This document shows, piece after piece, positions 1-64,000 of a stretch of 64,000 nt of DNA; position 1 is the stretch's first letter, and every line of letters begins with the position of its first letter. The position numbers and the translations under genes were made by a program. The stretch is from Lophium mytilinum (taxonomy: Eukaryota): the NCBI GenBank assembly GCA_010093605.1, contig MU004193.1, positions 186,001 through 250,000 of the forward strand, read 5' to 3'. A model generated the notes under the pieces. That model ran no database searches. It saw only the letters and a list, made by a program, of their open reading frames with translations, and was not told the DNA's origin.

Positions 1-96
1 GTGGATTGTGGATGTACCAACTGCCGTGGTCGTGTTGATACCTAGTGAAGGATATGCTGCTGGTGGCGCTGCCATGATGGAGTAGATTTCGGGCAT
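1..96 (-). CDS. Possible 5' end of a gene running off the window start (MPEIYSIMAAPPAAYPSLG...)
   Basis: ATG at 96 with an open frame to base 1; TATAA-like element near 153-159 upstream on the minus strand. Too short to identify. Confidence 0.3.
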   Translation of the reverse strand, partial: MPEIYSIMAAPPAAYPSLGINTTTAVGTSTIH

Positions 97-602
97 CGGC
101 TGCTGTGAGAGGTATGGGGCTGAGAGGCGGGTGGGTGGCCGGGGTGGATCTACTTATAATCGAATAAAGAAATTAATCACGTGAGCAGAGCTTGATCTAA
201 TGATCCACTCTTGCAATCGAAATTTCGGTTAAAATCCTGTCCTCCGGAACGCACCTCTGGGTACGGTCTTTCATAGCGATATCTCCTACTGACTGGTGTC
301 GATCTTGCTGAGCACCGTTTAGAAAGACACAGCTCCAGTAAGTCCTACACATCAAAGCGTGAGTGTGGTGACAATGTCTCGAACATCAACTCCTTTCTGA
401 ACATTAACTCTCGATCAACATGTCACGAGGCCCGTTGTCAAGCATTTTTCATGCTCTCACGAGTCTGGCTGTAGTTTCAAATACCATATACCATTCTGCC
501 AACCATCTAAATGATACCATGGCTCTCAAGCGCGCCCACAGCTTCGAGCTATTAGAGCCTTTCCACTCAAAGAGCTTATTCAAGCGCAGCAATCCATCCC
601 CC

Positions 603-1025
603 TCAACCCAACCCAACCAACAACCCCCCCACCACGCCCACCACCGGCGCGTACCCCCAATGCCCCCACTTGCCTCCCCCAGGGTGGGAATTCCTCGCCT
701 CAAACCCCCTCACAACCCACCCATCCACCCCCGCCACCGCGCCCGCAGCGACCAGAATCCACCCCAGCGCTTTTCCGCGCGCAGCAGCGAGGATCGCGAC
801 GCCCATGAAAACATCACGCGCGCCATAGATAACCAAGAGCGCGTCGAGGAGGTCAAGAACCTCTTTCGAAGCAGGTGCGGCAGAAGAGGTCGGCAGCGCG
901 GGGTCCGGGAACGGGAAGAAAGTAAGCGAGTGCCGGGGGCGCAGCATGGCGTTTAGGCCGAAGGCGATGAAGAGGGGGCCGAAGAGGAGGGAGGTTGCGC
1001 GGAGGGTGGTGCGGAGAGAGGGCAT
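603..1025 (-). CDS. Small membrane protein, DUF4267-like
   Basis: 140 aa with 3-4 hydrophobic segments and motifs FGLNAMLRP, YGARDVFMG, DGWVV, HWGYAPV typical of fungal DUF4267 proteins. Confidence 0.7.
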   Translation of the reverse strand: MPSLRTTLRATSLLFGPLFIAFGLNAMLRPRHSLTFFPFPDPALPTSSAAPASKEVLDLLDALLVIYGARDVFMGVAILAAARGKALGWILVAAGAVAGVDGWVVRGFEARNSHPGGGKWGHWGYAPVVGVVGGLLVGLG

Positions 1026-1708
1026 TTTTGGAGGGGTGGGTTTGAGGAGTTGTGTTATGTGGGCTTTTGGAAGGCGTGAGGTTGAGTGAGGTTTGGGTGG
1101 TCTTGATTGGGTTGAGGAGGATGCTTGGGGTTGAGATGGGGTTGGGAACTGGATGGGTGTTTATGTATTGAGAGTTGATGAGATTCGGGGTCCGCGGTCG
1201 CCGGGGCTGTCCGAGCGTCGCGGGAGCTGATTGGTTCGTTGGGTTTGAGGCTGGCGGAGGATGGAGTGGCGTTTAGGCAACAAGGGGAATTTTACTGTGG
1301 TAGCTAGGTGCGGAGTGATTGTGAGTCATCGGAGGGGAGTGTCGTAGTTTGCCTGGATTCTTGAGAGGTTCTTGAGAAGGACTGCTTGGATCGGTTCAAA
1401 CTATACTCGTTTAGCTTTTTGTTCGAGGATACATTATTTCATGCATTGATAAGGGGAAGAAACGGATAGGAATAGAAATGAATAATATGACGCGTCTTTG
1501 GGTGGACGGGTGAAGAGAAACCTTTACATCATCTATGTTATTTAATCCGAACAGCTTGAATAGTTTGCAGTGCAATTTACCAAGCAGCACACCGCAAGAC
1601 TACCCACAAAGACAACTTCCAGCGAATACTCCCCTGACTTTCCGTCCATCAATTCCATGGAACCCGGTCCATGCGTTTCGTTCACAAGCTCCATCTCTCA
1701 CCTGAACC

Positions 1709-2457
1709 TCACATCAACAACCCCACCAACACCGCAACACCGAGCGCAGTAGCTCCATACCCAGCCGCCGTCCTCCCTCCGGCAGCAGCCCCTTGAAAAG
1801 CTACAGTCGTCGAATTCTGCACCTCCGGCACAACCGTAAACCAATCCGCCGCCACCGGCCCTCCCAATCCAGCCGCCGCCGCAAACCTCCCAACGTCGAA
1901 AACAGTCCGGTTACTCGCCAGCCCCTCACCCTTCCCATACCCCTCCCAGCCCTTCGGCATCGCGAAAGGCGCCGATGAGGAAGGTTGCGAAAACGCAAGA
2001 ATGACGTATCGATGTTCCGGGCTGCCCGCCGGCGGGGCAGGGTTGACGTACGGCGCGACGGCGGGCGTGGATGAGTTGGTAGTAGCGAAAAACGAGAGGT
2101 CGGGTTGTAGCCAGTGGAGGTATGGGGCGAAGGAGCGGTTTAGGGAGGCGTAGGGAGCGTCGAGGTCGATCATTAGGAGCAGAGATTTGGAGGTAGAATT
2201 GGAGCTGGCGGGGAGGTGGATGGTGGGTTGGGTTTTGGTGGCTGGGGCGCGGGTTAGGTTTGGATATTGGAAGGTAGACATGGGGTGGACGTACTGTTCA
2301 AGGGAATGCGGAGGCCGGGTGGGGAGATGTTCAGAGCACCGAATGAGGCGGTTAGGTGGGTGTTGGTGGCAGGTGAGTAGCCCGGGGGCGTTTGGGCGCT
2401 AGAAAGGATAGCGCAGAGGCCGAGAATTGTCGCGAGGGGGGTGCTAAGGCTGAACAT
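1709..2457 (-). CDS. Secreted, probably GPI-anchored PEBP (phosphatidylethanolamine-binding) family protein, 2 exons
   Basis: Signal peptide MFSLSTPLATILGLCAILSSA; intron ~2244-2294 (GTACGT..CTAAC..CAG); PEBP motifs MIDLDAP, YLHW, PYVNPAPPAGSPEHRY; hydrophobic C-terminal tail. Confidence 0.8.
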
Positions 2458-3123
2458 GATGCGGTGTGCGGCGATGTTGAAGTGATACTTGTGATGGAGA
2501 GGGAATGTTGAGATAGGGATAGAAGGCGGGAAGCGACAACACGCCTTTAAATATGGCGTTGAAATGAGTTGAGAATTGAGAAAACGTAAACGCAGCGTCC
2601 GGAGTTAGGGGTCGTATTTTGGTATACAGTGGACTTAGTAGCCTTGCCATCTCCGAGTGTTTAAGAATGTAGTTTATTTTTACGCTGCCCAGGTCTCAAC
2701 AGGGAGGAGACCCGACTCAGCTTCCCAAGCGACCCTGAAAGACCTTTTGATTGGGCGAGTGGCACCTGTAATGGTCTAATCAGCGTATGGTTGGATGTAT
2801 TGATTGGGTTCAGTTCGTTCCTAGTCGAGTTAGTGATCCGAAGAGGCTGAAACTGATACCACTAGCGAAAATTACTTCTTTTGGGTTAGCGGCCGAGATC
2901 ACGCTTCCTGCAATCTGATTCCCGCCTTTACGATGTAGAAGCCTAACAACTACTGTGTTGCAAACTGCGTAGTATATTAGCGCTGGGATTCTACGTACAT
3001 CTACATGCAGCCATTGCAGGCTGAGACGCAACTCGCAACTGTATTCATAGTAAACACACCGCTTTTCGCATTAACCAGACGACAGGAAAGGATTTCAACT
3101 CAACATGCTTTCCCACATTCCCT

Positions 3124-4991
3124 CTAAGACGCATCCGCACCCCAGTTTCCCCGTCCCTCCGCCACTCTCAGCTGTGCCCAGCCCTTCAGCGCCATGACCA
3201 CAGTACTCCAAGCCATTAAAAAAGCCGCTAGCCCCATCGTGATATTAAAGACGAACCCGGCACCTAGTTCGTTCCACTCAAGCCCAGCCACGGTATCCTT
3301 ATTGCTCATCATAAACAGCATCCCGCCCGCGACGAGACAAAAGCTGCTTATTACCTCCGTCGGCGGCCGCTGTGGGAGGTGGCCCACCGGCGGTTTGATA
3401 TACATCAGAGCGTACGTGGCCATGCGCGCCAGCGCGAAACCGGAGAACAGGTTTCCCCACTGTGTGTGAATCATCGTGCTCACCATGCTCGTTTGGTGGT
3501 GCGAGCTCATCATGCGCCCGAGGAGGTAGATGATGAGCGCCGGCATGGGATTCATGGAGAAGGCGTATTGCGCAGGTTGCGCGAAAGAAGCGCGGGGCTC
3601 ACCGGGCAAGGTAGAGTCGGCTCTGATGATTGTGATGTTGGACATGAGGAGATCGCGGACATGGGTAGACTCAATAATCATGCCCACCTGTAGAAAAAAG
3701 CATGCTGTGATCAGCTAGCGTCTTATCTAAATATGGGTTGAGAGGGAACGAAAATGCAAGCAGGGGTAAATGGGAAACGGAGAGTAAACTTACCAGTCCC
3801 CCGCCGAAGAACATGAGCGTGATTGATACGTGCTCTAAATCCCTCGCATGCCATTTACCGTCTTGGTTGGAAAGATGCTCTAAGAAGACGTTTGAGACGC
3901 CATAGAAACAAATCACCGCCGACTCGACGAACTCGGCGGATGGCATGGACGCGAGTGCGCCGACTAGATTGCGCGACGGCTTGCGGTTCCACGCCCATCC
4001 CATGTCGGCGAAGCACCCCATCCATCGCCCAAAGGTCAGAAAGCCGTACCAGAAGAAGATGCCGCCCTTGATGAAGTGGGCTACGCCGTTGAAGATGTGG
4101 CGGCCGTGCTGGCGGTTGGGTTAGCCATCGACACGAAACCATCGGTGGGCAAGGCCTTGACCTACGAAAATGCCGGTGTAGATAACGACGCCCGTGGTGA
4201 TACCTAGGAATCCAAGGACAAGCGCGGCGCGTTCGAGCACCAGATGGAAGAGGCGAAGTGCGCGAATGGTGCGCTCGAGGCGCGCAAAATTGCCCTTGAA
4301 GAAGCGGTCCACGATCTTGCCGCGTAGGAACCCATGTTTCTCATCCTCCCCGGAGTCGCTTTCATCGTAGTCTTGAATGTGCTCACCGGTGCTATCCGCT
4401 ATCAAACGCGCTGACTGCCAACCTGACGCTTCGATCTGCGACGGAGACTCAGTCCCGTCGAAGCGTCGCTTGTGCAACTTGCGGCGGGTATAGGTATCAG
4501 CGAGGCCGAGAAGCACCCAAGCAAACGCAAGCACGGTTATGATATATCCAATCATACCGTGCTTCCCATGCTCGTATAAATTAGGGGTCGATTGGTTATA
4601 AATGATACCTGTTAGCACCCCAACTGCATTTATCACAAGGAACACCAGCTGTGCTGCCATGGTGAGGCGCGAGCGGGCCACGCTGAAGACAACAGCTGGG
4701 ATGGCAGCTTAATTAGCCTTCGAAATATTCGGAGGACTCCCGGATGGTTGCAGGCTTACCGACCGGCAACGCAAACACCCATCCGATGATCATCAATCCA
4801 ATGTGCGTCAGAACAAGGCTGAGCTGCTCGGGGTGCCGCATATAACTTGGTGGAAAATGAGACTCGTCAGATGAATTGCGCATCGGCCCCGTGAGTTCAT
4901 TTCCGCCCTCCTCGCCGTGGGCAGCAGCCACTGCCGCGAATTCCAGTAGGACGATACTGGTGGGAAAGGCGATAGTACTCCATCCCTTCAT
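3124..4991 (-). CDS. YTP1: YTP1-like integral membrane protein (DUF2427 + Ytp1 domains), multi-exon
   Basis: Exon ORFs join into signal peptide ...AAAHG, HIGLMIIGW, YNQSTPNLYEHGKH, HIFNGVAHFIKGGIFFWYG, FLEHL..DLEHVSI, MSSHHQTSMVSTMIHTQWGNLF; canonical introns. Confidence 0.8.
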
Positions 4992-6426
4992 CACGCCTGA
5001 CTGTAACTGTATCGAAGGGATAGTCTGCGTGGCCAGCTTTGAGGCGATAGAGGCTCTTGTAGATATCCGGGCGTGTTGGATTATACGAGCTATTGAAATG
5101 AGGCTGTCGAGGATGGGAAGGGTGCGATGTGCAAGTAGCAAAGGAAATGTTTGAAGGGTTTATATGAAGCCAAAAAAACGAATGATCCTCCATCACCGCG
5201 CGTGATTCAGTGGGCACTGGATTCGAATGAGGATTCTGAGCTTCGGATGCGAGGTCACCACCCTCGAACGCGGTGCTTCGCCCCACTAGTGTCGTGTCAT
5301 TGCCTACTATGCGCCGCATGCCGGTCCATCATCGCGCCGCTCGGAGCGTTCAGATTGGTTAGGCCGTAATCTGCAACCGGTGTGTTTAAGCACAGAAATG
5401 CTTTGTGGTGTGGCATGGAAGAAGTAGACGAAATCCTACAGTCGCCAAGTACGGGTGCGTCGCTTGAAGTTACGGTGGAGCCAATCAACGAGCGCGGCTT
5501 ACCCGCAGGCATACGCAATTCCGGCAGAGCCGGCTAAAAGTATGTAGAGACCCACAAACGAAACGGTAAACGTGCCGGGACGCTTGGGCAGTGGCAAGGA
5601 ATATGCTAACTGTTCATTGGATCCTTCGTATAATCTACTGCTGAACAATGAATGAGGGCCCGTCCAATAGCTTCTGCCGTGTAAGTAGAGCCTTGATCGC
5701 TCTGGTCATTGGGGCTCATTTCTATACATATATTGGCTAGGGTCCTGTTTCCACCCCGATCTTTGGTGTGCGTCAGAGTACACAGACTCTACTATCGCAA
5801 CTCTTCATTTAAGGGGTGATATCGTCGCGAGTGCTTTGTACTTGAACGTCTTTGAAGCACCGCACGATTGACATTGCTTCGTTTCGTTACTTATTGCGGT
5901 TGGTCTTTCCGCTCGGCCCACCCATCTTACCTCCACAGCATTTTGACTACTGGCATAGATGATTTGTAGACAGTCGTTTCGCTATTTTCACTTTCGAGGC
6001 TCGGTTCCTCGTGGCTTTCAAACTCCCTCGAACTCTCACATCCTCGAAAGATGTTTGGACACCTCGTGTCGCTGTCTTTACGGCCTTCCATACAATGCTT
6101 TGCCTCATTGCTGTCATCCAAGCAGCTGATGACTTTATTGTCTTGGACCAATGGAGCATGACATGAATGAGCAAGACCTAGAGTGGCCTACGATGCAAGC
6201 ACGTCCACTCGAGGACCTGCCTACAGGTATGCCATCCTGATACGATCCGAGGCCTGAGCCTTAAGCCGGATGGCCGCCACTCAAGATACTCTTGATGAGG
6301 CTTTTAACATATATGGCCGTATCACGGCATCGCCGAGGGACCCACGAACGACATTGAGCCGGAAGGCCCATATCTGAAGCTCAGATGTAGATGGCTTTGG
6401 TGTAGATGGTGACGAGCGTGTCATTG

Positions 6427-8152
6427 TCATACACAGACAGAATCATCCCATATATGCCACGCACCAAATGGTCCCCACGGCTTCGCACGAAACGAGGCTC
6501 CTGATCTTTGATCGGAAGCGCAGTTGTTCGAAATGAGACTGTTGTGGATCCGGGAAGTCTGGACATGTCTGATGTTGTGTACAGGTAGCTCAGGACTCGA
6601 TTTATGATCCGACGCCAATGAGAGATCCCCTCGCAAGCAGTCTTCCGGAGAGTGCGGTTTCTGAGTGTGCTTTCGAGATTCTTCTATGGCCTTGGCGCGT
6701 TCGGCAATCTTGAAGAAAACGTGCACATCCCAAAGGCTTTCACGGAGGAGCGCTTTTAGGAGTAGGTCCGACGCCCTTTTGCGGATTGTGGCATCGCGAC
6801 ACTCCCTTGCAACCCAGTAGAGCGATGGTATCATACCCATGCCAAACGAAAATTTGTTGTGTCCTGGTGTTTGAGGCGGTGAGGTGGCTGTTGAACCGGG
6901 TGAATTGCGCTTTGATGGCGAGTCTTGCACAAGGCTCTCGCAGAGGCGGACGATTTCTTCAAAGTTGGACGTGTGGAGATTGAGATCAGCTCCATCCACG
7001 GAGAGGCACACTGAGAGCCAAACGAGGATGGTACGGTGGTGCAGGCGCAAGATGTTCGCCGTGTTCTCGTTGACATAGTGACCTAATTTAGCTGCGCTTT
7101 TTACGTACTGCTCCATACAGCTGTACCAGTGCTGCAGCCGCCGCTCAAACTTAACCTTTTCAATGAGATCGGCCAAGGCAATGCTCTCCTTGTCAGCTTT
7201 GTCACTAGCAACTTTGATGAAGCGGAAGACTTGGCTGAACAGCTCGAACAGATTACGGCGGGCACTTTCCAATGATGTGAAGGTCGCGAATTCGGTCGTT
7301 GCGACGTGGCCGGAGGTATCGAATGCATGCGTCTGCCCGAACAGAAGGCAAAGCACACTCAGGTGCTGGAATACCGGCGCAACCTCCTTGTCAACCGTGT
7401 GCATGTCTGCGATCTGTTGATGTGACCTGTCGGCAATCTCGGTAGAGCCGAGACTGTTGAGGATCCTGAAGCCGTTCGCCACGTGGACGATTGCAGTTTC
7501 GAAGTTGCCGCAGAGAAGCTCTAGGCACGTAAAGAGCAGACAGGCGACTAGGGGAACAAGGCTTGAACTGGGATCCGAGGTGATCCTCTGCGAGAGGCTT
7601 TGCATGGCCTGGCTAGCCTTTTTCAGGGCCAGAGGGTTAGGCCGGAGAACGCTCGGTTGAGAGTAGCAGCGAATAGACTCAAGATCCCTAGACTCAAGAT
7701 CCCTGTGCACAGCACATATCGCAACCACGGCGTGTTGTATCGCAGGTTCTGTCTGTGACATTTGCGGAATAAGAACGTTCCAAAAAGCAGCGTCAGAGTA
7801 ACTGGAGAGCTTCGGAGCTACGTAGCGCTGGTACAGCTTGAGCTCGTAGCAGCCAGGATCTGGCAACAGTCTCTTCTGGGCTGCCAGCGGTGCTACCAAA
7901 GTGCTCGTCGCTATGGTCTTTCGAGACTTGGCTCGTTGAGGAGGCTTGTAGCCATCACACTTGAATCCAGCGGAGATGCATTGCCGACAGAATGGCTTCT
8001 CTTCGTCGCACTTCAGATGCCGTTTTCTTTGGGTCCCTGTCAGTCAGTTTCTTCAACGCTTGACACAAAGAAACATACTTGCAGGTGATGCAGCCAGTCC
8101 GCACTCTTAGCACGCGTGCTCGTGTTCTTTTTATTACAGGAGCATCTGCCAT
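6427..8152 (-). CDS. Zn(II)2Cys6 transcription factor with fungal-specific C-terminal domain
   Basis: RVRTGCITCK|intron ~8031-8078|KRHLKCDEEKPFCRQCISAGFKCDGY, in frame with the 490-aa ORF (FWNVLIPQMSQTEPAIQHAVVAI, CLLFTCLELLCG). Confidence 0.85.
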
Positions 8153-8716
8153 AATGTTACCCGGCGCTGCACGCCGTCTGACGTTAACAGGTTCGATTAT
8201 TGGCGGAGACGCATGAGAAGAAGAAGAGGTTATGAACGAAAGGAAAGAGTGCAGAAAGAAAGCGAACCGAACATGAGCCTCGCAAGCCACGCAAGCTTCT
8301 CTTGGCTAATCAGCCGCGTTGCCGAGGAATTTGAGCATGACACCTGCTGGGGTAAGATAGCGTGGCCTCCCATTGGCTCCGGAGTTGGTAGGAGCCATCA
8401 CTTGCTTACATAAGATCTATTAGGCATGTGGAGATGGAAGTCAAAAGCAAGGCATCATACGCCCGAAAGCGGCGACTGGCATGCCCTGGCGTGGAGTCGA
8501 CGTCTCGCTCGATGAAAAGTCAAGAGATTATCTATTAAATAGATCATATGGGTCTTGTATCTTGCACTCGAGCACCTCCAACTGTGCTAAGCATATGTTC
8601 TTACACTCTTAACAAGGTACTATAAACACACCGCTCTTTCATCTAATAGCATCAAGAGAGACCAGGTGCTATTCCTATTATTCCTCAAAAGTAAGCTCCA
8701 TCCAGCCCCAGCGCAG

Positions 8717-10165
8717 TCAAGCAGCAACCCCAATCCTTACCGGTAGCCCCACTCCAGGACCACAACAATCATAATAAGACAGCTCAACCTCAACCGCCTC
8801 AATCCTCTCCAGCGCGAGCTTACTAATCCCCGCCATCGTCCCGCCCCTCCGCCATTGCTCAAAGTACCTCCTAGCACAACCCCGCTGCACCGCCAACGGG
8901 CCATGCACAGCAACCAGATACAGCGGGAGCGACATCCGGTTATACGCACAGCCAATCCGCTTCTGATACAAAAACGCTGCGGCATCGAGGATTCGCGCGT
9001 GGTAATCTATTAAGTCGGTTGTGCTGCGTGCGTCAAGCTTGTCCTGCGACAACGTTGACGCTAGCGCGAGGAGGATGTGCACGGCGTTGAAGTACATGAA
9101 AGCGAGAGCGGTCATGGCATCGCGGTAGTAGACGCTGGAGGATTCATTCCAGGTCATAGGAGTAGCGGAGAGGGCGGCGCTTTGCGTGGTGTATTCTAGC
9201 CACAAGGCGTCAATGGCGTTGGATATCTGGGAGATGGTTGTGGGATCTGGGATTTGGCGCGTGGGCGCGGATGGGTAGAAGGTTAGCAAGATAGTTGCGA
9301 GGGTCAAGAGACGCTGGACTGTTGGGATTTTGTTGGAGAGGTCTAGGCGCAAGAGAGGGTCTGGAGAGGGGGAGGGTTGTGAGCATCCTAACAATGAGAG
9401 GAATGCCTGTGGATGTTAGTCTGATATCTGTGTATCGATCGCGTTGGAACGGACTTGATGGAACCGGACGTAGTAGAAGACCTCTTTCAGCAACGTCGGA
9501 GAGTGGCAGCTCAACATGGCTAGCTCAACCAGTTTTGCAGAGCCAGTGATGTGGCTAATGAACCCAGCTGATGAAGCTCCGTCCATGGACTCGTAGAGTG
9601 AGAGCATCACCGAAGTACATATCAACGCAATATCGGGAGTACTTGTATTGCTTCTTTCTTTCGTGAGACTGGACGAATGTGCCGCGAGAGCTTTACCATA
9701 GAGCTGGCAAGCCTTTCTCAGCACTGCTGGGTTTGCAAGTTCCATACCACAGAACGCAGTAGTCGTCGCTTGGACCGCCAATCCCAACGCCTCGTTTCGG
9801 TTATCGGACAGCTCAGGCAGCACATGCATCCACGTCCTTCGCGATCCACCCTGATCAGACGACGTGAAATAATACAAAAACTTGGCGAAAAAAGCTTCAG
9901 CGGCGATGGAAGACTCGGAAGGCAGATAGGGTATCCCGATACAATTGGGTGGGGCCATGTGGATCACTTCGGCGTTTCTTCGAAGATTTTCTTTTGTTCG
10001 CGCGCGGCGCTCCGTGGCGAGAGTCACGTCCACGATAAGGGGTCCTTGAATAGGGCCAGGACAGCTTCGCCCAGCTCGTGTGCATTGGGCACAGTGGGGC
10101 GTGGTTGCGTCGCATTTGATGCGTTTTTGGCGACATGTACGGCATGCGCGAGTGCGATGGACCAT
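8717..10165 (-). CDS. Zn(II)2Cys6 transcription factor, 2 exons
   Basis: CRTCRQKRIKCDATTPHCAQCTRAGRSC binuclear cluster; LYGKAL..H and LSLYE motifs; intron ~9408-9455 (GTCCGT..CTAAC..CAG). Confidence 0.85.
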
Positions 10166-11879
10166 TGTGACAAACGAAAACAGAAGATGTATCTATGGAA
10201 GACCGACGGATGCAGTGTAGGCTCGTATAGTCGTAGTAAGAAATGAGTAAGTAAGAGGGATGGGGTTGATGAGACAGGGCAAACGCAGAGTGGGACGAGG
10301 CTGAGGTTGAAGCCAAGACCGGAGCTTCCGGAGCTATACCGGATATAACAAACTCGGTCACATCAACCAATCAGAAAATCCTAGACTGTTTAGCCTGCGC
10401 TAGTACCTGATACGCGACTCGTATTGGTAAAGCCAGCCAAGAAGCGAGTAAACTTAGCCCAGATGCAGGGATTGTGGAAAAAGAGTCAAAGGAAAAGAGA
10501 TGGCGTCACAACGTTACAACGTTACAGCGCGGTTCATAGATGTGGTCTGATAACGGAAAATTGTGGCCTTGCCTACCCGCTTGATCGAACGAGTCTTCTC
10601 CATTGCAAAAGATGAAACCGTAGATGAAAACTCTTCTGATCCCGCTTAGTTGTGACAAACTTTGTGGAGGAGCTGTGGAGGTAGATCGTGAGGTTTATTT
10701 GACTGCTTTGAGCGCGGTGTTTTATCTTGTATGGAGTGGTTAGGGCTCACTCCACACTCACGGGCTGTCGCAAGTACCAACACGCACTTGGAGACGAAGG
10801 AAAGGGACGCAGCAGGTGAGCTTTTGGATCGCGGGGCCCCGCGTACTTCAGCATTTAGTTCCGGGTATGATTGATGCTTGCAAAGCGTTGAAACGGCGCA
10901 GAACCTCTCCTGTAACTGGAGTGCGAAGGGTGATCAATCGGAAGAGCCCGCAAACCCTGAAACCCAACTGAACGTGGCAATGTGAACCGTCAGCGCTAAA
11001 GCGTGATTACTGTGAACGGATTCTGTGCGAGGCGGAAAGGCGAAGATCTTGGTATGGAATGGTCGACGAAGGCACGAAGAAGGCGCGAAGAAGCAGGGTT
11101 TCTGCGCACATGAGGCTGTGAGAGTTCGTGCCTCAGTCTTGGCGCAAGGTTCCCTGAAACACGAAGGATTCAGCTCCACCTCTGTTAGATGCATCACGCG
11201 GCGTGCAACCATCGTGGGCCGGTTTTCCGGTGTTGCGGTTGGGCAAAATGGCACACTGACGTCGGTGGCGCCGGGATCATCGATCGCAGCACGCGCGAGC
11301 GACGGGACTGGCGCTGCGGGATGCCGTAAAGGGCTTGGAAAGCTTGGACTGTTGCTTGATCGCACCGTCATTGGGAAAACCAGCCTTCACCACCACGGAA
11401 TCATCGCCAGTACCGTACCTCGTTCCATCTCAATACTGCCATTGTGCATACATTGAAGTGCGGGATGGTTGGACATGCAGCCACTATGTAGCCGGCAAAC
11501 ATACCATCACTCAATTGCCCCGTTAGCGCTACCCTGCCGTGCCTCGAGCCGTGGCCTTCCTGCGACCCACTAAATAGCGGACTCCGGGCCTGTCGCATGC
11601 AGAGAATTCACCCCCCAGTGCTCCCGAGATGGCTCCCTAGCGCTTCCCCACAGCAGCACCGACGTCCTATGACGAAATGGAGTAAGCATACCTGACCGCA
11701 ACGACACACCACCACGCCAGCCCTGTGCCCCAACCACATCAAAGCACTTTGCCTTGCACCCATGGTGAGAGGCCTGTGTCCCCACAGCACTTAAGGTGAC
11801 CGACTCCCCGCTCGTCTCGACTTCCCACTCGCTTCACACCCTCCTCCCTCGCCATCTCTAGCCCCACTATTTCTTCATC

Positions 11880-13761
11880 ATGGTAGGCTTCAACGAGGAA
11901 GTCGAGAAGCATGAGCCTTCCGAGGGCTCATCTGAGAACGAAGTCGCAGCAAACATCTCCCGCAACCCCGAACTCGCCGCCGCTGCCACCGGCCAGCAGC
12001 AGGAGCATCTCGAGAAAGTCGGCACCTACGACAAAATCGAGATCACCGAGGAGGACTGCTATGACGAGCTTGGCTTCTCCTTCCCCAGCTGGAAGAAATG
12101 GACTATCCTCACCGTCGTTTTCTGGGTGCAGGTGTCTATGAACTTCAACACCAGTCTCTACTCCAACGCCGTCGGCGGCATCTCCAAAGAGTTTGGTGTC
12201 AGCGAGCAGGCCGCTCGTCTCGGTGCCGCTCTTTTCCTCATTCTCTACGCCTTTGGATGCGAGCTGTGGGCGCCCTGGAGTGAAGAACTAGGCCGATGGC
12301 CCATCATGCAGTGCAGTTTGATGCTGGTCAATATCTGGCAACGTAGGCGCATTCCTGCGTTCGACATGGGATCATAGCTAATGAACCGCAGTCCCCGTCG
12401 CTCTCGCAAAGAACTACGGCACCATCCTCGCCGGCCGTGTTCTCGGTGGTCTCTCCTCCGCTGGTGGCTCCGTCACCCTCGGAATGGTGGCCGACATGTG
12501 GGATTCCGACCACCAACAATACGCTGTCGCATACGTCGTCTTCTCCTCTGTCGGTGGATCCGTTCTCGGACCTGTCGTGGGTGGATTCGTCGAGGCATAC
12601 TGCGACTGGCGATGGTGCATCTGGGTGCAGCTGATCTTCGGCGGCGTCGTCCAAGCTTGCCATTTCTTCCTCGTCCCGGAGACCCGCACGACCATCATGA
12701 TGGACAAAATCGCAAAGAAGCGCCGCGCTGAGGGCGAGAAGAATGGCAAGGAAGTAAACATCTGGGGCCCGAATGAACTCGTCTCCTTCAGGGACCGCTT
12801 CTCCGCCAAGGAAGTCGTGATTACTTGGATCCGCCCCTTCAAAATGTTCCTCACCGAACCCATCGTCCTAGTCCTCTCCCTCCTTTCCGGTTTCTCCGAC
12901 GCTCTCATCTTCATGTTCCTGCAATCCTTCTCCCTCGTCTACAAGCAATGGCACTTCACCACCGTCGAACTCGGCCTAGCCTTCATCCCCATCGGCATCG
13001 GCTACTTCATCGCCTGGTTCTCCTTCATCCCCGCCATCAAGCGCAACATCAGAGAGCGCGCCAACAAGCCCGACGACGAGCGCGCCCAGTACGAATCCCG
13101 CCTCACCTGGCTCCTGTACACGGCCCCCTGCCTCCCCATCGGGCTGCTCGGCTTCGCGTGGACTTCGCTCCCGCAATGCCACTGGATCGGCACCATGATC
13201 TTCTCCGCCATCATCGGCATCGCCAACTACTCCATCTACATGGCCACCATCGACTACATGATCTGCGCCTACGGACCCTACTCGGCGTCCGCCACCGGCG
13301 GCAACGGCTGGTCCCGCGACTTCCTCGCCGGCGTGCTCACCCTCCCCGCCACGCCCTTCTACCAGAATATAGGCGGCAAGGACCACCTCGAGTACGCCTC
13401 CACCATCCTCTTCTGCATCGCGTTCTGTCTCGTTGCTGCTGTCTATGTTATTTATTGGAAGGGCCCGGTCTTGCGCAAACGCAGCCCCTTCGCGCAGCAG
13501 CTTAGCGCGGCTCGCGAGGCCGGCGGCCGCCGCGTCAGCTCCATCCCGGGCTTATATGGCTCGAACTACGGCAGCCGCAACGCCAGTCGCGTCGGCAGTA
13601 TCGCGAGCGGTAGCCGCGGCCCGAGTCGGAGGGGGAGTTTCATCCCCTCGCATGCTGGGCGCCCGTCGGCGGGGAGCAGGCAGCAGAGCCATGCGCAGAT
13701 GGCGCGGAGGGTTGAAGAGGCGAATAAGCATTTGAGGGAGGAGCAGGTGGCGGAGCCATAG
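11880..13761 (+). CDS. MFS transporter (DHA1-type multidrug/polyamine family), 2 exons
   Basis: WKKWTIL, WAPWSEELGR, LVPETR, PFKMFLTEPIV, YGPYSASATGGN; ~12 TM segments; intron ~12343-12391. Confidence 0.9.
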
Positions 13762-14659
13762 AGGGTGGATGGGTGGTTATGATGAGACTATATCCAAAGA
13801 AATGAGGCTGGACGGAGTTGGCTTGGTTTGGTACCTTTCAGTTGCATGGTAGGGAGTTTAAGGGTGATACACCGATCTCCTTTATCCTCTCGTTCTCGTT
13901 CGCATAGAACAAGGCTGTACAATACGATACCATGGCTGTCAAAATAAATCATTTCAATCAAGTCTTACGCTTTGATGTTCCTTGTGAGATGTGTGTGATC
14001 TCCAATCTATCGTCTTCTTCTTTCCCCTTCGTCTCCACTCTTCTCGCCTATCTTGCCGTCTCTAAATCATATGCCGCGCACGTGTCTCACACCGCTTGTC
14101 TAGCTGACTAACCCCCCTTTCGATCTCTTCTGGCGGGTATAAAGCTCGCCCGCACTCCCATTTTTCAGTTCTTCGGCAGGGAGGAGGGGAAGAAGGTTGG
14201 ATCAAAAAGCACGACCGCGGAGTTGAATGGCTGGTTGGGGGTTGGTGATCGAAATGACTCCTCGCGATGGGCGATGGAGGGAGTGGGGAGTGGGAGGTTC
14301 AAAAGCGGTCGACCAATCCATCCATGAATGGAGTGGGGGTGTGGTGGAGGATCAAAAAGAGAGCTGAAAAATCAGAATGGAGTGGTGGAGGTGTGGTGGA
14401 GGTGTGTCGGACGATCAGAAACACTCAGTTGTGAGATGCATGCGGTGGTGAAGTGGGAGGTGTTCAATCACGAGGACCACCAGCGAGAAGTGATGTGGTG
14501 GTGGTGGTGGTGGTGTTGGATCAACAATCTACTAATCGTAATCCAATCATGGAGTGGCGGAGTACTGGAGCTGTCGTGGGTGTACAACTGTACCCACCCA
14601 GCTGCGTCATGTGGTGGGGACCGAGTGGTTGTGGGTTGAAAACGTGCTCACAGAGATCT

Positions 14660-14793
14660 GATGGAGAGGGGGAGGTGGAGTCGGTGTGGTTGAAACCAAG
14701 ATTCGAAGCCTTTGATAGAGAGGTGGAGGTGGAGTCGGTGTGATCGACACCAAGTTTCGAACCATTTGATGGAGAGGTGGAGGTGGAGTGGGT
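14660..14793. repeat. Degenerate tandem repeat, 54-bp unit, ~2.5 copies
   Basis: GATRGAGAGGKGGAGGTGGAGTSGGT restarts at 14660, 14714 and 14768. Confidence 0.8.
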
Positions 14794-17336
14794 TCTCGAG
14801 GCCAAAGGAAAGCGCGCATGGACGGGAGGCGATGTGCAAATTTGCTCACGCCACTGCCCCGTGGTGTTTGTGTGGTGGTATACAAAATTGGGATGATGAA
14901 ACTTCATGGAGGGGAGTGGGAGTAGCCTCCGTTCCGAAAGACGAGGAGCACCATGGAGGGAAGTGGGGTTTCAAATTCAAGAATCACGAAAAGCTGGTGG
15001 CAGTGGTCGGGCGGGCGTGTATACAGCCAGAGACAAAGACGAATTATGGAGGGACCGGGCCTAAAAACCGTCCTTGTCACCCTGCCATGGACTGGTGGAT
15101 TGGAGTAACCGGGGGAGTAAATGCTGGCACGGTAATGCTTACGATCAGCTTCCCAGATCGCTTCTCGTTGCTAGCTAGGAAGGGTAAGCTCGACCGCAGC
15201 TTCGAGATGACAGTTTTTGACGGACGAGAGAAATGGACAGAAAGCGCAAAAGAAGCTGTTGGAGATCACCGACCTCTGCGGTTGGCCCCCTCCACATTTC
15301 GGGAGGTTACCCTTGAGTTTTGCTCCACCACTCAACTCATGAACTGGTCGAACCTGCGAAGCTGACAGCTTCCTCCTCCGCTTTCGCTCCATTGGAAGTC
15401 ATAATATCCAGTTGATAATGCCAGAACCACGAACGTCCAACTCCCTGCTTCTCCAATCAACTTCGTAAAGCAGGGAGGTTTTATACCTTAACTCCCGCAG
15501 AAAAACGTGATAGTCAGCTGACTCGGACGTCTTCCACTCTCGCCCCATTCGCAAAGCTCGACTAGCTCCGACGCTGGCAGGAATCTGTCCCAAGTCTTGT
15601 GATTGCCCCTTAGTCACACCTCCCCCTCCCCAAGGTATAAGAGCCATTCTCCAACGCCAGGAAAGTCTTTCTTCGTGGAAAGTCGGCGCCTCGACAAGGA
15701 CTAAACTGCAGTACGAGGCACTGTCCAGGGGAGTCGGGGGGTCGGTGGGGGTTCATAACTCTTCGCTCCCTCTTCATATGGACGAATTGGGTTGTGTTGT
15801 GGTTGGAGATCAACTAACGAAGCTTCACGAAACCATCATGAGCGGAGGCTTGGAACTGAGAAACGGACGATCATCATGGGCGGAGGCTTGGAACCGGGAA
15901 ACGGACGACCATCACCTGGATGTTCTGGACGGGAAGGGTCTTGGGTGGGAGGGAGCTCAACGCTGATCGATCGAATGGATGATGTGGAGGAGAATAGGAC
16001 CTCCAGTGAGCTTGGGGATGGAGACCATCACTGAGGAAGCTGGGAGATTTTCGTGGAAACATAATAACGGCACTCTTCTCTTCATCGTAAGATATAATAC
16101 GCGTCGGCACGAAGAGGTATAAGCGAACATCATCAGCAGTCTGCCATTGGAATCCTCTCCCCAGCCCGCGCACAGCCTCCATGGAAGAGGATGCCATTTG
16201 GTTTCCAATCCCCAGCTTCCAGACATATTTGAAGTCGTCGACCGATTTCAAACAAGCGTTCCCAACCATGATTCTTCTTCTTGCGCTGCTTTGTTGATTC
16301 CACGTACCGATCCTTGCATGATCGAAGAAAGAGAAGGCCCTAAGCTTTTATATCTGAATCTGCGAGAAGGAAGTGTGACTGCAGAGCTCTCACGTGCCGT
16401 TCCGAATGACCGCGAGTTCTGCTCTGCCTCAATCTGCCAGAGCGTGCTCGTCACGTGTCGAGCGTTCTTTCTCTTAGGGGTATATGATCCTCTCCGTTCT
16501 AGACACAACTTCTTTTCCACCAGGGAAAGGGAGTGGGGTGGGGGGAGTCGGCGTTTCGATAAGGAGCAACCTGGCTGCTGGATGGTATGATGAGTTGTGC
16601 GCCTGCTTGGTTCAACACTTGCTGGACAGAAACCTGATGTGGAAGAGTTGGACTAGACCTCGGGGGCGGATCTTGAAAAAATCAGCCTGAGCGATATGAT
16701 GGTGGTGTGGTCGGCGCTGGTTCGATTCCTTATCAACCACCTTCCACGGGGAAGAAGTTTGAAAGTGGGCGTAGTCTGGTAAAACAGACATTCCGCCACA
16801 GCGATGTGGTGCGTCGGCGGGCGCAGAGTAAAAGCAGTGGCGATTGCCTTTATGGAGAGGAGAAGCGGTCTGCGGCCAATGTTATGGGTAATGCTGACGA
16901 TCATCTTTGAGAGGTGCTGCAGTCATCAATGAAACATGAGAAATGAAGAGAGGTAGCATTACCGAGAAATGATGGCTAGGATCGTTGCTAGAGATCATGG
17001 CAGGCGGGACTCCACGAGCACCGTCTCTATGAAGGTCTTCCCGAGCACTCTGTCTAAGAAACCGCATCCCCATGCAGACACAACGCGCCATCATAGAACG
17101 TGTACAACAGTTTGATCCATACCCCTACTCACACTATCCGAGAGAGAAAGTTTCAGCTCGCGAGATTTAAGTAGCCAGCTCTAGATGAAGGAACGTAACT
17201 TGTCGCCGGGCCGAAGCCCTCTAATGAGCCGTAGAAAGCAAAATGGTCACACGTTATTACAACTCTGCGTTACGTCATTCTTATTCGAACTCGTATATAT
17301 AGACAGCTAATTTTTAGAGGTGGATGAAACTTCAAC

Positions 17337-18803
17337 TCAAGTGCCAGGCGGGACATTCACTAACTCGACATCCGAATCTGATCGCTCAGTGCGGTACACT
17401 TTCACATCAGTGGACTTCGAGATCACACCAAATGGTAGGCTGCCAGACTTCTGATTCCGCTCAGAGTTCTGACGCAGGTACGAGCCCTTCCCTGGACCAT
17501 CGCTGGCGTATTGACCCTTGCTCGCGTAGCCGCTTGCGTCGCGGAAGCGCCTGAATGCCTTGTGCAGGAACGCACGCATGGCCGGCATGCAGGCGACGAT
17601 TGTGAACAGATTGGATTCGATAGTACACCAATAAAGACCGGAGGTGTTGTCGTCTACGAGACATAATGTTAGCAAGCTATAAGGCATCAGCCAGCAAGGT
17701 GAACACGTACAAGTCGGGTTACTAGTTTGAGCAAACTGGACGAAGGACCAGAGTCGGAGGCAGCTAACAACTGTGATGACGAAACCGACACAGAACATGG
17801 ACATGATCTGTAGCCTCTTCTTTCTTGACATGTGTAGCTTGGCTAGCATGGGTAAAGGTAGACTCAGAATAGCCAAGTCGAGAAAGATCTCAATGCCGCC
17901 TCGAACGAAGCCGAACAGACGCACGTTGACGGGGCACGAACCAGCCATCTCACCTCTCCAGCCATTCCAGAAGAAAGGGATGGGGTTGCACTGGAAGATC
18001 ATGGAAAATGTGTTCCCTATTCCGAAGCCGGTGACAAGTCCTACGAGAATCCAGGCAGCCAGACGTGACTTGGGGTCGATCATGATGCGGAGGCAGAATG
18101 CGAGGATAGAGAGCTGACACAAGCACTCAGCAAGCATGTACATGAAGTAGGCAACATACAACCACTTCAAGCTAGAGGTGATATGGTCGGGTGCAATGCC
18201 CCACATGTCCCTCCCAAAACCCAGCCGAGCAGCTACGATGACTGGCACATTCATTCCGATGGACACGATCTGTAGTGCAACAAAGGTCAGCATGCTTTCT
18301 AACTCAGGCCAAGGAGGAAATCGCTGCGTACTCCAGATAAGCCAATCAGTAAGTCATCCCATCCGAGCTTCGCGTGCGCGGAGATGGCTCGATCACCCAG
18401 CCGCAAAATGAGCATCAAATAGGCCAGGCTTCCGAAGGACGCGGTGACACCTATCAATGTTTTTGACTTATCGCGTATGGGAATACCACACACGGCGTAA
18501 GTCGCGTTGGTTGACTGCAGCACTTCGACAACGGAACAGTTCCCTGCATTGCATGCCCCGGCAGCGGTCAGGAAGGTTTTATCGGCACAGAGGCAGCTGA
18601 AGTCGGTGGCTGAACAGGTCGTCGTAGGCAAGGTAGCCTCAAGACATTTCGCCTGGGACTCTTGGTCAGTCTACGTTCCGTAAGAATGGCGAAGGCCGAG
18701 GTGGGCATACAGCGCAGCTCGGTAGTCGGTTCAAAAAGTCTTGCTGGGTGAAGGCTCCCGTCAAGAAAACGGTGAACGATAGGAAAACGGCGAGTGGTTT
18801 CAT
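17337..18803 (-). CDS. CFEM-domain PTH11-like GPCR/integral membrane protein, multi-exon
   Basis: Signal peptide MKPLAVFLSFTVFLTGAFT; 8-Cys CFEM (LPSCA|AKC..TTCSATDFSCLC..AC..NC..VC); LGWDD, GFGRDMW, FQCNPI..FW, DLAILSLPLPML.KLHM, WCTIESN..IVACMPA. Confidence 0.88.
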
Positions 18804-20532
18804 TGTGTCTGAGGTTGACAATGTCAATAGAGTGACGACGTAACTTTATCCACAAAAACATCTGGTGGAGGCATCAGCTTTGATACTCTTGGATCTTCGG
18901 GCACGAGTCAAGGACTGGACAAGAGAACAACCTTTCTGAAAAGATCTGCTCCCGACTGCTCCGCCTTTTGACGCAGCTGGGCAAAGGGTAGTCAGGAACC
19001 GAAACAACGGGTCGGCCGTCATGTCCTTAAAGGTAAAGCTTGGAGCTTCTTGCAGAGAGGAAGCGCCTGAAAGAGGACAACACCGTGGAACTCTCCGCTT
19101 GAGTCAGGAAGGATGTGCAATAATGGGGCGGCGCGCGGGGGATGCGGCTCGGGGAGGTGTTATAACGGCGCCGTTGCTTCACTCCATATGCCGAAGCTGG
19201 GGACCGTGTTGCACGGCTTGTTTAGGATGACGGCTTTCCTGTGGACCCCAAACTCTAACCTTTATCAGTACCTAGCCACCCGACACACTGGTTCGATGTC
19301 AGCCTCTCTTCACGTCCGGTGGTCACTCTCTAATATCAAGCCGCAGACTTACCGTATAGACGTGCAATTCCGGGTCTTCTAGGGGGGAATAGCAGCCTTC
19401 CGGCTAATCAATCAGTCACTTAAGTATTCTAATAGCCTAGAAAGACGTATACCAGGATAGACTTAAAGTTAGTGCTAGGCCACCGGAATGCCGGAGAAGA
19501 GACTTTAGCTCATACCCCATGTAGGCTCAATCGGGAATATACTGCAGACAGCCTGAAAATCCATTTAAATAGGGTCGGCGAGGGATGTGCTCTTAGAACC
19601 ATAAACAAAGATGGCAACAAGAATAGTGTGCATCTCAAGAAGTCGTAATTGAACATCAAATCTATTTATTGACACCTGCTTGTAGAAACGTTGTTTCCAT
19701 TCATCGTAGACCTTTGGCAGAACGGATCGGTGGCTCCCCGGTTGTACTTTGCAGCATGTCGAGTCAGATTTGACACTTGGCCTGATCGTCAACCACGACA
19801 ACCCAGCAATCGAAGATCATTGATATCGGGCCCTCTCCGGCGGTCAGCAAAGTTTTCGCTTCGCAGATCTCTCAACGAGGCCCCACTGATACAGATCCTA
19901 GTCGGGCCGAGGCGCATCGATGGACACGCCCCGGAACCAATTGATGCAGGTCCCCCGACACCGGCCTGACGATCGCTTCTATATAGAAACTGCCGTGTGC
20001 CCAGGGTTGTTTGATGTTCTGGTGTCGTGCTTCACCCCTGGCATCCCGCTTGACGACAGGGCAACGTTCTGGCCCACAGGCTCGACTTAGGGCAGCCCCC
20101 GAAGCTAGTATTAGGTTCGAGCGGGAGATGGAGACGGCACGAGTATCGGGCCGCGGCGAGAAGGCACTACCTATACACCTCACACCCTGTGGACGGCCCC
20201 GGGCCGTAGCACTACGCTCTTTTCGAAACGCCCTGCCGCTGCCATACGAAGCTCCGCGAATGGCCCAGGTTACCTGGTCCAGCATCCTAGAAACTAGCAG
20301 CCCTCTGTGCTGGGGCTGGCCTAAGCGATCTGTTCGTCTTTGTGATGCGAGCCTGGCACTCCTGGCTACGCTATCTGAGGAGACAGCCTCGGTCTTAGGG
20401 GTCTGTGGGGTCCTGAGCCTCTGCTGACTACTGATAAGAATGATTGGAACAGCTATCAAGCGCTACCCGGCGCTCTATGTCTAGCTTTTCTCTTTTCATA
20501 TCCTCAACTCAAATTCCTTAGTTCGCGGCAGA

Positions 20533-22274
20533 ATGGCTATCCCTTTGTCCACTAGTCTCCTCATCCTTCTTGGTGTCGTCACTACGTACGTGATCAACCG
20601 CCTGGTGCAATCGAAAAATCATGACCGACCTCTTCCTCCGGGTCCCAAAGGCCTCCCGATTCTTGGCAACGTCAAAGACTTGCCCCAACCTGGAATACTT
20701 GAGTGCCACCATTGGCTGAAGCATAAGGATGTCTATGGCCCAATTAGCTCTGTTACAGTACTGGGCCAAACCTTCATCATCATCAATGATGCGCAAATTG
20801 CGCTTGAGCTGCTGAGAGACCGATCTGCTATTCACTCTGGTCGCCCACATATGGTTTTTAGTAGTGAAATGTATGCTCAAATCGTAAACGAACTAAATCA
20901 TACAAAGAAGCTAACGAAACGCCTAGGATTGGATGGAATAACACACTTGCTTTCAGCGGCTATACCGACACCTTCAAGCTTCACCGAAAGAACATCGCCA
21001 AAGTTGCCAGCAGCAATGTCTCCCTCTCAGTATTCGATCGCGTGCAAGAGGAAGAATCCGTTCACTTCCTGCTCAACGTATTGGACTCTCCGGAGAATCT
21101 ATTTGACCACATCAAGAAAGAAGCCGGCGCAGTTATACTTAAAATCACATATGGCTACACAGCCGAGGCACATGGCAAAGACCCTTTTGTTGACATGGCC
21201 GGCAAGACTATGCACGAATTCGGTGATGCAACAGTCCCTGGCAGGTGGATTGTAGATGTCTTCCCGTTCTGTGAGTATCCACGCGGAATTCCACGCATCA
21301 CAACTAACAAAAGAAGTGAGATATGCCCCAGATTGGTTGCCTGGCACTGGATTCAAAGATACAGCTCGTCAAATGGCTGCTAACTTGAGACAAACGACGG
21401 AGCAACCCTACGAATTCGTGAAGCAGCAAATGCGCGAGAAGAAGCACAAAACGTCCTTCCTCTCCCAGGCCATCGAGAACATCGGCTCCGACGCGGAGAT
21501 GGAGCGTATCCACAAGTGGTCGGCGTCATCCATGTATCTGGGCGGCGCAGACACGACCGTTTCCTCCCTGATGACTTTCTTCCTGGCCATGACTGTGTTT
21601 CCGGACGTACAGAAGAAGGCGCAAGAGGAGCTCGACCGCGTCATCGGAGGGAGCCGATTACCTGGCAGCGCTGACCGCGAGAAGCTGCCATATATCGAGG
21701 CAATCGTGAAAGAGACCCACCGTTGGCACCCGGTAGCCCCAATGGCCCTGCCCCATTCCAGCTCCAAGGAAGATGTATTCCGAGGGTACAGAATCCCGAA
21801 GGGCGCGCTCTTACTCCCAAACAACTGGTAAGACCTACCCCACATTCAAAGCCCCACGTCCACTGACGAGATCACAGGTGGTTCACGCACGACCCTGCCG
21901 TCTATCCCTCGCCCATGACTTTCCTCCCAGAACGGCATCTCGACACACCCACCCACAAAGCGGAGCCCGACCCACGCACCTGGACATTCGGATACGGCCG
22001 CCGCGTGTGCCCCGGCCGCTACGTTGCCGACAACGCGCTGTTCATCACTATTGCGCAGTCGCTGGCGGTGTTTAAGATTGAGAAATTGGTCGAGAACGGC
22101 AAGATTGTAGAGCCAGAACTCAAGTTCGAGCCTGGTGTAGTGTCGCATCCGGTTCCGTATCGCACGTCGATCGAGCCGAGGTCGGAGAAGCATGTGCAGC
22201 TGATTAAGGCGGCGGAGAAGGAGTATCCGTGGGAGGAGAGCGATGCGAAGGCGTTGGAAACTGTTAAATGGTAG
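20533..22274 (+). CDS. Cytochrome P450 (OrdA/CYP620-like group), 4 exons
   Basis: N-terminal TM + LPPGPKGLPILGN; GGADTT I-helix; KETHRW (ExxR); FLPERH; heme motif FGYGRRVCPG. Confidence 0.92.
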
Positions 22275-22572
22275 ACGTGCAAGACGTGTCTAGATCTGAT
22301 TCTACTTTTGCGAAATTTAAAATCATCGAAATGGTGAGAGATGTTGGAAGAGTCGTTGCTTTTCACATCAGTGAATAGTGATTCGATGAGAGCCACGTGA
22401 GGGATTACTTACGATGGTGAAAGCAAAGCACATCGATGAATGCAACTCACCTTGAACCTGACTATATAAAAGCCTGTATGCTTCCACCATTGCCTCCATC
22501 ACACCACCGAAAAGGCTGCCACCACCACCACAACCCTCACTGGCTATCTTCAACCAAAACCTACCGCCAACC

Positions 22573-23805
22573 ATGTCATTCTCCGACCTTCCAATTGAAC
22601 TACTTTTCGAGACGGCGTCATACCTTGACGACAGATCTATGAGTAGACTCTCCAGGGTTTGTGGAGAGCTTCATATGCATCTAAGAGGCGAACTGCATAA
22701 TCGAGCCATCGCAGATCGACTGGTGGGATGGTACGGACATGGGCCCCGGCAGGCTCAGCAGGCGATCGAGTGGGCCGTAGACAACTCGAAGAAGGCGCTT
22801 GTGCGCTACCTTTTGTCCTGCGACGTTACAGGTATTGATCCTCGCACTGGTAACTGGGATGTCTTTGATCGTGCGACTCTCGAAACCTTCGGGGACATTG
22901 ACATCACAACTTTGTTCGTCAACAAGGCCGCCGAGCTTGGACTCCTCGCTGGCAGGAGGGCGACCGACGTCCTGGACAGGATCGTTAAGAGGATGAGTGC
23001 CGGGTGGCGCCACCTCCACATCGACCACAGCATAAACTCTGTCGTTCGCGTACTTCTAGAAGCGGGCGTAGATCCCAACCAATGCTCGAATGAGTATGAG
23101 CGCCCCGGCAAACCCGGCTGTCCGCCGTTTGATTTAGCTGTGCACGGAAGGTATTTCGAAACGGCAATGACTTTGCTCCAGTTTGACCCCTCTCTCGCTG
23201 TCAAACCCTATCGTAGTGGGCGCGGAAAGTTAACCCGACCCTTGGACGAAGTCGTAAAGATGAGTTCTTATTACAACCCCAAAGGCCAGCTAAAGTTCAT
23301 TCGAAAAGTCATCGAGCTTGGTGCTGAAGTATTGGGCAGTCATCTCGATTGCGCGCTGATGCCTCTCTGGGACGGCAAAGGCGAAATGCTCACTCTGCTG
23401 CTCGAGCATGGTGCTGATCCGGAGAAGCCAGATGTCAATGGCCGTAACTTCTTGCAACGAAGTACTCTCAACAAGGATTTCCGCCACGAACTGCGCATCC
23501 TCACCCAGGTGGCAACGAAGAAAAAGTGGCCTAGGTTAATTCCTGGGGAGGTCATCTTAAGGAATGCGGAGAGATGTCTGCATAGGATGCAAATGATCCC
23601 AAAGACCCGTGGAAATGTCTCCGAAGGCTTCCGACATGCAAAAGAGGTTTTGGCATACGTATGGGAACCGCTCGAGGAGGTCGTAAGGACATTTGAACCC
23701 GATGAATTCCCCTTCGCCGCGGAGATCCATCATTTGTGGGACCAGCACCACATTGAGGTCGAAGGCTGCCTTGGCGAATCGGTTACGTTGATGAGCGGGT
23801 TGTGA
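22573..23805 (+). CDS. F-box + ankyrin repeat protein
   Basis: N-terminal FSDLPIELLFETASYLD...LSRVC F-box; ankyrin-like VRVLLEAGVDPN, LLLEHGADPE..DVNGRN; intronless 410 aa. Confidence 0.75.
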   Translation: MSFSDLPIELLFETASYLDDRSMSRLSRVCGELHMHLRGELHNRAIADRLVGWYGHGPRQAQQAIEWAVDNSKKALVRYLLSCDVTGIDPRTGNWDVFDRATLETFGDIDITTLFVNKAAELGLLAGRRATDVLDRIVKRMSAGWRHLHIDHSINSVVRVLLEAGVDPNQCSNEYERPGKPGCPPFDLAVHGRYFETAMTLLQFDPSLAVKPYRSGRGKLTRPLDEVVKMSSYYNPKGQLKFIRKVIELGAEVLGSHLDCALMPLWDGKGEMLTLLLEHGADPEKPDVNGRNFLQRSTLNKDFRHELRILTQVATKKKWPRLIPGEVILRNAERCLHRMQMIPKTRGNVSEGFRHAKEVLAYVWEPLEEVVRTFEPDEFPFAAEIHHLWDQHHIEVEGCLGESVTLMSGL

Positions 23806-24248
23806 AAAGAATATCTTCAACTTCTTTCAGCCAACACTACAAAGGTATCGGGAGTCCTGATATTTTCAATGAGTAGTCGTGAGATTTTGATGTCTCGTGG
23901 ACGAGTGGCGGCGATTCTAGCGATCACAGCGCCAAGGCTAAGCTCTTTTCTTCGGGCGCCTTTCATCCAAATCAGCAGGAAACGACTGGATGAAGCGACT
24001 TGCATTTTGTCTGGGGATGAATACGAAATAGGAGGTAGTACGGATGCCTCGCGACTCACGGCATGTCGTCTCCGATGGTTCTTGGCGCGCTTGGACCGGG
24101 CGGTTTTGCGAACTTCTCGTTTCTCTCTCCTCCATAGCATATACCCCGTCCATCCGCAATGGCCGCTCCTTAGTCTAAGAACAGACACTATCCTAACTAT
24201 GTACCACGCTCGTTAACAATACTGCACTCATTGAACAGCACACTCATT

Positions 24249-25001
24249 ATGTCCATCACCGCCGCCGCCACCGCCCTCCCTCCACTACCTACAGCCCCCT
24301 TCCACAACCTCTGCATCGGCGACGACACCTATCCCACCACCTGCACGATCCGCCAGAACCTTATCGCCAATGGCAGCTGCGCCTCCTACAACCAGCTCCA
24401 ATACTGCTGCAACGGCGGCCTCATCGACAGTAGTCAGGCGCTGTGGCCGCTCTTCGTCGCCAAAGCGAAGAACATATCCATAGAGCTTCCCAATCTGCGC
24501 TGTTGTTTGGGCGATCCCTTCCGCGCGTTGGGTGACACTACGACGTGTGGGGAGGGGCAGCAGGAGATTCCGCTGACCGAGGCGGTCAATGGAGGCAGTG
24601 ATGGGTGGAGAGAGAGCGCTGTGACGAGCTGGACGGATAGCTACGGTCTCGAGGTGGAGCCCGTGTGTATTTGGATGGCGGAAAGCGTAGAAGGGGGTAG
24701 CGCGTCGTTGCCGCTGAGCGGGAAAGGATGCACAAAGGCGATCGTGTCGACGACTTTGAGCGAGGACATTTTCACGACGAGCGAGTCGAGTGGCACATCT
24801 TCCACTGTATCAAGCAGACGTATCATTTCAGCGAGTGCATCCCATTCATCGACTGTAAGCATCACGGGGTCGAGTTCAGTCGGGGCCACCCAGTCCCAGT
24901 TGCAATCTCCTTCTCCGTCTTCCACCTCAGCTGGGGCTAGGAGTATCGTTCCTACCCGCTTCATAGCATGTTTTCTCATGTGCCTTCTCGTAATGTTTTA
25001 A
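24249..25001 (+). CDS. Cys-rich, Ser/Thr-rich putative GPI-anchored cell-surface protein
   Basis: About 10 Cys including two CC pairs, long S/T tract, C-terminal SAG..RS + hydrophobic tail; start codon uncertain. Confidence 0.6.
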   Translation: MSITAAATALPPLPTAPFHNLCIGDDTYPTTCTIRQNLIANGSCASYNQLQYCCNGGLIDSSQALWPLFVAKAKNISIELPNLRCCLGDPFRALGDTTTCGEGQQEIPLTEAVNGGSDGWRESAVTSWTDSYGLEVEPVCIWMAESVEGGSASLPLSGKGCTKAIVSTTLSEDIFTTSESSGTSSTVSSRRIISASASHSSTVSITGSSSVGATQSQLQSPSPSSTSAGARSIVPTRFIACFLMCLLVMF

Positions 25002-25687
25002 ACTAATATCAAGACATTCTCCTATGTACGGGCTCTCAAACAATATCTGCGTTTGCCAGTCTCTGAAGTGCCCTTATCCGCTGCCCCAAAGCTCGTCTGC
25101 AGTCGTCTATATCATGCATTCTATCTGATTCTCTGGGGCTAAATATAGGTACTTTGTTCCAAGGCGTTAGAGCCTCCAGACAAGCACTCGGAACGAGGGA
25201 TATCATTTCTGTACAAATTAGGAGCATGCTCAAAGGAGTGCGCATGGAATCGGCCGGAACGCGGTTAGCACAAGCTCAATTGAAAGACGGGTAATCTTTA
25301 CATCCGTGGTCGCTGGACTCAATCACATGCAGGGACGCCTCAAGACTGTGCGCAGGTGTGCAGAATGAATTACAATGCCCACCAATTTTACAGGCCTAAG
25401 AAATGACAACTCAATCATCGGAGACGAAAAGAATTGGTCCAATCTGTAGGCTTGAAACCTTCGCAATGTTGATACTTGGACTTTGCTTAGCGTGGGAGTG
25501 TCTGCAGACCAGATCGGCGTGCGCAACATGACTAGTACACCGAATGTGATTTGAATTGTTATTATTTACATATGCTAGACTCATGCAGATCTAGAGGTAT
25601 GCCGAGTCGCTCATCATGATCTAAGCAATGAATCGAGCCGCTTTCTCCTCTAATCTCCTTGTCAGAACATTCAACAATGGATCACGC

Positions 25688-28523
25688 TCAAGCTTCGTCG
25701 CAAAGTCTTGCTTGACCACCCCCAGCGCGGACATGGGACTCAGAAAGCCGTCCTGGGGCAGATACAGATCGCTGTAGCGTTCCTTGAACAAGCCCCTCTT
25801 CCTCGACTGGTTGAGATTGTGTCGATCCTTGACCAATCGCAGTCTGGTGGGAGAGAGCCGGCTGCTCATACAAGTGCTTCGGCACAAGGTCATCTCCGCC
25901 ATACAGTGGAGAAAGAGCTTCTAACTTCCACAGATCGTTTCCATAATCCGTACGCCCATCATAGCTGAAGCCACGAAGCGAGCGAATTTCCTTATCCCCG
26001 TCTCCACGCTTGCAAACATCCTGTATGAGATTGAAGACAACATTCAAAAGCGGCGCCGAGCGGTCTTTCTTGACGTTTTTAGAGCTCTTTCCGAAGGTAG
26101 TGTTCTCTGTTCGTCCTGTCTGCGACAAGATGAAAAATGTAGTCTCGCCAGGATGGCCCCCAGGGTAGGTACCGCCGACAGCCGGAGCCTCCCCAAACGC
26201 GCGAAAGATTCCCTCGCAGGTGCGGTGCATGGAGAGCCAGTCGAAGCAAAAGTCAGCCGCCTCGTAGGAAAGCCCGCAACGCAGCCAGACGCAGGCAGCG
26301 AAGTCGGACAGAGAGGGCGTGTTCTGCCACTGCTTCCTGGACGGTATTGGCTTGTGCCGGCTGTGAGTCTGCGTGGCCATGTGTTTCCACACCTGGTCGT
26401 CCCTGAACATCTCTCGAAGCTTTGCCGTGTCGCGATCGACATTGTCCCAATTGCCTCCGGCGCGTTCGTTGAGAATGCCGAAGAACAGGCTCTGGCCCTT
26501 GGCGAGGCGCCGGACTTTCTGGAGTTTGAAGCTGGTGTTGCGCCGACCCTTCGCAGTCCCGTTTGCAGGCATACCAATCATGAAAAGGAACTTTGTTTCT
26601 GAGTCCTGCAAGGTCTTGGGCCATCCGCCGAAGAACAGATACTCTGGGGTCTGACGGGCAATGAGAAGCTCCATGTCAGGCCACTTTGGACTCTCAGGGT
26701 GAAGGATCCTACACGCCGCGTACAAGTGGGCCATGCTCATCACGTGCATCTGTTCGCCCGCCATGTAATGGCCTTTGTGGTGGCGTTGCATGAGCACGTA
26801 GTACTTCAAGAGCCCGCAGCGTAGTGGGTTGGAGCGGAGGTAATAGTGTTCCGTACTTGGGTCTAATCCTGAATTGACTTCGCCCGGTAGAACGGAAGGT
26901 AGCCCTTTCTCGACACCGAACCTGTCCTCCAAAACGTAGGCGCGAAACCAATTTATATTGGCGTTCAGAGCATCAAGCTCTTTAGATTTCTTCTTCTGGT
27001 AAGTGCCCGATTCTTCGAAGTACGTTGTATGACCCTCGTGCCACGTCAGAGCTTGACGAACGGTATCCTGGATATCGTCCAAGTGTTGGCGTGATTCGTG
27101 CCCGAGAATTTCTTGGATGTCGACGAACATTTGGGCAGCAAACGTGAGCCAGATTGGAACTTCCCTATTAAGTAGGAGATGCCGCATGCCGTAGCTGAAC
27201 TCGTCTTCGGCAAATCTGCACGGAGAGGTGCCAGCAATCTTGCAAAACTCAGGGAGAAATTCCGCTAGTCGTATGATGCGAGGATCTTCTCCAGCGTCCC
27301 GGAGCAACCAAGCGTATCCTGCGGGAATAGAGAATCTTCCTCGAGGTTCATTCTCTGACGGCACATAGTTCTTCAAGAGTGTGTAGACCTTGAACATTGT
27401 AATCTCTTCCAACCTCACAGGCTTTGAGGGATCGCCTTGGAAATCTGAAGGTAAAATGATATGATCTTTGGGGAGATCCGCACGGTTGCGCAGATTCTCG
27501 AAGAATAGAACACACGGTAAGCACCAAGTTGGGTACTTCGACAATGGGTAATCCTTTGGCCGTGTGATGCTATTTTCAAACTCTCGCTCCGATAAACGCA
27601 CGAGGGCAACAGCAGTATTTGTCGTAATCGCAGCGATGAGCAATTCTCCGAAGCCTGCTTTGTAGTTTTTCCATCCACGGCCGAGATAGGTTCGTAGCTC
27701 TTTTAGACCGGCTAGAAAGCATTGGATAGCAAACAGAAACTCGGCTTTGACCTCTTCTTCGTCTCGTTCAATTTGAGCGCGCGGCATTGGGGACTCAGTA
27801 GAACTAGAGGCCGCATCTATTCCCTTTTCGGTGGTATTGTCGGAGTCGGAGTGCTCGATCGTGTCTTCCACGGTTAGGTTCTCGAACATAGTGGACGTTG
27901 TTTGGGCGGATGGGGTCGCTTTCGTGGGTCCCGATGTCGTATCCGTATATTTTGATGTGGCTACTAGAGGAAGAAGCAGTCGGAAAGTTTCCTAGAGTGG
28001 ACGTCAAAGGAGCTCATAACCCAGAAGAATGCAGAACAAAGGGTTTGTTCGTACCCACCTCAAGGATACTAATGAAGTACATATGCTTGCGGTTACTATC
28101 CTTTTCTTGCTCGGAATGCTGGCCGAACCAATCTGCGCACTTGCGTCGGGCAGTGATTGCTCTGGAGAACAGCCGACGTAGGATTGCTGGAATCGAGGGC
28201 TTTTTTGAGGCTATGATCTGCGCCATAGGAATGAAGTCGGAGACTTTGATCTTGTATTGCGCGGCGGCGCTGTCGTGATCCTCGTGAGTGCTCTGCTTGG
28301 CTGCTTCTCGCGCGAGCTTTCGAGTTTTTCCTTTCAATCGCGTGCTAGTAGCAGGATGCTGCCCTTCACTGGGTCCTTCGCTCAGCATTTCGGTGGCATA
28401 TCCACACTTCTTAGATGTCTCTGCCAGCCAACCCCCGATCTTCTCGGTGTCTGATTTGTACTGCGTGTACATGTGGAAGAGATTTTGTGGGGTTGTCGGG
28501 GCAGTCTTTGTCTGGGAAGCCAT
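25688..28523 (-). CDS. DUF6604-domain protein, 2 exons
   Basis: N-terminal YTQYKSDTEKIGGWL, LKGKTRKLARE, RAITARRKCADWF, HMYFISILE|ETFRLLLP joined across intron ~27993-28059 into the 733-aa ORF (NPLRCGL, WPDME). Confidence 0.75.
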
Positions 28524-29399
28524 GGTGAAAACTACTGACTATACCTGCGTACTTTCGGTGATGCAAATTGTACGGAACTTACTCGTTGCCCCTGCCAATG
28601 CCTTGCCAGGCTACCTCAAGTGGTGGCGATGGGAGTGCGTACCTAGGTAGACTTCGTGTGTCGACGGTTTCTGGTGGTTTGTATTTCCAGACTAGGAGGA
28701 AAAGATATGGTCGAGGTTATTTAAGTATGTATCGATAAGGCTATAAGTTCGTCTTGCGGCAACAGATTCACTCACCACTAGGGTTGGGTCACGTGCACTA
28801 CAAACGCTATCCCAGCACGTCTTACCAGCTAGATCGGCGAAGTTCTCTCCTCGACGTGGACCCGAAGCGGAAAGTGGGTATTTGAAGAGGCATCCATCAT
28901 CCATGATACTGACTGAAAGGCGTCGGAATTTACTCTCTAGACAATGCTCAATGAGAGAGGGCGAAGAAATGTAAAGCGATAGCGGATACCGTTATTGACC
29001 AAAGAAAAGAAGAACCTACCGCAAGGAACGAGGTACCAAGTCCATGACCTACCTACGTGCTACCTACACGCAATGCTTGCTTAAAGCAGAATGACCTCGG
29101 GAAGCAACTCTCGCCAAGGACTCGATTGTTTCCCGCTAGTCTCATGTCCCCGTGCTTCAAGATCGCTTGCTATCACACAGACTCGGCATTTTCTCCTGAA
29201 CAGAGGCTGACAATCTGAAGCAACAGTCAAGAGGAACTTGAGAAGAGATCCGGAAGTCATGTGCCCCGGGATCTCGGGAAGCCGGGCGTCTCAGCAGCCC
29301 GAGCCGAGTGCACATCACTCTCCGCATAAAAGAAGTACAATCTCCACATGATACCCCAGAAACACCACAACACTAGTTCCTTTACCCCACATTCTTACT

Positions 29400-30488
29400 A
29401 TGGACACCATCCAAACCGTCGAGCTGACCCTCGACGTCACCGCAGCCGCGAACTTGAACGAACCCGCTCATCAAGCTGCCACGGTCGTTCTCCCACCAGC
29501 ATCCAAGCTGCCCACAACGCCGATAGTCTGCTTCGCTCGACCTGGCGTTCAGTACAACCGCTTATACTACACGCACGACCTTCCCGGTGATGGCCCAGGG
29601 TCAGAAGCGCACTATCACGCCGCCCACGGCTGGATCTTCGTCGCGCTCGACTACCTCGGCGCGGGGGACAGCAGCAACAACGATGGCAGCAAACTCACCT
29701 ACGCTGTCGTCGCACGCGCATTCCTCGCCGCTGAAACCGAGGTCCTGCGTCAGCTAGCGGAAGGCGAGCTGCTGGCCGGCTACCCCAAAGTGACCGATGT
29801 GGTGAAGATAGGCGTGGGGCAGTCCATGGGCGGCGCGCTCACGATCATCCAAACCGGTCGTTATCATTGTTATGATGGCATCGCGATTCTGGGGACTAGT
29901 GCGATCCACACGCATCCGCCTGCGAAGCCTGGAGAGGCGGGCATTGTGGCGCCATGGCTGGCGCGCGACACGGCCCCTGGCGAGCCGCCAGTGGTATTGA
30001 ACCAGAAACGGATGGAGGAGTTCTATTTGAACAAGCCGGAGGGGTTCAAGTCTTCGAAGGCGCTGGCATGGTCTTTCCACTTTGATGATGTGGATTCGGC
30101 GCTGGTTGAGGACGACTTTCAGCGGTACGATCGCGACGTTGGCGACGCGTCGTTCAAGGACCGGGGAGATAAGAAGGTAGTCGTTCCGCCGTGGGGTTGC
30201 TTTAACACGCCGGCGGCGTCAGCGATGGCATCGGTTACCCCGGGAGCTGTTGCGCCTGAGGCGGCTTCTATTACCTGTCCGGTTTTGGTTGCGATGGGTG
30301 AGCGGGACGTGATTGCGGACCCGAAAGGGGAGCCAAGGGCATACTTCTCGGCCGCTGGCGTGGATTTGTATGTGGTTCCAAGAATGGGGCATATGCATAA
30401 CTTTGCGGGGACTAGAGAGCTACTATGGAAGAGGATTGAAACTTGGGCGGAGTGGGTGAGGGAAGTGAAGGAGTGGCAGAAGAAATAA
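29400..30488 (+). CDS. Alpha/beta-fold hydrolase, intronless
   Basis: DYLGAGDS, nucleophile elbow GQSMGG, GERDV (Asp), MGHMHNF (His). Confidence 0.85.
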   Translation: MDTIQTVELTLDVTAAANLNEPAHQAATVVLPPASKLPTTPIVCFARPGVQYNRLYYTHDLPGDGPGSEAHYHAAHGWIFVALDYLGAGDSSNNDGSKLTYAVVARAFLAAETEVLRQLAEGELLAGYPKVTDVVKIGVGQSMGGALTIIQTGRYHCYDGIAILGTSAIHTHPPAKPGEAGIVAPWLARDTAPGEPPVVLNQKRMEEFYLNKPEGFKSSKALAWSFHFDDVDSALVEDDFQRYDRDVGDASFKDRGDKKVVVPPWGCFNTPAASAMASVTPGAVAPEAASITCPVLVAMGERDVIADPKGEPRAYFSAAGVDLYVVPRMGHMHNFAGTRELLWKRIETWAEWVREVKEWQKK

Positions 30489-31161
30489 GCTCGACAACGT
30501 TTCCGCAAGATTTTGAGCGTAGCCATAGGTGATACGTCCTCAGGTTTATATGTGAAGATAGCCGGTGGTTCGAGTGACGAGTCCTCTAACTCCTAGATTT
30601 CGGAACACGCGTAGCCATCGCAAACACTCGCGAATGAGTGTTGAAATCTGCTTCCGACACGGACAAACTAGAAGTTTGTACCCTGAGTGAACGTCAAAAG
30701 TCTGGAAATTCAAGGGATATACAAAGCAGATTAACAGCTAATCTCATTGCCAGAGAGGAAACGTCGAGACACCCTACCATAATCCTTTGACTATGATGCA
30801 GCATGATGCATCCTCATGAACCTCTCGCGGCGGCCGACTGGGAGCTATATCGACCGTGAAATGGAATTCGAAGTCTACATTAGCATGGAGGTTCTCCGAC
30901 GAGAACGGAGAAGAAATTTCAGCAGTGCAAGGCAGGCCCGTGGTTCGAAATGGCTTACATAAGCCTACAACCCAATTGCAAAGAAGAGCGAAGGCCGCAA
31001 GGATAGACCGTGTATTACAACAGCGTACATTAGGATGCCTGTTACTCGATGCTAAGGACGCCATTCCATGCAGAGATGCAGATCGTGACAAGCCCGTGCC
31101 GTGGAGCGAGATGCGAACTTGGATGACGGAAAGGGTCCTCAGACCCACAAACCTCAGTATA

Positions 31162-32929
31162 CTAATCGCCAATAGCACTCTCCCTCACACTGGCCACATC
31201 ATCGTCTCCAGTCCTGCCTCCAAAGTTACTTTCAACATGAACTCCATCGACATCATGAACATGCTTTCGCGGTACCCAAAACATCTGCAGAATTGCGAGG
31301 ACTGCGACTCCCGTACAGCTGAACCAAGCCGCTCCACTTCCACCGCGACTGTATATCAGTCCGACCAACGGTGACGCAATAGTTCGAGCCAGGCATGTCC
31401 CGCTCATCGCCATACCATTGACGCGACCCAAAACCTTCGGACTATGCGCTGCATTTTTCAATAGAATGAGCCCGCACGGAATCATGATGATGCCGAAGAA
31501 GTTTTGTAATATCAAAGCGCCGTAGATGCCGGCAGGCATGACAGATTTTGGTAGAACAGAGATGAATGGCATGACTACGTAGGAGATTGGATAAAGCACG
31601 ATCATTGAGACGAACGAGTACCATACTCCGACTTTCTCGACAAAGGGCGGGAATATAAAACCTTGAATGAGCAGCGCAATAACGCCGTTGACGGCCATGT
31701 ATGCCCCAACGTCGTGAACGGTGTACCCCAGACCACCATAGAGGTCAAGGTGGTCGGGAGCTGTGGTAGGCTTGTCAAGCAGGTAGATTGGTAGCGTGCT
31801 TCCGAAAGCCATCTGGTGGTACGCGACTAGAACCAATGCGAGGGTAAGCATCATGATGGTAAAGTTGTATGGCGAGGGCTCTTTGTCACTGGACGAGGGG
31901 GCGGGTTCCGATTTCTGGGGAACTCGGATGTCGTGGACGGTTCCAAACGAAGAGCGGCGGAGATCGAAGCGCTGGTCGGTGGACAAAGGCATGCCTTCTT
32001 CCATGAATGAGGCACGCTTGCGAACAGCTCGGACGCTAGACACAAGGGATCGGGTCCGACTGACGGAGTCTGATCGCGTTGGAATTGAGACTCTGCGTGA
32101 GGGGCGCCGTAGAGGGGTGCGCTCATCGATTGCAGCGTCATCCTCTTCTGCGTGGGGCTTCTCGGGGTCCCGAGGGTTCGTCTCCTCGAGGAAGAGTATT
32201 CCTTGGAGTATGGCGAGCAAGATGACCACGACCGAGACTAAGTTTGGCAAAAGATACGGGTATCGTCCAAAGAGACCATCCTCGGGAAATACAGAGGGAT
32301 AGAAATGGGCGGGCTGGGCGAGAAAGCCTCCCATAGCTGAGCCGATGATGGAGCCTAGAAACCAGACGAACGGCTGTGTTGCGAACGCTTTGGCTTCAGT
32401 CCCATAACCGTTAGCATCGTTTGGTCCCGTGACCTGTCCAAACATGGTTACTTACGCTCGTGTTCTGGCTTCTTGACCATCTCCCCGACCATGGTTTGCA
32501 TAACGGCGACATTCCCGTTCAGAGCACCGCCGATGAAGCGGGCCAGCAAGGCAACCCAGTACTGCTGGGCAAGGCCGAAGATGAGGCAGGAGAGTGCAAC
32601 TCCTCCCAGGCCGATCAGAACCACGGGCTTTCGTCCATAGCGGTCGGAGATGCCTCCCCAAAACATAGCGGTGAGTGCCTCTGCGACGGCATAGGCGGAG
32701 ACGAGCAGTCCGGCGTAGAAGGACGCGTCGGTGTCATCGCCACCATGCAGGTCTTGCACCATGACATAGGTGTACGCCAAGATGGAGTTGAATGCTATGG
32801 GCTCCGAGAATCGACATATCGCTGCGAGAAGAATTAGCGGTCATCGCCAGAAAGACAGCGTCGCAAAGTACCCAGAATTGTCAGCTGTCTCGTCGGAAAA
32901 GCGTCGGGGTCAGCATCCTGTAGAGACAT
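31162..32929 (-). CDS. MFS transporter (YCR023C/ZIFL-like), multi-exon
   Basis: FPTRQLTIL|AICRFSEPIAFNSILAY, WGGISDRYGRKPV, GALNGNVAV, FGRYPYLLPNL, LEETNP, LGRVNG. Confidence 0.88.
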
Positions 32930-33569
32930 TCTGTAGAGGCGTTGTTGGGGTTGGAAATAGTGTTGAGGTTTTGTTGGAGAGCTTATCGCAGCTGTGCGGG
33001 GTTGCTCGCTCCGTGCTGCCTTCGAACCCTGCAGCCGCGAGAGAAGCGCTGTACCCGCTGCTGTGCCCACTTGCGCCCATCATGTGAGCTAGACGTGCTC
33101 GTCACCTTGCTTTGAAATGGAGATGTCATTTGATGGAATCACTGGAGATGAGATGGAGACGAGATGGAGATGAGATGGAAATGGGACGCGGATGGAGTCG
33201 GGATGGAGTTGAGAGAAGTGGTTTCAGCCTTGTCACTAGCAAAAGCAAACGTCAGGATTCAGCCGCACCGTCACCAAAACGGTCGCCTCCTGGACGACAT
33301 CTCCTCTCCTTCATCTTTCATCCAAGACGAACTGTTCCTCCTCACCATTCATCGACAGGTTACCGTCCAAGCGAGTCTCTAAAATAGAGCACATATCAGT
33401 CATCATGTCATCGCGAAAGGCCATTTCATGAGCTTTTTTGGGATCCCTCAATGCCTAGACCCTGTCCTATCTCTCCATTCACAATTCGAAATACCACGAA
33501 TTTTACCAAATTTCGTCTTAGCCACCAGCAGATCGAGCCTTTTTTCCCCTCTCTAACTTCCAATTCAAC

Positions 33570-35691
33570 ATGCTCTGCGGGCTATGCAACACCATCGATT
33601 TCAAAAAAGCCGACGTCCACCCAGGAGAAACTTGGAGGCTGGGAACTCCCCGCCGTGGTTTCAAACACCACCGCAGCGTTTTAGCGCTCCTTGAATCTGC
33701 AGACAACGGATGCGAGCTATGCGGAATCCTCTGCCGCAGTACCAACCTGACGAAGGAAAAAGCACAAAAGCATGACCGCATTCATCCCGAGTCGCAGATC
33801 TACTGCATCCTGAAGAACAGCTTCATTGGCGACTTTTCCGCTGATGTCAATGGAGATTCGTATCGTGGCCGCTCACGCCTCTCTTTTGAACAAGATTGCG
33901 TCAAGAGCTCGAGAATGACTGAAGCCTTCAAATGCGAATTCAGCATCTGCTGCGACGAGGGTGCGACGATGCCCTTTCATTGCGATCGTTGAGTTCTTCG
34001 CTGATGCTGGGTTTTCAGACTCATTGGCCGCGCGTATGAATATCATAAGCGGTCGTGCTATCGTGCCTGCGGACTCGGACGATGCTATCTCCCTCGTTAA
34101 GCGTTGGATTCAAACATGTCTCCTTGAACATGAGGACAGCTGCCCCCGCGACGATACGCCGGCTTTGCCCACTCGAGTCATCGATGTCGGCGATGCGGCC
34201 TCAAGACAGCCATTTCTGTTCCAAACGGAAGGACGCCGAGCCCCATATATCAGCCTAAGCCACTGCTGGGGCAAATCAAAGTCTCCATTCTTCACCACAA
34301 CTTCCGAAACCCTATCGGCAAGGCAGACTGGACTCGACCCCGATGAGACTCCCCAGACATTCCAAGATGCCATCAAGATTACAAGACGACTTGGCTTCCA
34401 ATACATTTGGATTGATTCGCTATGCATTCTTCAAGACTCGCGCGATGACTGGGCGGCCGAGTCCAGACAAATGCAGAACTATTACAAGAACGCGGTGCTC
34501 AATATCATGGCGGAAGCCGCTGAAAGCGACAAAGAAGGCTTTCTCAACATCGATAATCGAGAACCAATCAGGAAGCAAAGAGTCGAGGATGAAGAAATGG
34601 GGAAAGTCAGGATTCCATTTCATCAGCGCCTCTCAGCCAAGCCTTCCTTCGTTACTCTGCGCAACCCTCCAGGCCGATCCAGACTCGAGCTGAACCTGCC
34701 CACCATATGGCGTGGATGGATCCTCCAAGAGCACGTTTTAGCCCCTCGAGCAATCCACTACATTGGATCACAGATGGTATGGGAGTGCCAGAGGTATAAG
34801 CTATTCGAGGAAGACGCAACACCAGAAATCACCGAATCGGACCTTGACGACTCGCCAAAAAGGTTCTTTCTCGCCGGAAGTGCATCCGGCCATCTCACTA
34901 GCAACCCCAACGTTGAAAACACGAGGCAAAAGGACCCAGAAGAATATGAGGATCCTGATCGGTTCGATCCCTGCTTCCGCTGGTACAAAATCGTAGAAAA
35001 CTTCATGAACCGCAACCTAACGTTTCCCGAGGATCGCTTCCCCGCCATCTCGGGGATTGCCCGCGAGGTCTGCGACCATACTGGATACACGTACAAGGCT
35101 GGGCTGTGGGAGGAAGACATACTCACCGGGCTCTTATGGTGGGCCTACGGCGATGGTGTGCCATCAACACAATACCGTGCCCCATCGTGGAGTTGGGCAT
35201 CCCTAGAGACCCCGGAAGTCGTGCACAATAGCCTTTATTCCACCTTTATGATGACGTTCATCGTAGAGAAGTATCGGAGCGAAGGAGTCGCCAAGCTGGT
35301 CTCTGCTGACGTCGAGACTGTCGATGGGGATCTCTTTGGATGTGTCAAGTCTGCATCTCTTGACATGAGAGGTCACTGGATCCCGGTGACTGATGTCAAC
35401 CATGATCTAAAGCCGGAGCATTTCAACTACGACACGTTGACTGATGGGCTGGTTTACATCACGCTCGACTGTCGACCTGTCGATGGACACGAATTGGATG
35501 TACGCAAGTTGAGTCTTTTCAGGATTGCTCGAGCGAAGAAGATGGGGGATGCGTTCGGCTGGTACGCTTTGATCCTGGAATCTGTCTCTACTGCTGATGG
35601 CACCGAGAGGTATCGGCGTGTTGGCGTGACAGGCATCCCGAATAGCTTCTCCTCGGATGACTGGGCTATCAAAAATGTCATGATCTTGTGA
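33570..35691 (+). CDS. Heterokaryon incompatibility (HET) domain protein, 2 exons
   Basis: MLCGLC..GCELC N-terminus; intron 33961-34018; LPTRVIDV, YISLSHCWG, TFQDAI..TRRLGFQYIWIDSLCILQD, RGWILQE, DRFPAISG, APSWSWAS. Confidence 0.92.
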
Positions 35692-36039
35692 AAAGGATAG
35701 TCGGTACAGCCTATAGTAGCCCACTCTTTCCTAAGTTTCCCCTCTCAATTTCTCTCGTCCTCGCAAAATCAGATCCTCGAGTTCTAAAATGCTGTATTGA
35801 ATCTAGCATTCCGGATTACTAGGCCGCAGTATTCCAACATCTTTTTTGGCGAACGAACTTCTGGTTTCCGAATACCCAAATCGGACTGAAAGTTGGGCTC
35901 CGCTTAGACATGTTGGAAATATAGATTTCCATGCCTCGGCATAAATGCGCTGGGCATATTTTCTATTACCCTTGTTATAAGCATTTACATCTTCTTCAAC
36001 TGCGGTGCAGTCCCTCAAGATCTCCTATCCGAGCGGTCT

Positions 36040-36380
36040 CGATCATGTACATTCAGTACCAGAAACGTGTGAAACACTAGAGTCTTAAAAATTTCCCTGG
36101 GCACTTTTCTGCCAACTTCGAGGGAGGCTCCTATCGCAGACGCTCTCGCCATCTTATTTTGAACACGACTGCGTAAGGGCTCGAGCATGAATGAAGCCTT
36201 CAAGTGCGAATCCAGCACTTATGCGGCGAGTGTATGAGGCTGCCATACCTACAGATTTCCATACCTTGGAGTTCAGTCGGACGGACATTTTGATCTCACG
36301 TGACCTGTCCAGATACAAGCATTACGTTTTGCGCCTCGTTATCACTTTGCTTGAAGTTGTCTACCACTGCGGACGCAATT
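36040..36380 (+). pseudogene. Decayed partial copy of the adjacent HET gene (end of exon 1 and nearby sequence)
   Basis: 36099-36230 aligns by eye with 33828-33960 (GHFSANFEGGSYRRRSR/FEHDCV/GSSMNEAFKCESS versus GDFSADVNGDSYRGRSR/FEQDCV/SSRMTEAFKCEFS) with frameshifts; outer limits approximate. Confidence 0.7.
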
Positions 36381-36515
36381 AATGTATTCTGAAAAGCTGC
36401 ACTAGGCACAAGTCTATACCTCTGACCGGCCTGATATCTTGCTAGGGCATACTGAAGTGGGCTGACAGACCATTTGTCTGGATGTATACCCGTTTGAACT
36501 GAGCTCCACGATGTA

Positions 36516-36617
36516 TTCCCTTAGTCGTCTGCAGCCTTTACATAGGAATGGATGAAGGACATTCCATTCCTTAGTCGTCTGCATCCTTTACACATGGACG
36601 AATGAAGAACATTCCAT
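36516..36617. repeat. 50-bp imperfect tandem duplication
   Basis: CCTTAGTCGTCTGCAKCCTTTACA...ATGAAGRACATTCCAT occurs twice, 50 bp apart. Confidence 0.8.
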
Positions 36618-38329
36618 GATCATGCTAGGAATTGATGATGGCCCGCGTGAACGTGTGATTCACTGTTAGTAGCAGAACACCCCGACTCAGGCGTAAAAGC
36701 TGGATGTGTGCGTGGCTATGCTAGAGTATACGCCGGTGGGGAATTTGTATTAGAAGAAATGGACGCTCCAGGTCACGTGACTTCGATACGTGTATCCTAG
36801 ACCCGACGTGTATAGAGGCCCTCGCCCACCATCTCGAATCAAATCACGGATTACATTCTTCAATTTGTGGCTTTGTCTGATGGATAATGTAGCCCGCGAT
36901 GCCGCCCCGTCCATGGAAAGTCTCGTGCCTGACATGTAAGGCAACGAGGCGGAGCTAGAACTCGGCCTCCGCAACTTCAACATCGAATCTACTACCACGA
37001 CTCGAAAGCTGTTTCCAACCATCCACCCAGTACTCGACGCCAATCCCGCATTTCCCTACTTACAATGGCGTCGCCCAATTAGCATCCTGCGCGGTCAAAC
37101 TCGCGCCCACGTCCGCCGCTCCTCTTCTCCATCACCCAGTGCGGGGGCGTGGCCATGACAGCGACACCTGGCCTGCGCTATAATCCCAATCGGATAAGAA
37201 AACAATTTACGACCGGGACCTCAACGGTAGCGAGACTGTAGAGCTAAGCCGAGCGGGGTTTGCGTATTCGTTTGTCGAGATGATGTCGAATGCGCAGAAG
37301 AGGGTCAAAGGAGCTGCGGATTTGGAGAGGAGGTACGTTCACGTTTGAAGTCCCCTGGGATGGGCCTCTGGTGAATAAGCCTGTGACAACGATACTGACT
37401 CTACATTCCAAGGTTGAACACCTAGGGCTACCCGATGGGACTCCAGTTACCAGCCGTCTCTCTCCGCCCAACCCGCATCCCCCCCCTCATTCAGTTCGTC
37501 ACGCGAAACCTTTTAACGTCGCCCTTTCAACTGGCCTGCTCACACCCGCGAGCGGTCCGAGTCCGATCCCGCGCAATACATGCCCTGCAACAACGAGCTA
37601 CTCGTCAACGCCTATATATTACCGTCAGAAATGCGCCAGTTGGACTGTGCGGCATGTGTGGCCGGCGTGATCCAGGGAGTTTGTGATGGGAGCGCAGTCC
37701 TGACGAGGGCGTGCGTACGCACAGCGTGGGGGCGGAGATGGAGCGGAGAGGGTTATATGGCCTAGTGAGACGGTGTTTTTGACCAGGTTTCAGCCGGGGG
37801 GTCTTAAGAAGGGGGCAATTTCGGAGAGGGGGTTTTAGTGGGAGAAAAGGGGGATTTATGGCATGAATTGGCGAGTCCATGCCGCCTCCCACTGCTTCAG
37901 AATTGGCATCTCAGGCATGAAGAACACTGTCGCACACCGAACCCTTTCGCGAATCACTTGCACGGATTATGAGTAAGACTCTGCCTCGTTGTTATTTATC
38001 AGAAAGCTGATGAAGACCTTAGACCATAAGAAGGCATTAGTCTGTGTCCTTCCCCCTTAATACTGCCTGGTTTGCTCCACCATACTTCCGTTGACGAAGT
38101 CCATATCAATTTGTTATCATGAGCCGCCTGTTAACGATCCAAATCATCTCAGACGCCACCCTATATCACCGAAAACGGGCTGGCCCGCGGGTTCCCGAAA
38201 TGTTTGAAGCAGTGGCTAAAATGTGTGTACAGATCAACCTCATAGCACCGTACCTAATTTTCTCTTAGCCGCCTCCTCGCAACCTTTTACATCTTGCCTA
38301 AAATTACGCCGTCCAGTACGCTGCGATTC

Positions 38330-40130
38330 TCAAGTCCGCTTCCTCCGCATCTGAATCTTTGTGTCATGGTTAGGAACCATCTGCTCCTCTGCCATCACAT
38401 TCGCTGGTCTACCTTTCTGCCCCGCCACATACTTGAAGTCATAGGTCATCAGCAAGTGTACCATAATCATTTTGACTTCATGTGATGCAAAAAATCGCCC
38501 TGGGCAAGCATGTCGCCCGTACCCAAAAGCCATATTCTCCAGGTTTGCTGCCGCCCATTGCGTACGACCAACAGCCGAAGGGTCGTTTACCACTGCAGCG
38601 CGGACTTTCTCATGGCGATAGCCGTCGAATACTTCGGGGTCAGGATAGAGGTCTGGGTCCATGGCGCTGGCTTGAGAAGGGAAGCCGACTTGCGTGCCTG
38701 CCGGTATGGTGAAGCCGTCTGAGAGAGTCCAGCCTTTATGAACGATACGCTGAAAGGTGACTATCCCAAATCAGTTACTCGGCCCATTTCAACAATACAC
38801 GTATCTTACCAACGAGCAGGGGATTAAAACGAGAGCTCTCTTTCATGAATGAGTCAAGCTTTTGCAGCTTCCCGAGCGCACGTTTATCTAGTACTTTGTG
38901 CTGCGCAAGGACCTCCTCCATTTCGGCCCGAAGCGAAGGTATGTACTCCGGATAGTCGCACAGATCGTACACCAGCTGAACTGGAGTAGCTGCACTGGTA
39001 TGAGTCGTTGCAAAGCTGAGCTTAAGTAGGATGTCTGCCATATAAATAAAATCCTGTTCCTCGCCCTTCGCATCATCAGCCATCCATTGAAGGAAATCAT
39101 TGGCTGCATCCCGTTTCTCTCTTCGGGATTCGAGTATTGGTACCACTGCATTACGAGTGACTTCGTAGTGCCGAGGGATGCGACGTGCTTCCGAGAGCAT
39201 TGGCCCAAAGATAGGTTTGAGGATATCAGGGTATGCTTTGATCTTCTGCGAGCCGGTGAAGCCATCTGTGGCAAAGTCAAGAGTGGCTTGAAGCCACCCT
39301 CCGTGGCTGGCGAGAGCTTTACCACCGAGCATGCGGCTTGCCGCACGAGTAGTGATCCAATGGAGCTTTGGGCCAATTCGGACTTCCGTCCAGTCTAAAC
39401 CAATTAGCTTCAGTCGATGTGACATGGAGGGTTAGAAGGCAGTACTTTCGGTAACCGGGATTTCGTCGTTGAAAGCATTTACGACTTCATCGTTGACTGG
39501 CTGTAACACGGTTTCTGGTCAAGTCAGCTTCGACTTTCATGCTTTCCCCTTTGTGAGAAATTCTCGAAATACCCATATACTGATTCAGTTGCAGTCTCGC
39601 CACTCGGGGGTGCAGAGTTGCTCTGCTACCCATCGTAGTGTACTTCCCTTCGAACATCTACCATACAATTAGCATTTGCTCGTTCGCGATGCCTGCTACC
39701 TACTCTGAAGAAAGTTCCCACAAAGTCAACCTCATCAACCGCCGCAGTCTTAAGTTCCTCGACATATTTCGGGGGGAGCATGAGAAGCTCGCCGAGGGGA
39801 CTCGGTACATAAAATGGTTTTCCCTTATACTTCAGCCAGTCAGCGTTATTTGAACGGCCCACGACTCGTGCATGTCATCGATACCTTCCGGTAGCCTTCT
39901 AGCAGCATCTTTTGGGCCTCCTGGCGGAATCTTTGTCTCGCATTCTTGATGCTTTCTCCCGGAGCTACCGCCGCGATGGGGACCGAGGGATTCTTCAGCA
40001 CTCGTCCCTGGAACCCGAATCTCAACAGTGGGATTGCTATCAAGAGAAGGATCAGCCATGTCGAATACTTCGTGAACGGTACGACCCAAAAATCCAGGTT
40101 GCCAGGGGACTGTATGTCGACAATTGCCAT
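38330..40130 (-). CDS. Cytochrome P450, terpenoid-oxidase type (CYP503/CYP68/CYP512-like), multi-exon
   Basis: TM anchor, MLLEGYRK, LMLPPKYVEELK, NDFLQWM, LSFATTHTS, LDSFMKESSR, PEVFDGYR, FGYGRHACPGRFFA. Confidence 0.9.
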
Positions 40131-40574
40131 CTTGTGTCAATTTGAAAGCTGCAGTGCACGTGGATGGCTAGTTGCTGGTCTAAGTATGTAGGCTCCTACG
40201 CCTTGGAAACCCCTTAGATTCCCGGACGGTTCCGGGATTTCGTACGTCCACTCGATTAAGGGTCTGTAGGCAGTAGGCAGCGGCTCGTTTCTTACTGCCT
40301 AGCAAGTCTAATACCACCGCGTTGATCAAAATATGCTGCGGAAGAGTCGGGTAGACTAGAGCTTGCCATTGGTATTGCATCCGTTACACGACATTGTCAG
40401 CCTTCGGGACTTGCTTGGAAGGGCAATTTCCGCAAGATCTTACTGTCACTAGTGCATTCACAGTCGAAAAGAGAACAACACAAGTTCTCTCAAATCATCA
40501 CTCGTTAGTATTGTCTGGAGAAAACTGCTCTTCGTTGATATTCCAGCGAGAATCGACGCTGCGTAGTAGCACTC

Positions 40575-42463
40575 ATGACCTCAAATCTCATCTCGCAGAT
40601 CTATTTTCGATGGAAGTCAGAGGTTCAACCACTTCTAACGTCGGCCAACCTATTGGAAGTAGCTGCTGGTGTCCTCGTTCTAGTAAGCTATGGCAGGAGG
40701 ACTCAATGCACGCCACACTAAATTCCACGCGCAGTCCCTGTTATTTGCCAGTATACGAGGAGTCAAGAACGCCTACTTTCATCCCCTTTCGATATTCCCC
40801 GGACCAAAGTATGCGGCCGTCAGTAACGTGAGTAAAGTGAAGTTTCTCAAAGTTAAAAACCCACTACACCATTTGCCCCCGCAGTCGCTCACAATAGGCC
40901 ACAGTTTTGGTACTGTTGGCGCTTCCTTGGTGGAAGGCAGCCCTACCATATCCTTTCGCTGCACAAAAGATACGGTCAGTATACTACGAATCAGACTTGA
41001 AAGCGATTTGCGTGATTCATGACATTCGTTTCAGGTCCCGTAGTTCGCATCGCGCCGAACGAACTATCTTTCAACACGGCACAGTCGTACCGTGATATCT
41101 ACGATTTTCGGCCTGGGAAGCGATGTTTCGTCAAGTCAGATTTCTACGAGGGAGGTACATTCGCGGACCAGTGTGGGTCTATTGTCTCCGAGCGCGATCC
41201 CGAGAAGCATGGGCAGATGCGGCGGTACCTTTCGCATGCCTTTTCGCAACGAAGCCTACTCGAGCAGGAATCGCTGGTCGCCAGGGTGATTAATGATTTC
41301 ATGGATCAACTAGAAAAGCAGGCAGCAACGGGGCAAGAGGTCGATTTGACAAAATGGTTCAATATGATGACATTTGATATCATTGGGGACTTGGCTTTTG
41401 GGGAGACCTTTCATGGTATTGAGTCCGGTGAGTCTCCTTATCGCGCCGGCAGAGACGGTATCAGCTGACAATAAAATCAAAGGGGAGATCCATCCCTGGA
41501 TCGCTCGTATCACCGGTGCTATGACGCAAGGCGCCCTCGCAGATACTTTCAAACGATTCCCCGCCGTCGCCAGAGTTGTAACGACGCTGATGTCGGGCGC
41601 GGTGAAAAAGCTCGTTTTAGACTGCAAGCTCAACGAACAACTTTCCCTCGACCTTGTAAAAAAGCGTATGGCGAAGAAGTCGGACCGCAAAGACTTTCTC
41701 ACGCGCATCTTGGAGCATCGTAATGAGCACGGTATTTCCGACGTGCAGATCGCGGCGCACTGCGCGGACTTTGTAACAGCAGGGAGCGAGACTACAGCAA
41801 CGGCATTGTCGTGTGTTACATATTATCTGCTGAAAAGTCCCGAGATTGAGAAGAAGATGAGGGAGGAGATTCGAGGTGCATTCCATTCCTACGAGGATAT
41901 CAACGCTGCATCGACGACGCCTTTGACATACCTGAACGCCGTGTGTCTTGAGGGCCTCCGGATATATCCACCACTCCCAATTGCCCTACCACGAGTTGTA
42001 CCTGAGGATGGGAGTACTGTCGATGGTCACTTCGTGCCCGCAGGAGTACGTTTTCTCCCTAGTCAACGATCGACCATCAAATAATCCAACAATCCTAGGT
42101 TACAGTATCTACGAGCCCAGTCGCAGCGTCCCTAGACCCAGCGAACTTCTCAAACCCGTTGAGTTTCAAGCCAGAACGATGGCTCGATGAAAACAAAAGT
42201 GATGTTCTAGACGCAAGCCAGCCTTTCTCAACAGGACCGCGTGGGTGTCTTGGTCGAAGGTAGGGTATCGTGTTCCTTGCTTCTGGATGTTCTAACGAAT
42301 GGCTAGTCTCGGTTGGATGGAGTTGAGAACGACACTTGCGAAGCTGTATTACAAATTTGACCTTGAGGCACTCAACCCCGATTTAGACTGGCAAGGCCGA
42401 TCGAAGATGCATACGCTGTGGCAGAAGCCGTCGCTGCCTGTGCGTATTAGGAAGAGAGAGTAG
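40575..42463 (+). CDS. Cytochrome P450, CYP65/Tri11-like, ~7 exons
   Basis: MTSNLISQ..; YFHPLSIFPGP, GPVVRIAPNELSF, TFDIIGDLAFGE, AGSETT, EGLRIYPP, FKPERW, FSTGPRGCLGR; stop at 42461-42463. Confidence 0.9.
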
Positions 42464-43059
42464 TGTCGCAAGCTTAGATATCGATGATGCTCTTGCTGAC
42501 TTTCTACTTAGAGGCTATCAGAAATTCGAGAGGGATGTCGGACATGGTCCAGGAGCTCCCCTGCTCTCGAAAAGGGTGGGTTTAGATGAAGGACGAAACT
42601 AAGCTACGCAATCTATACATCATTCCGAGTTGGATCATGTGGTCGTCGGTGCTCTTGTAGTCAGTGCTCTTTGAATCTATCTAGCTATTTGCGGGATGGC
42701 TGTGCAATGACTAGTCTGTGCAAACTATGTTGTCGCTGCATAAAGCACTTTACAACGTCTTCAGAGATAATAACAAGCTCTCACTATGGGCGCTGGGGAA
42801 GTTTGAACGTACTATAGCATGAAGGACTAAGCAGTCAGTACCACCTAGATACATGATCGATCCCCGAAGTAGCAATTCCCGAGCCAAAGCACACTGCAGG
42901 CCATGCTTACACTCATAGGTCAAGGTGCGCCATAGGCAATCCATATCCATCTCGAAAGTATCCCTCCTCAGAAAGGTTGAAATTGAAGGCCAAACTCGAT
43001 CTCACAGACTGTCTTCGACCTCGTTACCTGCCATTTCCCCAAATAACCTCAAATCTGAG

Positions 43060-44098
43060 ATGTCTTCACTTCACATCGACGAGACATCCATTCCGAATCT
43101 CACTGGAAAAGTAGCCTTGATTACCGGTTAGCTGTCTCTACTGCTCCTTGGTATGCGGATGAAGGTGATTGACTAACAGCAATGCAGGTGGTGCCTCAGG
43201 CATAGGCTTCGCAGCTGCTTCCATCCTGAACGCCCACGGCGCGACAGTCCATATCTTAGACAGAAATCCTCCATCGTCCACTTCCTCTGTGCCCTCCATC
43301 AGGGGCGCATTGCCTCACGACATGCGCTTCCACGAATGCGACGTCACAGACTGGCAGCGGCTACGAGGCGTCTTTGCGATTGTGGGGCACGTAGATTATG
43401 TGTTCGCCAATGCAGGAGTGTCTGAAACGGAAGAGTTCCTGGCAGACAATTTTGAAGAAGACGGAGGTTCGGAGACGCAAGATGGACGAATACATCATCT
43501 CCGAGAGCCCGGCTACGCAATCATCAACACAAACTTGCGAGCCGTGCTCAACGCGATAAAATTGGCCCACTACGCTATGAAGCGCGATGGCACAGGGGGA
43601 TCAATCGTGATAACGGCGTCTGCCACGGCCTACTCGCCTGAACAGTCACTGCCGGTCTACAGCGCACTTAAGCTCGCCATAGTGGGTCTCGTTCGCTCCC
43701 TCCGCCACAATTTATCCCAGGACAACATCACTATCAACGCTGTCGCGCCTGCTGTCACTGAGACCGCCCTTGTATCTCCGCAATTTTTAGGGCCGATCAA
43801 GGCGGCAGGCTTGCCCACAAGTACGGCACGGCATGTCGGGCTGGCATTGGTGTACTCCGCAGTTGCGCGTGAGGCGCGGAAAGTTGAGGTTTATGGGAAG
43901 GAGCCAAGCAGCCATATCACAAGGGAGGGTCCATGGAATGGTAGAGTAATTTTCACCTTGGGGGATTCCTACACGGAGTTGGAGGAGCCACTTGCGGATC
44001 TCCGGCCGCAGTGGATGGGCGAAGAAAACACCAGATTGACGAGGATGCAGCAATTTGCGACAGATTCCAGATCTATAGATTTCACCAAGTACGATTAA
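43060..44098 (+). CDS. Short-chain dehydrogenase/reductase, 2 exons
   Basis: GKVALITG|GASGIG, CDVT, VFANAGV, catalytic YSALK, INAVAP. Confidence 0.9.
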
Positions 44099-44218
44099 CG
44101 AGCTATGCGGAAAAGAAAAATAGAAATCCAGCACCCAACACCTAATCTATCCTCTTGCAGCCCACAAAACCCACAGATGGTACAAATCACATAACATAAT
44201 CTCTCAAAACCTTCACAC

Positions 44219-45866
44219 TCACTTCCCCAACTTGAATCCACCAGGCATCAAGTCCTGGAACACACCATCCGGGTCGTATTTCTTCCTGATTTGCTTCATC
44301 TTTTGCAAACTCTTGCCTTTCCCATAAAGCGGGAAAGGCTCTTCTCCGGCAGCAGCATCATTCAGATAGATAAATGGATAGTACAGACCCACAGCCTTAG
44401 CCTTGTCTTGAAGTTCCTGGAGAACATTTTTCGCCCAGCGTGCGACTTTGTCGTCATCGGCAGCTTTGGACCATCGTGTATACAAATTCAATACTAAAGG
44501 GGGATTAGTGGTAGCTTCATAACGCTAACACGAATGGAAGGGATCATTACCAATAATGCTACCATCAGCGGGATCGAGGTCAATAGCATCCCCCCCGGCT
44601 TTCTTGGCCGCTTCAAACCAGCCCTTCGAGAGTGGCTGCATGTTGAATGCTATCTGAGCGCCGGGAACCTTTGCTAAGCTTTTCTGGACTTCGGGTACGA
44701 CGGTAGTGTTGATCAGTCTAACCGTTTCTGCGGAAGCCTTGAAACTCGTGCAGTGAAAGGCATTGCTAACAATGTTTAGTGCTTGACGTCTCAGATGTCT
44801 CGCATGGGAAAGGTAAATCTTACCGATAATTGCCACCCTGGCCAGATGCAGCGCCTTCTGCAACGAAGTCCGCAAAAGCACGTTCCTTTACAGTGCTCGC
44901 CACTGCTCCTTCAGAGAAATTTCGAAGCGATCTACCGTTCTCCGCGTCGAATCCAAGAACGATAGCAGTCCGGTTCCCAGATACCGGATCAACGTAGTAG
45001 ATGGGGCTAAGGGCGAGCTTGCCATTGTCTATGCCGCCTCCAGGTGACACCCAAGACTCAGTCGCCACCAGAGCATCCTCAACCGTAGAGGTGCCGTATT
45101 CGAATGTTCCAGCTGAAACTTTGCCTCCAGAATGCGTCTGGACGTCGAAGCGAGTGACGATACCGAAGTTACTGCCGCCGCCCTTGAGAGCCCAGAACAA
45201 ATCCGAGTTTGAAGAAGCATTAACATTCACAATCTTGCCGTTACCATTGACCAACTCATAGTTAATTACGTTGTTGGCTGCCCACCCATACTGGCCGCCG
45301 AAATAGCTTATCCCGCCCCCGAGGAGGAGTCCCGAGACACCTACAGGTGCGTAGCGGCCGCCGACAATGACACGGTTGTACGGCTGGATCCAGTTGTATA
45401 CCTCCAGCCACGAGCGGCCAGGTGTGAGGCTCGCAACTTTGAGGTCGGAGGAAATGCTCAGGCTGTTGAGCTTCGTGAGAGCGATTAGTACGCCGTCGTT
45501 TATTGAGGCTGCGCCTTTGACTGTCATATGGCCATGGCCCCGAACAGCGAACTGCGTCTTGGACTGCTTAAGGATCGGGATAGCTGCTGCGACATCCTTT
45601 GAATTTCGTGGGGTAAAGACACAGGTCGGGTGCAAGACCTCCTCTTGGGAGTAGTAGCCTGTGGGAGCTCGTTAGCACTGGTAAGTCATTGTTATAAGGG
45701 GAAAGCGCTATGTACTTGTAGTTTCTGTTTCGTATAGAGAAGAATTGGGGTAGGATATCAGTTGGGGAAATTTGGATTCCAGGCGTTCGCAGCCGTTGTC
45801 TTGATCGTGAGCCAACGAAGGAGTGACAGATAGGAGGAAAAGAAAAAGGGTTGAAAGGCCAATCAT
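44219..45866 (-). CDS. Secreted FAD-linked oxidoreductase (VAO/BBE-type), multi-exon
   Basis: Signal peptide MIGLSTLFLFLLSVTPSLA; FAVRGHGH, VGVSGLLLGGG, DLFWALKGGGSNFGIVT, YLNDA, KYDPDGVF. Confidence 0.9.
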
Positions 45867-47159
45867 TGTTTTAGCGATGGGAAGTTTACGTCATGGAAAT
45901 CAATGCCTAGGTTGAAGAAAGGACTGAAATCTGGTCAAAAGGAGCAAGATATGGAGAAGGAAAAGCTCGTAGAGAGAGCATGATCATATTTTCTGCCTTT
46001 GAAGGAGTGTTATATACTCAATTCTAGGAGAACAAAGAGGAACTCAAAAGGTGGCTGACGGGGAGGCCGACACAGGCTGAGTGAATAGGACCGAATGTAG
46101 AGAAGCCAAAGCCATGAAGGCTTCGTAGGATCGCCAGGATACGTACGATGTCGCGGTCCAGAGCCATACAAAGGATGAAAAGGGGGCGGAATCATGTCCG
46201 TGAGTGCTTTGTCTCTTACGGATATAGAAAGGGGCTGAAACTCGAGAGCATGATACTCAGCCTCTTCTTACAGCCGATTGCCATTCACCGGAGCGGCAGT
46301 GCTGGAGTCATACGTGGATAGTACCAACGGATGATCAATGCTGTCGCAAATTGAGTATACATGAATCGACATAGTGAAGGTATATGCCAGTTTTCGTCTC
46401 AAAAAGCTTCCGCCAGGACTGATCTCTTTTGCGAGTGCTAGTTGCCGTTGTCAAAGGATTAGGCAGGAGATTTCAATTCTCGAAAGTGCCTGCCTTTCAC
46501 TGCAATCAACACTGCTCTCATCCTTCAGGCTGTGGCGGCAGCCACACGCCGAGTGCTGAACGCCACTCGGGCAGCATTAGACGCTAGATAACATATACCA
46601 CGGATCGCGTGGTGGAATTAATGATAAGATGATAGAGTTTGAGGCCGAATAGTAAGCTTGGGGCCAGAATTTTGGGCTTCGGATTCCTCTGATTGGAGGA
46701 CAGATTATTTGGAACACTAGAAGGCGGCTCGAGTGACCAATGACTAGTTTACAAAATAGACTCATCGGCAAAGAAACGCGCTCATCCTTCCAATTCGTTG
46801 TATTCGATGTATGATATTCCTATAGACGCAGAGGGCCAAGAACCGCTAGGTCACGGACTGTCTCTAAACACCTACAGCCCCGGAGCGGCGTCAACAGTCA
46901 GACAACCACAGGACATTGGGCCCCGAGTACAGTCTCGGGTATTACTAGAAGAGGTAATACTAAGCGTGTTGACTTGTGAAGCTACTGGCGCCACCGGAGA
47001 TGAGATTTCTGACCGTGGTACAGTGCTTAGTGAGACAGTCCACGGAGCCCAGTCTGCCAGCTGACTTCCCTTTTTGTATTTATTATTGACTACAGGCGAA
47101 TGACGGGATGTTTGAAACAAAGGTCAACCAGCTACTTCGTATTCGTTTCTTCACACGAA

Positions 47160-48343
47160 ATGACTGCCGTACAGGACCCTAGCATTTTGAACACGGACAC
47201 GGCGACGGACCTTTACCCGAGTCTCTTCACGTCGGTATGCCATCCTAACGTCAACGAGGCTGTGCGTGATGTCGACGGCTGGTTCCTCGATAACTGGAAG
47301 TTCCCGGACCAGAAATCGCGGAAGAAGTTCGTCGCCGCTGGCTTCTCGCGTGTAACGTGTTTGTATTTTCCAAAGGCGCTCGAATCACGCATACGATCGG
47401 CATGCAAGCTGCTTACCATCCTGTTCTTGGTTGATGGTGAGTGAAAACATCCTTGAAGCGGTTTGAAAGAATGAACATTCACATCAGCAGATCAACTCGA
47501 GTATATGTCGCTCCAAGACGGCAAGGACTACAATGAGAGTTTGATGCCGTTTTGCACAGGTAACGTCCAGCCAAACCAAGACGACCCTGTGCAGTGGATG
47601 ATGTATGAAATCTGGGAGGAGATGCGGGCGCTGGATAGGCAGCTCGCTGAGGACGTGGTGCAACCTGTCTTTCTCTTCATGCGTGCCCAGACGTCCAAAG
47701 AGAGGTTGTCGATCACGAGGCTGCATCAGTATTTCCAGTACCGGCAAGGAGATGTAGGTCAGGCGTAAGTCCCCACGCTGTCGAGATGGCTGAAGTTGAG
47801 CTAATGACCCATAGATTATTGGCCGCCCTTATGCGCTTCTCATATGACTTGCACCTCTCGCGAATGGAGGTCGACTTCGTGGCAGACATTGAGAAGAACT
47901 GTGGAAAGCACATCTCGCTCGTGAACGACATCTACAGCTACGAGAAAGAGAAGCTCATCTCCGAGCAAGAAACATCGGAAGGGGCAATACTTTGCAATGC
48001 CGTTCAGATCTTGGCTGACCAAGTGCAAGTGTCGATCGAAGTTAGCAAGAATCTCCTTTGGGTCATGGTAAGAGAGTATGAGTTTGTTCACAGGGATCTT
48101 GTCGACGGGAAGAACGCTCTCTTCCCTGGCTTGGTTCTGAAAGGCGATTTGCGGCACTATGTGGATGGGCTGCAGTATCAGATGAGCGGGAATGAGCTAT
48201 GGAGCAAGACGACGAATCGATACCGGCAGGCGGCAGCGGATTTGAAAACGCAGAAGAAAGGTACCGACATCCCTGGCTCCAATGGGACGAGGCCCTCGGA
48301 GGCTGAGGTGCATAGGCTAGAAAATGGCGATTCACTAATTTAA
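47160..48343 (+). CDS. ari1: Aristolochene synthase-like sesquiterpene cyclase (exons 47160-47436, 47491-47764, 47815-48343)
   Basis: Spliced DDQLE and NDIYSYEKE metal-binding motifs, YRQGDVG, terminal WSKTTNRY; KKFVAAGFSRVTCLYFPKAL, VFLFMRAQT, LLAALMRFS, YQMSGNELWS match recalled Aspergillus terreus/Penicillium roqueforti aristolochene synthases. Splicing keeps frame. Confidence 0.9.
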
Positions 48344-49123
48344 GTGAAGTTGATCAATATCTCAAGACTAGAAATGCAGTAGATACGTATCCTCATCATT
48401 GCAGTATGGCATACACGATCTACGCTCAGTTTCTGGCTTCGCTGCTTTCTATATCACTGTGTATTCTTATCTCTTCCTCATAGCTTGGAATATGCTATGG
48501 TCTAGTTAGTATGGTCCTTTGATGGCTTGGGAAGGTGTCAAAGATGGAAGCACGTACTTTAGACTTCGAAATGTTATATGCCAAAGTCCAGGGCTACTTC
48601 TTACCTATTATGCTTCCTCCATGTTAGTCAAGCCTGCAGATGCCATTGCTGAGACAAAGAAACAGGACCCTCTGTGAAAACCGGATGCATGATCATTACC
48701 AGTCCCAACATCCGTCCAGAATTGGATGTGCCCTCGCTTGCACATTGGGAAGGAGTTCAATGTAGTTGAATGGGAAACTAAATCCTGCTTAATAACAGCG
48801 ATGAAGTAAATTAAGCAAAGAGATTGATACTGAACAGGAGACGAGGTATTGAAGCTTCAGACGGATACTAATAAGCTCTCTTCGACGTCGGTCAGATATC
48901 ACGGGCTATTAACTAACACAAGAGGTCTTCGATGCTTTTGAAAGGCGTCACGAGATGTAAACTACCTATCTTGTTAAGAGAGTAAACATTTAAGCTCGTG
49001 AGACCCTGTAGAATTCATGCTAGCTGATCGCTGCCATTGTGCAGCTTTCATTCATCTCCTCATGAAGTCAAACGCCCACACTCCGTTCGAACCCCGGGAA
49101 TGTGCCGGCCAGGATGAACTCCT

Positions 49124-50271
49124 TCAATGGCCGAACTTCTCGCCGACGAGCTTCTCGCTCACAGCCCAGAGCTTGAGCACTTCGTCCTTGTCGGTTGCGT
49201 ACGGAAGCGGTTCGATGATATTGCATTCCTTGAGGAACGCGGGGCTCTTAGCCTTAAGGCTCGGATCAAGGGCAGCCATCAATGCCGTTGCGACAGACTG
49301 TTGCATGGAGACCGGCACAGTCGGAGGGATTTCCTTACCTTCCGCTGCGAACTTCGCCGTTCGCGAGCCAGAGAGCTTGAAACCCTCACCGAGGAACTCT
49401 GGGTCGACGACGCTGTTGGCGAGAAGCTGACTCTCGGTAGCCACTACAAGACTAGTTAGTAATGTAAGTGAATCATCTTCGAAACAAGCTTACTTCCGGG
49501 GTCCGTAACGAAGCTGGAGAATTTGTCGCCGTAGCGAGCAGCGAGCCCATACGTGAAAAGAACGTTAGCGGTCTTAGAACGGCCATACGCAACCCAGGCT
49601 GCATAGTCCTTCCCATCCTAATCAAGGAGTTAATTCCTTCCAATGGGTTCGGAATGGGGTTCACACGGGGTACGTACATTGAAGTTCGGATCCTCGGTAT
49701 TCACTTCTGCAAGCGTGTACGCCATGCTGCTCACGTTGATCACCACCCCATTGACTTTAGCCAGATTGTCGACAAGCAAATTCGTGAGAAGGAAATGCCC
49801 AAGGTGATTCGCAGCAAAGTGAATCTCCACGCCGTCCTTGCTCAGGCCGAATTGCTGCCGCGCCATGACCCCGGCGTTGTTGATGAGTACGTCAATGCCC
49901 TGGACCGCGGCTTTGATTTTCTCCGCTGCAGCGCGCACAGATGTGTTCTCAAGCAGGTCCAATTCGACGAAGGTGAGCTTGACGTTGGGATTGATAGCCT
50001 GAATCTTTTTCATCACGGGCGTGATTTTGGCCTCATTGCGGCCAGCGAGAATGAAGTGAGCGGGCTCTACAGCGGCAAGCGTGGTGAGAAGCTCTGCACC
50101 AATACCTCCATCACTGGGTCCGGTGACGAGAACTGCGATACTGTTAGGGAAACAATAGAGGGAGGAGCGGGCCAAGGCTAGTTTGGTGAACTTACACGTC
50201 TTGCCTTTTGCATTTCCACCGTACTCGGCGATGATATCCTTGCCGGTTGTCTCGATGTTGTGGACGGCCAT
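49124..50271 (-). CDS. Short-chain dehydrogenase/reductase (retinol dehydrogenase/WWOX-like), multi-exon
   Basis: LVTGPSDGGIG, IDVLINNAGVM, HFAANHLGHFLLTNLL, INVSS, spliced YGRSK, KLWAVSEKLVGEKF. Confidence 0.88.
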
Positions 50272-50813
50272 GATGAGGCGATGTGATTGTTGGATTGGGT
50301 GTGAGAGTTGAAGAGGGAATGGGGAGTGGAGCAGAGGTTGATGTGTTCAGGGCAAGATGTAGCCACGGTTTTGAAGAAACGGCAACTCGATCCACCAGCT
50401 TGCAGGTTTGTGAATGCGAAGGTTGTGCAACCCCGGACCAAAATAGAATGAATATCTTGGAGTGTTTTGAAACGGGAGAGAAGGCATAGCTAAGCTGTGG
50501 GAAGGCACGATCGACTGCTCCGCACTTCGTCCGCCGAGCGTTGTTCCGGCTGGGCGGCACCAAAGAAAGACGGTTACACGGTTACAAATGAAATACACAG
50601 GAGCAAGCAAGCACGGCCGTATTAAGTCGTGCAAAGAAGTAAAGTCTGACTCTGACCGTAACTAGCAATATCCGACCACATCTAGCCTCATACCACTTGT
50701 GCCGACGTGCAGCTATCAAGCATCCACAGCCTCACTCTGCAGGCCCACACTTCCACTTCTCACTCAATCAAAAGTCAAAGCGGGCCATAGCACGCTCGAA
50801 TGATCATATCGAT

Positions 50814-52210
50814 TCAGCCAGACAAGCTCAGCTCATGCATCTGCATCTGCACTCTCCTTTCCAGCTGCACTCCCATGGCCATGTGCGACTTCAGTCCTAG
50901 CGACGCGCATCGTTCAGAAAGCTGCCCAAGAAACCCTTTCCATTTTGCAAGTTGCATAGTTGCGAGGCTCGTGAAAACACACATTTCTTCTTCAGAAGTA
51001 ACGTCGTATTCGCCGAGAGACATCGATGGACCTGCTCCGTGCGTTGGGGAGACGTCTTGGGCATTGTACATCGGGTAGGGCGCTGTTTTCGAGACTGGCA
51101 CTTGCTGAAAGCTTTCCGGATAGCTCAGCCCAGTCAAGTGGCCATGCAAAGATTTCCCCTCTTGCAATATCTTTGCTAGCACTACGTACGAGTCCACCGC
51201 TTTCTGGCATATCTGGATCAACAGCATAAGAAATCTAGGTATTTTGCTGCACTCAGAGCATCCGAGTAGCGTAGCGCAGGTTAACAGACATCGTCGTTTG
51301 AATCCTAGTCTCTGGCTTGTGGATTGTGTTCCTGTATCATGCCCATCCACCGCTAGCTCTTCAAGAAGAGTTAGCGCGGTTGAAACACAGCTGCAAGAGA
51401 GTAGGACTCCATTTAAATTCGATGCCGATGCTGATGGTTTGAGCAGGTTCATTGATTCCAAAGCCGTGAGCTGCTCTGGTTGAGCACGCGAGTGCAGCTG
51501 TGGATAGAAGAAACAAGGCTTTGGAGGCATTGGACTTGGCAGCGGCGTTAGATTGTAAGAGACATCCATGAAAAATGGTTGCTCTGAATGGTTGAGCTGA
51601 TCCGGCAACCTATCGTGAAAGGAAAACAAGTAGTCCATGTCATTCATTCCAATCAACGTCCCCTCATTGTCTTCTAGTGCCGCATTTACGTGGAAGCCCT
51701 CAAGGAAGGATGACGACGAGACATCGATGTCCGCAGGCGTTGTAGCAGGCCCTATCTGCCCAAAGTCTGGGATGATGCCTCGCAGGTCCAGCTCCATGGG
51801 GGTATCTGAGCCATGTTGTCGCGGTCTTGATATAGTGGAGTTGGGCGATACCGGCCCTTCTTGTGGATTCGTAGACTGTGTGGAGGCTGGCGGGGATGGG
51901 AGCGCATTGATGATGTTATTTGGCACAGACTCGGAGCTCTTTGAAGAATTCGCTCTCCGTCGTACGGTAGGTGCTGTATATTCGCATTCTGCCTGCTGAA
52001 GGCGGCAGCGCCGACATTCCGGAAGCTCCCCGGAGCACCTGAGCTACATTTGAACTCCGTTGGTCAAATCGTCATATGAAGAAGTCTTTGTAAACCGAGC
52101 GGAAGACGAACCTTCTTGGAGCGACAGAAATTACATGCGGAGAAGTTGGGCGTTGAGCCAGCCCTTTCCACTGATAGAGAATCATGGCGGCTGCGAAAGG
52201 TGGCGAACAT
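50814..52210 (-). CDS. Zn(II)2Cys6 pathway-specific (AflR-type) transcription factor, 2 exons
   Basis: MFATFRS...SACNFCRSKK|LRCSGELPECRRCRLQQAEC across an intron at ~52046-52111; C-terminal CSCVSTAL..LEEL, LLGCSEC, SLGEYDV..EEE seen in cluster regulators. Confidence 0.85.
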
Positions 52211-52962
52211 AATGGGTTCTTCGAATGCTCTCGAATATCGTCTGTAAGTTTGACATTATCGAGATGATTTGAGAACCCCCACTTAGCGTCCGTTTCACAC
52301 ACTACCGCAGTGCCTCTCTCAAGTTCTATTTAGTGCTTAGTTCCGGACACTGCCGAATCGTACAGAGTACGCACTCGGGGTCAAGGCTTAGTAGGTGTCT
52401 CAAGTCAGATAACGGCCCTGTAGCCTAATTGGAAAGGACTCCATATCTTCCTGCTGCGGATATTTAATTTAGATCGCCGGCAACAGCACTCCGATTAGGG
52501 CGTTCAAGGGCTGTTTTCTAGGATTCCCGCTGCTTAAACAAATAGATGTGCTTTGAGCTGAATTATTATTCCGAAACGGTTTTTCCATGTACATCATGTT
52601 GAGAATGGTGATGTATGATCCCTGAAAAAAGGTGTGGTAAGGTACCAAACGGATGAACTAGCCTCCTAGGGCTTACGATTAGACAAGATTCAGCCCTACT
52701 CTTTCCCTGGTCTTTAGTCTTACCAAATCATGCCCCACACACAAGTGGTCTGATCAGAAGCCCTACCGCCGAACTTGCTACGCAGAGTAGCGTCACGGGT
52801 ACGACGCTACTAGGCATAGCGCAATTTGAAGAAGGATACTGATAAAGGATCGCCAGATCTGCTAGAACGTGCACCTCGCTAATCCCTCTGATCGCTGTTT
52901 TTTCCAATTGTAGAAGGCTGTAATGAAGAAAGAATGACTGCGTGCCACATACTTAGGCCCTT

Positions 52963-53033
52963 TCGGATCCGATGCTGCTATGCGGCAACGTAACTCCCTG
53001 TCGGATCCGATGCTGCTGTGTGGCAACGTAACT
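52963..53033. repeat. 38-bp tandem duplication, each copy beginning with palindrome TCGGATCCGA
   Basis: TCGGATCCGATGCTGCTRTGYGGCAACGTAACT at 52963 and 53001. Confidence 0.85.
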
Positions 53034-53647
53034 GCGTCTGATTGCGATTTAGGCTCCGGACTTACCATATCCTGTTCCACTGCTTAATCTCGTACTACTT
53101 TCTCTGGCTCACAATGTGTACTTTTGCCATTGTCTAGCATCTGGGATACAACGTGGCTCGTCCTTCACCCTATGAATTATCAAATGCTTTACTGAGGCCT
53201 AGAGGCTGAGCAGACTGGACGACTACTGGATGTTGAGCTGTACGGAAGCGAGGAGTAGGTCATTCTATTAGTCTTGCTGCTTGTTCGCCCACGGCTCTGT
53301 CGTCCAGCTTTCGTCCGGAGGTGTTACAAGCGCGGCTCTCTCCAGAGTCCACGTGGTCTGTAGTTTCATAGGCCTCGCTACTGTTTTGGCCTCAAAGAAG
53401 CTCTCAGGCATGTGACTTTTCCGGCATACCGGGTCGATGTTCTAGCTCCGACTCCACTCCTCTAAGCTCGTAGGGCGAAGTCAGCCTTCAACTACCTGTA
53501 GTATACTGTGCGACCTCTCTACCTTGAGACGACTCTAAGCTCAATCCAGTATATCCCGAATCTCCGTGCCAGCGATAGATGAGTGAGATCGAAAAGAAAC
53601 AACCTAGCGACATCTCATCACCGCCTTTGAAACATCCAGCCTTCAAA

Positions 53648-55646
53648 ATGACGGCGCAGGCAGACTTGGAGAGTGTCATCACATTCTGGAATGCGCTGAC
53701 GACGAATGAATTATGCAGCATCCTTCTGCTCTTCGTAGCTACCTTAGTGAGTCGAACACAATTGATGCCATCAACATTGATGTTTACGGGCCCTCTAGCT
53801 TTTCTTTTACACTAGTATCAATGTGATCTATAACTTATACTTCCACCCTCTACGCCAATTCCCGGGCCCGTTTCTCGCCCGATCGTCACTGGTACGCCTC
53901 AATCTCCATGTCCTTCAGCAATTTCATAGTGTACTATCCTTATAAACCAGGTATGGCGAATTTTCCACTCAACTGGCGGTCGGTTCCATCGCGCAATCGA
54001 CGAGCAGCACATACGCTACGGTAAACATCCAGCTCCCGGCTTCCCCATGAGCCCACGATCTGCCTCTCATCACATGCATCAGGTCCCGTCTTCCGTGTAT
54101 CACCCAACGAACTCTCCTTCGCTTCCGTCAACTCCTGGAAAGCCATCTACGGCCACCAGCCAGCCGGCAAGCCCGTTCCCCCGAAAGCAGAATTCTACGA
54201 CATATACGGCTCCGCGTATAAGACCGGGTGCATCGGTAGCGAGAGGAATCCGCAGCGACATAGCCGCATGAAGAAAAACCTCACAGCCGCATTTTCCACT
54301 CGAGCATTAACGGAGCAAGAAGGCATCATCTCCGGATGCGTAGACCGGTTCGTTGAGAAGATCGGGACTACGAAAGGGGCGCGAAGCGAAGGACTGAATA
54401 TGGTGAAATGGTTTGAGATGATTGCTTTTGATATTCTTGGGCAGATGGCTTTTGGGGAATCGTTCCACGCGGTGGATTCGGGTATGCGCGCAACGACTCA
54501 TCGTTTGCTAGTTCTTTGCTTACTGCGAGACTGTCGAATGCAGGTAAACCACACTTCTGGTCTGAACTCATTGTCAAACATCTGTTCTTCATCACGGTCA
54601 TGGATAATATGCGGCGTTACCCGTTTCTGGTTGCCCTGGGAAAGCGCATATGGCCCTGGGCAACTGTGGCTGTGATGAAGAAGCACTCCGAGTATACTCG
54701 AGCTCAAGTAGCGCGGTGAGTGACGTACAGTTCCCCTCTATGGTCACAAATCATAACGCCAACCAGTCGAATGAACAAAAAGACCACTCGCAAAGACTTC
54801 CTCTCAAGCATCGTCGACAAAGTCGAGTCCGGGGACATAGACACCGAGGAACTCAACGCCCACGCCTCAACACTCGTGTAAGTCCAGTTCAATCCCCTCC
54901 TGTACTCCAGCAGCTCAGATCCCGCGAAAACAGAATCGCTGGCGGCGAAACCGTCGCCACCTTCCTCGCGGCCGTCACATACTACCTCCTGAAAAACCCC
55001 CATGCGTACCAGAAGCTTCAAGACGAAGTCCGCTCAGCCTTCAACTCCTACGACGACATCAACGCCACTTCGGCGCAGAGACTCCCGTACCTGCAAGCAG
55101 TCATCTCAGAGGGCTTGCGCATCTACCCGCCGGGCTCGCAGGGCTTCCCACGCGTCTCGCCTGGACTTGAGGTGGATGGCTTTTGGGTGCCGAAAGGGGT
55201 ATGTTCGCGTCTGACCCAGGATGGTTGTGGTTGTCACTAAGTGCGAGTCTAGGCCGAGATGTATACCAGCGCGTGGACAGTCACCCACGACGCGAAGTAC
55301 TTTCATGATCCCATGAGTTTCAAGCCAGAGCGCTGGATTGATCCGGAATGTACCGATGCGAAGGAGGCTAGTCAGCCGTTCTCGTTGGGGACGCGGGGGT
55401 GTTTGGGGAGGAAGTGAGTAGTTCTTGTAGTTTTGGGTAGGGCAGAGATGGTTATGTTGCGTACTGACAGTTTCATGCAGTTTCGCGTACGCTGAAATCA
55501 ATCTCATACTGGCGAAAATGCACTGGAGGTTTGATCTCGAGATGGTGAATGAGGAGCTGGATTGGGAGGGACAGAGTTATTTATATGTCATGTGGTCTAA
55601 GCCGAGCATGTACGTGCGTCTCTTGCCTCGGGCGAGCAGGAGTTGA
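53648..55646 (+). CDS. Cytochrome P450, CYP65/Tri11-like, ~9 exons
   Basis: YNLYFHPLRQFPGP, GPVFRVSPNELSF, AFDILGQMAFGE, AGGETV, EGLRIYPP, FKPERW, FSLGTRGCLGR; alternative start at 53579. Confidence 0.9.
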
Positions 55647-58373
55647 AGATGGTTTCTCCAATGTCATTGAAGAATGGTCATAGACAGACAGTTTGAGTAG
55701 ATGTGATAGGGGATTAAGCGAGGATGGACCGGCATCACTACATCAGGATGCGTGAACAAGAACGCGAACATCGGAATATAGTGGTCCCTAGATTTGGACC
55801 AAGATTAACTACATCCTGTCATGCGTGGAAGACTACGGTCTTGGCGATATATCGAAGCTGAATACTACGCTGGGTAAGATGAATGGATCTAAGACCACGT
55901 GACATCCAGCTGATCTTCCCATAATCTCCATTCTCCTAGAGTATAAAAGTCCCACTGCCTTCTGCAATCGAACCTTCAGCGGACCAGGGTGGTTTGACTC
56001 GATTTAACTAAGGATGTTCAACGACCACATGTGGCGGCGGAGTTGGGTGCTCGGAAACCTCGTCTTCGCGTACATCATGGGCGCGATCGAAAGGCAAAGA
56101 GGACGCACTTGATGGTATCCGTGGGAGTTGAGTATCCAAACAGATGATGACTGCTCTGATGGGCGGCGCAGAAACGAGTCGAAATGATGACTAGCAGCAT
56201 AGCTTTCCAAAGCTAGATGGAACCATCCCATCCTTAATGACGCTAGCACCTTTGGCTCAAAACCACGGTCTACAGCGCGTAGGTACGACACTCCCAGTCA
56301 TTTTCACGCTTTTCTGGTATTCATCACCAGCAGAAGGTATAAATCTTCCACCGCGCCACTCCACTCCAACATGGACTGAAATATCGGATGATTTTGACGC
56401 CCGACACCGACTCCATGACTGACTGAAGTTCCTGGTTGATCCCACCACACCATTACCGCGAGCTCGCTTCCGAATTTCGATGCCCAACGAAGCAGCCACC
56501 GAAGACTGATCTGAGTGATTTTCCGTCTCTCCAACCCTCTCTGCCCTGAGAAAAAGAATCTCAAGCTCGCGAGCGAGGTTATATACCCACCCTCCCCCAG
56601 ACACCTCGTGATCATCACGTGGTTTACCTCAACCATTCTGCAGAACAATCTAGAGAGTGCCACTATTCAGACTGGCGACAGAGCGCTTAGGCACGTGAGC
56701 TCCACGTGCCACCCCCAATCTTCGTTCTCCGGCGATCATAAAACCCCTCGTCAGACCCGGTCTCTTGAATTCTTCAGGGAGATCTGGAAGGGGGGTGGCG
56801 GAGGATCAAAAGGCGCAGATCTAGCCTGTGATGTGGTGGAGCTGCGGTCATTCAACGCATCTACGGCGCTGGACGCATGGAGTAGTGGCGAGGTGTGCTC
56901 TTTACAAAAAGCCATGACCAGTTCCGCGATGGGAGGTTTGCAAAATGCCAACACGGCCGGCGCCATGGAGGTGTGGTTGAGTGGAGAACTGATGCAGACG
57001 GCGAGGGTATGGGGTGTGGAGGACTACCTTCCAGGAGACGGTGATGAGTAGCAACACTCGCTAGTTTTTACGATACTCAGCAGTGGAAAAGGCGATCAAG
57101 ATGGTTTCATTCCTTTTAGAGAGTTCGGTGGTAGCAGCATACGAACCTGAGACGGGATCGGCACAGTGATTGCTCCAAGGCGAGCTAAGCGACGGGTGTA
57201 ACGCGGGAATAAGTTTCTGCGCGCACGGGAATAAGCGCTTGCGGGGAAGCACTAGCATTCACTAGAACACATAGGCGACGACCGAATTTGGAATTTCTCG
57301 GCGACGATTCAGTATGCCGTTTGCCTATGACACTAAATGGATCGCACTTTGGATGATGATCACCATCTCTACGCTGTCGAACGCCGGAATCCCCAGCGAC
57401 CGCCATGTGATTTTGCCAGGGCCAGTTCTAACGCCACACATCCTCCATGAGGCGTTATCGTGAAGACGTTGAACACACAGCCGGTCATCGTCGAATGTGA
57501 ATTGATGGTTTCGAACCCGGAAGTCCGCACACCATAAACCAGTGTCCTAGAGCCTTTTGATCCTCCACCGCCTCCCTGTCCTGCAGAGCTCAAAGTTCGA
57601 AGGCGTGGAGAGATTTATACATCCCTCCCAGCTTACCAAGACGTGTCCACGTGATGAAAGGAGATCCACGTGGTATCTGCATCCCACCGACTTCGCAAGG
57701 CTGTTCTGCTGTCTTGTAGAGGCATCCGTTGATAGTTATCTATAGCAGTAGCGGTATCCTCACTCGTCAGATCACAAACATAACCCATCGACGTTTGAGA
57801 ACCTTTTTCGATAGATTTTCAGAATAAAACTACACTCACTTCTCTCCTCGGCGCCATTTTCAGTGTTCACCACATAGCCACGAGCATATTCCCCCCTAAT
57901 CCCTAAAACACCAAAACACCAGCCCCCAAAGCCCAGTCCAACCTCCGCTAGCAACGAAGCCCGGTAAACACCCCAATACACTACACGCTTCCAGCCTCAT
58001 CAGCCGTACCACATCAGCATACCACAAACCCAAATAGCATGAACAAGTAAAGTAAAACAATAAACGAAAGAGAAGTGTAAGACAATTCCGGGTATCTGTT
58101 ACGGCCCGCAGTGTATGCGAGTCCTGTGTTCGTCATATAACGCCACATCGCCGTTTTCAAGCCTCCAGCCTCTGGGAAGAAGCAAATACGATGAACCAAA
58201 GCGGGGGGAAGAATAGGGACGTCCAAAAGGAAGGAGTAAATCAATATTGTAGTATCGTGGTCCGTTGAGTTCGTTGAGCGCAGAAAGATCATATTGATCT
58301 CTTTTTGGGGGGGGCCAAAAGTGGCGGTAAAGGTGTCGGAGGGTACCGGGGGTGTTCGAGAATGGGAACGGTT

Positions 58374-59510
58374 TCATGATCCGAACATGCCTAGAGGCGT
58401 CGTCTCGCCTTCCATCGGCGTCGCCCCACTGTGATAGGGAGAGTTCGCAGAAATAAATTCCTCGTACTCGGGCAGGTTCGCATCAAAGCGACTGTCGTAC
58501 TCAGGCTCGGTCTTCAGCTTTAGTATCGCGGCATCCACTGGGTCCTCATGCTGCAGCGCCACGTGTCCGTTCGGTCGGTCCATGTGCATCTGTCCGTTCA
58601 GCTGGTCCATGTGCGCCTCTCCGTTCAACTGGCCCATTTGCGTAGGCATAGGCTGCGGCGCCGGCACCTGCGGGGTACTCCAGCGCAGGGCTGCCGCCTG
58701 CATCTGGAGATAATTGTCGATATTCGGATCTCCACAGTTTGCGTGCCTCAGGATCTCGTTCTTCAGGCCGATGATGTGGTTCTGCAACTCCCGAGTGGTA
58801 TTGTCCAGCTCGCGCTGCTCCGCCACAAGCGCGTCGTGCTCACTCTGCAGGCTCTTGTGTTGCAACTTCTTCTTCTCGCGGCACTTGTGGGCGGCCTTGC
58901 GGTTCAGCTCGAGCTTAGTGGCTTCGGATTGGGTGTCTTTGGAGCGTTTCTTCTTTTCCGGGCCCAGGCCGTCGATGTCGCGGGAGAGGGCGGACGAGCG
59001 GGCGCTGGGAAGTGGCTCGTTGGCGGGCGATTGTTCCATATCGTGCATCGAGGATCGTTTTCGGCCGCGTCGGGGGATGGGCGTCATGGTCTCGGTCTTG
59101 ACGGTGGCTGCTCGCTTGCGCGGTCGTGTGGAGGGCTGGTTGTCTTGGTGGTCGCTGTGCGCTGTTGCGAAGAGAGTTGCCGAAGACAGTGCGGCAGATG
59201 TCAATGGGCTTATATGCTGTGAGGGTGTGCGCTCTGATGAGCGCGCTGACTCCTGGTTGAAAGGGTCCATGGTTCCCAAAGAATCGTGCCGCTGGTCGGG
59301 GACGTCCCAGTACCCGCCCATCTGCTCCAATGGCAGCGAGTCGGAGCGGTCTGAGTGCGGGCCAGGGCTCTGGTGGTCGGAGGGCGGGGTGTACTGGGGC
59401 GTGAACTGGCCGTTGACGAGGAGGGTGGAATGTTTGTCGGGATACATTTCGAAGGGGCTGTCGAAGTGGCCCATAGCCCACTCGTCGGTTGGCGGGAAAG
59501 CCATTGACAT
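58374..59510 (-). CDS. bZIP transcription factor (ATF/Atf21-like)
   Basis: LELNRKAAHKCREKKK basic region, heptad Leu zipper, and LKNEILRHANC.D..I..YL extension. Confidence 0.88.
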   Translation of the reverse strand: MSMAFPPTDEWAMGHFDSPFEMYPDKHSTLLVNGQFTPQYTPPSDHQSPGPHSDRSDSLPLEQMGGYWDVPDQRHDSLGTMDPFNQESARSSERTPSQHISPLTSAALSSATLFATAHSDHQDNQPSTRPRKRAATVKTETMTPIPRRGRKRSSMHDMEQSPANEPLPSARSSALSRDIDGLGPEKKKRSKDTQSEATKLELNRKAAHKCREKKKLQHKSLQSEHDALVAEQRELDNTTRELQNHIIGLKNEILRHANCGDPNIDNYLQMQAAALRWSTPQVPAPQPMPTQMGQLNGEAHMDQLNGQMHMDRPNGHVALQHEDPVDAAILKLKTEPEYDSRFDANLPEYEEFISANSPYHSGATPMEGETTPLGMFGS

Positions 59511-62500
59511 TTAAGTATGGGCGGAGGTGGTCCGCGCGCCAGGCAAGGGAAGGATTTTGCAAATGAGGAGTGTTCTGGCGCTTTCTGGCAGTGTGCGATG
59601 ATAATTGACGGTGTGTGCGGGTGGTGTTTTGGTGAGGCCGCTGGAGAAGGTGGCAAACAGAGTCAAAAGGGCAGCGGGCAGCGGCGAGGGAAGTACTTGG
59701 GGCAGCCACTCGAGTGGGCGGAAAGCTGGGCCGGAGGAAGCTCCTGGACACTTGGACACTTGGAGCTCCTGGACTGCTGGACCCTCGTCTAGAATGGGAG
59801 GGGGAGGGGCTGATGGTAGGCTTTTTCGCTCTTGCTTGTCTGCGCAGCTTGTTGCTGGAGCTGGTGCCCACCGGGTCCCAGCGGTCACAGACGGTGCCGA
59901 TCCCCGCACGCTCGCCCATGGCAAACCGGAGTGCGCGCGAGCCCATGTGGCCCGTGCGCCATGGCATTCTTGCATTGCGCATCTCGCTGGGAGCGCGTGA
60001 CATCATCGGGCCAGCTCAGTTTTTCGACCCTCACCCGGATTGCTTTGCCGTGGCCAATCACACGGCACAACGGAGCTATCTACGCACCAATCGCAGGACT
60101 ACGTGGCTACCAGGCCCATCTATTCACAACCCACGCAGCACAGACACCATTGTGCCATCTGTGCCAACTGTGCCATCTGCGCCATCTGCATCTCGATAGC
60201 GACGTCATTGCTGCCAGCTAGGCCGCTTTCGGTAGTACGCGATGGTGAAGCTGCCGCGATCCGGGCCCTACCGACGAACAGTGGGGACGGCCGCTAGCAC
60301 TCCGATGGCTCCGCGGCCTGGGCTTCACTGGTTATCATTAAGGTTCCATGCTTCCTCACATCGGGGAGGGACCTGTTTGCCGGGTTCGAGCTGGAGACGT
60401 CTCGAAGTGTCTGCGCCACGAATTCATCAGGTTTCGAGGGAGCAACTGCCGCTTTGGAGCATGCGCCACAGCTGCTTGTTGAGTCTCGAACCATATGGCT
60501 GCATAATCACGCCGCCAGCTGAGATATTCCGTCTCGCAAGATGTTCAGGGCGGAGTGGGCGGGCAGCATAGCGGCCGAGCAGCTGCCGAGTTCCCATCCA
60601 CCGCAAGGTTTGATATGCAACGTTGCGTACACAGTCAGATCATTCAGATCTTCTGATATCCTGCTGAAGCCGTGTGTATCTTTTCACCTATCTGTCCACG
60701 CCCAGACTGTGAGACTGTGAGAGAAACAGGATTCAAGCAGCTGCGGTACCGCACCATCCGACGTAGCAGTTGTCGATCTCTACAATCTGTGCCCATCTTC
60801 GCTATTTTTGCCCATCTTCGCTATTCTCCATCTTCGAGATAAGGCAGCGCCGCGTAGAATACCCGAATTGCCAGCGAAACATCTCCTTTCACTCCTGACA
60901 TTGTTGACGAGGTACTGTGCCTATGAGCAGCCAAGGTGACGCCATTCCCGCCCGCATCTAGTTCCCACATTAGAAGAGGCACCGTTCCCCCAAAAGCCAC
61001 CGTGAAAGCGGTTCCGACTTCTAGCGCAGCGCCCCGGTTATCTTCTTCGATCTCAGCGCCCTCGCTTGGCCCTTGATTACCCACCAACATCGCCTCGGCA
61101 GTTTTCACTTTCAACGACAATAGCACATTTATAACAATGCGACCCTGTTGACTGTCCAGCCTTTGTGCGCGGAACATTCACGTGCATGACTCCGTGTCTG
61201 CAAGGCGAGCACCAATTCCCCCAAGCTCCCGCGAGGCAGACTTTGAGCTCTTCCCTGAGCTCCGCTCAAAACAACGCCATTGGTACTCCAGTGGTTGACA
61301 GCGACACAGCGATGTCTCGAAAGCCGGGATGGATATGAACTGTATTGCCTTGCGAAGATGAAGGGTAGGAGATGGCTTTCGCTGGACGTTCTCAAAATAG
61401 GTCCCTACCACTACCAACACGCCGCGTGCGCAATTTCAAACGTTTTCGACCTTCTTCTTGAATATTTTCCAACTTTTCCTAAACTTCTTCCCCAACATCT
61501 TCTCTCGTCGTCGCAAATCTAAGAGATCGTCGTGGTCGCATAGTGGCAGGGCCGCCGGAATCTTTTCCGAGATGCAGGGATGTGACGCCCCACCCGCAAC
61601 ACCCCTGCTCGCTCGCCGTCCCGGAACAGTTCCAGGCACATCGCTCCCGTGAAGTGTCACGTGGATTGTTTTCTGACAGTGTAGACTTCAGAACCTCCTT
61701 CGATTGCCTATTCTTGGCCGGTTGTTCCGCTTACATAAGCCCAAATACCGAGTAGGTAGCATCTGAAGAGGATGCATCAAAGCTCACCCCTCTTTAACGA
61801 TAGGCGCTACTCCGAGGAATCTCTCGCAGCATCCCAGTATCCAGGAGACGGTTCCGGTACACCTCACACCTCAAACTTCGAAACTCCGCAATGCATCACG
61901 ATCGCCGGTCAAGGTTGATGACTATGCCGCCTCCCCACAAGCGGCCCCGGCTCATCGTTGGAAGTAGATGGATTCAGGGTACATCGCATCTAGATGCTAC
62001 TCGCATCCCTGGATCTCGGGGCCCATGCCGGCCCCGCTATGACAACATACCAGTGTACAGGAGATACCTCACGATATGCTCTAATCCTCGTTAAAAATAC
62101 TGGCCCCATGCCGCTTCTACTACTAATGCATCAGTTCGAGTAAGTGGAGCACAACAACAGGAGGTGTCCTCTGCGCTGAAAAAGATCCGAGTACGTCATA
62201 TAAGACGTCTATCGAATCTCGAATCTCTAATCCAATCACGACGCTTACACGGTGCGGCAAGGGGTCCCGCCCCCCCGCGTGCTATAACGTACCTAGCATC
62301 AAGGAGGTGATTCCGATAACGCCCTGTCCGTAGCTTTCGAAAGCTAGCTAGAGTTCAAACCTTCATTTTCGCATAACCTCCACACACCGTCGAATCAACA
62401 GCCGTTCATGCGCTCTTTCAGGATTTTCAACCACGTTCTTCCAACCACAACATCACCTCATGGCCTATCCGGTCCATCCGACGTCAGCATCTAATTTCCA

Positions 62501-63161
62501 TACCATTCACTTCGATCTCTTTATCAAAACCCCGCAACGCTTGTGAAGTACAGTGAGGTACCTCAACCCCGCTCATGCAGCCTTGCGCCTAGGAGATGGC
62601 TCCGGCCGAAGGCTGAACAACCTTACACAGCATTTGTAAACGATTAGTTATGCAGATGTCAGCACACGCTCACAGCCGGGCAGCCGTTGGAAGACGCGTT
62701 AAAGCTTTTCGCTTCTGCGCTCCCTGCTCGTGGCGTTGTTAGGGTCGAGGAGTTGATTCCGAGTTGCTTTCACTTGCGGCCGCCGATATTTTCGCTTTCG
62801 GGCAGAATCGTCGGCTGACGTGCTTTATGGATTGTGTGCCGCGAGGCCATTTCGGCAGATGGGTGGGATGTGGATGGGTTCTGGGCTGTCGGGGCATAGG
62901 AAACCGATGCTCGTGTTGTTCGCGTCCAGGGCTGGATAGTGGATTGGTGTGATTTGGTGATGGCAGCTGGAATCTCCAATGGGAATCCGCCGAGAGATGC
63001 TCATTTAGGCTTTGAGATAATCGAAGCGAGCAGAGATATTTGAATGATTAGAGATCTTTGAACCGACCGCGATGTTCGATAATAGGAGAAACGTGAATCG
63101 TCCCTAGATCTGCTGCACAGTCCACGTGATTCTCTTTACAGCTTCTCCCATCTCAACCCCC

Positions 63162-64000
63162 TCAAGACCCAGCTTGCCGATTCCAGCTCATACCCACTGC
63201 TTCAACTCTCGCCTTAACCTCCTCGCCTAACCTCACGCCCACCATCCTCACAACCTCATCCGTACTCCCAATCCACTTCTCTACCATCGCCCTCGTCTTC
63301 TCAACAGCCTCTTTATCACCCACCTTCCACCCCGGAACCGCCCTAATCAATTCATCCGCCAACTCAACCCTCAGATACCCCGCCACATCCACCTCTTTCA
63401 CATCAACATCTCCAACCGCCCACGCAACCCGCAGCCTATACTCCCCCGGACACAACAGCACCGCATCCTTCACTTTCTTGAAATCCTCATGATACCGCCT
63501 AGGGTGGGCGGTGGGGTGGGCGGGCGCAACCTCCCCAATAAACCCCACAACCCCCTCCGCAAACACCCGACACTTCTCCCCCTCCTCCTCGGGGGTGGGT
63601 GGCGTCGCCAGCAAACACGGATACGGCAGTAGTACCAGCCTCAGCTCCAGCGTCCCAGGTAGGTATGCAGGCACGCGCCGCGGATCTCGCTGCCACTCCT
63701 CCGTGCGTAGGCTATCGATATACGCAACCAGCTGCTCGATCAGCGGTCGCACGTTCGCCATCCACGCGCGCTTCCCGGCTTCGTTGGCGGTGGTTAGCGG
63801 GCGCAGGTCCGGCTCTAACGCCTTGGTGAATTTGCGGAACAGGCGGAAGTGCGGGTCGGGGTTAGGGAGCTGGAGGACTGCTTTTGCCTGCGCGATTAAC
63901 ATTTCCTGGATATCCGCGAGCGCGATGCCCTGATCAGCAGGGAGTTCGGTCGGCCGCCAGGGGCGAGTGAGGAGGGGGATGAGCTGGACATGCTGGAACA
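63162..64000 (-). CDS. Hypothetical protein, 5'-truncated by the window end
   Basis: Frame open from the window edge (FQHVQLIPLLTRPWRP...) to the stop at 63162; coding-like composition; no family recognised. Confidence 0.65.
   Translation of the reverse strand, partial: FQHVQLIPLLTRPWRPTELPADQGIALADIQEMLIAQAKAVLQLPNPDPHFRLFRKFTKALEPDLRPLTTANEAGKRAWMANVRPLIEQLVAYIDSLRTEEWQRDPRRVPAYLPGTLELRLVLLPYPCLLATPPTPEEEGEKCRVFAEGVVGFIGEVAPAHPTAHPRRYHEDFKKVKDAVLLCPGEYRLRVAWAVGDVDVKEVDVAGYLRVELADELIRAVPGWKVGDKEAVEKTRAMVEKWIGSTDEVVRMVGVRLGEEVKARVEAVGMSWNRQAGS

What the first reader, a model, noticed from the sequence alone, without database searches (positions are those of the whole stretch)
38330..55646. 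Eight-gene eremophilane-type sesquiterpenoid biosynthetic gene cluster
Seen: eight contiguous genes (P450, P450, SDR, FAD oxidoreductase, terpene cyclase, SDR, Zn2Cys6 TF, P450), several as divergent pairs, with no unrelated gene between them. Established: aristolochene is the precursor of fungal eremophilanes such as PR toxin, eremofortins, phomenone and sporogen-AO1. Inference: this is a self-regulated pathway with six redox enzymes making a highly oxidised eremophilane, possibly undescribed in this organism.
Basis: partly seen in the sequence, partly recalled or inferred. Interest (0 to 1): 0.85.

Follow-up and report, generated by a model that had tools for sequence, protein, structure and literature searches.

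The report
Fungal eremophilane sesquiterpenoid gene cluster
This is an intact eight-gene fungal cluster built around an aristolochene-synthase-like cyclase, of a kind already characterised in several other fungi, so it is a new member of a known family and not a new kind of pathway.

Summary
Window 38330-55646 carries eight intact, intron-containing genes with no unrelated gene between them: P450a, P450b, SDR1, an FAD-linked (BBE/VAO-type) oxidase, a terpene cyclase, SDR2, a Zn2Cys6/AflR-type regulator and P450c. They form three divergent pairs. The cyclase is about 56% identical to Aspergillus terreus aristolochene synthase, collinear over its whole length, with both metal-binding motifs kept. 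P450a and P450b exons are 100% identical to proteins named as Lophium mytilinum in the protein database. Spliced RNA-like contigs confirm all 7 introns I predicted in P450b and SDR1. The eremophilane reading is supported by homology, but the cluster is not a novel type. Its gene content matches the hypoxylan A (hr), jan and peribysin (pma) clusters, all built on the aristolochene synthase + common P450 + common SDR core that gives 7-epi-neopetasone. A 2026 survey already classifies 371 such clusters. The markers of the PR-toxin, PKS-hybrid and alpha-KG groups are absent. Which P450 does which oxidation, and the end product, could not be settled here. No paper in the searched library links this species to terpenoids. 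Verdict: new member of a known kind, modest interest.

The parts
38330..40130 (-). P450a, 513 aa, 6 exons (40130-39885, 39829-39704, 39657-39573, 39514-39446, 39394-38810, 38760-38330). A tailoring P450 of a different family from P450b and P450c. Tentatively the Emp13-type ring-B (C6/C7) oxidase.
   Evidence: Pfam p450 on two exons, E 2.8e-20 and 2.6e-11. My model is 100% identical over all 513 residues to P0122, 'putative cytochrome P450 [Lophium mytilinum]'. Next best is 56% to the C-terminal part of the fused P. sporulosa protein P0123. It is 19-23% identical to P450b and P450c.
40575..42463 (+). P450b, 514 aa, 7 exons (40575-40682, 40735-40827, 40905-40974, 41035-41427, 41483-42045, 42099-42259, 42307-42463). 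Probably the 'common' C8-hydroxylase (Emp9 type).
   Evidence: Pfam p450. All 6 predicted introns match GT..AG joints in a spliced contig of run X1. 100% identical over 478 aa to P0147 [Lophium mytilinum], which differs only in the first exon. 68% identical over 490 aa to P. macrospinosa P0148. In my tree, four fused P450-SDR models (P0244, P0207, P0146, P0218) fall in the broader group that also holds P450b, and their SDR parts match SDR1.
43060..44098 (+). SDR1, 325 aa, 2 exons (43060-43126, 43188-44098). Probably the 'common' SDR (Emp4 type) that oxidises the C8 alcohol to the enone.
   Evidence: Pfam adh_short, E 1.8e-30. Its intron is confirmed by an RNA contig joint. 51-55% identical to the SDR portion of five fused models (P0207, P0244, P0123, P0218, P0146) that also carry a P450b-like part. 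Published clusters have the common P450 and SDR as neighbours: HrL7/HrL8 and XhL7/XhL6 (PMC10686045).
44219..45866 (-). FAD-linked oxidase (BBE/VAO type), 491 aa, 4 exons (45866-45716, 45658-44824, 44765-44551, 44493-44219), with a hydrophobic signal-peptide-like N-terminus. Probably the Emp3-type oxidase (HrL4, JanF, Prt3) that takes the side-chain allylic alcohol to the aldehyde or acid.
   Evidence: Pfam FAD_binding_4, E 2.6e-24. 54.8% identical over 493 aa, collinear, to P. macrospinosa P0002. 42% identical over the queried 277-aa exon to the P. chrysogenum protein that UniRef names an FAD-dependent monooxygenase. His94 and Tyr153 sit 5 residues before JanF's published His99 and Tyr158, but position 268 is Ser where JanF has Asn273 (PMC12335561).
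47160..48343 (+). Class I sesquiterpene cyclase, an aristolochene synthase homologue (Emp2 type), 359 aa, 3 exons (47160-47436, 47491-47764, 47815-48343).
   Evidence: The three exons hit A. terreus aristolochene synthase chains at E 6e-31, 2.7e-25 and 3e-37. They cover chain residues 14-90, 93-181 and 183-316 of 2e4o in order, with about 169 of 303 aligned positions identical by my count. The LFLVDDQLE and VNDIYSYEKE motifs are present. P. roqueforti synthase 1dgp also hits.
49124..50271 (-). SDR2, 324 aa, 4 exons (50271-50196, 50132-49678, 49617-49494, 49443-49124). A second reductase/dehydrogenase whose role is not assigned. Comparable to the 'additional' SDRs of the hr, PR-toxin and pma clusters.
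   Evidence: Pfam adh_short, E 4.1e-22. 48.6% identical over 282 aa to the N-terminal part of the fused P. sporulosa protein P0123, which continues into P450b-, SDR1- and P450a-like parts. That alignment supports the first intron. No similarity to SDR1 at E 1e-3.
50814..52210 (-). Zn2Cys6 transcription factor with an AflR-type domain, 442 aa, 2 exons (52210-52112, 52043-50814). Presumed pathway regulator.
   Evidence: Pfam AflR, E 1.8e-5 (25.2 bits, cut-off 24), and a partial Zn_clus. Splicing restores a complete CX2CX6CX6CX2CX6C motif starting at residue 26.
53579..55646 (+). P450c, 534 aa (511 aa if translation starts at 53648), 9 exons (53579-53746, 53799-53891, 53951-54020, 54083-54481, 54544-54715, 54767-54877, 54934-55198, 55253-55413, 55481-55646). 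A paralogue of P450b. Tentatively the side-chain (C12/C13) hydroxylase (Emp11 type).
   Evidence: Pfam p450. 41% identical to P450b over 513 aa. 58% identical over 494 aa to Sphaerulina musiva P0277 and 53% to A. ustus P0294, whose accession is consecutive with the A. ustus FAD-oxidase homologue P0041. 60% identical to one part of the fused Monosporascus protein P0146, which also holds P450b-like and SDR1-like parts.

Best explanation
This is a biosynthetic gene cluster for an oxidised eremophilane (aristolochene-derived) sesquiterpenoid, of the 7-epi-neopetasone (ENPS) type. The proposed route is inferred from characterised homologous clusters and nothing in it was assayed here. The cyclase turns farnesyl diphosphate into aristolochene. 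P450b hydroxylates C8 and the adjacent SDR1 oxidises the alcohol to the 8-oxo enone. The two remaining P450s decorate ring B (P450a, C6/C7 desaturation or epoxidation) and the isopropenyl side chain (P450c, C12/C13 hydroxylation). The FAD-linked oxidase carries the allylic alcohol on to the aldehyde or acid. SDR2 does a further reduction or oxidation. The Zn2Cys6/AflR-type factor switches the cluster on. The expected product class is phomenone, hypoxylan or peribysin-like. The exact compound is unknown. Shown here: gene content, intactness, homology and synteny. Inferred: every chemical step and the regulation.
For: All eight families were found and all eight spliced ORFs are intact. The cyclase is about 56% identical and fully collinear with A. 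terreus aristolochene synthase, with both metal-binding motifs kept. P450a's model equals the deposited 513-aa protein. Spliced contigs of run X1 confirm 7 of 7 predicted introns in P450b and SDR1. Synteny elsewhere: the P. sporulosa fused protein KAK7178809 covers SDR2-, P450b-, SDR1- and P450a-like parts, with the FAD homologue KAK7178807 two accessions away. The P. macrospinosa FAD (PVI03626) and P450b-like (PVI03628) proteins are two accessions apart. The A. ustus P450c-like and FAD proteins are consecutive. Literature: all studied eremophilane clusters share a common P450 and a common SDR that install the 8-oxo group. The hr cluster adds a P450 plus FAD dehydrogenase for side-chain oxidation and an extra SDR (PMC10686045, passages). 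The jan cluster has AS, 3 P450s, an SDR, an FAD oxidase and a TF, and was reconstituted (PMC12335561, passages and section 7). Emp2/9/4 give ENPS in nearly all of the 371 clusters (PMC13736955, Introduction and Results).
Against: No product or enzyme activity was measured. No sequence of any characterised Emp/Jan/Hr/Pma tailoring enzyme was available, so the P450 assignments rest on family distribution and neighbourhood only. In my tree the P450b-like proteins split into two large subclades, and the only PR-toxin-derived label ('orf11', P0198) lies in the subclade without P450b, so Emp9 versus Emp11 is not resolved. P450c's Colletotrichum relatives are clustered in the database with terpene synthases that do not match this cyclase, so that clade is not specific to eremophilanes. 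JanF's Asn273 has no counterpart at the same offset. No enriched AflR-type site (18 found, 20.8 expected) and no shared promoter motif were found.
Confidence: 0.8

Rival explanations
1. The cyclase makes a different 1,10-cyclised sesquiterpene (for example valencene or an epi-eremophilene type), so the cluster product is not a true aristolochene-derived eremophilane.
For: Identity to the solved aristolochene synthases is only about 56%. PMC13736955 notes valencene-derived fungal metabolites made by similar oxidation logic. Product cannot be read from sequence.
Against: Both metal-binding motifs and long active-site stretches (for example FSRVTCLYFPKAL, VNDIYSYEKE, YQMSGNELWS) are identical to the A. 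terreus enzyme in the printed alignments. The accompanying P450b/SDR1 pair is of the kind that recurs next to aristolochene synthases (PMC10686045).
Confidence: 0.08
2. Only part of the eight-gene block is one pathway (cyclase, P450b, SDR1 and perhaps the FAD oxidase). The other genes are neighbours with unrelated or lost roles, or the cluster is silent or decaying.
For: P450c-type enzymes occur next to unrelated terpene synthases elsewhere. A strongly represented spliced plus-strand transcript runs antisense across the 3' half of P450a. No common promoter motif was found.
Against: All eight ORFs are intact. SDR2-, P450b-, SDR1-, P450a- and FAD-type genes are neighbours again in P. sporulosa. 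P450c-type parts are fused to P450b- and SDR1-type parts in a Monosporascus gene model. Characterised hr and jan clusters use the same enzyme set (PMC10686045, PMC12335561).
Confidence: 0.1

Closest known systems
Hypoxylan A cluster (hrTc-hrL8) of Hypoxylon rickii (Sun et al. 2023, PMC10686045, passages read)
   Same: Aristolochene synthase, a common P450 and a common SDR that are neighbours (HrL7/HrL8), two further P450s, an FAD-dependent dehydrogenase (HrL4) that works with a P450 (HrL3) on the side chain, an additional SDR (HrL5), and a transcription factor. This is the same enzyme set as the window.
   Different: HrL1 is an aromatase-type P450. PMC13736955 says most members of that group share over 75% identity with HrL1. 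None of the 24 P450a hits comes from Hypoxylon, and the best non-self hit is 56%. No transporter lies inside the window cluster. No hr sequence could be compared directly.
[quoted passage not shown]
   Same: Eight genes in about 16.5 kb, against 17.3 kb here. AS, three P450s (C8, C13 and ring B), an SDR, an FAD-dependent oxidase and a zinc-finger pathway regulator. The window's oxidase has His and Tyr at JanF's His99 and Tyr158 positions, shifted by 5.
   Different: jan has one SDR plus a protein of unknown function, whereas the window has two SDRs. Asn273 is not matched at the same offset. The jan sequences have no accession in the paper and its main supplement could not be read.
pma (peribysin) cluster of Periconia macrospinosa, and the B-type class in the 371-cluster survey (PMC13736955, Introduction and Results read)
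   Same: The best non-self database relatives of the FAD oxidase (55%) and of P450b (68%) are P. macrospinosa proteins two accessions apart. pma has Emp2/9/4 plus Emp11, Emp13 and extra reductases.
   Different: I could not verify that those two P. macrospinosa proteins lie in pma, because the supplement is unreadable. No Periconia protein appeared among the P450a hits.
PR-toxin cluster of Penicillium roqueforti and P. chrysogenum (PMC10144355, passages and Table 3 read)
   Same: Aristolochene synthase, two SDRs (prx1, prx4), an oxidase (prx3), a regulator (ORF10) and P450s, with similar protein sizes.
   Different: The window has no acetyltransferase (ORF8) and no ORF7-type gene. It has three P450s, not four.
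Sporogen-AO1 / deoxyphomenone clusters: isa of Isaria felina (PMC13647387, first of four parts and passages read) and DPH of Hansfordia and Aspergillus section Flavi (PMC11980549, passages read)
   Same: Cyclase + SDR + three P450s, with C8 hydroxylation followed by SDR oxidation as the first steps.
   Different: Those clusters have no FAD oxidase and no second SDR. isa adds an NRPS and an ABC transporter, and DPH adds an MFS transporter.

Membership tests
Fungal ENPS-type eremophilane cluster (Emp2/Emp9/Emp4 core; PMC13736955) | Aristolochene synthase (Emp2) with an Asp-rich motif and an NSE motif | tested here: met
   About 56% identity, collinear with the A. terreus enzyme. LFLVDDQLE and VNDIYSYEKE are present. 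The product was not assayed.
Fungal ENPS-type eremophilane cluster (Emp2/Emp9/Emp4 core; PMC13736955) | The common P450 (Emp9, C8 hydroxylase) in the cluster | tested here: inconclusive
   P450b has 55-72% relatives across many fungi, several fused to SDR1-like parts. No characterised Emp9 sequence was available, and the tree shows two subclades.
Fungal ENPS-type eremophilane cluster (Emp2/Emp9/Emp4 core; PMC13736955) | The common SDR (Emp4) in the cluster | tested here: inconclusive
   SDR1 lies directly downstream of P450b. It is 51-55% identical to the SDR parts of fused P450-SDR models. No characterised Emp4 sequence was compared.
Fungal ENPS-type eremophilane cluster (Emp2/Emp9/Emp4 core; PMC13736955) | Produces aristolochene and then 7-epi-neopetasone | not testable with these tools
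   Needs heterologous expression and GC-MS/NMR.
Group B / jan-pma type (Emp13 with Emp11 or Emp15, plus or minus Emp3) | Emp13-type P450 (C6,7 desaturation/epoxidation) | tested here: inconclusive
   P450a's 24 hits come from Colletotrichum, Neofusicoccum, Xylaria, Paraphaeosphaeria and Aspergillus, and none from Penicillium. This fits where the survey places Emp13 but is circumstantial.
Group B / jan-pma type (Emp13 with Emp11 or Emp15, plus or minus Emp3) | FAD oxidase of the JanF/HrL4/Prt3 type with a covalent-FAD histidine | tested here: met
   FAD_binding_4 domain. The RGHGH motif has His94, and Tyr153 aligns to JanF Tyr158 by a constant offset, but Asn273 is not matched. The P. chrysogenum protein that UniRef names an FAD-dependent monooxygenase is 42% identical over the queried 277-aa exon.
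Group A (PR-toxin type) | Emp8 acetyltransferase and Emp7, together with Emp6 | tested here: not met
   No transferase-family or ORF7-like hit in the 32 cluster ORFs, the 107 other ORFs of 110 aa or more, or the 53 flank ORFs.
Group C / BC (eremoxylarin type) | Polyketide synthase (Emp12) and an acyltransferase in the cluster | tested here: not met
   No PKS domain anywhere in the 64-kb window among the scanned ORFs.
Group X (Colletotrichum type) | Group-specific alpha-ketoglutarate dioxygenase | tested here: not met
   No 2OG-Fe(II) oxygenase hit among the scanned ORFs.
Group D (hypoxylan type) | Emp13D with high identity to HrL1 (12 of 14 members over 75%) | tested here: inconclusive
   The best non-self hit of P450a is 56%, and none of its 24 hits is from Hypoxylaceae. 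The HrL1 sequence itself was not available.

The most novel reading that the evidence does not exclude
The cluster makes an eremophilane that has not been described. The combination of an Emp13-like P450 only 56% identical to its nearest relative, an FAD oxidase that would create a reactive side-chain enal (as JanF does), and a second SDR could give a new oxidation or reduction pattern, or spontaneous amine or thiol adducts. This would be in a Dothideomycete lineage (Mytilinidiales) with no reported terpenoid chemistry. In addition, P450a may be controlled by the abundant spliced antisense transcript that overlaps it.
Probability: 0.3. Interest if true: 0.4.

Novelty: new member of a known kind. 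Interest (0 to 1): 0.25.

Why it matters
Eremophilanes include mycotoxins, phytotoxins and sporulation signals. Their diversity comes from swapping a few tailoring oxidases on one core. This cluster adds a moderately divergent example (40-70% identity to its nearest relatives) from a little-studied wood-inhabiting Dothideomycete. It could supply new tailoring enzymes for mix-and-match biosynthesis or a new congener. It does not open a new question, because the pathway logic, the enzyme families and even this gene combination are already in print.

Tried and rejected
1. Whole-genome search for paralogues: no genome is held for this window.
2. Earlier scan notes: none for this genome.
3. RNA evidence:
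   - The look-up of sequencing runs listed one holder, X1, guessed to be RNA, and no holder on record as RNA.
   - When laid, its contigs gave no cover over 44304-54263 (FAD oxidase, cyclase, SDR2, TF, start of P450c) and depth 1.08 in 54264-54927. I draw no conclusion on expression from these gaps.
4. AflR-type site TCGN5CGA: 18 in the window against 20.8 expected. Three of these fall in the five cluster promoters (4243 bp, about 1.2 expected), which is not convincing.
5. De novo shared 7- and 8-mers and gapped CGG/CCG/TCG motifs in the five promoters gave nothing beyond what multiple testing would give.
6. ESM Atlas on SDR2 returned only generic bacterial SDR clusters.
7. Linking P450c to the Colletotrichum CseA/CseB (Emp2/Emp11) pair: rejected. 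The terpene synthases clustered with the Colletotrichum P450c-like proteins do not match this cyclase even at E 1e-3.
8. Linking P450c to the section Flavi DPH cluster: rejected. The A. arachidicola P450c-like protein (P0300) and the P450b-like protein of the same strain lie on different contigs.
9. Supplements:
   - The PMC13736955 supplement with the BGC list, Emp table and pma map could not be read.
   - The main PMC12335561 supplement with the Jan gene table and sequences could not be read.
   - So I could not check whether this very cluster is among the 371, nor compare with Jan sequences.
10. My first automatic splice finder missed real introns and was replaced by junction-by-junction modelling.


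Full report
**What is there.** The window is fungal DNA with short GT..AG introns and about 50-52% G+C across the region. I scanned 32 stop-to-stop ORFs between 38330 and 55646 against Pfam. Eleven had hits and 21 had none:
- Cytochrome P450 in six ORFs, belonging to three genes.
- adh_short in two ORFs.
- FAD_binding_4 in one.
- Terpene_syn_C_2 in one.
- AflR plus Zn_clus in one.

I modelled each gene junction by junction in scripts. All eight give complete reading frames:

| Gene | Strand | Length (aa) |
|---|---|---|
| P450a | - | 513 |
| P450b | + | 514 |
| SDR1 | + | 325 |
| FAD-linked oxidase | - | 491 |
| Terpene cyclase | + | 359 |
| SDR2 | - | 324 |
| Zn2Cys6/AflR factor | - | 442 |
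| P450c | + | 534 |

There are three divergent pairs, and the intergenic ORFs that were scanned match no family.

**Support for the gene models.**
- P450a's model is identical over all 513 residues to a deposited protein.
- P450b matches a deposited protein at 100% over 478 residues and differs only in the first exon.
- A spliced contig of run X1 covers 39595-44085. Its GT..AG joints fall at all six introns I predicted in P450b and at the one in SDR1, so 7 of 7 are confirmed.
- The cyclase exons align end to end with A. terreus aristolochene synthase. They cover chain residues 14-90, 93-181 and 183-316 of 2e4o, leaving only the two junction codons between them.
- The FAD oxidase, P450c, SDR1 and SDR2 models are collinear with full-length or fused homologues.
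- Splicing of the regulator restores a complete CX2CX6CX6CX2CX6C zinc cluster.

**Boundaries.** Upstream there is a TRAPP-like housekeeping gene. It gave the only Pfam hit among 53 flank ORFs, and that hit is below the cut-off. It is well represented in the RNA contigs. Beyond it lie a HET-domain gene and an MFS transporter. Downstream there is about 2.7 kb without a recognisable family and then a bZIP gene. The cluster is therefore the eight genes as stated.

**Organism.** The protein database holds 100%-identical proteins named 'putative cytochrome P450 [Lophium mytilinum]' for exons of P450a and P450b. Their accessions are consecutive and they sit on a 1.8-Mb contig. Of the 22 papers in the library that mention this species, none, by title and abstract start, concerns its terpenoids or this cluster. 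None of the 20 best-ranked papers of a combined search held the species name together with eremophilane, aristolochene or sesquiterpene terms.

**What it is.** The cyclase is a clear aristolochene synthase homologue. By my count from the printed alignments, about 169 of 303 aligned positions are identical to the A. terreus enzyme. The Asp-rich motif (LFLVDDQLE) and the NSE motif (VNDIYSYEKE) are both present. Several long stretches are identical.

The literature gives the pathway logic. All studied fungal eremophilane clusters share a 'common' P450 and a 'common' SDR that install the 8-oxo group. The two are neighbours in the Hypoxylon and Xylaria clusters (PMC10686045, passages). IsaC and IsaB were shown to be the C8 hydroxylase and the dehydrogenase (PMC13647387, abstract and passages). 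Emp2/Emp9/Emp4 give 7-epi-neopetasone in nearly all of the 371 surveyed clusters (PMC13736955, Introduction and Results).

In the window, P450b is followed on the same strand by SDR1. The P450b hit list includes gene models that carry both P450 and SDR domains. Four of them (Penicillium expansum, Arachnomyces and two Monosporascus models) have SDR parts that are 51-55% identical to SDR1. A fifth fused model, from Paraphaeosphaeria, also has an SDR1-like part. I therefore read P450b and SDR1 as the core pair, with moderate confidence.

**Tailoring genes.** The FAD-linked oxidase has a signal-peptide-like N-terminus, judged by eye. Its RGHGH histidine (His94) and Tyr153 lie at a constant 5-residue offset from JanF's published His99 and Tyr158. 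JanF's Asn273 is not matched at that offset. Enzymes of this type oxidise the side-chain allylic alcohol: HrL4 with the P450 HrL3, JanF after JanD, and Prt3.

P450a belongs to a different P450 family, with only 19-23% identity to P450b and P450c. Its 24 database hits come from Paraphaeosphaeria, Colletotrichum, Neofusicoccum, Xylaria, Aspergillus and a few other genera, and none from Penicillium. This resembles the distribution the survey reports for Emp13. It is circumstantial.

P450c is a 41% paralogue of P450b. Three observations bear on it:
- Its relative in A. ustus is adjacent, by accession, to the FAD-oxidase homologue.
- A Monosporascus fused gene model joins P450c-like, P450b-like and SDR1-like parts.
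- Its Colletotrichum relatives are clustered in the database with terpene synthases that do not match this cyclase.

My FastTree of 130 P450b/c-like sequences separates a P450c clade and two large P450b-like subclades. The only protein with a PR-toxin-derived label ('orf11') falls in the subclade without P450b. That tree has no characterised members and I did not evaluate support values, so it cannot assign function. The P450a = Emp13 and P450c = Emp11 assignments are my best guesses, at roughly 60% and 50%.

**Conservation.** In Paraphaeosphaeria sporulosa one mis-fused 1492-aa gene model covers SDR2-like, P450b-like, SDR1-like and P450a-like parts, at 49-62% identity. The FAD-oxidase homologue is two accession numbers away on the same 48.6-kb contig. 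In Periconia macrospinosa, the producer of peribysins, the best relatives of the FAD oxidase (55%) and of P450b (68%) are two accession numbers apart. I could not confirm that this locus is the published pma cluster, because the supplement could not be read.

**Comparison with known clusters.**
- The enzyme set is the same as in the hypoxylan A cluster.
- It nearly matches the eight-gene, 16.5-kb jan cluster, which has one SDR and one unknown protein where the window has two SDRs.
- The PR-toxin markers (acetyltransferase, ORF7), the PKS of the eremoxylarin type and the alpha-KG dioxygenase of the Colletotrichum group are absent from all scanned ORFs.
- The sporogen/deoxyphomenone clusters lack the FAD oxidase and the second SDR.

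I file this as a B/D-like ENPS-type eremophilane cluster. It is a new member of a known kind, not a one-to-one orthologue of any characterised cluster that I could verify.

**Regulation and expression.** The regulator is inferred from its presence only. The AflR consensus TCGN5CGA is not enriched, and no motif is shared by the five promoters beyond chance. Run X1 shows that P450b and SDR1 are transcribed and spliced as modelled. Gaps in contig cover over the other genes are not evidence either way.

**Verdict.** The eremophilane interpretation is well supported by homology and synteny. The chemistry of each tailoring step and the product remain inferred. Novelty is modest because the same pathway architecture has been dissected in at least five fungi and catalogued in 371 clusters.

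Noticed in passing
window 37008-~39600 (+): A strongly represented spliced contig of run X1 (depth about 196) starts in the TRAPP-like gene and continues on the plus strand. It has GT..AG joints at 38222>38269, 38754>38818 and 38936>38988, which is antisense across the 3' half of P450a. The part after about 37970 has no long ORF. It may be a long 3' UTR, an antisense non-coding RNA or an assembly merge.
   Followed up: partly
window 39595-44085: One RNA contig (depth about 31) spans P450b, the 597-bp spacer and SDR1. It also runs unspliced through 39595-40682, which covers the shared P450a|P450b promoter and the first exons of P450a. Contigs cannot show whether this is a single transcript.
   Followed up: no
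window 40575-40735: The deposited P450b protein (493 aa) has a different first exon from my model (514 aa). The RNA joint 40682>40735 fits the donor used in my model.
   Followed up: partly
window 55835-56612: An unspliced RNA contig (depth about 7) lies just downstream of P450c, in a stretch whose ORFs match no Pfam family. This could be an unannotated small gene or a UTR. The jan cluster also ends with a protein of unknown function.
   Followed up: partly
window 20485-22271 (+): A fourth cytochrome P450 gene lies 16 kb upstream of the cluster (three exons with p450 hits). It is separated from the cluster by F-box/ankyrin, DUF6604, hydrolase, MFS, HET and TRAPP-like genes.
   Followed up: no
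window 31165-32840 (-): An MFS transporter gene lies 5.5 kb upstream of the cluster. Several eremophilane clusters include an MFS transporter, but here a HET-domain gene and a TRAPP-like gene lie between it and the cluster.
   Followed up: no
window 6430-8043 (-) and 9419-10192 (-): Two further Zn2Cys6 transcription-factor genes sit close together, next to an MFS gene at 11862-13758.
   Followed up: no
P0014 (A. nidulans AN3274.2) and P0032 (A. aurantiobrunneus): Deposited gene models of about 1000 aa fuse an FAD-oxidase homologue to a P450a-like P450 (about 41% identity to P450a). This suggests the two genes are neighbours in Aspergillus section Nidulantes.
   Followed up: no
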